Shown here piece by piece: positions 1 to 64,000 of a stretch of DNA of 64,000 bases (the first letter of the stretch is position 1; each line of letters begins with the position of its first letter). The position numbers and the translations under genes were made by a program. The notes beneath the pieces were generated by a model that made no database searches, had not been told where the DNA came from, and saw only the letters and a program-made list of their open reading frames with translations. Where the stretch lies: positions 10,883,587-10,947,586 of the forward strand of contig NC_068986.1 in the NCBI RefSeq assembly GCF_001194135.2, read 5' to 3'. This DNA is from Octopus bimaculoides (taxonomy: Eukaryota).

Positions 1-49
1 AGAAATTGAAAATAGAAACAGTTAAACTTGAGGAAAATAACAAAAGTGC

Positions 50-210
50 CAGGCGTGGGCTGTGTGGTAAAGAGTTTGCTTCCAAACCACATGGTTTCAC
101 GTTCAATCTCTCTGCGTGGCACCTTGGGCAAGCATCTACTATAGCCCCAAGCCAAAAAAGCTTTGTGAACAGATACATGGTAGACAAAAACCGAAAAGAA
201 GCCCATTGTG

Positions 211-257
<47 letters not shown>
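50..257 (+). mobile_element. tRNA-derived SINE family A, 5' half ending in internal (CA)n
   Basis: Matches the head and central domain of complete copies at 4778-5138 and 8722-9143 (CCTTGGGCAAG...AAAGCTTTGTGA...GAAGCCC), then microsatellite. Confidence 0.75.
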
Positions 258-260
<3 letters not shown>

Positions 261-830
261 TACATAGAGACCAATAGCCAGACTACTACCTCCCACTCCG
301 AGGGGTATGTGTTTGCAATCCAGGAACAGGAAATACCAAACAAGTACCTGATGCACAAATGGGATAGAGATGCAGGAAAAGCTGTAAAATGTGACAACCG
401 ATGCAGACTGAATGGAGTTCATACTGAAGATATCACCCACATCATAAACAGTTTTCTGAAAATGCCATCACAATATTATCTACTGATAAGACATGACGTT
501 GTAGCTAGGACACTCTATAATGAAATCTGTCAGAAGGATAATCCCAAGGACAAAGAAATAAAAACCCACAATATGGTAGAAGCCATAGCCACTCATAATG
601 AAAAGAAATACTGGTGGAATGTCCCAGAGAACACCTCAATAAAATGTAAGCACAACAGACCTGATATGATTTTGGGATAGAGAAGAGAAACTGTGCACAG
701 TTGTGGAAATTAGCTGCCCAGCAGATGTTAACATAAAGTTGAAGATTAGTGAAAAAGAGAACACCTATGCTGAACTATTGAGAAATCTGCAGTTACTCTA
801 TCCAGATTACATGACCTCAGCAAGCTACTC
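258..830 (+). mobile_element. R4/Dong-like (RLE-type) non-LTR retrotransposon, 3' ORF fragment
   Basis: Translation has a degraded CCHC knuckle (CRL..EDITHII), RHDVVA, RPD and ISCPAD..K..EKENTY motifs of the restriction-like endonuclease. One in-frame stop at 678-680; runs into a gap. Confidence 0.8.
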
Positions 831-1469
831 CGCCCCCCCCCCCCNNNNNNNNNNNNNNNNNNNNNNNNNNNNNNNNNNNNNNNNNNNNNNNNNNNNNNNN
901 NNNNNNNNNNNNNNNNNNNNNNNNNNNNNNNNNNNNNNNNNNNNNNNNNNNNNNNNNNNNNNNNNNNNNNNNNNNNGGGGGGGGGGGTGAGGAAAGGTGA
1001 TTCCAAAACGTTTCCAGTTCTGGAAGTGAAGGATTGAGAGAAGTATTTAGTGTGAGATTTGGGAAAAGGGAGGCAAAGATATAAAAAATAGAGGTGGATG
1101 CATAATATGGGCCAAACCTTAATTTTTCTATCCTCCTCCTTTCCTTACCTTTTCTTTCTCTCCTCCCACTATCACCCACCCTCTCTTTCTCATTATCACA
1201 CTTTCTTTATACTGTTACACGTTTGTTTTTTCCCTTGCTTTTATTTACATCCCTTCTTTCTCTTTCTCACCTTTCCTATCAACATTTTCATTAATCACCT
1301 TTTTCCATTTAGCCATCTCGTTTATCTTTGCGGCCATGCAGGACCACAGCATGGCACCTTGGTTAAGTATTTTCTACAACAGCCCCGAACTGACCAAAGA
1401 TTTGTGGGTGGACTTGATAGATGGAAACTGAAAGAAGCCCACCGTGTATGCATATGTCTCATTTGTCTT

Positions 1470-1660
1470 GACATCACATGATAGTCGCAAATGAGTGTCA
1501 CTGTCGTACAAGAAGTGTCATTCGTTTCCAATATTCTGCAAAAACATGTCTGGCCATTGGGAAGTGTTTACCTCATACTGGGAACAAGTAAGAAAGGGTG
1601 GGCAACAGGAAGGGCATCTGCTTGTAAAAAAAAACTTGCCTCAATAAACTTTGTCCAGCC
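1470..1660 (-). repeat. Unclassified interspersed repeat (family D)
   Basis: Reverse complement resembles 9420-9600, 19770-19920 and 29400-29545. Confidence 0.5.
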
Positions 1661-1847
1661 CATGCAAACATGCAAAAATGAACACTGAGCAAAGACCATC
1701 ACACACACACACACACACACACACACTTTTATCCCTGTCTTATTTTGTTTCTTTTCAGTAAATAAGCTTTTCCACTTCATTTTTTTTTCTACTACCTTTC
1801 TTATTTCATTTTCACATTTCCAACCCCCATCTCTCTCTCTCAAAGCA

Positions 1848-1893
<46 letters not shown>

Positions 1894-2351
1894 CACACAC
1901 ACACCTTCTTTCCCTTTCAATTTATCTATTACTTACCTCCCTTCCTTGGTCTTCCACTCCATGACTCACAAACCATATGCAAATATCAAAAAGGTCTATT
2001 GACAAAACTACAATTCATAAGCATCACAGTGTCCGCATAATAATATAACACTTATAAAGCCATAAACTGTATCTCACGCACTACTACAAAGGCATACAGC
2101 ATTAGCGTTAAATGCTCTTTCACTTGAAAGGCATATGAGCAAAAGGAGGTTGTGGTGTTCATGCCTTTCTCAAAAAGCACTTGTGCAATTTGTGAAATAG
2201 GTAAGCACGTGAATTGAACCTAGCTGAGCAAACTTGCTTCACCAAGAACTTATTTAACCTGTATCACACAATTACACACACACACACATACACACACACA
2301 CAGCATACACATGCACACACACAAACACACACATACATACACATACACACA

Positions 2352-2399
<48 letters not shown>

Positions 2400-3051
2400 N
2401 NNNNNNNNNNNNNNNNNNNNNNNNNNNNNNNNNNNNNNNNNNNNNNNNNNNNNNNNNNNNNNNNNNNNNNNNNNNNNNNCCCCCCCCGGAACTAAAAATA
2501 TGCAAAGATTTGAGGTGATCATAAAAACTAAGAGATAAAAGACAGGAGAACATTTGCATAATAAAAACAATGGAGCAACACAAAACAAATTAGCATAAAA
2601 TGTGAACAGCTTCAATGACAAGGTCAATAGGTACAAGAGACAGCCTCCCAATAGATTTACTTCTATTTTCTCACAAACACAGCTTCAGTCTTTATTCTAT
2701 CAATTCTAATTATTTTACCAGACTTCATGTTCAACTTTTCCTCCACCACTTTCCAAGATGACCTCAATAAATAAGTTTTTGAAGTCACATTTAGATTAGA
2801 GAGAGAAAGAGGCAACATTTTGTTTGCCTTCAACTTTTTTTCTTTTTTGCATGTTTCATTCATTAGATTGTGGCCATGCTGCAGCACCACTTTGAAGAAT
2901 TTTACTCAAATGAATTGACTCCCGGTACTTATTTTTTCATAAAGCCTGGCACATATTCTTACATTCCTCATTACTGAACTGCTAAGTTACAGGAACCTAA
3001 ACACAATGACACCAGTTGTCAAGAAGTAATGGTGGGTAGAGGTAGAGGAAC

Positions 3052-3104
<53 letters not shown>

Positions 3105-3231
3105 ATATGCTCACACACACACACACATATGCTCACACACACATATACATGCAATTGGCTTCTACTATAGCTTCGGACCAGCCAAAGCCTTGTGAGTGGA
3201 TTTGGTAGATGGAAACTGAAAGAAGCCTGTA

Positions 3232-3339
<108 letters not shown>

Positions 3340-4016
3340 ATGGGAAGTGACTTTGTGTGCCTGATAAGGGGTTAGAATATAATAGAACAGAGGTATCTTA
3401 CTACAGAGGGGGTACTTGGCTAACCCAGTGGGACAAGGAAGGAGAAATAGAGTTAGAGAGGACAGAAAGAGAGAGAGAGAGAAACAGTGTTGGAGATGCA
3501 TCAGGATCTACCGACAGGTAACAGTGGGGAGGGGGAGTATAAATGGTTGAGAAGAGAGAGGGAAGGGTGTCCCATAGGAGTGTGAAGGGAGATGTTTAGG
3601 GGTGGGGAAGGAGTGACTGTAGCAAGTGATGCTGAGTGAAATTAGAGAGGCTGGTAGGGAGGCAAGGAGAGCATGTGGATAGGCATGTGAGGGAGAGCGG
3701 GAAGGAGGGAGGAGGGACCTGCAGGGGGTAGTGATCATGGGTGGCAAGATGGGTGGGGAGGTGTGCTGCAGGGGAGTTTTGACAGAGGACCAGCAAAAAA
3801 TCTCCAGTGAATTTGAACTCACGAGCCAGTGGATTTGGTAGATGGAAACTGAAAAAAGCCTGTCATATATGAGTGTGTGTGTCCATGGGAAGTGACTTTG
3901 TGCCTGGTAAGAGGTTAGAATGTAATGGAAGGACAGAGATAGTTATCTTACTACAGAGGGGATGCCTGGCTGACCCAGTGGGACAAGGACAAGCCTCTAA
4001 GGTAAACAACATTGAA

Positions 4017-4219
4017 CCCCTAAGCATTTAGATTTCTCTGTCAAATGTAACATTTATTCATCCACATTGTTTAGAACTAACCATGCCATTATCTTGTAGC
4101 TTTGAAATTTCAATGATGTAATTGTTTAGTTTTGGAATGACATTGTAGAGAAGGTATGAGAAGCCAGATCTGGCCAGTTTGAACATAAAACTGATATGGC
4201 TGGTTTCAATGCTAAAAAG
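4017..4219. mobile_element. piggyBac-type MITE, family 2
   Basis: Termini CCCCTAAGCATT / AATGCTAAAAAG followed by TTAA; homologous to 5441-5616 and 45607-45819. Confidence 0.65.
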
Positions 4220-4777
4220 TTAAAAGAAACCAAATCAGCCATTTCCTCTAAAAAACCAACAAATTTCCTTCCCTGTTTAGATTCCTTAATCCATGCCTCT
4301 TTTTTCATTTTTAACCAATTTTCTCTTTATCTATTTATCTCTCTCGGTAGACTCGCCACCCCAGGAGACTGACTTGCAAAAAATTACTCTTATCCTACAC
4401 TTTTATCACCAGCAGAGTTTTCTCAATCATATTGCATCTTGTTAAAAGATTAAAGAATAACACGAAAAGGAAGTAAAAAAAAATCCAATGTAGAAATAAT
4501 ATCCAAGTAGAATATCTTAAAATGTACTTAAATGATAACACAAGATTAATTACTAAAAGAAATAAATACATTGGTTATACACATACATACACTTTCTCTC
4601 CAAATACTTCATCCAGGTGGACCGGTTCAGAGAAATATATTCTTGTGTTTGGAGTTTTTAAATCTAAAAGTCTGTTTCACTAATATCAGAGCTTATCAAC
4701 ATTCAATCTAGGTCCCTTAAATGTGAGTATGTCCGCTGGGTATAGCAGATATTTGTTGTTAAAAATGTATATCCATA

Positions 4778-5138
4778 GGTGCAAGAGTGGCTATGTGGTA
4801 AGTAGCTTGCTTCCCAATCACATGGTTTCGGGTTCAGTCCCACTGCAAGTGTCTTCGACCAAAGCCTTGGCAGTGGATTTGGTAGATGGAAGCTGAAAGA
4901 AGCCCATCATATATATATGTATATGCTTGTGTGTCTGTGTTTGTCCTCCCCCACCATCTCAACAACTGATGTTGGTATGTTTACATCCCCCGTAACTTAG
5001 CAGTTCGGCAAAAGAGACCGGGAAAATAAGTATTAAGCTTACAATGAATAAGTCCTGGGGTTGATTTGTTCAACTAAAGGCAGTGCTCCAGCATGGCCGC
5101 AATCAAATGACTGAAACAAGTAAAAGAATAAAAGAATA
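4778..5138 (+). mobile_element. tRNA-derived SINE family A, full length
   Basis: tRNA-like head (GTGGTAAG...GGTTCAGTCCC), conserved centre, internal TA/TG microsatellite, tail ending GACTGAAACAAGTAAAAGAATA; many copies in the window. Confidence 0.85.
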
Positions 5139-5720
5139 GGCATGGGTGTGGCTGTGGGGTAAGAAGCTTGCTTCCCATCCACATCGTCCTACGGTTCCAG
5201 GTTCAGTCCTACTGCATGACACCTTGGGTAGGTGTCTTTTACTATAGCCTCAGGCCAACCAAATCCTTGTGAGTGAATGGTAAATGGAAACTGAATGAAG
5301 CCCATCATATAATGTGTGTGTGTGTGTGTGTGTGTGCATGCTTGACCCCCACCGTGCTTGACAACCGGTGCTGGTATGCTTATGTCTGTAACTTGGTGCT
5401 TTGACAAAAGGAGACTGACAGAATAAGTACCAGGCTTTGATCATTTAGCATTTAAACCGGCCGAATCCAGCCAAAATATTCTGTTTTATGGTCAATCTAA
5501 AACTAAGCCATCACATCGTTAAAATCTCAAAGCTACGAGACATTGCATGAAGAATTGATCACAATGTGAAAGAAATAAGTATTGCATTTGACAGAATAAT
5601 CTGAAATGCCAAAGGGTTAAATGGAAGAAATAAATACTGATACTGGGGTTGATTCATCCAACTAAAATTCTTCAAGGCACTGCCACAGTCTAAGGACTAA
5701 AACAAGTAAAAGATAAAAGA
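5139..5720 (+). mobile_element. SINE family A copy interrupted by a piggyBac-type MITE (5441-5616)
   Basis: Head-to-tail with the previous copy; SINE tail resumes at about 5630 after the MITE end AAAGGG-TTAA. Confidence 0.7.
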
Positions 5721-5789
5721 TCTTCAGACAACATTTTCTGGTCCCAACAACTTATTCAAACTTCATAAATGATGTCTTTTTAATTCAAA

Positions 5790-6175
5790 CGTTGTCATCA
5801 TTTAGCATCCGTTTTCCCTGCTGGCATGGGTTAGACGGTTTGACCGGAACTGTACCAGGCTCCAGTCTGGTTTGGCATGGGTTTTATGGCTGGATGCCCT
5901 TCCTGACGCCAGCCACTCCAAGAGTGAAGTGGGTGTCTTTTACGAGTCACGAGCACGAGTGCTTTTACGAGTCACCAGCACACGGGTGCTTTTACGAGTC
6001 ACCGGTACACGGGTGCTTTTACGAGTCACCGGCACACAGGTGCTTTTACGAGTCACCGGCAAACGGGTGCTTTTACGAGTCACCGGCAAACGGGTGCTTT
6101 TACGAGTCACCAGCAAACGGTTGCTTTTACGAGTCACCGGCACACAGGTGCTTTTACGAGTCACCAGCATGGGTT
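5790..6175 (-). mobile_element. RTE-type 3' tail and body (family C) with 27-bp internal tandem array
   Basis: Minus strand ends GTCAAACCGTCTAACCCATGCCAGCAGGGAAAACGGATGCTAAATGATGAC, the same tail as 14010-14125, 18700-18770, 54640-54710 and 60077-60130. A related body follows the RTE ORF stop at 16389. Confidence 0.8.
5932..6169. repeat. Minisatellite, 27-bp unit GTGCTTTTACGAGTCACCGGCA(C/A)ACGG, about 9 copies (first partial)
   Basis: Directly visible; gives the periodic RVLLRVTGK translation in the ORF track. Confidence 0.95.
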
Positions 6176-6372
6176 AAATGGGCTGAATCCTGTAAGTACT
6201 GGAAGACCAGGCAAACCTGTGGCAAAGGCAGAGCAAGCCCCTAACTCTTCACCTTGTTCTAAAAATCAGCTTAATATCGATGCCCCCTCCCCCCACAAAA
6301 AAAGTGGGGGGACCGTATCAGATATTAAGCTGATAAGAACAGACACTACCATTTGATCTTAGCCTAAAGGCT
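6176..6372 (-). ncRNA. U2: U2 snRNA-like sequence, nearly full length, probably a retrocopy or pseudogene
   Basis: Minus strand reads GCCTTTAGGCTAAGATCAAATGGTAGTGTCTGTTCTTATCAGCTTAATATCTGATACG, then a stem IIb hairpin, GATATTAAGCTG plus Sm site ATTTTT, TAGGGGCTTGCTC and a stem-loop IV-like end. It is colinear with metazoan U2 as recalled. The first ~10 nt are missing or diverged. Confidence 0.9.
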
Positions 6373-6399
6373 GCTGCTGTTAAATTTTTAATCCCAAAA

Positions 6400-6575
6400 T
6401 GGCAGAATGACCAGCACAGACAAAATGCTTAGCATTTCTTCTAGCTTTTTATGTTTTGAATTCAAATTCCACTGAGGTCAACTTAACCTTTCACCTTTTC
6501 AGGGTCAATAAAATAAAGTACCAGCTGAGCACTGACGTCAATGTAACTGACTTGTTCCTTCTGCCAAAATGTAAA
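6400..6575 (+). mobile_element. SINE family B (Meta-domain-like), degraded
   Basis: TTCAAATTCCACTGAGGTCAAC...CTTTCA...GGGTCAATAAAATAAAGTACCAG core shared with many copies. Confidence 0.7.
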
Positions 6576-6626
6576 ACCATTAATTTTTCTTAACCACTTC
6601 CACCGTTTTAGCTTAAAAAAAAAAAC

Positions 6627-7281
6627 GTATCTATTTTAAAACGGGGGCGCCAGTTTTCATTCATGTTTTATGTAGTGTTTTTGGTACCAAAAGACTTTCA
6701 AACTTCGTATACTTATCTATTTTGTGTTATAGAACAGAAAAATATTTTTGTATTCGAATTTATTTCATGTAAAAAATTGTCTTATTTCGATAATTTCTAC
6801 TAATCACTGACGTCTATTCAGTTGAAAACAGTTAGCGCTGTAACGGTGTATACCGTATTAATCCCCTAACCCTAACCCGACTGTTAACCATAACCGTAAC
6901 CCTAACACTAAAACTAACCCTAACTCTAGAATCCGAACTCTAAAATTGTTACACACATAGATACACACAGCGTAATTTATTATATAAACAATATATGCGT
7001 ATAAATTACGATTAAACCGGATGAAATATGTCACAGGGAATAACATTTTTATGACCGCCCAGCAGTAACTCTATTGAGCTGAATAGACGTCAGTGATTGG
7101 TTGAAATTACAGAAATACGACAACTTTAACATGGAATAACTTGCGAATTCCTTTTTTTTGTTAAGAAGACTAAGAGTAAAAGATGTTTTATATGACACAT
7201 TCTACCAGTGTCCCAAGTTTCAAAGTGTTTCGTTAGTGTTTCGTTAAGAAAATACTGGCGCCCCCGTTTTAAAATAGATCC
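6627..7281. mobile_element. Non-autonomous DNA transposon (Mutator-like MITE) with 26-bp perfect TIRs and 8-bp TSD
   Basis: ATCTATTTTAAAACGGGGGCGCCAGT (6629-6654) is the exact reverse complement of 7254-7279; AAAAAAAC flanks both ends (6619-6626, 7282-7289). Superfamily inferred from G-starting termini and TSD length. Confidence 0.85.
6862..6925. repeat. Degenerate telomere-like (CCCTAA)n tract inside the MITE
   Basis: CCCTAACCCTAACCC...CCATAACCGTAACCCTAACACTAAAACTAACCCTAAC. Confidence 0.75.
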
Positions 7282-8721
7282 AAAAAAACTTCAAAATTTC
7301 TGTTTTTATTATTTTTCAAAAATTTACAGTTCTTTCAAAAATAAATTTTCATGATCATTTACTGTCCTCGTTCTTTGCAGGCATGGGCTTCACAGTCCTT
7401 TGGCTTGTCAGCTCCTGTCAAACCATGCCAGCAGGGAACAAAGGTCATTAAACGATAACAAACTATCCTTGAAAGATCTCTAATATTTTTCTTTAGTATT
7501 TCAAAAGAATTTTAGTTGTCCCTCCAAATTTATGCAATAAAATGTCCCACAACCCATAAGTAAGCTATCTCTTTCTCCTTCACCCATGGCACAAAATAAA
7601 CACCAGATATCTCACACAAAATAACCTACCTGCACCTATTATGTTTACTTGAAAACGCTTAATATTGCAATTTAAGGTAAAGAAATAAATGACCTTGGTG
7701 TAAATTTATGCTTGGCTTTTATATAACCCTTCTCTGTTGTTAGACAAGATTATCGCTGTTCACTTGCCAGTCAAACAACATACAAATGAAACTAGCTTTC
7801 AGTGCTTTTACTATGCTCTAATTCCTTTCAACACAGGAATGCACACTACCACGTTTCATTTTCTCATTTCCTTTCTGTTTATTATTATTATTATTATTAT
7901 TATTATCATCATCATGTTGAGTCCTCTTACTTGTGACATTTAAATAACTGCGCAAAAAGTGGTCCTTTCAAAATATCCTGACATTTCTCCTGTTTCATAA
8001 CAAAAGAACAGCAATTCTAAGCAAGTCAAAGAAAGAGACCAGGGAATTACAACAAATCTAAGCCAGTCAATGATACAGACCTGGAAATTCAATTTTTCAA
8101 AGCACTTCTCACATAAACTTATATTTTCTAAGATTTCCCATTTTCTTACTGTTGTGATAAGTTAAGTTGAAAGTGTGAGTGCTGACTGAGAAAACGTTTT
8201 TATATATGTTGTTATATCCAAGACTACTTTATATGATGTATTTTTTTTTAGTCCTAATGTAGGAGGATGTGATTTGAGGGAAATTTGGCTGCTATATCTA
8301 ACAGGCTCAGGCCATATTAGTATTAGTTTTTGACAGGTGTTCAGTATTAACTTATATAAGCTCATTTCCTCTTTACTTAGAAGCTGCAATCTCTTGGCAG
8401 AAGAATAGAGATAAGTAAACATTCACAATGGCTAATGAGCCAAAAACCAGCCTTTCCATAATGTCTACAGCTTCACACAGTATTCATTCAGCACAGACTC
8501 CTCACATTGTGAATTTCATAGGCAGAAACTGAAAGAAGCCTGCTGCATAAGTGTGTTCAAATGACTGAAACAAGTAAAAGATAAATCATACAATATGCTT
8601 TAGGGTTGGGTTAGTGTTAATAAGAATTTTAAACAGTTTTAGATGAGCAAAATTAACCAATGTCCTTTCAGTACACAAAACTGAGAGCAGTAATGATTGT
8701 TATATAAACTATGTCAACATA

Positions 8722-8884
8722 GGCACAGGAGTGGTTGTGTGATAAGTAGCTTGCTGCACAACCAAATGGTTCTGGGTTCAGTCCCAATGCGTGACACTTT
8801 GGCCAAGTGTCTTCTACTACAGTCTCGAGCCGACCAAAGCTTTGTGAGTGGATTTGGTAGACGGAAACTGGAAGAAACCCATCG

Positions 8885-8935
<51 letters not shown>

Positions 8936-9143
8936 GTATGTATGTATTTGTGTGTTTGTGTTTGTCCTTACTGCCATAGCTTGACAACCGATGCTGGTAT
9001 GTATGTCCCTGTAACTTAGCGGTTCGGCAAAAGAGACCAATAGAATAAGTACTAGGCTGGGATCGATTTCTTTGACTAACACCCTTTAAAGCAGTGCTCC
9101 AGCATGGCCACAGTCAAATGACTGAAATAAATAAAAGAATAAA
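8722..9143 (+). mobile_element. SINE family A, full length
   Basis: Same head, centre, (CA)n and tail as 4778-5138. Confidence 0.85.
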
Positions 9144-9173
9144 AAAATATGTTGATGGGCTTAAGTTAATAAG

Positions 9174-9204
<31 letters not shown>

Positions 9205-9739
9205 GTAGTTCTATACAATTCCACACAATCCTCGCTTCCACATCCTCTGGACTATTTATAAGCACTCATAAAGCAGTCACGGGTGACACTCCTTACTTCA
9301 AAAGGATCACTACACTATTATGTAATATTCTCAGAATAATTAACTTCCTTATTTCAATTACTGCTACATTTATCATTGCTTTTAAAAGCCACTTTTCCAT
9401 ACTTGCGTGAGTTAAACGGAATTTGTCGAAGCAGATTTTCTACAGCTGGAAACCCTTCTTGCTTCCAACACTCACCTGTTCTCAAACAAGGTGATATTTT
9501 CCCATGGCGAGACATGTTTCCATGCAAGGTTAGAAATGAAGGACACTGCTCGTAAAACAGTGACACTCGTTTACAACAATCAAATGAATCACTGACCACA
9601 ACATACTGTATGCATTAAAAGTAATCAAACCTGTATGATATTAGGAAGTGATAAATGTAATTTATTTATTTTCCATTTTTTTCGGAATTTTATTTAAATC
9701 CTCATTCTCTCATTAGCAACTTTCTTCCTTCTTTTTTTC

Positions 9740-9965
9740 TTTTACTTGTTTCAGTCATTTTATTGTGGCCATGCTGGAGCACTGCCTTTAGTTGAACAAA
9801 TTGACCCCAGGACTTATTCTTTGTAAGCCTAGTACTTATTCTATCGGTTTCTTTTGCTGAACTGCTAGGTTACGGGGACGTAAACACACCAACATCAATT
9901 ATCAAGCGATGGTGGGTGAACAAACACAAACACACAAATACATACATACACACACACACACACAC
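9740..9965 (-). mobile_element. SINE family A, 3' half
   Basis: Reverse complement of the family A tail. Confidence 0.8.
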
Positions 9966-10704
9966 ATATATTTGTATATATATATATATATTATTTTATT
10001 TAAAAGAGTTCCAACTCTGTCTNNNNNNNNNNNNNNNNNNNNNNNNNNNNNNNNNNNNNNNNNNNNNNNNNNNNNNNNNNNNNNNNNNNNNNNNNNNNNN
10101 NNNNNNNNNNNNNNNNNNNNNNNNNNNNNNNNNNNNNNNNNNNNNNNNNNNNNNNNNNNNNNNNNNNNNNNNNNNNNNNNNNNNNNNNNNNNNNNNNNNN
10201 NNNNNNNNNNNNNNNNNNNNNNNNNNNNNNNNNNNNNNNNNNNNNNNNNNNNNNNNNNNNNNNNNNNNNNNNNNNNNNNNNNNNNNNNNNNNNNNNNNNN
10301 NNNNNNNNNNNNNNNNNNNNNNNNNNNNNNNNNNNNNNNNNNNNNNNNNNNNNNNNNNNNNNNNNNNNNNNNNNNNNNNNNNNNNNNNNNNNNNNNNNNN
10401 NNNNNNNNNNNNNNNNNNNNNNNNNNNNNNNNNNNNNNNNNNNNNNNNNNNNNNNNNNNNNNNNNNNNNNNNNNNNNNNNNNNNNNNNNNNNNNNNNNNN
10501 NNNNNNNNNNNNNNNNNNNNNNNNNNNNNNNNNNNNNNNNNNNNNNNNNNNNNNNNNNNNNNNNNNNNNNNNNNNNNNNNNNNNNNNNNNNNNNNNNNNN
10601 NNNNNNNNNNNNNNNNNNNNNNNNNNNNNNNNNNNNNNNNNNNNNNNNNNNNNNNNNNNNNNNNNNNNNNNNNNNNNNNNNNNNNNNNNNNNNNNNNNNN
10701 NNNN

Positions 10705-10744
<40 letters not shown>

Positions 10745-10850
10745 TTTACTTGTTTCAGTCATTGGACTGGTCATGCTGGGACACTGCCTTGATGTGATTT
10801 AATCAAATAAATCAACTCGAATACTTTTTTTTTTTAGATATATTGTGTAT

Positions 10851-11035
10851 GTGTTGCTGTATGGTAAGTAGCTTGCTTACCAACCACATGGTTCGGAGTT
10901 CTCTCCCACTTCTTGAGCAAGTGTCTTCTACTATAGCCTTGGGCCGACCAAAGCCTTGTGAGTGGATTTGGTAGACGGAAACTGAAAGAAGCCTGTCATA
11001 TATCATCATCGTCGTTTAACGTCAGCTTTCCATGC

Positions 11036-11072
<37 letters not shown>

Positions 11073-11275
11073 CTGTGTTCGTCCTCCCACCATCGCTTAA
11101 CAACTGATGTTGGTGTGTTTACGTCCCCATAACTTAGCGGTTCGGCAAAGGGGTCGATAGAATAAGTACTAGGCTTACAAAGAATAAATCCTGGGGTCGA
11201 TTTGTTCGACTAATGGTAGTGCTCCAGCGTGGCCGCAGTCAAATGACTGAAACAAGTAAAAGAAAACAAAAAGAA
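10851..11275 (+). mobile_element. SINE family A with a short RTE-tail fragment (about 11003-11036) in its microsatellite
   Basis: Family A head and tail; CATCATCGTCGTTTAACGTCAGCTTTCCATGCTA insert. Confidence 0.8.
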
Positions 11276-11450
11276 TAATACCAATTCTACTAGTCTCTCT
11301 TGCTGGACCACCAAGTTACGGGAATGTAAACAAACCAACACCACTTGTCAAGCGGTAGTGGGGAACACAGAATTTCAGTTTCCATCAACCTAATTCATTC
11401 ACAAAGCTTTGGATGACGACAATAGAAGACACTTGACCAAGATAGAAAGG

Positions 11451-11483
<33 letters not shown>

Positions 11484-12309
11484 TGAGAAAAAGAGAGAGA
11501 GATAGAAAGAGTGTGTGTGTGTGTGCGTGTGCTTGTGTGTGTGTGGATGTGTGTGCACGTATTGTGTTGTATTTAATTACTTGTTTCAGTGCGTCAACTG
11601 CACAAAGTTGTCGGCTGATATGCAGCATGTTGTTGATGATTCCATTTGTGCGTTAGTTCTACCAAATAGTGTTAAAAGTGCGAAGGAGAAAAGAAAAAAA
11701 GGGGGGAAAAAACGATAAAATTATAGAGAAGCCTCAACACAGAGACAAACTGAGAAGAGGGAAGAAGAGAAAAACATGAAGAAAGTTGGGGGGTGGGGGT
11801 GGGGGTGGAAAGGCATGAGTGAAAAAAAAAGTTATGAGAATGAGGAGAAAAAGAGACACGAATACAGAGTGAATAAGCGAAGGCGAAGGAAGAAAACTGT
11901 GTCAGATGAGAAGTTAAAAAGGAAAAAGAAAGTCAACTAGTTGCTTATATCTCACATTTCAATTAATTATTTTAGTTTCAGAGAAAACTAAAATAACTGA
12001 AGAAGAAAATATAGGATAGAAAAAAAGGGGGAAAATATGCTAAAACAAGAATAATACATTAATGTTTGTATTAGTCAGCCATTGAAAAGATATGATCTTA
12101 GTGTCAGGATGTGGGACAATATTATTATTCTTACAGCAATGTCAGTCAGTCATATGATTGTCACCCTAACACATCAACAGGCCAAGTTTGAAGAAGAATT
12201 TGCGGCAGATTTTGGCTGTTAACGTCGATCACTCTTTTGAGGAAACTATTGCATGCTTCGTATCAGCCCCTTAAATTATGCCTTATGATTTAGCTGAGAT
12301 GGGAGTTAT

Positions 12310-12520
12310 TGCTAATAATAATTAGCAATAATGGCTTGTCGGTTTCAAATTTTGGCACAAAGCCAGCAATTTTGGGAGGCAGGGTTAAGCCAATTAGACT
12401 TATCGGTTCTGAAAGGATGAAAGGTAAAGTCAACCTCGGCACAGTTTGAAAGCAGAACATAAAAACGTATAAAATGCTGAGCAGCATTTTGTCCGGGAAG
12501 CTAGCGATTCAGCCACCTGA
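12310..12520 (-). mobile_element. SINE family B
   Basis: Reverse-complement core GGATGAAAGGTAAAGTCAACCTCGGC. Confidence 0.7.
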
Positions 12521-12654
12521 ATATATTAACACAAGTTAATATATGAATAACAAAATAGGAATTTTGAAAGAAGTATCTATAAAACTAGTTTTTAAACATT
12601 GATTGGCTAAGGGGGTCCACCAGAAAAAAATGATAACGAAAGGGGTCTGTAGAT

Positions 12655-12867
12655 CAGTGCTCCACAACCGGTGGCAAATTGGTGTGCCAGAAGACAATGC
12701 CAGGTGTGCTGCAGCAGAACCTGAATATCATTTTTTTCCCTGTACTTTGTTATATTTTTAGTTCAGGTGTGCTGCCGAATTTTTAAAAGAATATAAGTGT
12801 ACCGCAAGTGTACACTTCTGAAAAGAATATAAGTGTACCGCAAGTGAAAAAAGGTTGCAGAGTATTG
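12655..12867. mobile_element. hAT (Charlie-like) MITE
   Basis: Imperfect TIRs CAGTGCTCCACAACC / GGTTGCAGAGTATTG; imperfect 8-bp TSD CTGTAGAT / CCATAGAT; internal direct repeat AAAGAATATAAGTGTACCGCAAGTG twice. Confidence 0.6.
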
Positions 12868-13062
12868 CCATAGATTGAAAAAAAAAAGGGGGGATTGAGG
12901 GCCACTGAGATACATCAACTAAAGGCTTGTTATGACAGTTCATCCTTATCACTAATACGAAATAATATCACCAGCCACCAGCAGCAAGTCATGTGATATT
13001 TTGTAACTGTGTTTTGTGGGATCTTCACATGCTATTATCTTCCAGCAGAATAGAAGCCTGGT

Positions 13063-13108
<46 letters not shown>

Positions 13109-13118
13109 NNNNNNNNNN

Positions 13119-13151
<33 letters not shown>

Positions 13152-13599
13152 GAGTGAGAGAGAGAGAGGTTGGGGTTGTGAAGATGCAGCTGTAAAGAAG
13201 TGGTACTCCTACTTGACAGAGGTTGATAGCATGATATGTCAAGTGATAAAGAAATAAAAACAACTCATTCAGATGGAGTCAGACTTTGGTATGAGCCATA
13301 GATTCGTGACCAATTAGTATCATAAGACTTGAGAGCAGCACACACACATACACAGATGATAATATTATTTCAAAACACTCCTTATTTACAACAAAATTTG
13401 GCACTAGGCACACAGGACCAAGGTTCTTTTGAGGGTATATATTTTTTTTTTCTAAAGTAAAGGAAAACAGAATGATGCTCTTCCACCAGAATGTTATCTG
13501 GTGTGAGAGGTGATACAGCTTCAACTCTTGTTTTGATTATACAACTTGAGACATTCCCCACATTGTCATGGTTAGCTAAGAGATAATTGGGGGTGGGGG

Positions 13600-13733
13600 A
13601 GCTAGTTGATTACATGGGCCTCAGCGGTCGACCCCAAAAGGATGAAAGGCAAAGTCGATCATAGTAGGATCTGAACTCAGAACATAAAGACAGACAAAAT
13701 ACCACTACGCATTTTGCCAGCTCACTACTTCAC

Positions 13734-13770
<37 letters not shown>

Positions 13771-13960
13771 CCTTTCTGCTATAGGCACAAGGCTTGAAAT
13801 TTTGGGGGAGGGAACTAGTCGACCCCCAGAACTCAACCAATACTTAATTTATCGACCACAAAAGGATGAAAGTCGACATCAGCGGAATTTCAACTCAGAT
13901 TGGGATGACAGGCGAAATACATTTTGTCCAGTGTGCTAACGATTTTACCAGCTCACCACC
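13600..13960 (-). mobile_element. Two SINE family B copies separated by (TAA)n
   Basis: Reverse-complement cores at about 13630 and 13850. Confidence 0.7.
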
Positions 13961-14174
13961 TTAATAATAATGATACTGGAGCCTGGTGTTGCCATCCGGT
14001 TTCACCAGTCCTCAGTCAAATCGTCCAACCCATGCTAGCATGGAAAGCGGACGTTAAACGATGATGANNNNNNNNNNAACCCATGCTAGCATGGAAAGCG
14101 GACGTTAAACGATGATGATGATGATGATGATGATAATAATAATAATAATGATAATAATAATGATAATAATAATA

Positions 14175-14413
14175 AAGGTAGTAGTGGTACCAATAATTGT
14201 TGGAGCCCTGGGAACAGCGAGTAAAAATTTCAAGAAGAACATGGAACAAATAGGGGCTGCAATAAGGGTGGAGCACTTGCAGAAAACAGCACTGCTTGGA
14301 ACCACTCGAATACTCCGGAAGGTGCTCGAAAAATAAGGGGTGTTACCTTAGTTCACTGGTAGTGAACAGCTGACACCGTAGTACACCTCCAGTGTTAGAA
14401 GCTGCGCAAAGGC
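14175..14413 (+). mobile_element. R4/Dong-like non-LTR element, extreme 3' fragment in a (TAA)n array
   Basis: VVVPIIVGALGT...LQKTALLGTTRILRKVLEK stop; (AAT)n on both sides; close paralog at 53830-54230. Confidence 0.8.
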
Positions 14414-15439
14414 AATAATAATAATAACCTGACAACTTCCTGTGTTTTCTTGTTGTTATTTATTTTATTTTTATTGAAAATATTAAGTCTTAGAACTGGG
14501 AAATTTGATCTGGTAAATCAAGAAAATCTTAAGTAAAAGGAAGTTACAGATCACTGCTATTAGATATACACACACTTGTTTTACATAGGCACTAACACAA
14601 AAACATGTGCAGACATATCCTCAAAATACACACATCAATACCTAGTAATACCTATTCACACAGACACATATACACTCATGCACACGCACACACACACACA
14701 CACACACATAAAATGCCAGCCAACTAAAAGATCTAAGATGAGGTAGATGAAACAAAAATTATTGCCTGCTATCATCTTATCTCTCCCTCCCTCCCACATC
14801 CATCAATAACCAAACTTGCCAGCCACTTTTTCACTTGAATTGGCACAGCTAGTTATGGAGAAGAGAAAGACACAGACACACAGACAGACTGTGTGTTGTA
14901 TTAGTAGGTTATACTAATTAGGACACTTCCACCACCACCATTACTATCAATCTTGGCTACCATCATTACACATACCACTATCATTTCAATACGCCTGCTA
15001 TTAACATCAATTTATTTCCAACTACCTTAAGCTTATCAACAATGTTAAATATCACTATATGTACTCTGTGTATGTGTGTGTGTGTGTGCATACATACTTT
15101 CAAACATAAATAAATACAATATATACATTCATTAGCTACACATCTATATCTAAGCCAAATAAGATTACCTATGAAGAAAAACCAAACAATACCGAAGTGA
15201 TCCCCACAAACCCTGAACCCACATTTTCCACTTTACAAGAATACAGGACAACCCAGAATAACAAGATTAAAAAAGAAATTCATAAAACAAGCATAATGCA
15301 TGCATGTTCCCATCATCAGCTGCCCATACGGTTATCATTATGGTTTCGACACCTGGGCAGTGCCATTCAATCCGGGAGTGTTGCCTGGGGAATCCACCAG
15401 CTTATTACTAAAAGTAACAACAGAAGAGTAAAGAAATAG

Positions 15440-15845
15440 TGATTATTTATAGCTAAGCAACTTGCAGATGCAAGTGGTACCAGTTGAAAGCTCCACATAC
15501 TGGACACTAGCAGGCTTATGGAGTCAGCAGGAGAGAATGCATGCCATTGAAGGGGCCTTCCTCCCAATGGCATTATTGTGCACCAACTACCCCGCACTTC
15601 ACTGAGGAGGCTCCACTTGTTAGATCAACTGGTTTCTAGACTTCACTCAATATTCTTCTAGCCATTTCTCATTGTCTCTTTTTAACCAAATCCAGTGGCT
15701 TGCCTTCTCCAATGTAGTCTGGATATCACTCATTGATAGTATTTGCTTTCAGAGTTAAGACTAGCAACAACAACCATCACACTGTTTTCAATGAATCCTT
15801 GACCTCCAACATTGATTGGATAATGCCTCTCTGCTCTCCAGCTTG
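15440..15845 (-). mobile_element. HERO-like (R2 group) non-LTR element, 3' fragment
   Basis: Frameshifted minus-strand translation: WRAERHYPINVGGQGFIENS and IQTTLEKASHWIWLKRDNEKWLE, resembling recalled HERO C-termini (PVEVGCRGF; AEKASHWLWLKR). Confidence 0.6.
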
Positions 15846-15875
15846 TGTCTTTTTACGTTTCTCAAGGAATATAGG

Positions 15876-16060
15876 TGCAGGTGTAGTGTATAGGCAAGTG
15901 TGGTTATATGGTTAAGGAGCTGGCTTCCCAACCATGTGGTTCTGGGTTCAGTCCCACTCTGTGGCACCTTGTGCAAGTGTCTTCTACTATATCCTTGGGC
16001 CGATCAAAGCCTTGTGAGTGGATTTGATAGACGGAAACTGAAAGAAGTCCGTCGTATATA
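15876..16060 (+). mobile_element. SINE family A, 5' half
   Basis: Head and centre, ending at (TA)n where an RTE fragment begins. Confidence 0.8.
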
Positions 16061-16074
16061 TATATATATATATA

Positions 16075-16825
16075 TGCTGGATGTGTAATGTCAGTGTGCA
16101 TATACAACAGAGTGTAAGTACCCTGAGAGGAAAGTTGGACATAAGAAGCATTGGATGTGGTGTGCATGTGAGATGTCTGTGCTGGTATGGTCATGTGCTG
16201 TGTATGGATGAGGACAGCTGTGTGAAAAAGTATCACACCCTAGCAGTAGAGGGAACCTGTGAAAGAGGTAGACCCAGGAAGAAATGGGATAAGGTGGTGA
16301 AGCACAACCTTCGAACGTTGGGCCTCACCAAGGCAATGACAAGTGACCAAGACCTTTGGAGATATGCTTTGCTTCAGAAGACCTGGTAAGCCGAGTGAGA
16401 CCATAACCGTGGCCTATGTATGCCAGTGCATCATAACTGGCCCATTTAAAAGTACCCTTCAATCATTGGGCAGTAAACTGCACTTGCAAAGACCTGTTGA
16501 GGCAAGTGAAGTCATTGTCATGGCCGATGCCAGTACTGCCTGATTGGCACTCATGCTGGTGGCACATAAGAAGCACCATTCAAGCGTGATCAATGCCAGT
16601 ATTGCCTGACTGGCTCCCGTGCCAGTGGCATGTAAAAAGCACCATTCGACATAATCGCTGCCAATGCCGCCTGACTGGCTCCTATGCTGGTGTCACATAA
16701 AAAGCACCATTCAAGCGTGGTCGATGCCAGTACCACCTGACTGGCCTCCGTGCTGGTGACACATACAAGCACCCATTACACTCTGGGAGTGGTTGGCATT
16801 AGGAAGGGCATCCAGCTGTAGAAAC
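16075..16825 (+). mobile_element. RTE-clade LINE 3' end with 3' UTR containing tandem subrepeats
   Basis: CLCWYGHVLCM...VEGTCERGRPRKKWD, typical RTE C-terminus; stop at 16389, then family C body with AAAAAGCACCATTC subrepeats. Confidence 0.8.
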
Positions 16826-17448
16826 TTTGGCGGTGCTCCAGCATGGCCACAATCAAATCATGGAAACGATGATGATAGTGAGAATAGTAATGATGGATGA
16901 CAATGACGGTCACAACACCAAAGTTCATTATGATGACAATGACACAAAGACGATGATGATGGTAATAACAATGATGCTAATGACCGTGAAAATGATAACG
17001 ATGGTAATGATATATCGGAATGGGAAATGAGATGCAATAACAATCACATCTTGCAAGCATTCGCCATAACATCATCAACGAAAAGTCTTTTCAACCAGGA
17101 ATCAACCAAAACAAAACTGGGTCACAAATTCACCTGACCACTTAGCTTAGTTCCAACTCTACTACAGTGCCTACCACAGAAATTAAATTAAATATTGATT
17201 AATTGATTGATTGATTGATTGATTGAATCTTGTGAAACAAATATTTTTCGCATCAATAAATTCTATAAAACAAATGATTTTGCTTGTTTTTCTTTTTTGT
17301 TGTTATTTTTGGATTGGGTTTTATCTTTTAGAAAATTGCAAATAAAAGATGGGCTTCTTTTTTTTTTTCTGTTTTTCTTGCTATTTCTATGACCTCACAC
17401 CACACAGACTTCTCTTCCATAGAAACACTTCCTGTTTCCTATTCTTAG

Positions 17449-17512
17449 CGAATGGTTTCAACACAGCTCCGCCATGTCTGTCTACTACTTCAATATCTGC
17501 TTTATTCAGAAG
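17449..17512 (+). CDS. Candidate 64-nt exon
   Basis: Strong pyrimidine tract TTCCTGTTTCCTATTCTTAG, moderate donor AG/GTCAGC, GCCATG at 17471-17476; no homology recognised. Confidence 0.25.
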
Positions 17513-18699
17513 GTCAGCCTATCAACTCACTCGACTGGATTTTTAAGTTTTTAACATAATTGTTTAAAGAAGAATGTGTTTGGGGGATGGGGTATGCATG
17601 CGTGGGTGTATGTGTGTATGTGCACATGGACGCGTGTGTGCATACATTTGGGGGGTCATGTGTATGCATGCACAGGGTGTGTGCATGCACAATTAAATGT
17701 GTCAATGCATATAAGTGCATGTGCCTATGTCAAATAAGTATGCATATTGAGTGAAGTTGCATATTTCAAGATTGCATGCATCAGGTGAGAGTGCATATGT
17801 TAAGAGAATGTGCACACACTGCAGGTACATATATTACTTGAGGATGTATTTGTGTGTATGTATACACACACTCGTTCGTGTGTGTGTATTTATGTCTCTG
17901 TAACTTAGCAGTTTGGTAAAAAAAAAAGACTGATAAAATAAGTACAGGCTTTTTAAAAGGAAATAAGTAGTGAGGTCAAGTCATTCGGCTAAAAACATTG
18001 TTGAAGGTGGTGCCCCAGCATGGCCGCAGTATAATGACTGAAACAAGTAAAAGATTAAACGGTGAGGCAATAATGAGGAGGAGGGGTAGGAGGAGGAGGC
18101 TCTAAAACTAACAAATTAGTTAATCAATTGATCGAAGCTCCAATATCAATTATTGTCTGTTTAGATAATTAGCAATTAGACAGTGATGAATATAACACTG
18201 TTGGAGGAAGAGTAAAACAAGCTGTTTGGGGAGGGGGGGTCCTCATGCGAGAAATTCTGTCTCTTGGGAGTTGGCACAATTAGGGTTACTTGGGGTAAGA
18301 ATGTTCCAGATATTTTGAATAAACTGTGAAAATTTAATGTCTTTCAGTTGTGTTTGTACTATAAGCTGCTAAAATATTCTTCCTATATGTCATAGTGCCA
18401 TGCAAACTGAACCGTGGAGAAGAATGGTGGGAGGATAAGATGTACTGAAGAGGAATTCATAGGCTCAAAAGACAGTAATCTAAATCAAAAGTTCCAAAAC
18501 CACTGCCTTGCAGGATCTAATATCAGAAAGTTCAGCTGCTGGTGGCATTTGACTCATGTTTTGGCATCAAATGAATCTATTCATTTTAAGAGGAGGAGCA
18601 GAATTAGTCAACTGACTGGTGACAGTTAAGGATTAGCAACAGGAAGGGCATCCAGCCATTAAATAATGCCTCAACAATAAATATATGTTCAACCCTTGC

Positions 18700-19075
18700 T
18701 AGTCATCATCATCATCGTCGTCGTCGTTTTACTTCCGTTTTCCATGCTGGCATGGGTTGGACGGTTCAATTGATGTCTGGGAAGCCAGGAGGCTGCACCA
18801 GGCTCCAATCTGATCTGCCAAAGTTTCTACAGTTGGATGCCCTTCCTAATGCCAACCACTCCGAGAGTGTGGTGGGCGCATTTTACATGTCACTGGCACG
18901 GGAGCCAGTAGAGTCCGGGGGGGGGGGCCTGGCATCAACCACATTCCAATGGTGCTTTTTACATGCCACCAGCACAAGAAGCCAGTCAGGCGGCACTGGC
19001 AACGACCCACACATGAATGATGTTTATTGCATGCCAACAGCACAGGAGCCAGTCAGGCGGCACTGGCATCGCCCA
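18700..19075 (-). mobile_element. Family C (RTE-tail) element
   Basis: (GAT/GAC)n tail, TTTTCCATGCTGGCATGGGTTGGACGG, subrepeats GCCAGTCAGGCGGCACTGGCA. Confidence 0.8.
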
Positions 19076-20561
19076 CAGAGGGAGGGAGAATTGATGCACT
19101 GTTGTAAAGCAGCCTTTTGCCACTTTTGTATCGTCTTTTGACAACGGTTGTCACTCTGACAGATATTGTTATATTCCAAAGTCATCAATAGAATATTTTT
19201 ATCTGGTACTGTATGACCCCCAGTCATACAGTGTTATTATCCTCAAAAGGTTGGATCAATATAACGTCCATTCAGCATCACAGTATAATTACTATATCAA
19301 CACAGTGTACATGTACTCTTGACCTTCCTGACCTTCTCCCTTTCGACCAGCTACTGGTCTATATTTAATGACTGGCTATTACCACTTTTTACAGGGAGGA
19401 ACATACAGTTTCACTATACAACTTGCATAAACACTGAAAAATATATCAACAGTATGAACTCAGTGAAACTACAACACATTATAAGACTGTAGTAAATCCA
19501 AAGGAAAAGTCTTGCATACACATAATGGGCTAAAATTTTACAGCAACATAATTAATAGAAAAGCATAAATTTTAAAAAGAGTTCAAAATTTAATTATGCT
19601 CAACAGCTGTTTCCTTAGCAATAAACATCATTAATTCCACAAGTACACAAAGTATGAACTATATGAAATTTATGCTTTACTACTTTGTGTTCTTCACACA
19701 TACACACAAATACAATTATCGTTATTTTGTCCACTTATCCATGCTTGCATGGGTTGAACAGACTTGGAAGTAGATTTTCTGTAGCTTGATGCCCTTCTTG
19801 TTGCTAACCTTTATCTTTTTCCAAGCAAGATATTATTTCCCCCTTGACCAGGCATGGAAGATTGGAAAGGAACAACTCGCTTGTATGACACTGATGCTCA
19901 TTTACAACTATCACACAAAAAGCACCCAGTCCACACTCTGTAGAGTATTTGGTGTTAGGAAGGCAATCCAACTGCAGAAACCATACCAAAGCTGACAGAA
20001 GACCTTGGTGCAGCTCTTCAGTCTCGCCAGCTCCTGTCAAACTCTTCAACCCATGCCAGCATGGAAAGGGGATATGCAATGATGACAACGATGATACATA
20101 CATATACACACATATGTAAATCTTTATACAAGCATAGATATCTAAAGTATTTTCTCAAAAGATCGACACACTTCAGTAAGCACTTTTACTGAGTTTTGTA
20201 GTGAAATTTCTCAGCATGGAGAACGGAGATCTATATTTGCCTTTCATCCGAGTTGGATGGTCGATAAAATATGTAGAAATAACACACTGCGAAAAAGGAA
20301 GAGGTGGGGCCAATTCCATTGGCTATCCTTTCCCCTGACTACACCCACACACACTAAAAATTGGCTTTGTGGCAAGTCAAAGGAAATCATTATTTTAATA
20401 ACAAGAGGGTGGTGGATGCAAATTTGATTAACCCGCCATTCATTAGGAATGTAAACTTGCAAGACAACAAAGTAGTTTTATGCATCAGCAACCTTTGTTT
20501 TTGTTTGTTTTTTGTCAATAAAACTGAAAGGAACAGACAACCTAACACAAAACATGTGCAA

Positions 20562-20597
<36 letters not shown>

Positions 20598-20619
20598 CAT
20601 CATTATTATTACTATTTAA

Positions 20620-21650
20620 GGCAGTGAGTTGGCAGAATCGTTAGCACGCCGGGCAAAATGCTTAGCGGTATTTTGTCTGCTGCTACATTCTGAGTTCAAA
20701 TTCTGCTGAGGTCGACTTTGTCTTTCATCCTTTTGGGGTCGATGAAATAAGTACCAGTTACGCACTGGGGATCGATGTAATCAACTAGCCCCCTTCCCCA
20801 AATGTGAGGCCTTGTGCTCCCAGTAGAAAGGATTATTATTATTATTATTATTATTAAGGCAGCAAGCTGGCAGAATTGTTAACATGCCAGGCAAAATGTT
20901 CAGTAGCATTCCATCTGTTTACGTTCAGAGTTCAAATTCCTCCAAGGTCGATTTTGCTTTCCATGAAATTGCTGGCCTTGTGCCAAAATTTGAAGCCATT
21001 ACTATTATTATTATTATTATTACTGAGCAGGCAGCACACTAGGCAAAATGCTCAACAACATTTGTTTTGGCTGTATACGTTCTGAGTTCAAATTCAACTG
21101 AGACTGATTGACTTTCATCCTTTCAGGGTCAATAAAATAAGTACCAGTTACATACTAGGGTTGATGTAATTGATTCATCCCCTTAGCCAAAAATTTCTGG
21201 CCTTGTGCTTAAAGTAGAAAGGATCATCATCATCGTCATCATCATCATCATTAAAATAATCATTATTCTTTTCTGCTCTAGGCACAAGGACCGAAATTTC
21301 GGGGGAGGGTGCCAGTCGATTAGATCGACCCCAGTATGCAACTGGTAAATTAAGAATTTATCGACCCCCCAAAAGGATGAAAGGCAAAGTCGACCTCGGT
21401 GGAATTTGAACTCAGAACGTAAAGACAGGTGAAATAGCGCTAAGCATTTTTGCCTGGCATGATAACATTTCTGCCAGCTCAGCGCCTTTAAAATAATCAT
21501 TATTGGCTGTAGATTGGCAGAACCATTAGAGCATCAGAATAAACACAGCGAAGTATTTCCTCTATGTTCTGAGTTCAAATCTTGCCATCTCAATTCTCCC
21601 TTTTGTCCTCTCAGCATTTATAAAATTAAGGACCAGTCAAGTATGGGGAT
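20620..21650. mobile_element. Cluster of about 5 SINE family B copies in both orientations, interleaved with (ATT)n
   Basis: Repeated GGCAGAATCGTTAGCA heads and TTTCATCCTTT.GGGGTCGAT cores. Confidence 0.8.
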
Positions 21651-21789
21651 TACATCTTAAAATATGTAATCTTCATCTGCGACACTAAAGATGTGGAACC
21701 ACAACAGAGTAGAGCACAGCATAGACTGTGCCATTTTATGCTGCATGGTAGCAACAAAATAAACTCCAAAAAATGTGAAATAAACAGAG

Positions 21790-22120
21790 GTATGACTGTG
21801 TGGTAAGAAGCTTGCTTCCCAACCACAAGGCTCTGGGTTCAGTCCCACTGCATGGTACCTTCAAGTGAGTTCTACTATAGCCTCAAGCTGATCAAAGCCT
21901 TGTGAGTGGATTTGGAAGATGGAAACTGAAAGAAGCCCATCGTGTGTATGTATATACGTGTATGTGTATGTGTGTATGTCCACTACCACATAACTAGTGT
22001 TGGTGTGTTTACATCCATGTAACTTAGCAGTTCAGCAAAAAAAAAAAGTACTGATGTTGATTCATTTAACTAAAACTTCTTCAAGGCAGTGCCCCAGTAT
22101 GGCCACAGTCTGAAACAAAA
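21790..22120 (+). mobile_element. SINE family A
   Basis: Head, centre and tail match other copies. Confidence 0.75.
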
Positions 22121-22994
22121 GACGAAAGGTAGAAAAGTTGGGTATAAATGAATAACGTGCTGCGTATTAATGGTCGCTGTATTTGATATCCAAAAATGTC
22201 GGTGGTAGAGTTTGGTTACCAACTGGGGCATGAGGGCACAGACCATTAAAAATCTCTGGTTTCATGCAGTGATTACACACCACTACTACAACAGCTCGTT
22301 ATTCACCTTTATTGGGGCAAATGGTATTAGATCATTTCCTGATCATCTCAATTTAGCCATTGTATTCATTCTTTCTTTCTCTCACTACTCTTCTTCTGTT
22401 AATCCTCCACCCAACATGGTCTCTTCTGTTAGTCCCCACCTCCTTCCACTACCACCTTCTCACAATAATAAACATACCCCTTTCGTCCACCCCTCTTAAC
22501 ACCGTGTTTTAAGCTCAGTTTTGGTCATTAATCCTCTTAGAGCTATAAAGGATCTTTAGTCTTGTGAGTTGACTGGTGGTGGAGCTACTAAAAATACTGG
22601 CTCCCAGTACACTCTGTAAAGTGGTTGGCAAATCAGGCAGAGACGACGTGCAGTTGAGATGATTCTTTGGTCTAGTCGAGAGCAGACAACCTGTCTAGTG
22701 CTGGTGCCATGACAAAATGTACTCAGTACACACTGTAAAGTGATTGGTGTTGGGAAGGGCATCCAGCCATAGAAACTGAGACAACCAAGAGAGAGTAATA
22801 AACCTCTTACAATGCTGGGGAACCACTGTGAAGGATTTTAGTTAAATGTATCGACCTCTAGGACTTTGTTTTTTTTTCCTTAAGCTTAGTATTTATTCTA
22901 TCCATTTCTTTTGCTGGACCATCAGGGGCATATATACACTAACACTGGTTGTCTAGTGGGGCGACAAACACAAACACATTACATATATATATAT

Positions 22995-23135
22995 AGGAGA
23001 ATATACGAAAAAACAACAACAGACGAGGACAGGTGTATTAGTATGACGCTCGGGAATACGGAAAGTCTTTGACGTTTCGAGCTACGCTCTTCAACAGAAA
23101 GAATATGGAGACAAGGAGAAAAACACGGAGCATAT
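22995..23135 (-). mobile_element. Penelope-like terminal repeat fragment
   Basis: Minus strand CTGTTGAAGAGCGTAGCTCGAAACGTC resembles the hammerhead-like motif at PLE termini; no coding remnant seen. Confidence 0.45.
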
Positions 23136-23599
23136 ATGGATAATAACAAGTGGAGCAAAACGCATGTCGATGAAAGTTCCTTTAATTCCTACATATATGT
23201 TTCAAAACAAATGAGGGGCCATTTCACAATGAAGAAAGGGCTGGTGGAGTCATTTATTTCTCTTCAGGGAGATCATAATAAAACATGTAATGTTATTCAA
23301 ATTATCGAAAGTTTTAATAACTGAGATAATATTAATATATACATAAAATTATATATATATATATATATATATANNNNNNNNNNNNNNNNNNNNNNNNNNN
23401 NNNNNNNNNNNNNNNNNNNNNNNNNNNNNNNNNNNNNNNNNNNNNNNNNNNNNNNNNNNNNNNNNNNNNNNNNNNNNNNNNNNNNNNNNNNNNNNNNNNN
23501 NNNNNNNNNNNNNNNNNNNNNNNNNNNNNNNNNNNNNNNNNNNNNNNNNNNNTACCAGAAATGCATAACACTGAATAAGCTATTTGTACAGAAAAGTAT

Positions 23600-23636
<37 letters not shown>

Positions 23637-24404
23637 CATACACACACACACAAAGCATGAGAAGAAACATACTAAAGGAAAAAAAAAATCTACTGTCATT
23701 TCTAATGAAAGAAAGTTCAAATTTCACTTTTCTACCAGGTGTTTACTTACAATAATCTAGGTCAAATTTGAAACCTGTATGTTCAGCCATCAGTGTTAAC
23801 AAAGGAAAGAAACCAAACACTTATCAGACATACTTTAAAACCTGATCTAGTCTATGTCACACACACTCACACCCCTACAATATTGAATGTCTCTAAGGCT
23901 GTAACAGACTTTTCATTCAATTTTTTTTTGCTGTCAATCAAACCAAAATATGAAAGAGACATTCTAAAAACTGATATCAACTCCTCAAAAAGGCATTAGT
24001 CTGCTCAGGACCACAGTAGACCACACTTGCTCAAGATGTCACACAAGGGAACTGAACCCAAAACCACATGGTTGCAAAGCAAACTTCTTAACTCCATAAC
24101 CATGCCTGCACCTCTATATACACAATGCAATTAACTGAAAGTCTGATTGATAAAGGTGCCCTGATTTCACTAATAAGAACATGGATTTCACAGTTGAAGC
24201 TCTAGTCAGGCTTCAACTGAAAGAATAAGTTTGTGACATGGGAGATATAGAGATATTTGAAAGAATAAGTTTAGATTGAAAAATAATCTTTTATTTTATA
24301 AGATTAAGCCAAGACCAGACTAAACATTACCACAAGTCATATATCTAATGATCTTAGTTTATAGTTGATTCAATATCAGATGAATCCTCACTCTCATGTG
24401 GTAC

Positions 24405-24730
24405 CATTGTGGCTGTGTAGTAAGAAGTTTGCTTCCCACCCTCAGGTTCTTGGGTTCAGTCCCACTGCATGGCACTTTGAGCAAGTGATTTCCCTATAGC
24501 CTCAGGCTGACCAAATCTTTGTGAGGGGAGTTGGTAGATGGAAACTTGGGCAAGTATCTTTTACTACAGCCTCGGGCTGACCAAAACCTTGTGAGCAGAT
24601 TTGGTAGAAAGAAACTGAAAGAGGCCTGTTGTGTATGCGTATGGTTGTCAAGTGGTGGTGGGACGAACAATGTTGGTGTGTTTACATCCCCTTAACTTAG
24701 TCCAGCAAAAGAGAGACAGACAGAATAGGT
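24405..24730 (+). mobile_element. SINE family A with internal duplication of the central segment
   Basis: GGCAAGT..CTACTATAGCCTC.GGCTGACCAAA..CTTGTGAG occurs twice. Confidence 0.7.
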
Positions 24731-24739
24731 AACTTTGAT

Positions 24740-25290
24740 AGGTTTCGGCCAGAATAGGCCCAGGCCATGTTTAATTTAACAGCACTACCTGGTTAAGTCT
24801 TTTAATCATATATGGGGTACCATGGCTCACTCTAGCAAAGAGCTATTACTGTTGGAGACATATCCAGGTGTAGGAGGTTGGTCTAGGATTTTTGAAGGAA
24901 TTTGTCCAGTGAACTTTGGAATTTTATGGGATCCGTTTCTGCTTTGACATATTTTGGTATTAAAGAGAGCTGGACCGATTGAGGTAAAGTAGTTGTGACG
25001 TAATGTTGTTAAATGTCTTGGGTTCTATTTTTGTAGTGGGCAGATAGCATGGGGGCCAAGTCTTGGATGGATTTTAAAACTGATGTCAATATCATTTGTA
25101 CAATATTGATGAAATATTTTCCACATCACACAAATGATGTAGTGCTCCCGGCGGTGTTGTAGAGAGTAGAGATTGAGTTTTTTTAGTCGACCCCAAATAG
25201 TCAATGCCTGTCATGCCATCTATCTTTCTTGTGATTGACCTCTGGAGTGCTTCCACTTTCATAATGAGTTGCTTCATATGGGAGAGACCA
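24740..25290 (-). mobile_element. CR1/L2-like LINE 3' fragment
   Basis: VEALQRSITRKIDGMTGIDY; resembles 44860-45330. Confidence 0.65.
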
Positions 25291-25526
25291 CAGTGGGCAA
25301 GAAAAAAAATCAATAGAACTGGGATTGACTCATTCAACTAATAATTCTTCAAGGGGTTGCTCCAGCATGGGCACAGTCTAATGACTGAAACCAGTAAAAG
25401 ATAAAAGTCTTATTGATCTCTGTATCTAATAATTGGTGAAGACTTTGTCACTGAGTGTGTGTGAGAGAGACTGCTTGCTTGGACACAAATAACTTCAAGC
25501 TGTTTGTTCAAACAAACATACATTAA

Positions 25527-25790
25527 CCCTTCCGTTAGCAACCCAGCTGGAACTGGAACGACACCCTTCCGTTAGCAACCCAGCTGGAACTGGAACGACT
25601 CTGGCTCTGAGTACAAATGTCTTGTTTTCATAAGTTTTGAATTAAAATCTTCCACCAAACCTTAGACAGAATTTATGTTCCTAAACACTAGCTGAATGAT
25701 AACTAAGCTATTTTACTAAATTCTTTGTTATATTTAAAATTAATTGAAAGAAACACAGAACATCTCAACAGAAATATGGTAACAAAAGGG
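25527..25790. mobile_element. piggyBac-type MITE, family 1, with 37-bp left-end tandem duplication
   Basis: TTAA-CCCTTCCGTTA ... GTAACAAAAGGG-TTAA; 25526-25562 is repeated exactly at 25563-25599. Confidence 0.8.
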
Positions 25791-25872
25791 TTAAAATATA
25801 TAATAGAGAAACAATTCTTAACCNNNNNNNNNNCAAAAGGGTTAAAATATATAATAGAGAAACAATTCTTAA

Positions 25873-26139
25873 CCCTTTTGATATCAACCCAGCTGAAACT
25901 GGCTCTGGCTCTGAGTACAAATGTCTTGTTTTCATAAGTTCTGAATTAAAATCTTCCACCTTAGTTCTGAATTAAAATCTTCCACCTTAGTTCTGAATTA
26001 AAATCTTCCACCTTAGTCACAATTTAGGTTCCTAACAATAGCCTAAAGATAACTAAGTTATTTTACTAAATTCTTTGTTATATTTAAAGTAATTGAAAGA
26101 AACACAGAACATCTCAAAATAAATATAGTAACGAAAGGG
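25873..26139. mobile_element. piggyBac-type MITE, family 1, second copy
   Basis: TTAA-CCCTTTTGATA ... GTAACGAAAGGG; internal TTAGTTCTGAATTAAAATCTTCCACC subrepeat. Confidence 0.75.
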
Positions 26140-26759
26140 ACCATGCCTGGCCACACACACACACACACACACAAATAACCACACTAACTTATCAAAAGCG
26201 TAATGCACACACCTACACACTGTGTCCCCCACACATACACACACATGCCCTCACCACCATCCCTGTTAAACCAGTCAACCCGAATTGAAATGGTCAGTTA
26301 TCTGCTACCAACTAAACTGAAGACCCAGTTTTCTGTCTTCTATTTCTGTTTCAATCTGGTTGAGAGGCGGAAATACCAATTAAGTGAATCTACAGTTTTT
26401 AAGTTGAAATAAAGAAAGAAAGAAAGAAAGAAGAAAAGCAATAACAACCTGGGCAGCAGTCAGCTCAACACACACACACACACACACACACTTACACACA
26501 CATACTTACACACACATACACAAATATAATTGCACATAAACACAATTATACACACCACACACACACACAGAGTTTGTTAGGAGGGGGGAGGTCCTGTTTG
26601 TTTATATTTATTTTCATTTCTTTATTTTCAGGGATGTTTTTTTTTAGATTTTGTTGGGAAAATGAATTTTTATTGACGAGATGAAAAAGTTGTGACTAAG
26701 AATAAACCAGGAAAAATAACAAAAAAAAAAAAAATTTACAGATGGCGTACTCCTACTCT

Positions 26760-27022
26760 CTAAGCTGGTCTTCCCTTCGTTGAACCAACATGATCAAAAG
26801 GATCCCGTTGGAACCACCCCCTCCGCCCCCCTCTTTCAGTATTTCCTCTAAAACTAGAGTTTTCCAACGGGTGTAATCTTCCCCACTTCCAAGACTGACT
26901 TGAAACAGATGAGGATGTTGGTGGTGGTAGACATGGTGGAGTTGGTGATGGGGGAGGTGACAATGGTGATGATGGTGGTGGTGGCAGCAGCAATGCTAGT
27001 GAAGAAGGTGGTGATGATGATG
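26760..27022 (-). CDS. Candidate terminal exon, Pro/Ser-rich, 87 codons
   Basis: Acceptor TTGTATCATAG (27023-27024), phase compatible with the 34670 donor, open frame to TAG at 26760, AATAAA about 90 nt downstream. The 5' part is low complexity. Confidence 0.35.
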
Positions 27023-27314
27023 CTATGATACAAATTAATAACTTACACAGAGAGAAAATTATAGATTAGGTGTATATCATAAAAAAAAAAGAAAAAAATG
27101 AATTTTTTTTTTTTTAAAGATTTCATTATCAGAAATCAATCACTTTTCTCCGTTTTATTTATTTCACTAATTAATCTGTCCATTTCTTATTTTAGAAATA
27201 GTGAAATCAACCACATCATCACTATCCCGTAAAAATAAATCTTTCAATTATAACCATTCTCTTCAGGTTATCAATGTTACTTGTGAAGCCCTAAATTTAA
27301 AGGTAACCCCCCAA

Positions 27315-27470
27315 GAAGCTTGCTTCTCAACCACATGGCCCCAGGGTCAGTTCCACTGCATAATACCATAAGCAAATCCCTTCTACAATAGCCTCAGACC
27401 AACCAAAGCCTTGTGAGTGGATTTGGTAAACGGAAACTAAAAGAAGCCCGTTGTATATACACACACATGC

Positions 27471-27509
<39 letters not shown>

Positions 27510-27690
27510 TGTGTATGTTTGTCCCCCACCATTGCTTGACAACTGATGTTGGTGTGTTTACATACCCGTAACTTAGCAGTTCGGCAAAAAATACCAATAG
27601 AATAAGTAGCAGGCTTATAAAAAAAAAAGCATGGGGGGGTGGCTCATTTGCCCCAGCATGGCCACAGTGTAATGACAAATAAGTAAAAAA
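27315..27690 (+). mobile_element. SINE family A
   Basis: Centre, (TG)n and tail match other copies. Confidence 0.8.
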
Positions 27691-28239
27691 ATAAGGGCTT
27701 GAAATGGTGACTGAATGCTTTGTTTCATCGGCTGGAAGGATATCTGTAGTTTAGTGAATTAAAACAGCCAACGAATGTATTGGAAAGCTATTTGATGTTA
27801 ATAATCCATGAAAATAAAGTTTTTAAAAAGGGTGAGTGGTAATTGCATGATGTCCAGACAAGGAGACATGCATGCATACACACACCACTAGTGTAACTGG
27901 GGGGATGGTAGGGGCAGTACGCCCCGGGCGTAGGCTATTGCTGTATGTGATTTCTGGGGGGGACTGGGGGTGGCAAACAGAAGGGCCACCCCAGGCAGCA
28001 CACACTCTAGCTACACTAGTGATACAAACATACAATTGATGGGCTTTCAGCAGCTGCCTACCAAATCCACTCACAAGGCTTTGATCAATCTAAGGCTGCA
28101 GTAAAAGACACTTCTGCTACACAGTGGAACTGAACCCAAAATCACTGGGTTGGGAAGCAAACTTCTTAACCACACAGCCATGCCTACCATAAATCCAATT
28201 ATAGTCAGTGCACACAAACAGAATACTGATTTCAGATTT

Positions 28240-28890
28240 TTGGCACAAGGCCAGTAATTACACCCACACCCCAGTACTCAACTGGTACTTATTTTATCAA
28301 CCCCGAAAGGATGAAAGGCAAAGTCAATCTCAGCAGAATTTTAATTCAGAACATCAAGACGGATGAAATGGCACTTAGCATTTTGCCCAGCATGCTCACA
28401 ACCTTACACAAACAAAATATTCTTTTCTACTCTACAAGGCCTGAAATTTTTGGAGAGGGAGCCAGTCAATTACATCACCCCCACCCCTCAGTACACAACT
28501 GGTACTTAATTTATCGACCCCAAAAGAATGGAAATCAAAGTCGATCTCAGCAGAATTTGAACTCAGAACATAAAGGCACACAAAATACCGACAAATATTT
28601 TTCCTGGCACACTAACATTTCTGCCAGCTTGTAACCTTACACAAACAAAATATTCTTCTCTACTCTAGGCACAAGCCTGAAATTTTGGGGAAGGGGTCAG
28701 TCGATTAGATTGACCACAGTACACAACTGGTACTTGATTTATTGACCCCCAAAAGGATGAAAGGCAAAGTCAATGTCGGTGGAATTTGAACTCAGAACAT
28801 AAAGATAGATGAAATATGGCTAAGCATTTCGCCCAGTGTGCTAACGTTTCTGCCAGATCGCCACCTTAACACACAAACAAAATATTGAAA
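28240..28890 (-). mobile_element. Three tandem SINE family B copies with a shared spacer
   Basis: Spacer ACCTTACACAAACAAAATATT at about 28401, 28635 and 28863. Confidence 0.8.
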
Positions 28891-29821
28891 ACATTTGAAT
28901 AATGGTGAGCATATATTAAGGAAAAATTACACGAAGATGAATTTTGTTGTGGAATTGACAACCCAATGAATAGTGCACATCTAAGTCTATATATTGTCAC
29001 AGTTTAATGTTCAGCTTCCATACTGGCATCAGGTGGGTGGTTTGACTGAGTGCAACCAGTCAGAAGACTGTTCCATTGATTGGATCAACTGGAACCTTTA
29101 TCGTCATAACCAATGGAGTTACACACACATACACTATAGGCATGGCTCTAGTTAAGAAGCCTCATTTCCAACCAGGTGATCTGGGGTTCAGTCCCACTGT
29201 ATGGCACCATAGGCAACTGTCTTCTATTGTAGCCCCAAGCCAATCCAAATCTTGCGAGTAGAATTGGTAGATGAAAACTATAAGAACACCATCACATATG
29301 TGTGTGGTTGAGAATCAACAGTCATACCTGTTGATGGGAAGATTGATAAGCATATGTGGGCTGGGCTGGGCTGGGTGGGGTGGGGGAGTATTGTCATCGC
29401 GTTCTAACAGCTACTTTCTCTGCTTGCATGGGTTCAGCTGGAGCTCATGTGGCCAACCCTCACCTGTTACTAAGCGAAATATTTCCCTATGGCTGAACAT
29501 GTTTTACAGGGAAGCTAGGAAACAAGGAGTATTGCTGGTATGATGTTGACTTGTTTTAGAATTAATGCGTAACATAGCAATTAGGAGATATAAACATACA
29601 AACATGCATGCACACACACACACACAAATACATACGACAGATTTCTTTAGATCTGTCTACAGGATCTACTCACAACTAGCAGGCATTTACACAAAACACC
29701 ATGCAATGAAGCTGAACTTGGAACCTTGCATACATAATATACACATAAAATACATGCATGTATGCATACATATATATATATATATGTGTGTGTGTGTGAA
29801 TGCAAAAATATATAAATATGT

Positions 29822-30180
29822 CTCATAAAAGGGTAAAGACCCCCTTCAGTCACGAATGACCATAGGATTGCTCCTAGAAAGTTCCCCTCCAAGGCACAAG
29901 TTCAGGTAAGGTTGTTTATGGCATAAGTCCAGGTAAGCAGTCACCCATGCATACCAGCCTCCTTTCTCCATGCTACTGATATTATCCAAGGGAAAGGCAA
30001 AGGGGCCGATACAGCTTGGCACCAGTGATGTCACAACTCATTTCTACAGCTGAGTGAACTGGAGCAACATGAAATAAAGTGTCTTGCTCAAGAACACAAC
30101 CTACAGTCTGGTCTGGGAATTGAACTCACAGCCCCACGATTGTAAGCCCCATGCTCTAACCACTGAGCTATGTGCCTTCA
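29822..30180 (-). mobile_element. tRNA-derived SINE with CORE-like domain (family E)
   Basis: Minus strand has a tRNA-like head and TGTGTTCTTGAGCAAGACACTTTATTTCA; plus-strand relative at 55485-55700. Confidence 0.65.
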
Positions 30181-30206
30181 GTGTGTGTGTAATAATATGC
30201 ATACAT

Positions 30207-30366
30207 CCAGGTACAGGCATGACAGTGTAGTAAGAAGCTTGCTTCCCAACCATATGGTTCCAGGTTCAGTCCCACTACATGGCATCTTGGGCAAGTGCCT
30301 TCTACTATAGCCTCAGGCTAACCAAAGCTTTGGGAATGGGCTTGGTACATTGAAGGCAAACATATA

Positions 30367-30400
<34 letters not shown>

Positions 30401-30860
30401 NNNNNNNNNNNNNNNNNNNNNNNNNNNNNNNNNNNNNNNNNNNNNNNNNNNNNNNNNNNNNNNNNNNNNNNNNNNNNNNNNNNNNNNNGGGGGGTCGAAA
30501 CTCGGAGTTTTATCATGGCTACTGAATAAGTGTCACATATTTTTACAGATTAATTCCTCTATTTGCATAATATCGAGGTCTCTTACTTTCTTTTGTTGCC
30601 ATTCCTGCCAAATATATTATTTATATATATATATATATATATATGTATGCGTGTTGGTGTTTGTCCCCCACCATTGCTTGACAACCGGTGTTGGTGTGTT
30701 TATGTTCCTGTAACTTAGTGGTTTGACAAAGGCATAAAATGAGTACCAGGTTTTGAAAAAATAATAAGTACAGGAGTCAATTCATTCAACTAAAGTCCTT
30801 CAAGGCAGTGCCCCAGCATGGCCACAATCTAATGACCGAAACAAGTAAAAGATACAGAGT
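30207..30860 (+). mobile_element. SINE family A spanning an assembly gap
   Basis: 5' half at 30207-30350, 3' half at 30640-30860. Confidence 0.65.
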
Positions 30861-33355
30861 GCATTGTGTGTGTGTGTGTGTGTGTATACACACATACACA
30901 TGCATTTATACAAGAATTATATTTATAGATAAATTGTGTTTCTTTTGCCTAGTACAACATGGTTTTTTTTTTCACTCAACAGTCTCAGAAGCCATGCAAA
31001 AACATCATGGATTGGACACAGAACTTCTCTAGTTAACACACAAACGCCTCTGTGTGTGTGTCTGTGTGTGTGTGATAATCTTCAGCAATGGACAGTGACT
31101 CCACTTGAAATATCTTGGGTGGAATCATGAAGAACTACAACTGAATGTACATCATTGATGTCTTCCAATATCTTCACCACTCACCTGCTGTAGTCCAGCC
31201 ATCAGGTATCAATGTTAATCCCTTTTGTGTTAGCTTTAGGTACAATCTTAGAATGCCATCTACTCCGCAACTACTGGTACCACACCAAACCAGTGCACCA
31301 ATATCTCAGTTCCTTGCTAAAAAGTTCAGCTTTTCTCTATAATGAAACTGTTCCTCCTGACTTTGTCTTTCCTTGTGATGTTCAGGTGTTGAAGTGTCAG
31401 GCTACACATGCATTTTCTTTTTTTTTTTTACCCATTTGCACGTGCTTATAACGGCCAGATTACCAATTAGTAAATAAATATAATAAATATAGAAAATCTA
31501 TTACCTAATATGAGGGCATCAGGGCTTTTGTGACACACGGAATTTTGACCAANNNNNNNNNNNNNNNNNNNNNNNNNNNNNNNNNNNNNNNNNNNNNNNN
31601 NNNNNNNNNNNNNNNNNNNNNNNNNNNNNNNNNNNNNNNNNNNNNNNNNNNNNNNNNNNNNNNNNNNNNNNNNNNNNNNNNNNNNNNNNNNNNNNNNNNN
31701 NNNNNNNNNNNNNNNNNNNNNNNNNNNNNNNNNNNNNNNNNNNNNNNNNNNNNNNNNNNNNNNNNNNNNNNNNNNNNNNNNNNNNNNNNNNNNNNNNNNN
31801 NNNNNNNNNNNNNNNNNNNNNNNNNNNNNNNNNNNNNNNNNNNNNNNNNNNNNNNNNNNNNNNNNNNNNNNNNNNNNNNNNNNNNNNNNNNNNNNNNNNN
31901 NNNNNNNNNNNNNNNNNNNNNNNNNNNNNNNNNNNNNNNNNNNNNNNNNNNNNNNNNNNNNNNNNNNNNNNNNNNNNNNNNNNNNNNNNNNNNNNNNNNN
32001 NNNNNNNNNNNNNNNNNNNNNNNNNNNNNNNNNNNNNNNNNNNNNNNNNNNNNNNNNNNNNNNNNNNNNNNNNNNNNNNNNNNNNNNNNNNNNNNNNNNN
32101 NNNNNNNNNNNNNNNNNNNNNNNNNNNNNNNNNNNNNNNNNNNNNNNNNNNNNNNNNNNNNNNNNNNNNNNNNNNNNNNNNNNNNNNNNNNNNNNNNNNN
32201 NNNNNNNNNNNNNNNNNNNNNNNNNNNNNNNNNNNNNNNNNNNNNNNNNNNNNNNNNNNNNNNNNNNNNNNNNNNNNNNNNNNNNNNNNNNNNNNNNNNN
32301 NNNNNNNNNNNNNNNNNNNNNNNNNNNNNNNNNNNNNNNNNNNNNNNNNNNNNNNNNNNNNNNNNNNNNNNNNNNNNNNNNNNNNNNNNNNNNNNNNNNN
32401 NNNNNNNNNNNNNNNNNNNNNNNNNNNNNNNNNNNNNNNNNNNNNNNNNNNNNNNNNNNNNNNNNNNTATATATATATATATATATATACTTTATCTATA
32501 TATATATATATATATATATACTTTATCTATCTATCTATCTATCTATATATATATACACACACACACATACATACATCTGTCTAAATATATGCGCGCACAC
32601 ACAAATTCGTATGTCTACAGGAATGTCTGAGAGTGTTGTTTTTTTTTTATCTCGCGACGGTCACTATGCCAATGACTAGAAAAAACGTCTTGCCTTTTAC
32701 TCCTGTCAGTCACTGGGCAGCGACCATACTGGGGCACTGCCTTGAAGAGTTCCCTAGAATAAATCGACCCCTATGCTTATTTTCAAATCTGGTACTTATT
32801 CTATCGCTTTCTTTGAGCAAACTGCTAAGTTATGGAGGGCATAGCACCGTTTGTCGAGCGGTGGGGAGGTGCAAAGAGAGACACACGACAAGTTTTCTTC
32901 GTTTCCTTCAACCTGGCAATATTATAAGACACTTGCCGTAAAGGGGCTGAACCCAAAACCACGTGGATGCAAAATGAACTTTTTTAACCATACACCGATG
33001 TAGAAGTATCCCCATATATCTATAGTGAATTTACATGAGAGAGGCTTTAAACATCCTACAGACAAACCGATGTGAACAAGTTAAGTCGCTATTTGGAGAA
33101 GATAGGTTATGTCCCAAAGGATTAGCATGAAACCTCCCACAGAAAATCTAACGCAGCTAAAGCGGGTATGCGGTTTGTACCGTGTGTGTGTGTGCTTATA
33201 TGTGCGTGTGACATGCTAGTTAAACTTCGAACATTTGAAATTTTATAAAAGGAAAGCAGATTTTCTTTTGTTGTAAAAAAAAAAACTCAACTCCGGATAC
33301 TGAATATACAAGCCAGGATATTGAATAGATTACATTGGATACACACAAGCACACA

Positions 33356-33389
<34 letters not shown>

Positions 33390-33881
33390 AATACTGATAT
33401 ATTGAAAACCTTGTCCAGCACACATATGCATGTGACAAAGACAGTGAGGGAGTGTTTGTGAGTATATACATACATGTACCTCATACACATACACACAATC
33501 TTTCGTTCCAAACAAATACTAGACAAATTCAGGCCCGATAGTGCATGTAAGTGTGTGCGTAGAAAGCCTCAACCTACGATGACACAAGACAGTAATTAGC
33601 TAAGTGTGATTAAAAATACTTTCCATGACTAGAACTGATTTCGTAACAACACCATGGGCCAATAGCTACCAGAATTATATACTTATATGTATGTTGACCA
33701 TATTTACTCAAAAGGAATAGTTTTTACAAATAAAATATATCTCAAAAATAAAACACCGCCCCGACCACCACATTCAGTAGAGAGACTGCAATGATTAACA
33801 ACTGTAATGTCTTCGGCTGGAGGAAGCAAGACAATATATAGTTTAATGGGGTGAACATTTCGACACGGGTGGATGTTTATG

Positions 33882-33913
<32 letters not shown>

Positions 33914-34195
33914 NNNNNNNNNNTATATATATATATATATATATATATATAAGAATGGTTTTCGTTTAGTTTGTTCCAACAACACAAATGATATGACAAG
34001 GATATATTGTACGATGGCCAAATTATATTGATGTTAGGTGACTATCAGGGTCAGAGAAAGATTGTAGTTGAAACAGGATTTGGTGTTTTCGGTTAGGAAA
34101 AAATATTCATGATATTGGAAGGTGTTAATTACACACACGCACGTACATTGCCACACACACATACACATATGTGTGTGTGTCTATATATATATGTG

Positions 34196-34230
<35 letters not shown>

Positions 34231-34669
34231 TAATATAGACTACGAAGAGTTTAGAACCTCTAAACATTTCCGTTAATTCATTTTAAATCATCTGTTCATA
34301 GCCTGTTTTAACTTCAACCAACGTTTATAACTATACGTTTCGACTTACGGAAGTTTAAAGCAGTTATTGATCTAATAAAGATAAAAAAAAAAGTTGTTTC
34401 TTTTGTCATAAACCCATACACACACGCACGCATCTTGATAAACAAGGCGTTTACATTATTAACACAGACAAGCGTCATTTAATTGGATTAAACAAGAGGT
34501 TCTCATAAAACAAACATGAACACATTCATAAAGCACATACTTCAGAGTAAATGAAATGTAATTATATAAAAACATTTATATTTTATAGATATGTGTGTAG
34601 ATGAGTGTGGATATATGGCAGTGGAATGAAACATTGTTAATGTGTAAGTTGGGTCTAGCTGGTACTTAC

Positions 34670-34763
34670 CTACACCGTACTTCTCTTTGGAGGGTCTCCA
34701 TACATAATTCTCATCTCCCATGTCGCTGCTAGTATTGCTCCATAGATCCGACTGAATGGGAGA
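34670..34763 (-). CDS. Candidate coding exon (SPIQ)SDLWSNTSSDMGDENYVWRPSKEKYGV
   Basis: Perfect donor G/GTAAGT (34664-34669); two in-frame phase-0 acceptors (exon starts 34763 or 34751) after a pyrimidine tract; internal ATG at 34721 in good Kozak context; non-repetitive sequence. Protein not recognised. Confidence 0.6.
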
Positions 34764-35818
34764 CTGGCAAAATGGAAAGCAAGCAGTGAAGGGTAAGCCC
34801 ACGGAAATATATTGTTTCCAAGGATAGCTTTTATGGTTGAGGCAAAAGCTACAATGAACAGATTCTTCCGCTCCCGTCGTTCGAGAAACTCAATGAATGA
34901 AATAAGGAAGGGAAGAAGAAACGGGGGGGGGNNNNNNNNNNNNNNNNNNNNNNNNNNNNNNNNNNNNNNNNNNNNNNNNNNNNNNNNNNNNNNNNNNNNN
35001 NNNNNNNNNNNNNNNNNNNNNNNNNNNNNNNNNNNNNNNNNNNNNNNNNNNNNNNNNNNNNNNNNNNNNNNNNNNNNNNNNNNNNNNNNNNNNNNNNNNN
35101 NNNNNNNNNNNNNNNNNNNNNNNNNNNNNNNNNNNNNNNNNNNNNNNNNNNNNNNNNNNNNNNNNNNNNNNNNNNNNNNNNNNNNNNNNNNNNNNNNNNN
35201 NNNNNNNNNNNNNNNNNNNNNNNNNNNNNNNNNNNNNNNNNNNNNNNNNNNNNNNNNNNNNNNNNNNNNNNNNNNNNNNNNNNNNNNNNNNNNNNNNNNN
35301 NNNNNATATATATATATATATATATATACACGTACGTTTTTTTTATCTTTACATTCCTGTAGTTGAATTAAACCAAAGATTGCAAGATGCCATTTAAAAA
35401 TATATATGCATTTATAATATATATATATATATTTATATAGCCTCTGTAAAAAGCATATCAGCAAATAAGTGTTTTTAAAATGTGTGTATGTATGTGAATG
35501 TGTGTGGGTATATGTCACATCTTCAATAACCCCCCCGAGGTGAGACTTCTAGGAGCTGCCACTATCACAAACTGTATGGCAGGCAGCACCAGTTGCTGCT
35601 GCTGCTACTAACACTGCTGCTGTTGCCGCTGCTGCAACAGCCATACATGTTGACGATCGTATATGTGTGCGTGTGCGTGTGTGATTAGTAGCAACAGAGG
35701 TGTCGAGAGAGAGAAAAAGGGGGTCGAGAAACCAAGTGGTAAACACAAGGACGAACCCCACGGTGCGCGCGTGTGCTTCTGTCTTTGTGGGAAAGAGAAG
35801 CTGGGTCGAATTGGAGGA

Positions 35819-35832
35819 GTCACGTGACGTCA
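35819..35832. promoter_or_regulatory. Overlapping GTCACGTGAC (E-box/CLEAR) and TGACGTCA (CRE) palindromes
   Basis: GTCACGTGACGTCA in a CpG-enriched, non-TE segment about 1.1 kb upstream of the 34721 ATG. Confidence 0.5.
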
Positions 35833-37699
35833 ACTGGTCATCACTTTCACTCCTCTTCCTGCCACTACTCCCACTTCACGTCTCATGCACTTTGACCTTT
35901 CTCTCTCTCTCTCTCTCATACTGCCCCCCTTTCTCTCTCTCTCTGTCTTGCTTTTTATCTTTCTCTTTCATTGTTGTCGTTTCGATGGACACTCGGAACA
36001 AGCTATTAACTTGCTTACGAAGACAATGACAATGTGTGTATATTTATATACTTAATCAGTCATATATGTATATTGTATGCGTGCGTTTATGTACACGCAT
36101 TATATGTATATGTGCCACGGTTAAAAATATGAATATAATATATCTATGCCATGCATTTGGCGTATTTTCAATTTTTTCCCTTCCCTTCATTAGGAAATTT
36201 CCGATTGTAATATATATATTACACACACACACACACATACGTATATATACACACATGCATATATACTCGTACACATCCCTATATACATGCATAATCACAT
36301 GCACGCACGCACACACACACATATGCTCACACTATAAAAGCTCACACGTGTTGATTCATATACGCATACATGAGATATATATTATACACACACACGTGCA
36401 CGTACGCATGCATGCATACATACATACACACCCAATCACATGAATATAGAGGTTTAGAAAACCCCCCTCGTTTCCCAGTCCCTTTATGGTATGTTGATGG
36501 TATGCTCTCAAGCATGCGTCTACCACCATACCCTTGTGTGGAAGACGACCCTACAAATGTATATGATTCACCTAAGTACGTATATTATCTTGTAGGACGT
36601 CACGATGTTAGATTTTCCTGTTTTTTTTTTTTTCCTTAATGCTTATTGTCATCATTTATGTATTCCGACGTCTTGTTGGTGACTCGTCAATCGTTAAAAC
36701 CATCAGCTTCTTTCCTATAACAATATCTTCGATACTACATATATGAATTGATGATTTCTGTTCAATCAGTAATTATGATTTTGCTATTGATAACATTTGG
36801 GCAACTACTGACAAAAATAAACACAAACTAGAACAATTGAAACGCATGCAAACAGTTTAACCCCTTTGCAACTTAAATTTTAAGAATCATAATTCATTAG
36901 GTGGTTGTAATCGCTGCGTTTATTGGCTTCTTTACTCTTCTTTTCATACATGGGTCTGTGTCTGTCTATCTGTCTGTATGTATGATGTATGTATGCACGG
37001 GTGTGTGTGTATATATACATACATACATACATGCATGTAAAGAGAGTGAAAGATACATACATAGAGAGAGGGAGAAAAAACATACAGAGATAGATAGAGA
37101 GAGAAGACCTATATTTATATATACAGAGAGAGAGATAAATACAGATAGAGGGGGGAAAGAGAGAAGTAAATATGGAGAGAGAAATACAGAGAGAGAGAGA
37201 GAGAAGGAAATAGATCGAGAGAAAGAAATAGAGAGAGATGTAGTTGTCCAATAAGTTTTCATAAGTCAGAAAATGAACAGGCATTCGTGTATCAGGAAAT
37301 AGAGTAGGTATATTATTTATACAGTATTATAAATTGAATTTCATAACAGCCAATTTCATGTTACCGAACGGTTTCGTGTTAAGAAGAAAAAAAACTAATT
37401 GTGGGAATGTAATTTCACGATCGGGAACACAAAAAGATTGTTAGTAGACTAAATTTATTTTACTGAATAATAATATTGATAACAACAACAACAATAATAT
37501 ATACACACACACACATACAGAGAGAGAGATTTTTATATATATANNNNNNNNNNNNNNNNNNNNNNNNNNNNNNNNNNNNNNNNNNNNNNNNNNNNNNNNN
37601 NNNNNNNNNNNNNNNNNTATATATAATCGAAAGTGTGCAGTATTATACATCCATCACGGCTGAGCTTGTATATACACGCGCGAGCATGCACACATAGGC

Positions 37700-38160
37700 A
37701 AAGGCGTGGCTGTATGGTAAGAAGTTGGCTTCCCTACCACATGGTTCTAGGTTCAGTTCCAAGGCGCGGAACCTTGGGCAAGTGTCTTCTACTATAGTCC
37801 CGGGCCAGATTTGGTAGACGGAAACTAAAAAAAATCCGTCTTGTGTGTGTGTGACAACCAATATTGGTGTGTTTACAAGGCGGCAAGCAGGCAGAAACAC
37901 GCTAGGCGAAATGCTTAGCGGTATTTCGAATGTCTTTACGTCCTGAGTTCAAATTCCACCGAGGTCGACTTTGCCTTTCATCCTTTCGGGTTCGATAAAT
38001 TACCTACCAGTTGCGTACTGGAGTCGACCTAACCGACTGGTCCCCTCCCCAAAAATTTTTGGCCTTGTGCCAAGAATAGAAAAGGATATTGGTGTGTTTA
38101 AGTCCCCGTAACTTAGCAGCTCGGCAAAAAAGACCGATAGAATAAGTACCAGAATTTACA
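37700..38160 (+). mobile_element. SINE family A interrupted by a family B SINE (37876-38085) with 15-bp TSD
   Basis: ATATTGGTGTGTTTA at 37861-37875 and 38086-38100. Confidence 0.9.
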
Positions 38161-38196
38161 ATAAATAAAAATAAAATGAAGGAAATNNNNNNNNNN

Positions 38197-39720
38197 TGAA
38201 GGAAATTGTTGTATACAGTGCTTAGGTGCACTACAACTAAAAAAAAAAAAAAAGGCCACCAGGTGTACCGTTGGCGGATTTCAGGAAGCATGGAAGTTCT
38301 GAAGGATGTAGTGTCTCAACAGCTAACAATTGATGCGGATAGTTTACTCCACGCTTCAACAATTCTGAGCATGAAAAAATGTTTCCGAAAGTCATGGGTG
38401 CTGTGTTGTCTTTTGATTTTATAAGCATGTTCGCGAGTGTTTGTCCTATGGAATTCAAAAAGGTGCCCAAGGTTGTTGTTGGAAAGATGGTGGGATAATC
38501 TTGTGGGTGTCTACCAAGTCAGTTGCCAGAAGTCTGAGTTTCAATGTATCCATGTCCAGGGAAGCAAGACGTTGAGAGTATGGTAGATGGTCTGACGGCG
38601 GGTATACGTTTTGCTGCATGTTTCTGAACAGTTTCCAGATTTATATGTTGAGAAAGACAGGGGTTCTAGACTGGTGATGCAAATTCCAAGTGTGGACGTA
38701 CCATTGTCGTATACAGTTTTAGATAGATAGCTGGAGAGCGGCTGGCAAAGATCTTACTGGGTGATGCTAGCACCCCTTCAGCCTTCTTGACAATCTTAGA
38801 GATGTAGTTTGTCCAATGCAGATCGTTGTTTACAATAATGCCCGGATCACGTCCGCCAGAAGACTTCTTGAGATTGGTGTGGCTGAGGGAGTATGCAAAA
38901 GCTGAATTTTTCCTCCCCAAATGCATGGTGATTCACTTGTCCACAGCTAGCTTGAGTTGCCAGTCAGAGATCCATTGCTGCATTGTATCCAGGCCTGATT
39001 GTAGGAAAGATCTATAGAGCATAAGATCTGTTCTTTTTATTTCGAAGTAGAGCTTGATATCATCTGCATATTTCAGCACTGTAACGTTCTTCAAGTTAGC
39101 ATCTACATCATTAATATAGGCAACAAACAGTAGGGGTCAAAGAACGGATCCCTGTGGTACACCAGAAATCATCTCGTAGGATAAAGAATGATGTCCTAGA
39201 ACCGTAACTGTCTCTTTCCGACCGCGAACGAAGGACTTCAGCCAGTTATAGAGATCATCCTTCACACCGACTGCAGAGAGTTTTATCATGAGTCGTTTGT
39301 GTGGCACACAGTTGAAGGCTTTAGCAAAACCAAGGTAAACAGCATCCCCTCATGAGCCACCATCAGTAACTTGGCTGATTTCTTCAAGAAACTCGAAGGG
39401 TTGACTACAGCAGCTGGAGTTGGGGATAAAACCAAATTGTGAGGGTCGAATAAGGCAGTGAGAGCTCGAAAAGCCCCAGAGTGTTTCTCTGACACAGGAC
39501 CCCATCATTTTGGCGATGCAGCTAGGAAGGCTGACTGGACGGTAGTTGACAGGTGATATGTGATCACCTTTGTTGAACAGGAGATTGACACTGGCAATTT
39601 TCCAGTGCTCTAGAGTGACACAGTTGTTAAGACAGAATTGAAAAAAGGAAGAAAACTGGTGCAATAGAAAGAACCCACCACGTTTGAGAAGCAAATAAGT
39701 AACACCATCAAGGCTTACAC
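38197..39720 (-). mobile_element. CR1/L2-like LINE, 5'-truncated and frameshifted RT and C-terminus
   Basis: NYRPVSL, QFGF, KAFNCVPHK, PQGSVL, KYADD, MHLGRKN and VRPHLEFASPV motifs on the minus strand. Confidence 0.9.
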
Positions 39721-39889
39721 ATAGATATACATACATGTGACACCTGTTGCACCTGTACAGGTAATGTCGATCTGATGGAGGGAGTGAGCTTATGTCTACA
39801 CAAACATTTGATCACTATAAACAAATCATGTGTGGTTGTTCGGTAGGGAACTACAGAACCCTCATACGTCATCTAACGACGAGAGAATT

Positions 39890-40100
39890 CATCATGTGTG
39901 TGTGTGTGTTTCCCTCCACCATCGCTTGACAACCGATCTCGGTGTGTTTACGTCCTCGTAACATAGCGGTTCGACAAAAGAGACCGATAGAATAAGTACC
40001 AGGCTTACAAAGGATAAGTCCAGAGGTCGATCCCTTCGACTAAAAGGCAGAGCTCCAGCATGGCCGCAGTCAAATGACTGAAACAAATAAAAGAATAAGA
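39890..40100 (+). mobile_element. SINE family A, 3' half
   Basis: Well-conserved tail. Confidence 0.8.
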
Positions 40101-40135
40101 GTATTCTACAAGAGATGTTATATACACATGTATGT

Positions 40136-40170
<35 letters not shown>

Positions 40171-41131
40171 TACATAGATGAATAGCTACATAGACAGAGT
40201 TTACATGCATGCATGCATGCAAGCAGCATACAGATACGTAAAATTTTAATTGATTTTCTCTCCCAAACTATAACAGAAGAATGAAATGAAATGAAATGCG
40301 ATAGGTAGATAAATAAAAAGTGAATGAGAGAGAGAAAGAGAGGTAAATAAAGAGAGAGAAAGAAAGAACGTAAAAGAGAAAGCGAGAGAGAGAGAGAGAG
40401 GTTGTGTAGAACATCTTCCTTAGATGAATTGACTGTAAGATAAAAGCGTGATAAGCTTAGATGAGGGAGAATGAAAAGATTTTAACTGGAATCTACTAAA
40501 ACATTTAGCACGTGTATTGATGCCCCAATGTCAACTAGGGAGGCGAGGGTGGCAGAGAACTACTTACTTCCCAGGAAGAGTTATTTCACTCGCTCAAGGT
40601 CATACTGCAATTTATTTCTCAAAACATAAGGACACTACTGACTCGACTACAGAATCAATAACAATATATTGCTGGTATTTATTTTAATTGATTTCCGAGT
40701 GTAGATAGACGAAACTAGAAAGACTAAGATCTTATTTAGTTCACACGATCCTAGTAATACTTGTCAACTTTACCGCAATTGTTGTGAATTAAAATCGTAT
40801 GAAAATTACAAAATAGTATGAAAAAGTAGGTTATTTTCGAGATACAACAATCGACTGAACGAAAATAATAACTATTACATTTATATTCGTGTATTTTCTT
40901 CAAACTTTATGCATATTTTTTTCTTCTTTTGTGCATTCAAATCTTATTTCAAATCCATGTTAAACAAACAGCATTTAACCAAGGGAAAATCGAAACATCT
41001 GAGGAATTTTATCTTTAAATAAATGAATTAAATACATAACGACGAAGTAAAAAAAACTCCAAAAATGTGTTATGGGGTTCCAGGAGACTCCCTAAACCGA
41101 AGCGATTGAACTGAATCTTCTTGGTACTTAC

Positions 41132-41137
41132 CGCCAT
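41132..41137 (-). CDS. Candidate start exon, coding part ATG GCG only
   Basis: Minus strand CAACT-ATGGCG/GTAAGT: good Kozak context (A at -3, G at +4), perfect donor, CpG-containing non-repeat context. Confidence 0.6.
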
Positions 41138-41919
41138 AGTTGTTCGTTAATGTCAGTAATAAGACGGGAGTAGCTTTCGTTTGAAGAGTATTTCTAAATA
41201 ATGTACTCCTTGATTATTTCAAGTTTTCTTTTAACTGAAAAAAAAGGAACGAAGTGAATAGGATGAATTTGTTGTTATTGTTTTTTTTTAAATATGATTT
41301 TGTCCCGAAACAAGGCTTATGGCAGGAGCGGATTGAGACTCATAGAGTCCTTAAGCACTTTAAAGATTTTGGTGCGCCCATATATAATTCAAAATATAAA
41401 CAATAATAAACCATAAAATAAATATTTTTCAAAATGAAACAAAACTAACAGTAAGATGGAAGATAATGTTTATTTTTGTATAGTTCCATTTTATTTATAT
41501 CTGAAGTGTTTTCTACTGTTTTTAATTGCAAAACCTTTGATCAGATCCTCATTATGACACCATGAACTCTTCGAAATTATATTTCTAATCATATAAACCA
41601 CTGAACAAGTTAAAAGGATTTCTTTTGTGCTGTAAACCATTTACCTTTTCTGTGGTGCCCCCACTCTTCACTTGATGCCCTAAGCACATGCTTCTTTTGC
41701 TTAAGGCCTTAATCCTTCCTGCAAGGTAAAACGATAGAAAATTAAATTCATTGAAGATTGGGTTACCGACCACCCACAGCACATTCCCTTCTTCGTCCTT
41801 ACTGAGACTCACCTTGACAACTCTTACCTGGAAGCCAAAGTGAAAATTTTACCACCATTCAGGTGGACCGTATTGGCAGAAGAATATGGAGAGTTACCAT
41901 TTTCCTGCACAATTCATTT

Positions 41920-42265
41920 ACTGCAGATTCAGTCCCACTGCGTGGCTCCTTGGGCAACTATCTTCTACTATAGCCTCGGGCCGACCAAAGCCTTGTGAAT
42001 GGATTTGGTAGACAGAAACTGAAAGAAGCCCATCGTATATATATATATATGTATATGTATATATATATGTGTGTGTGTGTTTGTCCCCCCAACATTGCTT
42101 GACAACCAATGCTGGTAACTTAGCAGTTCAGCAAAAGAGACCAATAGAATAAGTACTAGGCTTACAAAGAATAAATCTTGGGGTCGATTTGCTCAACTAA
42201 AGGCAGTGCTCCAGCATGGCCGCTGTCAAATGACTGAAACAAGTAAATGAGTAAAAGAGTATATC
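41920..42265 (+). mobile_element. SINE family A nested in the LINE endonuclease region
   Basis: Family A centre and tail between the LTETHL and GDFN segments. Confidence 0.85.
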
Positions 42266-42619
42266 TCATTCTCCAGTTGTTACTGTGAATTAGTATCCGT
42301 ACATAATAAAACAAACGACTCAGTGATAATTGGGCTCTACAGGCTACCCCAAGTGCCACTACTGTGCTTTGATGAATGCCCCAAGAAAGCCAAGTCTTTC
42401 ATCAACCAGTGCAAAACTGGTAGCATTTTAATGATGGGTGATTTCAATCTCCCGTGTATTGCCTGGACTACACATACACTGAAAACAGGTGTGTGCCTTT
42501 CATCCCCAGAGAAAGCAGCAGTAGAATCACAGTTCAAATTCATGGACAAATTCTACCTGCCTCAACTCGTGCTTGTGCCAATGAGATTCAACAAAAACAC
42601 CCTGGACTTAGTGTTAAGT

Positions 42620-42999
42620 TGTTGGCACTCCGTTGCTTACGACGTCGAGGGTTCCAGTTGATCCGATCAACGGAACAGCCTACTCGTGAAATTAACGTGC
42701 AAGTGGCTGAGCACTCCACAGACACGTGTACCCTTAACGTAGTTCTCGGGGATATTCAGCGTGACACAGTGTGACAAGGCTGACCCTTTGAATTACAGGC
42801 ACAACAGAAACAGGAAGTAAGAGTGAGAGAAAGTTGTGGTGAAAGAGTACAGCAGGGTTCGCCACCATCCCCTGCCGGAGCCTCATGGAGCTTTAGATGT
42901 TTTCGCTCAATAAACACTCACAATGCCCAGTCTGGGAATCGAAACCGCGATCCTATGACCGCGAGTCCACTGCCCTAACCACTGGGCCATTGCGCCTCC
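42620..42999 (-). mobile_element. Young tRNA-derived SINE (family F) with 11-bp TSD
   Basis: Head GGAGGCGCAATGGCCCAGTGGTTAGGGCAGTGG...GTTTCGATTCCC; TAGTGTTAAGT at 42609-42619 and 43000-43010; CpGs largely retained. Confidence 0.9.
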
Positions 43000-45606
43000 T
43001 AGTGTTAAGTAACACATACAAACAGTATCCATGATATTGCAGTGGAGAAAACTCTTCTCTAACACCACAATATGGTTCTTTGTAGCCTGAGGTTTTGGCA
43101 GCCTAGAGAAAAACCTGACTATCCTACACCACAAGGTGTAGGATAGTGGATCTCCACAAGGCTAACTGGAAGGAAATCACCCACAATCTTTCGTTCATTG
43201 ATTGGTCTTTCATAGATTCTCTCTCTCCAAGTAGCATTGTCGCATCATGGCAGTTATTTGTGGACAGTCACAAACATATGTTCATGTCACACTCCACTAT
43301 GGTCCATGGGCAAAACAAAATGCAGGCTGCCTCACAAAAATAAAATGTCGCTCATAAGGAAAAGAAAAGAATAAATTTTTAAAAAATCAACCGGTTAAAA
43401 TATTGCCAGCTGCACAACTCCCAACAGTCAGATGTAATTCTACTGGAATCAAAGAAATTTGATCTCCAAAACTATTTGAAGTTTATCATTATCAATGAAT
43501 GAATAACTGAGAAGTGGGCCATTGAGAAAATTAAGCTCACTCCCAAAGTTTTCTTCTCATTCACCAAAAAATATAAGGTCGCTATCTCATCTGTCAGACC
43601 TCTGATTGCCGAAGACAACACTCTCCATTGTACTGCAGAAGACATGGTTGAGATTCTGCAGAAACAATACTGCTCTGCTTTCAGCAATCCCAGTATTGTT
43701 AACTTGGCCAACATATATGGAAAAAACCCACAGCACACCCTTTCTGACATATTTGTCGCCTTGGACATCATAGCAGCTATAAGCAAAATAAAGAACAGCT
43801 CAGCTGCAGGCCCTGATAGGTTCGCCGCTAGAGTCCTGAAGGAGTACCAACTCCAGTTAGCTCTCCTCTTAGCTACTCTCTAGTGAAAATCAATGGATGC
43901 GAGCTATATCCCTGAAAATTTCCTTTTCCAGATGATTACCCCAGTTTTCAAGAAAGGCAAAAAATCACTTGCCGTGACCTTCCCACCGATCTCACTTACC
44001 TCTCATATCATCAAATTATTTGAGAGAGTGGTGAGATCTCAAGTCACTCACTACTTGGAATCTAACAGCCTGATTATTTCCCAACCAACATGGCTTCCTC
44101 AATGGAAGGGACTGCTTAACACAGCTCTTGCATCATTTCAGTGACGTCTTAAAAGCCATGGGAGAGGGCTCCAATGCAGGTGTCATATACCTTGACTTCA
44201 GCAAAGCTTTTGACAGGGTTGATCACTGTTAAAGAAACTGTCCAACATTGGAGTCCGAGGAAAACTGTTAAATATTTTCAGATGAACGAAACTCAACATG
44301 TGGTAATTGATGGTGTCTGATCGACCTCAGCCAGAGTTATAAGTAGAGCCCCACAAGGCACTGTATTGCCCCCCCACACTTTTTCATAATTTATACTAAC
44401 GACATCACTGATGTCATGAAACACTTGTAGCATGCATATTTTCGCAGATGACTCTAAGTTACTGAAGGCTGTTGGCAGAGTTGAAGACCAGACAAATCAT
44501 CAATCTGATCTGTTAGCTGTTATCCAATGGGCAGAGAAACATAAAATGCAGCTAAACAAGAAAGAATTCAGCCTAATCCACTTTGGTAAAGAGATTGTAT
44601 TCCAACAACTATACACTCTTCCCTCGGGTGAACCCCTCATGGCATCCAGCACTGATAGAGACCTGGGTGTTACTAGTGACAACAAAATAAGCTGGAGTGC
44701 TCGCATAAACAGCAAAGTTGACATGGCTCGCAGGGCGTGCTCCTGGATCCTCAGGACTTTCCTGTCTAGAGACGCCCCTACCATTATCCTACTTTTCTCT
44801 ACTTTTTCTTGCCCTCACCTTGAATACTGTTGTCTGCTGTGGTCTCCCCACACTATACAGAACATTATCACAAAAAACAAATAGATGATATGACAAGCCT
44901 TGACTATTGGGATCAACTCAAAAAGCTCAGGCTTTACTCCTTCCAATGCTGCCGTGAGCACTATATCATCTGTGGAAAATATTCCATCAACATTGCCCAA
45001 ATGATATAGGTATCATCTTTAAAATTCATTGGAGGCTCCCCCCCCCCGTACCATCCGTCCACTACAGAAACCATGTTTGTGTCATATCACAACACTATGA
45101 CACAACTATTTCACCTCAACTGGCCCTGCTCTCTTCAAAACCGTACCAGCCCACATAAAGGAGGAAAGTGATTTCACAGCATTCAAATGGTCCCTAGATG
45201 ATTACCTCCAACAAATACCAGACAAACCTGGATATGTCTCTGGAAACGATAACTCTCTGCTCAAATGGGCTATGGTTCCCAAGAGCTGACTGTGTATCTC
45301 TTCCAGCTGGTGCTATTAAATTAGACATGGCCTGAGCCAACTTTGGCTGAAACTTATCTTAGTAATCTAAGTAATGATTAATTCAGCTTTGGTTCAAGGC
45401 CGCTGTAGTGTAAGGGACTACAAATTCAAAGGATGTTGATTGACAAAAAGCTTCAAGGATTGAATATCATGAAGAAGACGATAGTAGTGAGTTCCAGAGA
45501 GCAGTAACTCTAAGAAAGAAGCTATTACAGTAAAATGATTTATAACTAACAGGAAGCTCAACAGAGAAACAATACGCCTGGGAAGATAAGCTAGTAACAT
45601 GTTTAA

Positions 45607-45819
45607 CTCTTTATCGTTCAGATTACTCTGTCAAATATATTTATTTATTTATTCTCGTTATTTTGAATTAATCTTGCATTATCTCATAAGTTCAAGATTT
45701 CAATGAAGTGATTATTTTAGGAATAACATTGTAGGATAAGTGTAAAAGGCTGGATTTGGCAAGTTTGAACATAAAACAGAATATTTGGGCCAGATGTAGC
45801 TTGTTTAAATGCTAAAGGG
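45607..45819. mobile_element. piggyBac-type MITE, family 2
   Basis: TTAA on both sides; right end AATGCTAAAGGG. Confidence 0.7.
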
Positions 45820-46589
45820 TTAAAGGTCTTTTGAGAGGGTACTAGATAAGAAAGTTTAAAGCAATGTCCATGGAAATATTTATAGAAAAGACAGAAATAT
45901 TTATAGAAAAGATACATTTCAATGATGAGCCTGTTACAATAAAGAATACTAATATCTGTTGAGAATGCCGAGAGAGTTTGAATATCATTCTTGGATTGGT
46001 GTGATTGTAGTAGCAGTCAAAATGTTAGCTGGTGCTTATGTTGTTAATGCCATTTGTTCATTGTGACTAGCTGCTGGTCATGCTACTGTCTTGTAATGTC
46101 TCTCATTTGCCATCTGTTCATTGTTTCTGTATTGTCAGCTTGAGTCTGGTGTTGTCTGCCATCTGTTCATTGCTTTTGAGTTGTTGGCTTGAGCCAGCTG
46201 CTGGCTGCCGTCTTCCTAAGTAGCTAAGGTGCGCTGAACATATAGTGATGGTTAGGGTCAGAAAGAAGCACGCCAGAAGATGAAATTGATGTTGGAGTCA
46301 GTTCCACGCAAAGTCTTGATTGAACAGATTTTTTCGGTGTCAGGTAACACTCTAGCGAATCGCGACATCAGATATAATGATCAGATTGCTAAATATTCCT
46401 GCTACAAGCCAAAGACTCCAACTTTCCAACTTTCTATATCTATATATATATATATAGATATATATATATATATATATACATACACACACACACAAATACA
46501 TACATATATATACATACATATGCATACATACATACACACATACATACATGCATGCATACATACATACATGCATACATACATACATGCAT

Positions 46590-46666
<77 letters not shown>

Positions 46667-47449
46667 NNNNNNNNNNNNNNNNNNNNNNNNNNNNNNNNNN
46701 NNNNNNNNNNNNNNNNNNNNNNNNNNNNNNNNNNNNNNNNNNNNNNNNNNNNNNNNNNNNNNNNNNNNNNNNNNNNNNNNNNNNNNNNNNNNNNNNNNNN
46801 NNNNNNNNNNNNNNNNNNNNNNNNNNNNNNNNNNNNNNNNNNNNNNNNNNNNNNNNNNNNNNNNNNNNNNNNNNNNNNNNNNNNNNNNNNNNNNNNNNNN
46901 NNNNNNNNNNNNNNNNNNNNNNNNNNNNNNNNNNNNNNNNNNNNNNNNNNNNNNNNNNNNNNNNNNNNNNNNNNNNNNNNNNNNNNNNNNNNNNNNNNNN
47001 NNNNNNNNNNNNNNNNNNNNNNNNNNNNNNNNNNNNNNNNNNNNNNNNNNNNNNNNNNNNNNNNNNNNNNNNNNNNNNNNNNNNNNNNNNNNNNNNNNNN
47101 NNNNNNNNNNNNNNNNNNNNNNNNNNNNNNNNNNNNNNNNNNNNNNNNNNNNNNNNNNNNNNNNNNNNNNNNNNNNNNNNNNNNNNNNNNNNNNNNNNNN
47201 NNNNNNNNNNNNNNNNNNNNNNNNNNNNNNNNNNNNNNNNNNNNNNNNNNNNNNNNNNNNNNNNNNNNNNNNNNNNNNNNNNNNNNNNNNNNNNNNNNNN
47301 NNNNNNNNNNNNNNNNNNNNNNNNNNNNNNNNNNNNNNNNNNNNNNNNNNNNNNNNNNNNNNNNNNNNNNNNNNNNNNNNNNNNNNNNNNNNNNNNNNNN
47401 NNNNNNNNNNNNNNNNNNNNNNNNNNNNNNNNNNNNNNNNNNNNNNNAA

Positions 47450-47965
47450 AAGGCTCTTAAACAAACTGAAAAATCCAGCAGAAGATTTGATTTGGTTTTT
47501 CTCAAATGAGAAAAACTTCGACTAAGATCAAAAAGTTAACAGAAGAAATGACAGATGGTTATGTGCAGACCCTTCTGAAGTTCCAAGTGTTATGCATACA
47601 AAATTTCCTGCAACTGTCATGGTTTTAAGGGTTGTCAGCAATGAAAGACATGTGATGCCTCCTTACTTCTTTCCACAAGGCCTTACAGTTAACTCTGCTG
47701 CCTACATTGAGGTCCTAGAAATAATTGTTAAGCCCTGAATAGACCGCACATGCAATGGAAGGCCATATGTGTTTCAGTAAGATTCTGCACTATCATACAT
47801 GGCTCTGGTAACATAAGAATGGATGGCTGAAAATTATCATGATCACATAGCCCCTAACATTTGGCCTCCTAATTCCCCAGATCTCAATCCATTGGACTAT
47901 TACACGTAGAACGCTGTTGAGGGAGAGGTCAAGGAACATGCCCATAACACCAAAGATTCTTTGNN
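47450..47965 (+). mobile_element. Tc1/mariner maT (Bmmar1-like) transposase relic
   Basis: VMPPYFFPQGLTVNSAAY..VL, YVFQ*DSA and WPPNSPDLNPLDY. Confidence 0.8.
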
Positions 47966-49439
47966 NNNNNNNNTATCTTACGCACTCTGTACACACACAC
48001 ACACACGTACACACACAAAACTTTGCTTTTTTCCTGTTTTTTCTCATCTATTTTTCCCTACCACTCCCTCCTCTTTTTTCTTTCTTCTCATGTCTAAAAC
48101 GTCAAGACTTTCCCTTCCTTTATAAACATTCAGCTAATATAATACTTGTTAAAATTTGTCCATTCAATATGGCTGTGTGGCAAGAAGTTTGCTTCTCAAC
48201 CAGATGGTTCTGGGTGGCTATATCAGTTCAAAAGGTAACCGAGATGCTACAAAAACAAAACCAATGGAAGGTACCAGAAAATGTTAAAATCTCGAATATC
48301 CATTTAAAATATTTTAATAAGCAAACCCAAAGTGCTAAGAAAGCTATTTCATAGCACCTAGCAGCCTCATCATTGAGAAGGAAAAAAATCAATTCAATCT
48401 AAATTCTAAAGAAAAGGTATACCCTAAAAATTTGACTTTATACAACTTACAGTCTGAATTGCAGAAACGTCAAGGAAGATAAATATACACCGGATATCGA
48501 GATAAAATGAAGTTTATTGTTTTCTCTTCTTTGCAAAATTCTTGATATGAACTCGTGTGTTGAGACATTTTTTTGCATCTCAAGAAGGTCCTTATGCCAA
48601 TAATACGTGCACTGGCTTTATTTCACTTCTTTATTATTTATTTGTCATTAGATAATCTATTTAACAAATCAATTAATCATTCAGTTAATCAATCAGCTTG
48701 GTTTGTCAAAGTTTTCTTGTCACAATTCGTGACCTCAGTGACGTGCCTTGCCTACTCGGGGTCTATTTGGAGCGATTAATCAAACAATCAATTCGTTAAT
48801 TGGCTAAATAGTTAACCAATTGACGACTAATAAAGAAGCGAACTAGAACCAGTGCCTGTGCATAATGACCCTGCCAAGATACAAACAAAATTATTCCAAG
48901 AAAAGTAGAAAGAATGTTTCTGATGGTGTGTAAGGAAGAAAAGAATGTCTGTTCAACAAAACTAATCAAACACTATAGAAAAAAAAAGAAGGATCTAAAA
49001 ATGATAGATTGATGGCTAAAAGTTATGTTTACTAAAATTACTGATATCAGTTACTTTATAAACAATGGATAGTTAAGGAAAGTGCTCAGTTGCCATCTGA
49101 ACTCCAAAAAGCTTTGAAATATGTGACATACAGAACTGTTCCTTATTTTTCTATCCAATAATTACACAACTGCTTCTATTTTTCTGTTTCTTTATTTTTC
49201 TATCTGATAATTACACAACTGTTCCTTGTCGTTCTATCTTTTTTTTTTATAAAAGAATCTTAAAGTATTCAGGTGGCGGGTATGGCTTTGCTGAAAACAA
49301 CTTTCATAACAAATCATGAAAACATAAAATTACCATTTATGTATCAAATCTAATGTATATATACACCATTGAAAGGCATGATGCTGTGGATTTTGTCTGA
49401 GAGAAAATCTCTTTATTGACATGCTGTGTTAAAAACACA

Positions 49440-49920
49440 GTGTATATGAGAGCAAGACAAATATCATCTCAACAGTAACTCCTGAGAATGACAGACATGT
49501 TTCAGCCTTTTTGGGCCTTGTCCATAATGTGTACCCAGTTGCTACATACCTAGGTAAAATCTCTGTCACCTCTGATACATAGAGAACAGTGAATAATGCA
49601 TTTGCTGATATTGCAGAAAGCTTACCAGGCTGAAATAAACTCATTGTATGCAACAGGAATTGACTACATACATAATGTATGTTGAGTATGATACACAGGT
49701 GGTTACTTTAATCTAATGCTGTTTCAATTGTTTATTTTATGAAAACATAGGTTAAGAACTGCTGCACTTTTTGGAGAATTCTGTGATACAGCCAAGAAGC
49801 ATAACCTTCAAGATATTGATGTGGATGAATTACATGGAGCATATGGGACACTTGAGGCAATTATTAATATTCTTCAGCCATTAAGTTATTCAGTAAATCT
49901 GGAGCAGATGAATGCTTGAA
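49440..49920 (+). pseudogene. Possible decayed coding sequence with a short intron, unidentified
   Basis: Near-open frames with stops and a frameshift; GT..CTAAT..AG intron-like segment at 49699-49750; 54-codon open frame after it. Confidence 0.25.
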
Positions 49921-50039
49921 GCTGTGCTCACACAGAATGACATTAATTTTTTTTTAATGATAACTTTAGGTTGGAAAAGTAACATTTGCTTATGTCTGTT
50001 GATCAAAGTGGAACTCCTAATATGTAACAGCCATGTTAA

Positions 50040-51075
50040 AAAAAATCCTGGCTAATAGAAATCTCTTGGAGATGATAAATAAAGGGTATCAAGTGTATCA
50101 GCCCCTTCCTGGTTACCATAGTCTCCCTGGCCATAATATAAGAATTTAGGACTGGTTGCCCTTGGGAGCTCCTCTATGCCAATGACCTTATTCGTATAGC
50201 TAAATTGATACTACAATTAGAGAAGAAATTTCAGGTGTGGAAACAACGGCTGGAATCAAAGGGCCTTAGAGTTAATTCAGCAAAGACCAAAGTACAAGTA
50301 AGTAGGAAAGCAGACAAATTATTGATCCCTTCAGGGAAATGGCACTGCTCAATATGTAGTAAGGTGTAGGTAGGAATTCTATACAGTGTACCCAGTGCAA
50401 GCAATGAACACATAAGAAGTGCAGTTAAATCAGAGTTAGGTTAACTGAGAGTCTTTGTGTGTGGTAGATGTGCAGGTACAATAAACACTAACAACATACA
50501 GAAAATAGACTTCCTCAAATATCTAGGGGGATCCTTAGAGGTAGTAGATACTTTCTGCTACCTAGGTGACCAAATTGGCTGTAGAAGAAGTTACTCTGAA
50601 AGCATAGTTGCTAGAATAAAAATTGGCTGGACAAAGTTCATAAAGCTATAACCAATACCGGTAACAATAGACTTCTCCTTCAGAGTAAAAGACAGATTGT
50701 ACGAAGCCTGCGTATGGGCTCGAAGCTGCAGAGGACATGCAAAGGTTTGAAAGAAGTGAAGCCAGTATGCTCCACTGGATGTGCAATGTTAATGTGTAGG
50801 TTCCACCTGCTCATTAAATTGGGTATAAGAGGTGTCAGATGTACCAGGGAGAAGACTCTGCTAGTATGGTCATGTGAGGCATATGGGTGAGGAGAGCTGC
50901 ACAAACAAGTGCTGATCTCTGAATGTAGAGGATATCTCTGGAAGAGGAAGACATGGGATGAAGTGGTGAGAAATGCTCTTCAGATGTTGAGTCTGAAGAC
51001 AATTGGATTAAGACAATTGGTAATTTGCTTGAGAAGACTTGTCCAGCTAAGTAAAATCAAGGCCATAAAAGCATG
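50040..51075 (+). mobile_element. RTE-clade LINE fragment (RT end, PHD-like finger, C-terminus)
   Basis: WELLYANDL, GLRVNSAKTKV, a C-x2-C..C-x2-C..H-x2-C..C-x2-C cluster, FCYLGD and RKTWDEVV. Confidence 0.8.
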
Positions 51076-51147
51076 TCCTTGTGTCTTTTATCTTCATATC
51101 TCCTCTCTTCCCACGCACAATCTTTCCTCCGACAAACCTTCCCCACA

Positions 51148-51192
<45 letters not shown>

Positions 51193-51689
51193 CACTATTT
51201 ATTAAATATCATCTGGGTAATAACCTCATATACTGTTATCAGCTATCATATGGCATCATATAACAGGATTATCTATTTTACTGGATATACATGTACAAAT
51301 CTGTTAGTGTACATAGAATTCATATAAAAATTTATGAAACAAGATAGAACGAACAGGTTTTAACATTGGTAACAGCTGCTGCTGAGTTTTTCATAGCATA
51401 CTATTATATAAATAAATAAATAAATAAATAAATNNNNNNNNNNNNNNNNNNNNNNNNNNNNNNNNNNNNNNNNNNNNNNNNNNNNNNNNNNNNNNNNNNN
51501 NNNNNNNNNNNNNNNNNNNNNNNNNNNNNNNNNNNNNNNNNNNNNNNNNNNNNNNNNNNNNNNNNNNNNNNNNNNNNNNNNNNNNNNNNNNNNNNNNNNN
51601 NNNNNNNNNNNNNNNNNNNNNNNNNNNNNNNNNNNNNNNNNNNNNNNNNNNNNNNNNNNNNNNNNNGTGTGTGTGTGTGTGTGTGTGTG

Positions 51690-52012
51690 GTATACACTGT
51701 CATCGTCACTGGATTATCATCTCTTCGACCCCGTGAAAGAGGGTTTGAGAAGCAAACATTATTCCAGTGACGAGGAAGTGAAAACTGTAGTGAAGAAGTG
51801 GCTCAAAGAACAGTCAACGGAATTTTATGGGGCAATGATACATGCTCTCATTTGAAAGTGGAACGTTGCTATTGAGAGAAATGGTGACTATGTTGAGAAG
51901 TAGGGATGTGATCCACAGACGACCAGCTTAATTTTGATGTATGATACATGTTCCTGTGTGGATAATTATACCTGTCCTAAACAAAATGGCATTACTTTTT
52001 GACTTAACCTCA
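51690..52012 (+). mobile_element. mariner transposon 3' end
   Basis: DYHLFDPVKEGLRSKHY..DEEVK...WLKEQ; TIR ATTACTTTTTGACTTAACCTCA followed by TA. Confidence 0.85.
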
Positions 52013-52700
52013 TAATAAAAGTAGTGAACACAAAATGAAAGAAGACAAGACAGGAGGGACAAGTTTTGACAAATATTGTATTAGCTTTATGCTGAAAAGG
52101 AAGGGAAAGGGTCCTGACATTTTGGATGGTAGTCCTTCATCAGAAGAACAATACAAAAGTAAAGGAGTAGATTGAAAGAGAAAAAGTGGCTGGAGAGAAA
52201 AAAAAAAAAAGAAGCCAGTATATTATGAAGTCAATTCAATTGACCAAATTCTTCAAAGCGCTACCCTAGCTGTGCTAATGATTGAAACAAGTAAAAGAAA
52301 ACACACACACACATTCACCACATAATATGCATAATATGGTTCACGGATATCTTCACATAGAGCTTGTTATTTTTTAGTTTTCTCATCTGTCACAGTTTTC
52401 ACTGTGAATGAGTCACTCTTATATTTGTCAACTTCATTACTTCACATTCAAGACATCCTTGTGACCTATGATACTTCGAAACATGATATTTTTTTTTTGA
52501 CATGATGATGATAATGATGATCTACCATCTCTAACGGCGTGCTATTCAATTGCACTTCACCCCTTAACTCATAATCCTTACATTACAACGCTATAGCAGT
52601 ATAACACACAAAATCGTGAAACTTATCCCAATTTTTTTTGGTACATTCAGAATTAAATGTAGCTTCGTTTTTTTGTTCGTTCCCTTTTGGTTCTTAACAG

Positions 52701-52808
52701 ACTTGACATAAGAACAAAATTATCACGAACCACTCTCCACTGTAGTTTTAGGAAAACTTCTTGCTCATGTTGTCATATAAACATGACTTGTAGCAATGTG
52801 AACAGAAG
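52701..52808 (+). CDS. Candidate 108-nt exon (frame LDIRTKLSRTTLHCSFRKTSCSCCHINMTCSNVNR; ATG at 52783)
   Basis: Long pyrimidine tract ending TTAACAG, donor AG/GTGAGT, one frame open throughout; may be partly 5' UTR. Confidence 0.5.
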
Positions 52809-53016
52809 GTGAGTAGCCATTTTTGTATTTTGTTTTTTATATTTAACATCACATGACATCACATGCTAAGTAAATTTTTATATTTACTTATGTTCAAATT
52901 ATTCTTTACAAGTAAAGACAGAGCAATGGTTTGGTAGAACTGGTAGAATGTCAAACAAATAATGTTTGATATAATTTATAATAATACAAATAATAGAACT
53001 GGTAGAATGTCAAACA

Positions 53017-53100
<84 letters not shown>

Positions 53101-53112
53101 AAGAAGAAGAAG

Positions 53113-53735
53113 ACTTGGACCTGCCCCATGATAAAAACTGGTGGGTACACAAACCACCTCCAGTGCTTGAAAATGACCACATCTCACTCCTCTGGAACTT
53201 CACCTTTCAAACTGAGAGAAAGATAGATGCAAATAGGCCAGACCTCATATTGAAGGACTTCAGACAAAAATCATGCCTCCTCATTGATATGACTGTCCCA
53301 ATTGATATAAACATATCTGTCAAGACCTAACAAAAACTGAGCAAGTATAAAGATCTTGAAATAGAAATTGGCAAAATGTGGAACCTCAAGACTAAAACAA
53401 TACCTGTTGTCACAGGTGCCCTAGGAATGATAGCAAAAGGGGCTGATTGCTACCTAGCTCAGATACCAGGAAACCTCAAAATGGCAGAAATTCAAAAAGA
53501 TAGTGCTCATGGGAACTGCCCATATCCTACGTAAAATACTGTCTATGTAATCTCAAATTTTAAAACAAACTCATGATTTTCTCATGTTTTCTTAAACATG
53601 CTCTAGAACAATACAATGTACAAAACCAAATATACGGTACCCTAGGCATAACACCAACATGAACTTCTAACTTGTTGTCTCTTGAGGTCTCCGAGGGAGA
53701 CTTGGAGCCAACTTGTACAAATACAAAGCAAAAGT
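53113..53735 (+). mobile_element. R4/Dong-like non-LTR element, 3' fragment
   Basis: LWNFTFQTERKIDANRPDL, LIDMTVP, KYKDLEIEI and IPVVTGALG; flanked by (AAT)n(AAG)n and (ATT)n. Confidence 0.85.
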
Positions 53736-53741
53736 CAAACA

Positions 53742-53828
<87 letters not shown>

Positions 53829-53829
53829 C

Positions 53830-54230
53830 GAATCCAGACATAGTGTTAATTGAGAAAAAAAGCAAACAATGCTGGATCATAGATATAGCATGCCCAGCTG
53901 ACAACAAGGTATGCGATAAGGAAGAGAGAAAAGTCGAGAAATATAGCAGGTTAGCTTGGGAGGTTAAGCAGTTGTGGTCGCTGAAAAAGGTGGTAGTAGT
54001 ACCAATAATTGTCAGAGCCCTGGGAACAGTGAGTAAAAATCTTGGGAAGTACGTGGAACAAATAGGGACTGCAATAAGGATGGAGCACTTGCAGAAAACA
54101 GCACTGTTTAGAACCGCTTGAATACTCTGGATGGTGCTTGAAAAATAAGAGGTGTTGTGTTACTTTAGTTCACTGGTAGTGAACAGTTGGCACTGTAGTA
54201 CATCTCCAGCATTAGAAGCTGCTGAAAGAC
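53830..54230 (+). mobile_element. R4/Dong-like non-LTR element, 3' fragment, same family as 14175-14413
   Basis: PDIVLIEKKSKQCWIIDIACPAD...KVEKY; (AAT)n on both sides. Confidence 0.85.
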
Positions 54231-54639
54231 AATAAATAATAATAATAATAATAACATATAATGAGCTTCCACACAGTTTTCATCTACCAAATTTATTCAC
54301 AGTTCTTTGGTTGACCTGAGGCTATCGTAGAAGACACTTGTTGAAGGTGCCCCTCCACATACACACACACACACTGTGGGACTGAACCTAAAGCTACATG
54401 GTTGTAAAGCAAGCTTGTTAACCACACAGCCATACTGGCTTTTTAATCAGATCACAGAAAGGAAAGGAATACAAATTAGTGCCCAGCCCTGCTCAAGTTG
54501 TTGCCAGACTGACGAGAGAAAAGTATTCTAAAGTCAGACACTCTAACCTAAAGTTAAAACATGTGGTCAGCTTAAAATCCTATCCAAGGTCCATTCTTCC
54601 TGCAGACGAAGATGCAGGTTTGAGAATTGTGGTCATTAT

Positions 54640-55015
54640 CATCATCGTCGTCATCGTCACCGTTTAACATCCATTTTCCATGCTGGCATGGGTTGGACGG
54701 TTTGACTGAGGACTGGCAAACCAAAAGGCTGCACCAGGCTCCAATATGACCTGGCAAAGTTTCTACAGCTGATGCCCTTCCTAACGCCAATCACTCCAAG
54801 TAGTGGGTGCTTTTTATGTGCCACTGGCATGAGGGTCAGTTAGGTGGCACTGGCAACAACCATGCTCGAATGGTGCTTTTTACATGCCACTAGCATGGGA
54901 GCCAGTCAGGCAGTACTGGCATCGACCACACTCAAATGATGCTTTTTTATGTGCCACAGGCACGGGCGCCAGTCAGGCGGCACGGGCGCCAGTCAGGCGG
55001 CACTGGCACTGGCGG
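54640..55015 (-). mobile_element. Family C (RTE-tail) element
   Basis: Same tail and subrepeats as 18700-19075. Confidence 0.8.
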
Positions 55016-55045
55016 TAATTGATGTTGTAGCTGTAGCAGTATATA

Positions 55046-55467
55046 CAAGGTGCAGTCAAAAAGTATCTGACCTTGATTTTTTGAGGCACAAAATAATGCG
55101 TGGGCAAAATCTGCTCGTTCTGCCCATGTTGTCCAAGAATTCCTCATCAAGCAAAACACACACCACTTGTTCGTCAGGCTTTTTACCCGCCAGACTTGGC
55201 TCTGTATAACTTTCAGCTATTCCCAAAGCTAAAAAAAAGAAACACTCAAAGGGAGAAGATTTGAGTCAACAGAGAACATTAAGCAAAATTTGACAGCACA
55301 GCTCGACAGCATCCCAAAAAGAGATTTCCAGAAATGTTTCCAACAGTGGCAGAAGTGTGTAGACTCCCAGAACGAATTCTTTGAAGGAGTCTAAATTAAA
55401 ATGGTGAGTTTTTTTTAATATTAGTTATTTTTTGTCCAAAGGTTGAATACTTTTTGACTACACCTCA
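55046..55467 (+). mobile_element. Internally deleted mariner with both TIRs
   Basis: CAAGGTGCAGTCAAAAAGTAT / ATACTTTTTGACTACACCTCA, TA on both sides; remnant PDLA..FPKLK..LKGRRFES..FQKCFQQW. Confidence 0.85.
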
Positions 55468-56963
55468 TATTGTGAATATGTATGACCTTGTGGTTAAGAT
55501 GTTGCATTCATGATCTCAGGATCGTAGTTCAATTTCCAGACCAGGCGGTGCATTGTCTTCTTGAGCAAAACACTTCATTTCACATTGTTGCGTTCCGTTC
55601 AGCTGTAAATTAGTAACCCTGCAACAGACTGGCATCCCTCTCAGAGGAAATGTTGTGATCTTGGTCACCATGGAAACCAGGTAACCAGCCTTATGAGTCC
55701 TGGGACTTGAGACTGTAATATCTGGGGAGGACTAAGGGGCTGTAATATCTGGGGGGAGAGGGGGGTCGTATTTATTGTTGGAGTCATTGTTTAACCCCAG
55801 GTAAACCCAAATCAAGTAGGATCACAGCAAAAGGCATTCCAGCCATGACTGGGCCTTCTTTTTATATATCAAGAACTACATTCTTTTCTATGTTTTTTTT
55901 TTTTGCTGTGGCTGGGCGTCATTTAAGAGACATTTGTCTGTCGTTTCTAACAGGTCAAGTTGCCACTTTGAGATGACTTTGTTGATTCATTATTGTTGAA
56001 GCTGTTATAGTTTCTGCAGCAGCAGCAGTAACAGTGGCAGTGGTGGCAGTGGTGGTGGTGGTGGTGGNNNNNNNNNNNNNNNNNNNNNNNNNNNNNNNNN
56101 NNNNNNNNNNNNNNNNNNNNNNNNNNNNNNNNNNNNNNNNNNNNNNNNNNNNNNNNNNNNNNNNNNNNNNNNNNNNNNNNNNNNNNNNNNNNNNNNNNNN
56201 NNNNNNNNNNNNNNNNNNNNNNNNNNNNNNNNNNNNNNNNNNNNNNNNNNNNNNNNNNNNNNNNNNNNNNNNNNNNNNNNNNNNNNNNNNNNNNNNNNNN
56301 NNNNNNNNNNNNNNNNNNNNNNNNNNNNNNNNNNNNNNNNNNNNNNNNNNNNNNNNNNNNNNNNNNNNNNNNNNNNNNNNNNNNNNNNNNNNNNNNNNNN
56401 NNNNNNNNNNNNNNNNNNNNNNNNNNNNNNNNNNNNNNNNNNNNNNNNNNNNNNNNNNNNNNNNNNNNNNNNNNNTTTTTTTTTTTTTTTTTTTTGGTAT
56501 TTCAAAGTATTCTTGGATTTTGTTTGGGACACCTTTAATAACTCTATATGATTACCAGCCCTTTTGGGCAATCCTTTCTTGTTGTTACTTTATTGTTCTT
56601 TATTTTTTTGTTATTACTTTTTATTGCCACCACCACCACCACAATCACTACCACCACCACCACCGCCATCATCATCGTCATTTAATGTCCATCTACCATG
56701 CTGGTATGAATTGGATGGTTTGTCAAGAATCCTACAAATCAAGGACGGCATCTTATTCCAATTGTCAGCTTTGATGTGGTTTCTACAGATGGATGCCTTT
56801 CCTAATGCCAACCCCTTTACACTGTGAACCATTTATTCCCCCATCTGTTGTTTTTCTTCTTCTTTTTTTATATTTCATCTTTTAATGATTCCCAACATTT
56901 TGGGGCTTTGTGACCAATAAAAATTATTGGCAGAATTGTTAAGGGGTCAGGAAAAGGGATTAA

Positions 56964-57182
56964 CCCTTTTGTTACTGAATTTATTTGAGATGCTCTGTGT
57001 TTCTTTCAATTACTCAAATATAACAAAGAATTTAGTAAAATAACTTAGTTATCATTCAGCTAGTGTTAGGAACATAAATTGTGACCAAGGTTTAGTGGAA
57101 GATTTTAGTTTAAAACTTATGAAAACAAAACATTTGTACTCAGAACCAGGGGCCGGTTTCAGGTGGGTTGATAACGAAAGAG
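56964..57182. mobile_element. piggyBac-type MITE, family 1, opposite orientation
   Basis: TTAA TSD on both sides; reverse complement of 25873-26139. Confidence 0.8.
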
Positions 57183-57559
57183 TTAATGGCATTTCGTCTG
57201 GCTTTTTATGCTCTGAGTTCAAATTCCACCAAGTTCGCTTTGTCTTTCATTCTTTTAGTTGGGGTGGGGTCCATAGAAATAAGTTTCAGTGAAATTTCCC
57301 CCTATTTGTAAAAAAAAAAGGTTTTATATTTCGGCATAAAAATAAGTTCGATTTTGTCATCAAATGATAAAAAAATATTTATGAGGTTGGCATCCGCTGT
57401 GGTGGCAGTAGGAGAAGTCTGCCACAAAAGTGATAGTAAGAATTATATCTCCCACCTACCAAAAACCAACAGATTTTTGTCAAGAATAGAGAGAAAAAGA
57501 GAAAATGACAGTTACAGAGGTATGTATATTAGGGTGGAGTGAAAATGAAAAATTGTGGA

Positions 57560-57870
57560 AGTGTAAACTCCAGTTTGGTTTCAAATCAAAGGCATACAAT
57601 CATGCAGCTTTGGATCTCTGCATTTATTTCAAATGATTAAGCTTTCAAGATATCTTCCAAATTAATATCAAAGGATTATTGATAATGTCATCCAAAGAAA
57701 TGGGTTTTTCACCCACCCAGAGAACATTCTTTTGAGCATGTTGTGTGATGATCAAGATCACATCCATGAACTCACAATAAGAAGGATCCTTTCATTTCGA
57801 CATTCAAAACAACATGAACATCCCATCAGAATATTTCAAGTGCGGAAATAAACTTTTCAACCAGAGAGCA
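57560..57870 (+). mobile_element. DNA transposase relic, superfamily not assigned
   Basis: TPVWFQIK..SC..GSLHLF..IKLSRYLP..IIDNVIQRNGFFTHPENILLSML.DDQDHIHELTIRRIL resembles an invertebrate transposase family recalled with an NAYFAHPEN motif. Confidence 0.6.
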
Positions 57871-59454
57871 CACCGAGCTCATATTGTATATTGCAAGGTA
57901 TAGTGTGTTGTTGTCCAAGAAATACAGCTAGGAAACAGGTAAGAATGGAAGTGTGATACTTGTCTCTTGCCAAAAACAAGAGGCTTTCACGTGTCCTAAA
58001 AAGATCAGCTAGATGCTCTGACCAATATATGAATGATGCCATTTCCCTCAACTAGTTTTAAGCATCTAAAAGTTTGTACAAGATTGTGGATGAAGCAAGC
58101 CAACAGGCTGAGTTAGTGTGTCATACACTTATCCATGGGTTGGTGTCACTATACATAGAGAGGAGGTGGAATACAAAGGTCACAGCCACAGACATTAGTG
58201 GTGATGGTGACCCCTGGTTCATTTTCATCTTTACAATACAGTAGAGGTAGGTGGTTAGCAGATGACATAAAATTATTTGTGGTCAGGTGGGTTGTGCATG
58301 GATATGCAAGTCCTAATGATCTCCTAAACACTACAAGATTATTCCAGAGCTCTAACACACAGCAAAGGCAGAAATGAAAGCTATCAGTCTTGTGGTGTAC
58401 AGCAGAAATCCCAGTTGCTATACATGTGGCAGTAACAGTCACTTGAGGCTTTTATACTCAGAAAAGTTGGAGAAGCAGAGGAAATAACAACAGCAGACAT
58501 CCAAAAAAATGATAAATTTAAGTTAATTGTTTGTATCTATTCTATTTAGTTCTCAAAACTTGTGTAGTGAGACTCCAGCTGAAATTTGAGCTATAGCTCT
58601 CAGGTTTTCCTAGTGTCGACCCATGAACTTATATATTCCATAAAAAGTAAATGTTGCCATAAAACATAACACCTACATACATATAGCTCAACCAATCAGC
58701 ACTGGCTGACTTATAAAGATTGAGGCGCCAAAACTTCAAAGGAAGTGAGTTCTCTTGCCAAATAGATTGGCTGAAAATTCTAGAAAGATGACTAACAGCT
58801 ATAAAAAGACAGGAAAATTCAACTTAACTAGGGAGCCACTGCTGTCTAATGGAATCTATATCACTTCTCTCAACAAGTTGTTCTCTCTCTCCCTCTTTCA
58901 ATTTTAAGTAACATGTCCATGTTGTAGTTGAGAAAAGGCACTAATCTTTACTTGTGGTATCCAGTCACATTCATTAATTACATGAAATGATTAATTTCCT
59001 TGCTCTATCTTCATTTAGCAAGTGGTAGGCAGAAGATTTCTAACAGTTAAGTTCATCAGACATTAATTCATTAATTCATTGAATGTACATTTGTATTGAA
59101 TGCATGTTTGTAAATATAACAATGCAGATTAGTAAAATACATGAAAACTCAGTCAAACTTTAGTAATGTCATTGTCAATACGTGCAACCTTGTTAACATG
59201 TAGACAGAAAAATACATGATGAAGCACCACACTAAATGTGCAAGAGGAAACTAATAAGGCATCATGTATATGTTGAATAAAATCAAATAATTTTGAAACC
59301 ATGGATATATTGCTCAATAGATAATGAATAAAAAGGGGACCTAGAATGAAGCCATTAGAGAGAGGTAGATAGCATAATATTTGACTATTTTATTCAACAA
59401 ATTGATTCAATTTGTGAGGTAAATGTGAAATATTTGATGTATTTGGTAATTCCA

Positions 59455-59652
59455 TAGAATCGTTAGCATGCCATGCAAAATGCTTAGTGGCTTTTTGCCC
59501 AGCCTTACATTTTAAGTTCAAATTCTGCTGAGGTCAGCTTTGCCTTTCATCCTTTGAGGGTTGATAAAATAAGTACCAGTAGAACACTGGGGTTGATGTA
59601 ATTTACTATTCCATGCCCCCAAATTTCAGGCCTCGTGCTTCCAGTAGAAAGA

Positions 59653-59712
<60 letters not shown>

Positions 59713-59945
59713 GTTGTTGTTAAGGTGGCGAGCTGGCAGAATCGTTAGCGCATTGGATGAAATGCTTAGCGGTATTTTGTCCATCGCTACATTCTGAGTT
59801 CAAATTCCACTGAGGTCAACTTTGCCTTTCATCCTTTCAGTGTCAATAAATTAAGTACCAGTGAAATACTGGGGTCAGTGTAATTGACTAGTCCCCTCCC
59901 CCAAAATTTCAGGCTTTGTGCCTACAGCAGAAAGGATTATTATTA
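59455..59945 (+). mobile_element. Two SINE family B copies with (ATT)n tails
   Basis: Family B head, core and tail twice. Confidence 0.85.
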
Positions 59946-59957
59946 TTATTATTATTA

Positions 59958-60590
59958 AGAAGGCAAGTATCTTCTACTATAGCCCCAGCCTGACCTGTGC
60001 TTTGTGAGTGTTTGAATTTGGTAGACAGAGATTGTGTGGAAGGCCATCATGTGTGTGTGTGTGTGTGTGTGTGTGTGGTCGTCATCGTTTAATGTCCACT
60101 TTCCATGCTGGCATGGGTTGGACGGTTTGACTGAGGACTGGCAAGCCAGGAAGCTGCACCAGGCTCCAATCTGATCTGGCAATGTTTCTACAGCTGGATG
60201 CCCTTCCTAACGCCAACCACTCCGAGAGTGTAGTGGGTGCTTTTTACATGCCACCGGTATGGGGGCAGCCAGTCAGGTGGCTCTGGCATCGATCATGCTC
60301 AAATGGTGTATTTTACATGCCATCGGCACAGTGTGTGTACAAATAAATAAATAAATAAATAAAAAAATAAATAAATGGGTGGGTGTGTTTGTGTCTGTTC
60401 TCCCCTACTGCTTGACAACCAGTGTTGGTTTGTTTACATCCCCATAATGCAATGGTTTGGCAAAAGACACCAATAGAATAAGTATCAGATTTTTTAAAAA
60501 TTAGTACCAAGGTTGATTTGTTCGACTAAAAGCCTTCAAAGTGGTTGTCCCAGCATGGCCATAGTCCAGAGACTGAAACAAATAAAAGAT
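59958..60590 (+). mobile_element. SINE family A interrupted at its microsatellite by a family C element (60077-60330, minus strand)
   Basis: Family A centre, (TG)n, RTE-tail insert, then family A tail. Confidence 0.8.
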
Positions 60591-61633
60591 ATGTTGATAG
60601 TGGAGGCTTCTGATTGCCTAAAATTATCCCCCACCCCCCAAAAAATTCGCTCTTTGATTTAAAGGTCCGTAAATTGTTTTATTATTAATTTGTCATCCAA
60701 ACAAATGTTATTTTTGCAGTTAGAAAGCAAAGGTACATCTATGCATAAACTTTCAAAAATATTGAGCTCTCTACATCAAACGGAAAAGATCCGACAGCAA
60801 AGGAATTTTTCCAGAAAAATTTGGCTGCTATTTCTAACAGATCAAGCAAGTATGGTTGTTGCTTGTAATTGCTACCATTGTTGTTGTTGATGTTATTTAT
60901 GCAGCCTCTGTTGCTATTTGCTAATTACTTGTTATCTGTTAAACCACCTCACCACATTCATTAGCTTAATTATTATTATTATCCATAATAATAATATTGA
61001 TCTGATTACACAGACACAATAAGTGGCAGACAGTGCAAAATTTGTTGCTTTTATTGAGTTTTTCTTGTTTCATTTCAATTGTTTGTTTTCTAGAATTTAT
61101 TAATTTATTTTTTCTTTGTTTTTCACAGTGTTTTATTATTTTGTGTATTAACTATTATATTTTTTAATCCAGTCATTTAATTTGCTTTTCACTCTGTTTC
61201 GCTTTATTTCTCGTATCTATCTAGCTTTATCTATTTATATAAATATATATATCCCTCACTATCTTCTTTCTATGTATATAGAAAGACAGACAGACAGATA
61301 AGTAGACACGTATGTATGTGGATTTAATTTGATTTATCTGTTTATTCATTTATTGTTGGCAAAACATGAAGCTTATCTCATTCACTTTAACCAGCTTTGG
61401 TGGTTGTGTTGACAGAAACGTTAGAGCGATTACATTCTGAGTTTGAATCTCAACGAGTCCAACTTTGCCATTCATCTTTCTGGGATAGATTAACCAAAGA
61501 ATCAGGTAAGTTGTAAATGGAATTCTAACAGAAATAGTCTTACTCAATAACATAATAAATATTGACATTTTATTCTGCCTTATCGAAAACCTCATGCACA
61601 GAAGGAGGATTATAGACACGTGTAGTAACGCCG

Positions 61634-61661
61634 TGCGCATGCGTAGTCTCACGCATGCGTG
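61634..61661. promoter_or_regulatory. Paired NRF1-like palindromes TGCGCATGCG and CACGCATGCGTG
   Basis: Seen directly in a CpG-rich non-repeat patch. Confidence 0.5.
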
Positions 61662-62014
61662 GAATTAAACAAGCAAGCGTTCCCGCTCAATTCATTCTCT
61701 TTCTTGCTGGCCAGCAATAGAGCATGGACGTGTCAAGAGTGTCTCCAACATTCCAACTCTGGAGACAGTCTCTTTACATGTATAGTTGTCACTCTACATC
61801 TTTCGGACTTACGCTCGACAGCTCGCTCACATCTACATAACAACGTCCCAACAACAGAAGCTGTAACAACAAGAACTAAAGATGTATATATTTACCACCT
61901 AAATAAAGTGTTGTATAAGTTGATAGTCTGGAGTTCAGCGTTCCGTTATATTTCTTAATTTTATATAGGAAAGTCAGGTATACATCTAATGATGTATAAC
62001 CAACTTTCCTATAC

Positions 62015-63147
62015 ATGTACAAATAATAATGCAGTTTTTTATTACTTCCTTTGTTTTTCAAAATTAAGATAAGCAAAGTTCTTTTTTAATCTAAAATATA
62101 TTCTCCTTCATTTTCTACAATGCTCTCCCATATATCTGGTAGACATGCAAGGCCCCTCTTCTAAAATTCACTTGCCTGCTACGAAAAATGTTCCTCCAGT
62201 ACTGTTCTTACCTTGTCTACAGAATTAATATTTCCCGTCCAAATGATATTGAAGACTGCAGAATAAATGATAATCAGATGGGGCAATGTTTGGTGAATAT
62301 GGTGGGTGGGTCATTGTTTCCCATTCAAACTGCTCTAGCCTTTGGAATGTCTTCTTCGCTGTATGTGGCCAAGCATTATCCTGATGGGAGAACACCTTTC
62401 GTCTTGAAACCAAAGATGATCGTTTTTCTTCTAGCGCTGACTTGAACGACTGGTTCGGTGACCAAATCCAAGCTTCTCTGCTTGTTCCTGAACAGCTACG
62501 GTGGGATTTTGTTCCACTAAGGTTTACAGGGCGCCCTCGTCGAGCTCTACAGATCTTCCAGGACGAGGCTTGTCTACTAGGATGTAGTTACCGGCTCAGA
62601 ATTTCTGGAACCACCGTAGACACTGGCTTACGTTTATTGTCCGATCCCCATATACTGCATTAGTATTTCTCGCACTTTCCATTGCGTTGTTGTCTTTATT
62701 GAACTCATAAAGAAAAATATGCGAATATATTTCTTTGTCACTTCCCTTATTGCTTTGACAAAATAAAAGATATGTTGATAGAGGAGGCTTCTGATTGCCC
62801 AAATTTACCAAAAAAAAAAAAAAAATTCACTCTTTGATTTAAAGGTCCATAAATTGTTTTATTATTAATTTGTCATCCAAACGATTGTTATATTTGCAAT
62901 TAGCAAGCAAAGGTACATCTATGCATAAACTTTCAGAAATATCGACAAATCATTTGTCCCTTCCATTATAGCTTTGACAAAATAACTGTTAAAATCGAAC
63001 CATACTCTTCAAAACTTGCACTAAGAATAAGGTAAAATTACTACCTGCTTTTATAGCAAGTTGATGCAGGTAGTTTATCCCATTCCCCTCCAACTTTTAG
63101 TTCATGCAATTGAAAAAAAAAACTGTATTATTTATGGAATGACCCAA
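62015..63147 (-). mobile_element. mariner transposon, decayed and internally deleted
   Basis: HIFLYEFNK..RWFQKF, HQDNAWPHTA and HPPYSPNIAPSDYHLF; 5' TIR TTGGGTCATTCCATAAATAAT next to TA at 63148; partial 3' TIR near 62023. Confidence 0.85.
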
Positions 63148-63329
63148 TACACACACACACACACACCCAATACACACACACACACACACGATGCATAAGT
63201 TATTTGAGAACCCATTTTTAAAATTTTTTTTCTTTTGAAAAAAAAAAGCACATATAAAAACAGAAAACAGCTTTGTTGATGAAAAGAATAGACCAAATTA
63301 AATATAGACAAGATAATTTTCTTCATAAT

Positions 63330-63880
63330 CTTACTGAATGTAGCCACCTTCTGCATGAACAACTGCTTCTATGCAAGATCTGAATCTTCTACATGCCCGA
63401 ATTTAATGGTCCTGGTTCATATTGGACATTACTCTGGCTATGGCAGCATTCAAAGAATCCTTGGTGTTATGGTAATGTTGATTGACCACTCTAGCAACAA
63501 TGCTCCACATGTAATAGTCCAATGGATTGAGATCTACTGAGTTTGGAGGCCAAATGTTAGGGGTTATGTGATCATGAAAATTATCAGCCATTCATTCTTA
63601 TTGAATTGCTTGAGCCCTATGTGATGGCACCAAGTCCTGCTGAAACGCATACATCCTTCCATTGCATATTCTATCTAACCAGGGCTTGACAACTGTTTCC
63701 AAGACCTCACTGTAGCCAGCAGAGTTAACTCTAAGACCTTGGGAAAGGAAGTGAGGAGGCATCACATTGTCCTTCATTATTGACAACTCTAAAAGCTATG
63801 ACAGATGCAGGAAACCTGGTGTGCATGACTGTTGGAACTCCAGAAGGGCCTGAAGATAACCATTTGTCATTTTTATCTTT
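63330..63880 (-). mobile_element. maT (Bmmar1-like) transposase relic
   Basis: VMPPHFL.QGLRVNSAGY, FQQDLVPSH and WPPNSVDLNPLDY; paralog of 47450-47965. Confidence 0.8.
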
Positions 63881-64000
63881 TGCACTTGGTTCAGGTTTTT
63901 CTTATCTGAAAAAAATCAAAATTCTGTCACGTTCTGCATTTTTAACTTTGATAACCTTTTAGATCTGAACAAATAATTGTCCTTTCTCCCACCTTTTTTC

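Follow-up and report, generated by a model that had tools for sequence, protein, structure and literature searches.

A U2 snRNA pseudogene joined to an RTE-type LINE tail in Octopus bimaculoides, probably inserted as one piece

Within a 64-kb stretch of the Octopus bimaculoides genome (hereafter the window), the minus strand between positions 6398 and 5777 carries a decayed U2 snRNA, an array of 27-bp repeats and the 3' tail of an RTE-type LINE, enclosed by an imperfect direct repeat. The order and common orientation of U2, array and tail, the direct junction at the U2 3' end, the sharing of the tail with other copies and the bracketing repeat can be read directly from the DNA, and U2, array and tail were probably inserted together as one piece. 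We lean, by a modest degree, towards reading the unit as one old and now inert chimeric retrocopy, for which an RTE reverse transcriptase would have copied an RTE 3' UTR and then switched to U2. The initial annotation of this stretch had named the same four components (U2 head, 27-bp array, RTE-type tail and bracketing duplication), and we recovered all of them with coordinates within a few bases. It had also proposed either an independent U2-headed retroposon family mobilised by RTE or a one-off template-switch chimera; the anatomy behind this proposal stands, and the junction, the orientation and the bracketing repeat favour the chimera.

Read 5' to 3' on the minus strand, the unit opens with a putative target-site duplication, TTTGGGATTAAAAA (6398-6385), recognised in the sequence and by its alignment to 5789-5777. 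Four filler bases, TTTA (6384-6381), follow between the duplication and the start of U2, as placed by the sequence and the U2 alignment, and may be untemplated or may be decayed U2 or target sequence. Next come a full-length, decayed retrocopy of U2 snRNA (6380-6174; Rfam RF00004) and nine tandem 27-bp units with the consensus GTGTGCCGGTGACTCGTAAAAGCACCC (6173-5934), which were delimited by TRF, by their register and by 18-mer counts. The RTE-type tail body, defined by BLASTN and alignment, spans 133 bp (5933-5801) and leads into a terminal GAT-type short repeat, TGATGACAACG (5800-5790), that forms the 3' end of the retrocopy; taken together (5933-5791), the tail terminates in TGATGACAAC. The second copy of the putative target-site duplication, TTTGAATTAAAAA (5789-5777), closes the unit. 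Upstream and outside of it lies the target, a resident SINE copy on the minus strand (6570-6400) that hosts the insertion at its 3' end. Open reading frames of 150-175 aa over the unit were set aside as by-products of the 27-bp (9-codon) repeat and had no Pfam match. Across the ORFs of the window, Pfam returned weak EN and RT fragments only.

The U2 part matches RF00004 at 6380-6173 on the minus strand with 103.9 bits (E 7e-20; gathering score 46), covering model positions 1-192 in full. It is the sole Rfam match at gathering score in the window, and a relaxed Rfam scan of the window (E up to 0.5) added microsatellite artefacts only. The initial annotation had placed U2 at 6372-6176; that placement holds, with the Rfam match carrying the copy 8 nt further 5', to 6380. 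Completeness at the 5' end is approximate, since the first 12 nt of the copy (ACAGCAGCAGCC) are scrambled. Decay is evident throughout: pairs of stem I are broken, the branch-point box reads GUAGUG instead of GUAGUA, the region of stem-loop II has an insertion of 16-20 nt, and the loop of stem-loop IV has two changes; the Sm site AUUUUUAG is retained. On its 3' side the copy runs directly into the RTE array instead of a 3' box. For reference, 11 of the 13 tandem U2 genes at another locus, L003 (13 near-identical U2 units of 553 bp each), score 172-192 bits. A functional U2 gene is ruled out by a score of about half that level, by the broken conserved elements and by the 3' context; this copy is a pseudogene. 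Since transcription of U2 genes depends on an external Pol II promoter and U2 has no internal one, the U2 head gives a retrocopy no means of re-transcription, which argues against easy amplification. A Pol III-headed SINE was also considered and rejected: ARAGORN found no tRNA in the window, and there was no tRNA, 5S or 7SL match at E up to 0.5.

Next to U2, TRF reports a tandem array at 5931-6169 (period 27, 8.9 copies, 90% matches, score 364), in agreement with the 27-bp array annotated at 6169-5932; placed in register it makes nine units, the first at 6173. The 27-mer shares homology with the 3' portion of the 66-bp repeat in the RTE-type 3' UTR (CCCATGCTGGTGGCACATAAAAAGCACC vs CCGTGTGCCGGTGACTCGTAAAAGCACC), and the first 27-bp unit keeps the ancestral CCCATGCTGGTG. 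In a scan of the window, the array 18-mer GGTGACTCGTAAAAGCAC occurs 8 times at one mismatch or fewer, all within the unit (0.03 matches expected by chance at up to 3 mismatches). The same scan found no second copy and no truncated siblings of the 27-bp variant elsewhere in the window.

The junction between the two parts is abrupt. U2 ends ...CAGCCCATTTAA and is followed directly by CCCATGCTGGTGAC, with at most 4-5 nt of uncertain origin; in fuller context, U2 ends ...CAGGATTCAGCCCATTTAA and the array opens CCCATGCTGG. No poly(A), no 3' flank of a U2 gene and no other spacer lies between U2 and the array. The bona fide U2 genes of L003 close stem IV with ...GGCCCAC, and only a few bases remain before the end of the transcript; judged from these, no more than about 5 nt separate the end of the U2 copy from the point where a mature 3' end is expected. 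The extra bases TTAA at the junction may be untemplated additions, which are reported at template jumps in work cited in PMC4494074. A direct junction of this kind, free of poly(A), flank and spacer, is the expected product of a jump onto a processed snRNA.

We then looked at the tail and its relatives. By BLASTN, 5959-5790 matches six other sites in the window (54833-54656, 18900-18716, 60247-60078, 16749-16816, 20028-20090 and 14015-14115; E 1e-9 to 3e-29), and the 20-mer AACCCATGCCAGCATGGAAA from the tail core is found 10 times in the window when up to 3 mismatches are allowed (4 of these matches are exact), where 0.01 were expected. The window thus holds about ten tails, or roughly one per 6 kb, as anticipated by the initial annotation, which had noted the same body and tail elsewhere without U2. 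These other copies are 5'-truncated at varied points and none was found with a small-RNA head (ARAGORN, and Rfam to E 0.5, over the window); they are ordinary truncated LINE 3' ends. The copy at 20070-20095 has the same type of ending (AATGATGACAACGATGATAC). The tail body of the unit has an 18-bp deletion relative to the other copies and is 76-81% identical to them; those are 85-91% alike among themselves. Against the consensus of the other copies, 17.4% of its sites differ (21 of 25 changes are transitions), a Jukes-Cantor distance of 0.20. Common to the tails is a terminal hairpin, CCGU...CCAUG-NNNN-CAUGG...ACGG, which lies about 25 nt before the GAT-type repeat and has one pair with compensatory changes; in the unit it reads CCGU..CCAUG-CCAG-CAGGG..ACGG, where one pair is an A-G mismatch. 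On the model of other 'stringent' LINEs, the hairpin is a putative recognition element.

What these tails belong to is indicated by a 5'-truncated RTE-type element on the plus strand (16160-16880), which joins an ORF end, a 66-bp array, a tail and GAT-type repeats. Its first part (16160-16389) is an RTE-like C-terminal frame, the last ~75 codons, ending ...GRPRKKWDKVVKHNLRTLGLTKAMTSDQDLWRYALLQKTW with the stop at 16387-16389, which agrees with the earlier observation of body and tail behind an RTE ORF stop at 16389. Beyond the stop come 3.8 units of 66 bp (16525-16773), the partly deleted tail and the GAT-type repeats, and 66-bp repeats also precede the tails at about 54800-55000 and about 18950-19080. 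On this comparison, the array and tail of the unit are a 5'-truncated version of the 3' UTR behind an RTE-like ORF stop. The ~75 surviving C-terminal residues of the reference ORF had no Pfam match and no protein-database homologue. The RTE label rests partly on a C-terminal motif typical of these elements (RGRP..W....LG.....DR..WR). 'RTE-type' is meant as a provisional, sequence-based assignment, drawn from the ~75-residue ORF end, this motif, the microsatellite-type 3' end and the published reports of octopus RTE. Those reports describe RTE as the predominant group among octopus LINEs and the 3' UTR of RTE-2_OV as filled with repeats (PMC9115989, PMC8967140, PMC13282606).

Whether the unit records one insertion or two was assessed from the sequences flanking each candidate boundary, taking 25 nt outside each and comparing their alignment with 8,000 same-spacing pairs of 25-mers elsewhere in the window. 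The flanks of the whole unit gave a local alignment score of 9 (P = 0.017). The same test found no support for a duplication that flanks only U2 (P = 0.26), only the array with the tail (P = 0.23) or only the tail (P = 0.55). The bracketing repeat around the whole unit is the only candidate duplication above background, with moderate support, and this bears out the imperfect direct repeats that the initial annotation had seen at its two ends. Separate duplications around U2 and tail, named there as a sign of two adjacent insertions, were not supported (P 0.23-0.55). Of the two repeat copies, TTTGGGATTAAAAA lies 4 nt from the 5' end of U2 and TTTGAATTAAAAA 1 nt past the end of the tail; they agree at 11 of 13 aligned positions, or 12 of 14 with the indel variant, with 1 mismatch and 1 indel. 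That the duplication is imperfect and only moderately significant counts against the chimera.

The upstream repeat copy is itself the A/T-rich 3' end of the resident SINE, a family with at least 10 paralogous copies in the window, whose 3' ends were aligned by eye. The downstream copy therefore duplicates the last bases of the resident SINE, as a true target-site duplication would. A paralogous 'empty site' from the other SINE copies proved unusable, as these diverge in their A/T-rich ends at the insertion point. The parts of the unit also show similar decay: 17% in the tail, roughly 13% in the first ~75 nt of U2 (its most conserved part; manual count) and 2 of 14 positions in the duplication, values that all fit one age. 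Under the calibration of PMC13282606, a distance of 0.2 translates into several tens of millions of years, a rough age because part of the distance may reflect a subfamily difference.

From these observations we infer a template switch, an RTE enzyme as its agent and a one-off or low-copy status, 'one-off' resting on prior expectation rather than on a count of loci. In the proposed sequence of events, an RTE-type LINE reverse transcriptase would have nicked the A/T-rich end of the resident SINE, where the target before insertion would have been a single TTTGRRATTAAAAA. The template would have been an RTE (or RTE-tailed) RNA, primed at its GAT-type terminal repeat, and target-primed reverse transcription would have run through its tail and on through the repeat array in its 3' UTR. 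From there the enzyme would have switched to a mature U2 snRNA, entering at the 3' end and copying as far as the 5' end. Completion of the insertion would have left a target-site duplication of 13-14 bp, and the copy would afterwards have decayed at the neutral rate. Consistent with this course, the U2 copy is full-length and shares its orientation with the tail. Of five features of snRNA/LINE chimeras, four were found (complete snRNA head, LINE 3' end, direct junction and single duplication); the fifth is a junction unique to its locus, independent events having different LINE truncation points. RTE-type tails lie roughly every 6 kb in the window, a density at which rare jumps to abundant snRNAs should occur.

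The rival that deserves most attention is that the unit is a decayed copy of an amplified, U2-headed and RTE-tailed non-autonomous family, similar to the SINEU elements of crocodilians and mobilised by RTE; we give this reading a minority chance. The founder, landing where it could be transcribed, could have arisen by template switching or from a U2 gene just behind which an RTE tail had inserted. A separate lineage would fit the tail variant and the 27-bp array, which none of the roughly ten other tails in the window shares, and SINEU proves that U2-headed families can amplify (PMC4494074). As a related observation, the 27-bp array in place of the 66-bp one, the 18-bp deletion and the 76-81% identity speak against a one-off, in that a separate non-autonomous family would look alike. 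An automated pipeline also lists U-labelled families in O. vulgaris: 'SINE/U' (1 family, 369,490 bp, 19 near-identical full-length copies averaging ~734 bp) and 'SINE/U-L1' (1 family, 52,753 bp; Bonar et al. 2026, PMC13282606). Going by the table rows, these share with the unit the genus and a label implying a U-snRNA-like head. The family of the unit might be this 'SINE/U' (about 369 kb), and the table entry, too, stands against a one-off (PMC13282606). It is an automated-classifier label that comes with no sequence or description and could equally be a tandem U-snRNA array, cf. L003, and we treat it as a lead, not as evidence.

Against such a family stands the single copy in 60 kb, with truncated siblings of the 27-bp variant absent from the window, and the established lack of an internal promoter in U2. 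An exhaustive HMMER search at the protein level with the antisense ORF 5928-6353 likewise found no other ORF across array and U2, in a library that probably does not include this genome; its matches were repeat proteins of low complexity together with spurious ORFs antisense to U2 in other eukaryotes, none with the array-U2 join. The ORF over tail, array and U2 end (5792-6241) had no match in protein databases, whose libraries are evidently without this genome. A protein query across the junction (6105-6353) gave one match, leading to the unrelated tandem U2 gene array L003. These protein negatives are uninformative on copy number, because not even the ORFs of the window itself were recovered. 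The array 18-mer had only single isolated chance matches in metagenome, prokaryote-genome and viral collections; the control 20-mer from the tail, with its 10 window matches, was absent from the viral collection, the one collection scanned with it. Nothing in the window shows that the unit founded a new repeat family.

Two independent events are improbable, whether a 5'-truncated RTE copy and a U2 retropseudogene landed next to each other or one went into the exact end of the other. The region is saturated with retroposons at the tail density given above, nested or abutting insertions are common, and the bracketing repeat is A/T-rich as well as imperfect. Yet neither part has a supported flanking duplication of its own, U2 has no 3' tail (poly(A) or GAT repeat) to explain a separate mobilisation, the parts are co-oriented and abut at the exact 3' end of U2, and only 1-4 nt separate the bracketing repeat from the two outer ends. 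We rate as somewhat more improbable still an internally deleted RTE with a U2-derived 5' end in its relatives, or a retrocopy of U2-gene read-through into a downstream RTE tail. LINE families with U1- or U2-derived 5' ends do exist, such as crocodilian Tx1-Mar (PMC4494074, PMC4758252), and a head and tail without a body resembles a deletion derivative; however, a full-length RTE for comparison is absent from the window, and a junction at the mature 3' end of U2 without gene flank disfavours read-through beyond a few bases. Least credible, and very unlikely, is an assembly artefact, in which a gapped draft would have wrongly connected a U2 locus to an RTE tail inside the 240-bp tandem array. 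The 17 runs of N in the window do mark a scaffolded draft, and tandem arrays longer than a read are typical misjoin points, but 5700-6450 contains no run of N. Moreover, the first array unit adjoins U2 and the last adjoins the tail, such that a misjoin within the array would still need a real U2/array junction, and the bracketing repeat argues for one physical insert.

Template-switch chimeras of LINEs and snRNAs are known side products of LINE reverse transcription, with precedents beginning with the U6/L1 chimeras that Buzdin reportedly described in 2002. The mechanism was later extended to the L2 and RTE clades, with three U6/RTEX-2 chimeras in Anolis, and 'stringent' LINEs were found to yield chimeras only and no free snRNA pseudogenes (Doucet et al. 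2015, PMC4476161). Like these U6/LINE chimeras, the octopus unit starts with a complete snRNA that runs without a spacer, and on the same strand, into a 5'-truncated LINE 3' end; a single target-site duplication surrounds the whole, and the LINE partner is of 'stringent' type. It differs from them in carrying U2 rather than U6, in its mollusc host, in a junction that falls in a tandem-repeat 3' UTR, and in a LINE that ends in a GAT-type repeat rather than poly(A). For U2, the chimeras with LINEs cited in PMC4494074 are a few human cases, with L1 or Alu. In the literature we found no described U2/RTE chimera and no U2-headed mollusc SINE.

The initial annotation had cited, as background, that SINEs borrow LINE 3' tails and that U1/U2-headed SINEs (SINEU) are described from crocodilians. 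SINEU-1, -2 and -3 do resemble the unit in their U2-derived 5' head, for which a template switch onto U2 was proposed (Kojima 2015, PMC4494074). The two differ at the tail: SINEU has no recognisable LINE 3' tail and its mobiliser is thought to be Tx1-Mar, not CR1 or RTE, in contrast to the explicit RTE-type tail of the octopus unit (PMC4494074). An RTE-tailed U2 element is thus not simply another SINEU. In addition, SINEU families are multi-copy with subfamilies, whereas the unit is one copy in the window, and SINEU, assigned to Tx1-Mar, targets Mariner-N4_AMi, whereas the target of the unit is an A/T-rich SINE end (PMC4494074). By these published descriptions, the unit is not a member of crocodilian SINEU. 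Kojima regarded the transcription of SINEU as an open problem, given a head without an internal promoter (PMC4494074). With respect to its tail, the unit resembles tRNA-derived SINEs with RTE tails: RTE is the source of many SINE tails (Malik and Eickbush 1998, as cited in PMC9115989), and a 'tRNA-CORE-RTE' SINE class is listed for O. vulgaris (PMC13282606). Like these, the unit is non-autonomous and carries the 3' recognition tail of an RTE-type LINE; unlike their heads, which have internal Pol III promoters, its U2 head has none.

If the unit is a one-off, it would add an example from a mollusc, and from U2, to the evidence that LINE reverse transcriptases in general, those of the 'stringent' RTE clade included, can switch template onto snRNAs; it would be a useful natural-history record that changes no concept. 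A junction present in many copies, which we think doubtful, would mean that snRNA heads of Pol II type have been recruited into SINE-like families more than once. An RTE-mobilised, U2-headed octopus SINE, if true, would be a second and independent origin of a snRNA-headed family outside crocodilians, and the first such family whose partner is identified by a bona fide LINE-derived tail. In that multi-copy case the question of its transcription would also become easier to address, with the partner LINE reported to be expressed in the same genome.

Tails of the RTE type recur in the window at a frequency of about one per 6 kb, with copies at 5813-5832, 14027-14097, 18739-18758, 19736-19755, 20048-20067, 54675-54694 and 60100-60119, among further sites. 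These tails share a conserved terminal hairpin (CCGU..CCAUG-NNNN-CAUGG..ACGG), which sits immediately upstream of the GAT-type end repeat and shows compensatory changes at one pair. By analogy with other 'stringent' LINEs, the reverse transcriptase may use this hairpin as its recognition element. Tandem repeats of 66 bp make up the 3' UTR of the RTE-type element and are present as arrays at 16525-16773, 18948-19077 and 54806-54987; part of this 66-bp repeat gave rise to the U2 unit's 27-bp array. A degenerate interstitial telomere-like repeat, (CCCTAA)n, was observed at 6864-6928, with roughly 470 bp between it and the U2 unit.

The window contains at least 10 copies of a highly abundant SINE whose 3' end reads ...GCTAAGCATTTCGCCCGGCGTGCTAACGATTCTGCCAGCTCGCCGCCTTAA(TAA)n, including those at 6400-6570, 12409-12493, 20630-20780, 21032-21450, 28272-28829, 37909-38056 and 59792-59907. 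Neither ARAGORN nor Rfam recognised a tRNA-like head in the window copies of this SINE, and an apparent 229-bp tandem repeat at 28399-28886 proved to be two SINE copies side by side. Perfect short tandem duplications also flank a 10-N scaffold gap (25824-25833); these lie at 25526-25599 (37 bp x 2) and 25937-26017 (26 bp x 3.1), are both 100% identical, and may be assembly artefacts. Elsewhere, a second non-LTR element is present in fragments at 42251-44881 (+) and 39353-39811 (-), where Exo_endo_phos_2 (E = 7e-5) and RVT_1 (E = 1e-3) gave weak matches that fall under the curated Pfam cut-offs, and a mariner-like transposase fragment was judged by eye at 62228-62587 (-).

Outside the window, an ENA contig (L003; assembly ERZ25068633, ctg155266_5x_c, positions 1-12736) carries 13 U2 genes in tandem with a 553-bp period, the majority scoring 172-192 bits. 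An insert of roughly 5.5 kb breaks this array. It contains short upstream ORFs and codes for a 1166-aa protein that carries endonuclease and reverse-transcriptase domains; beyond it the array resumes at around U2 nucleotide 36. The insert looks like a LINE of Keno/Tx1-like type that has U2 genes as its target.
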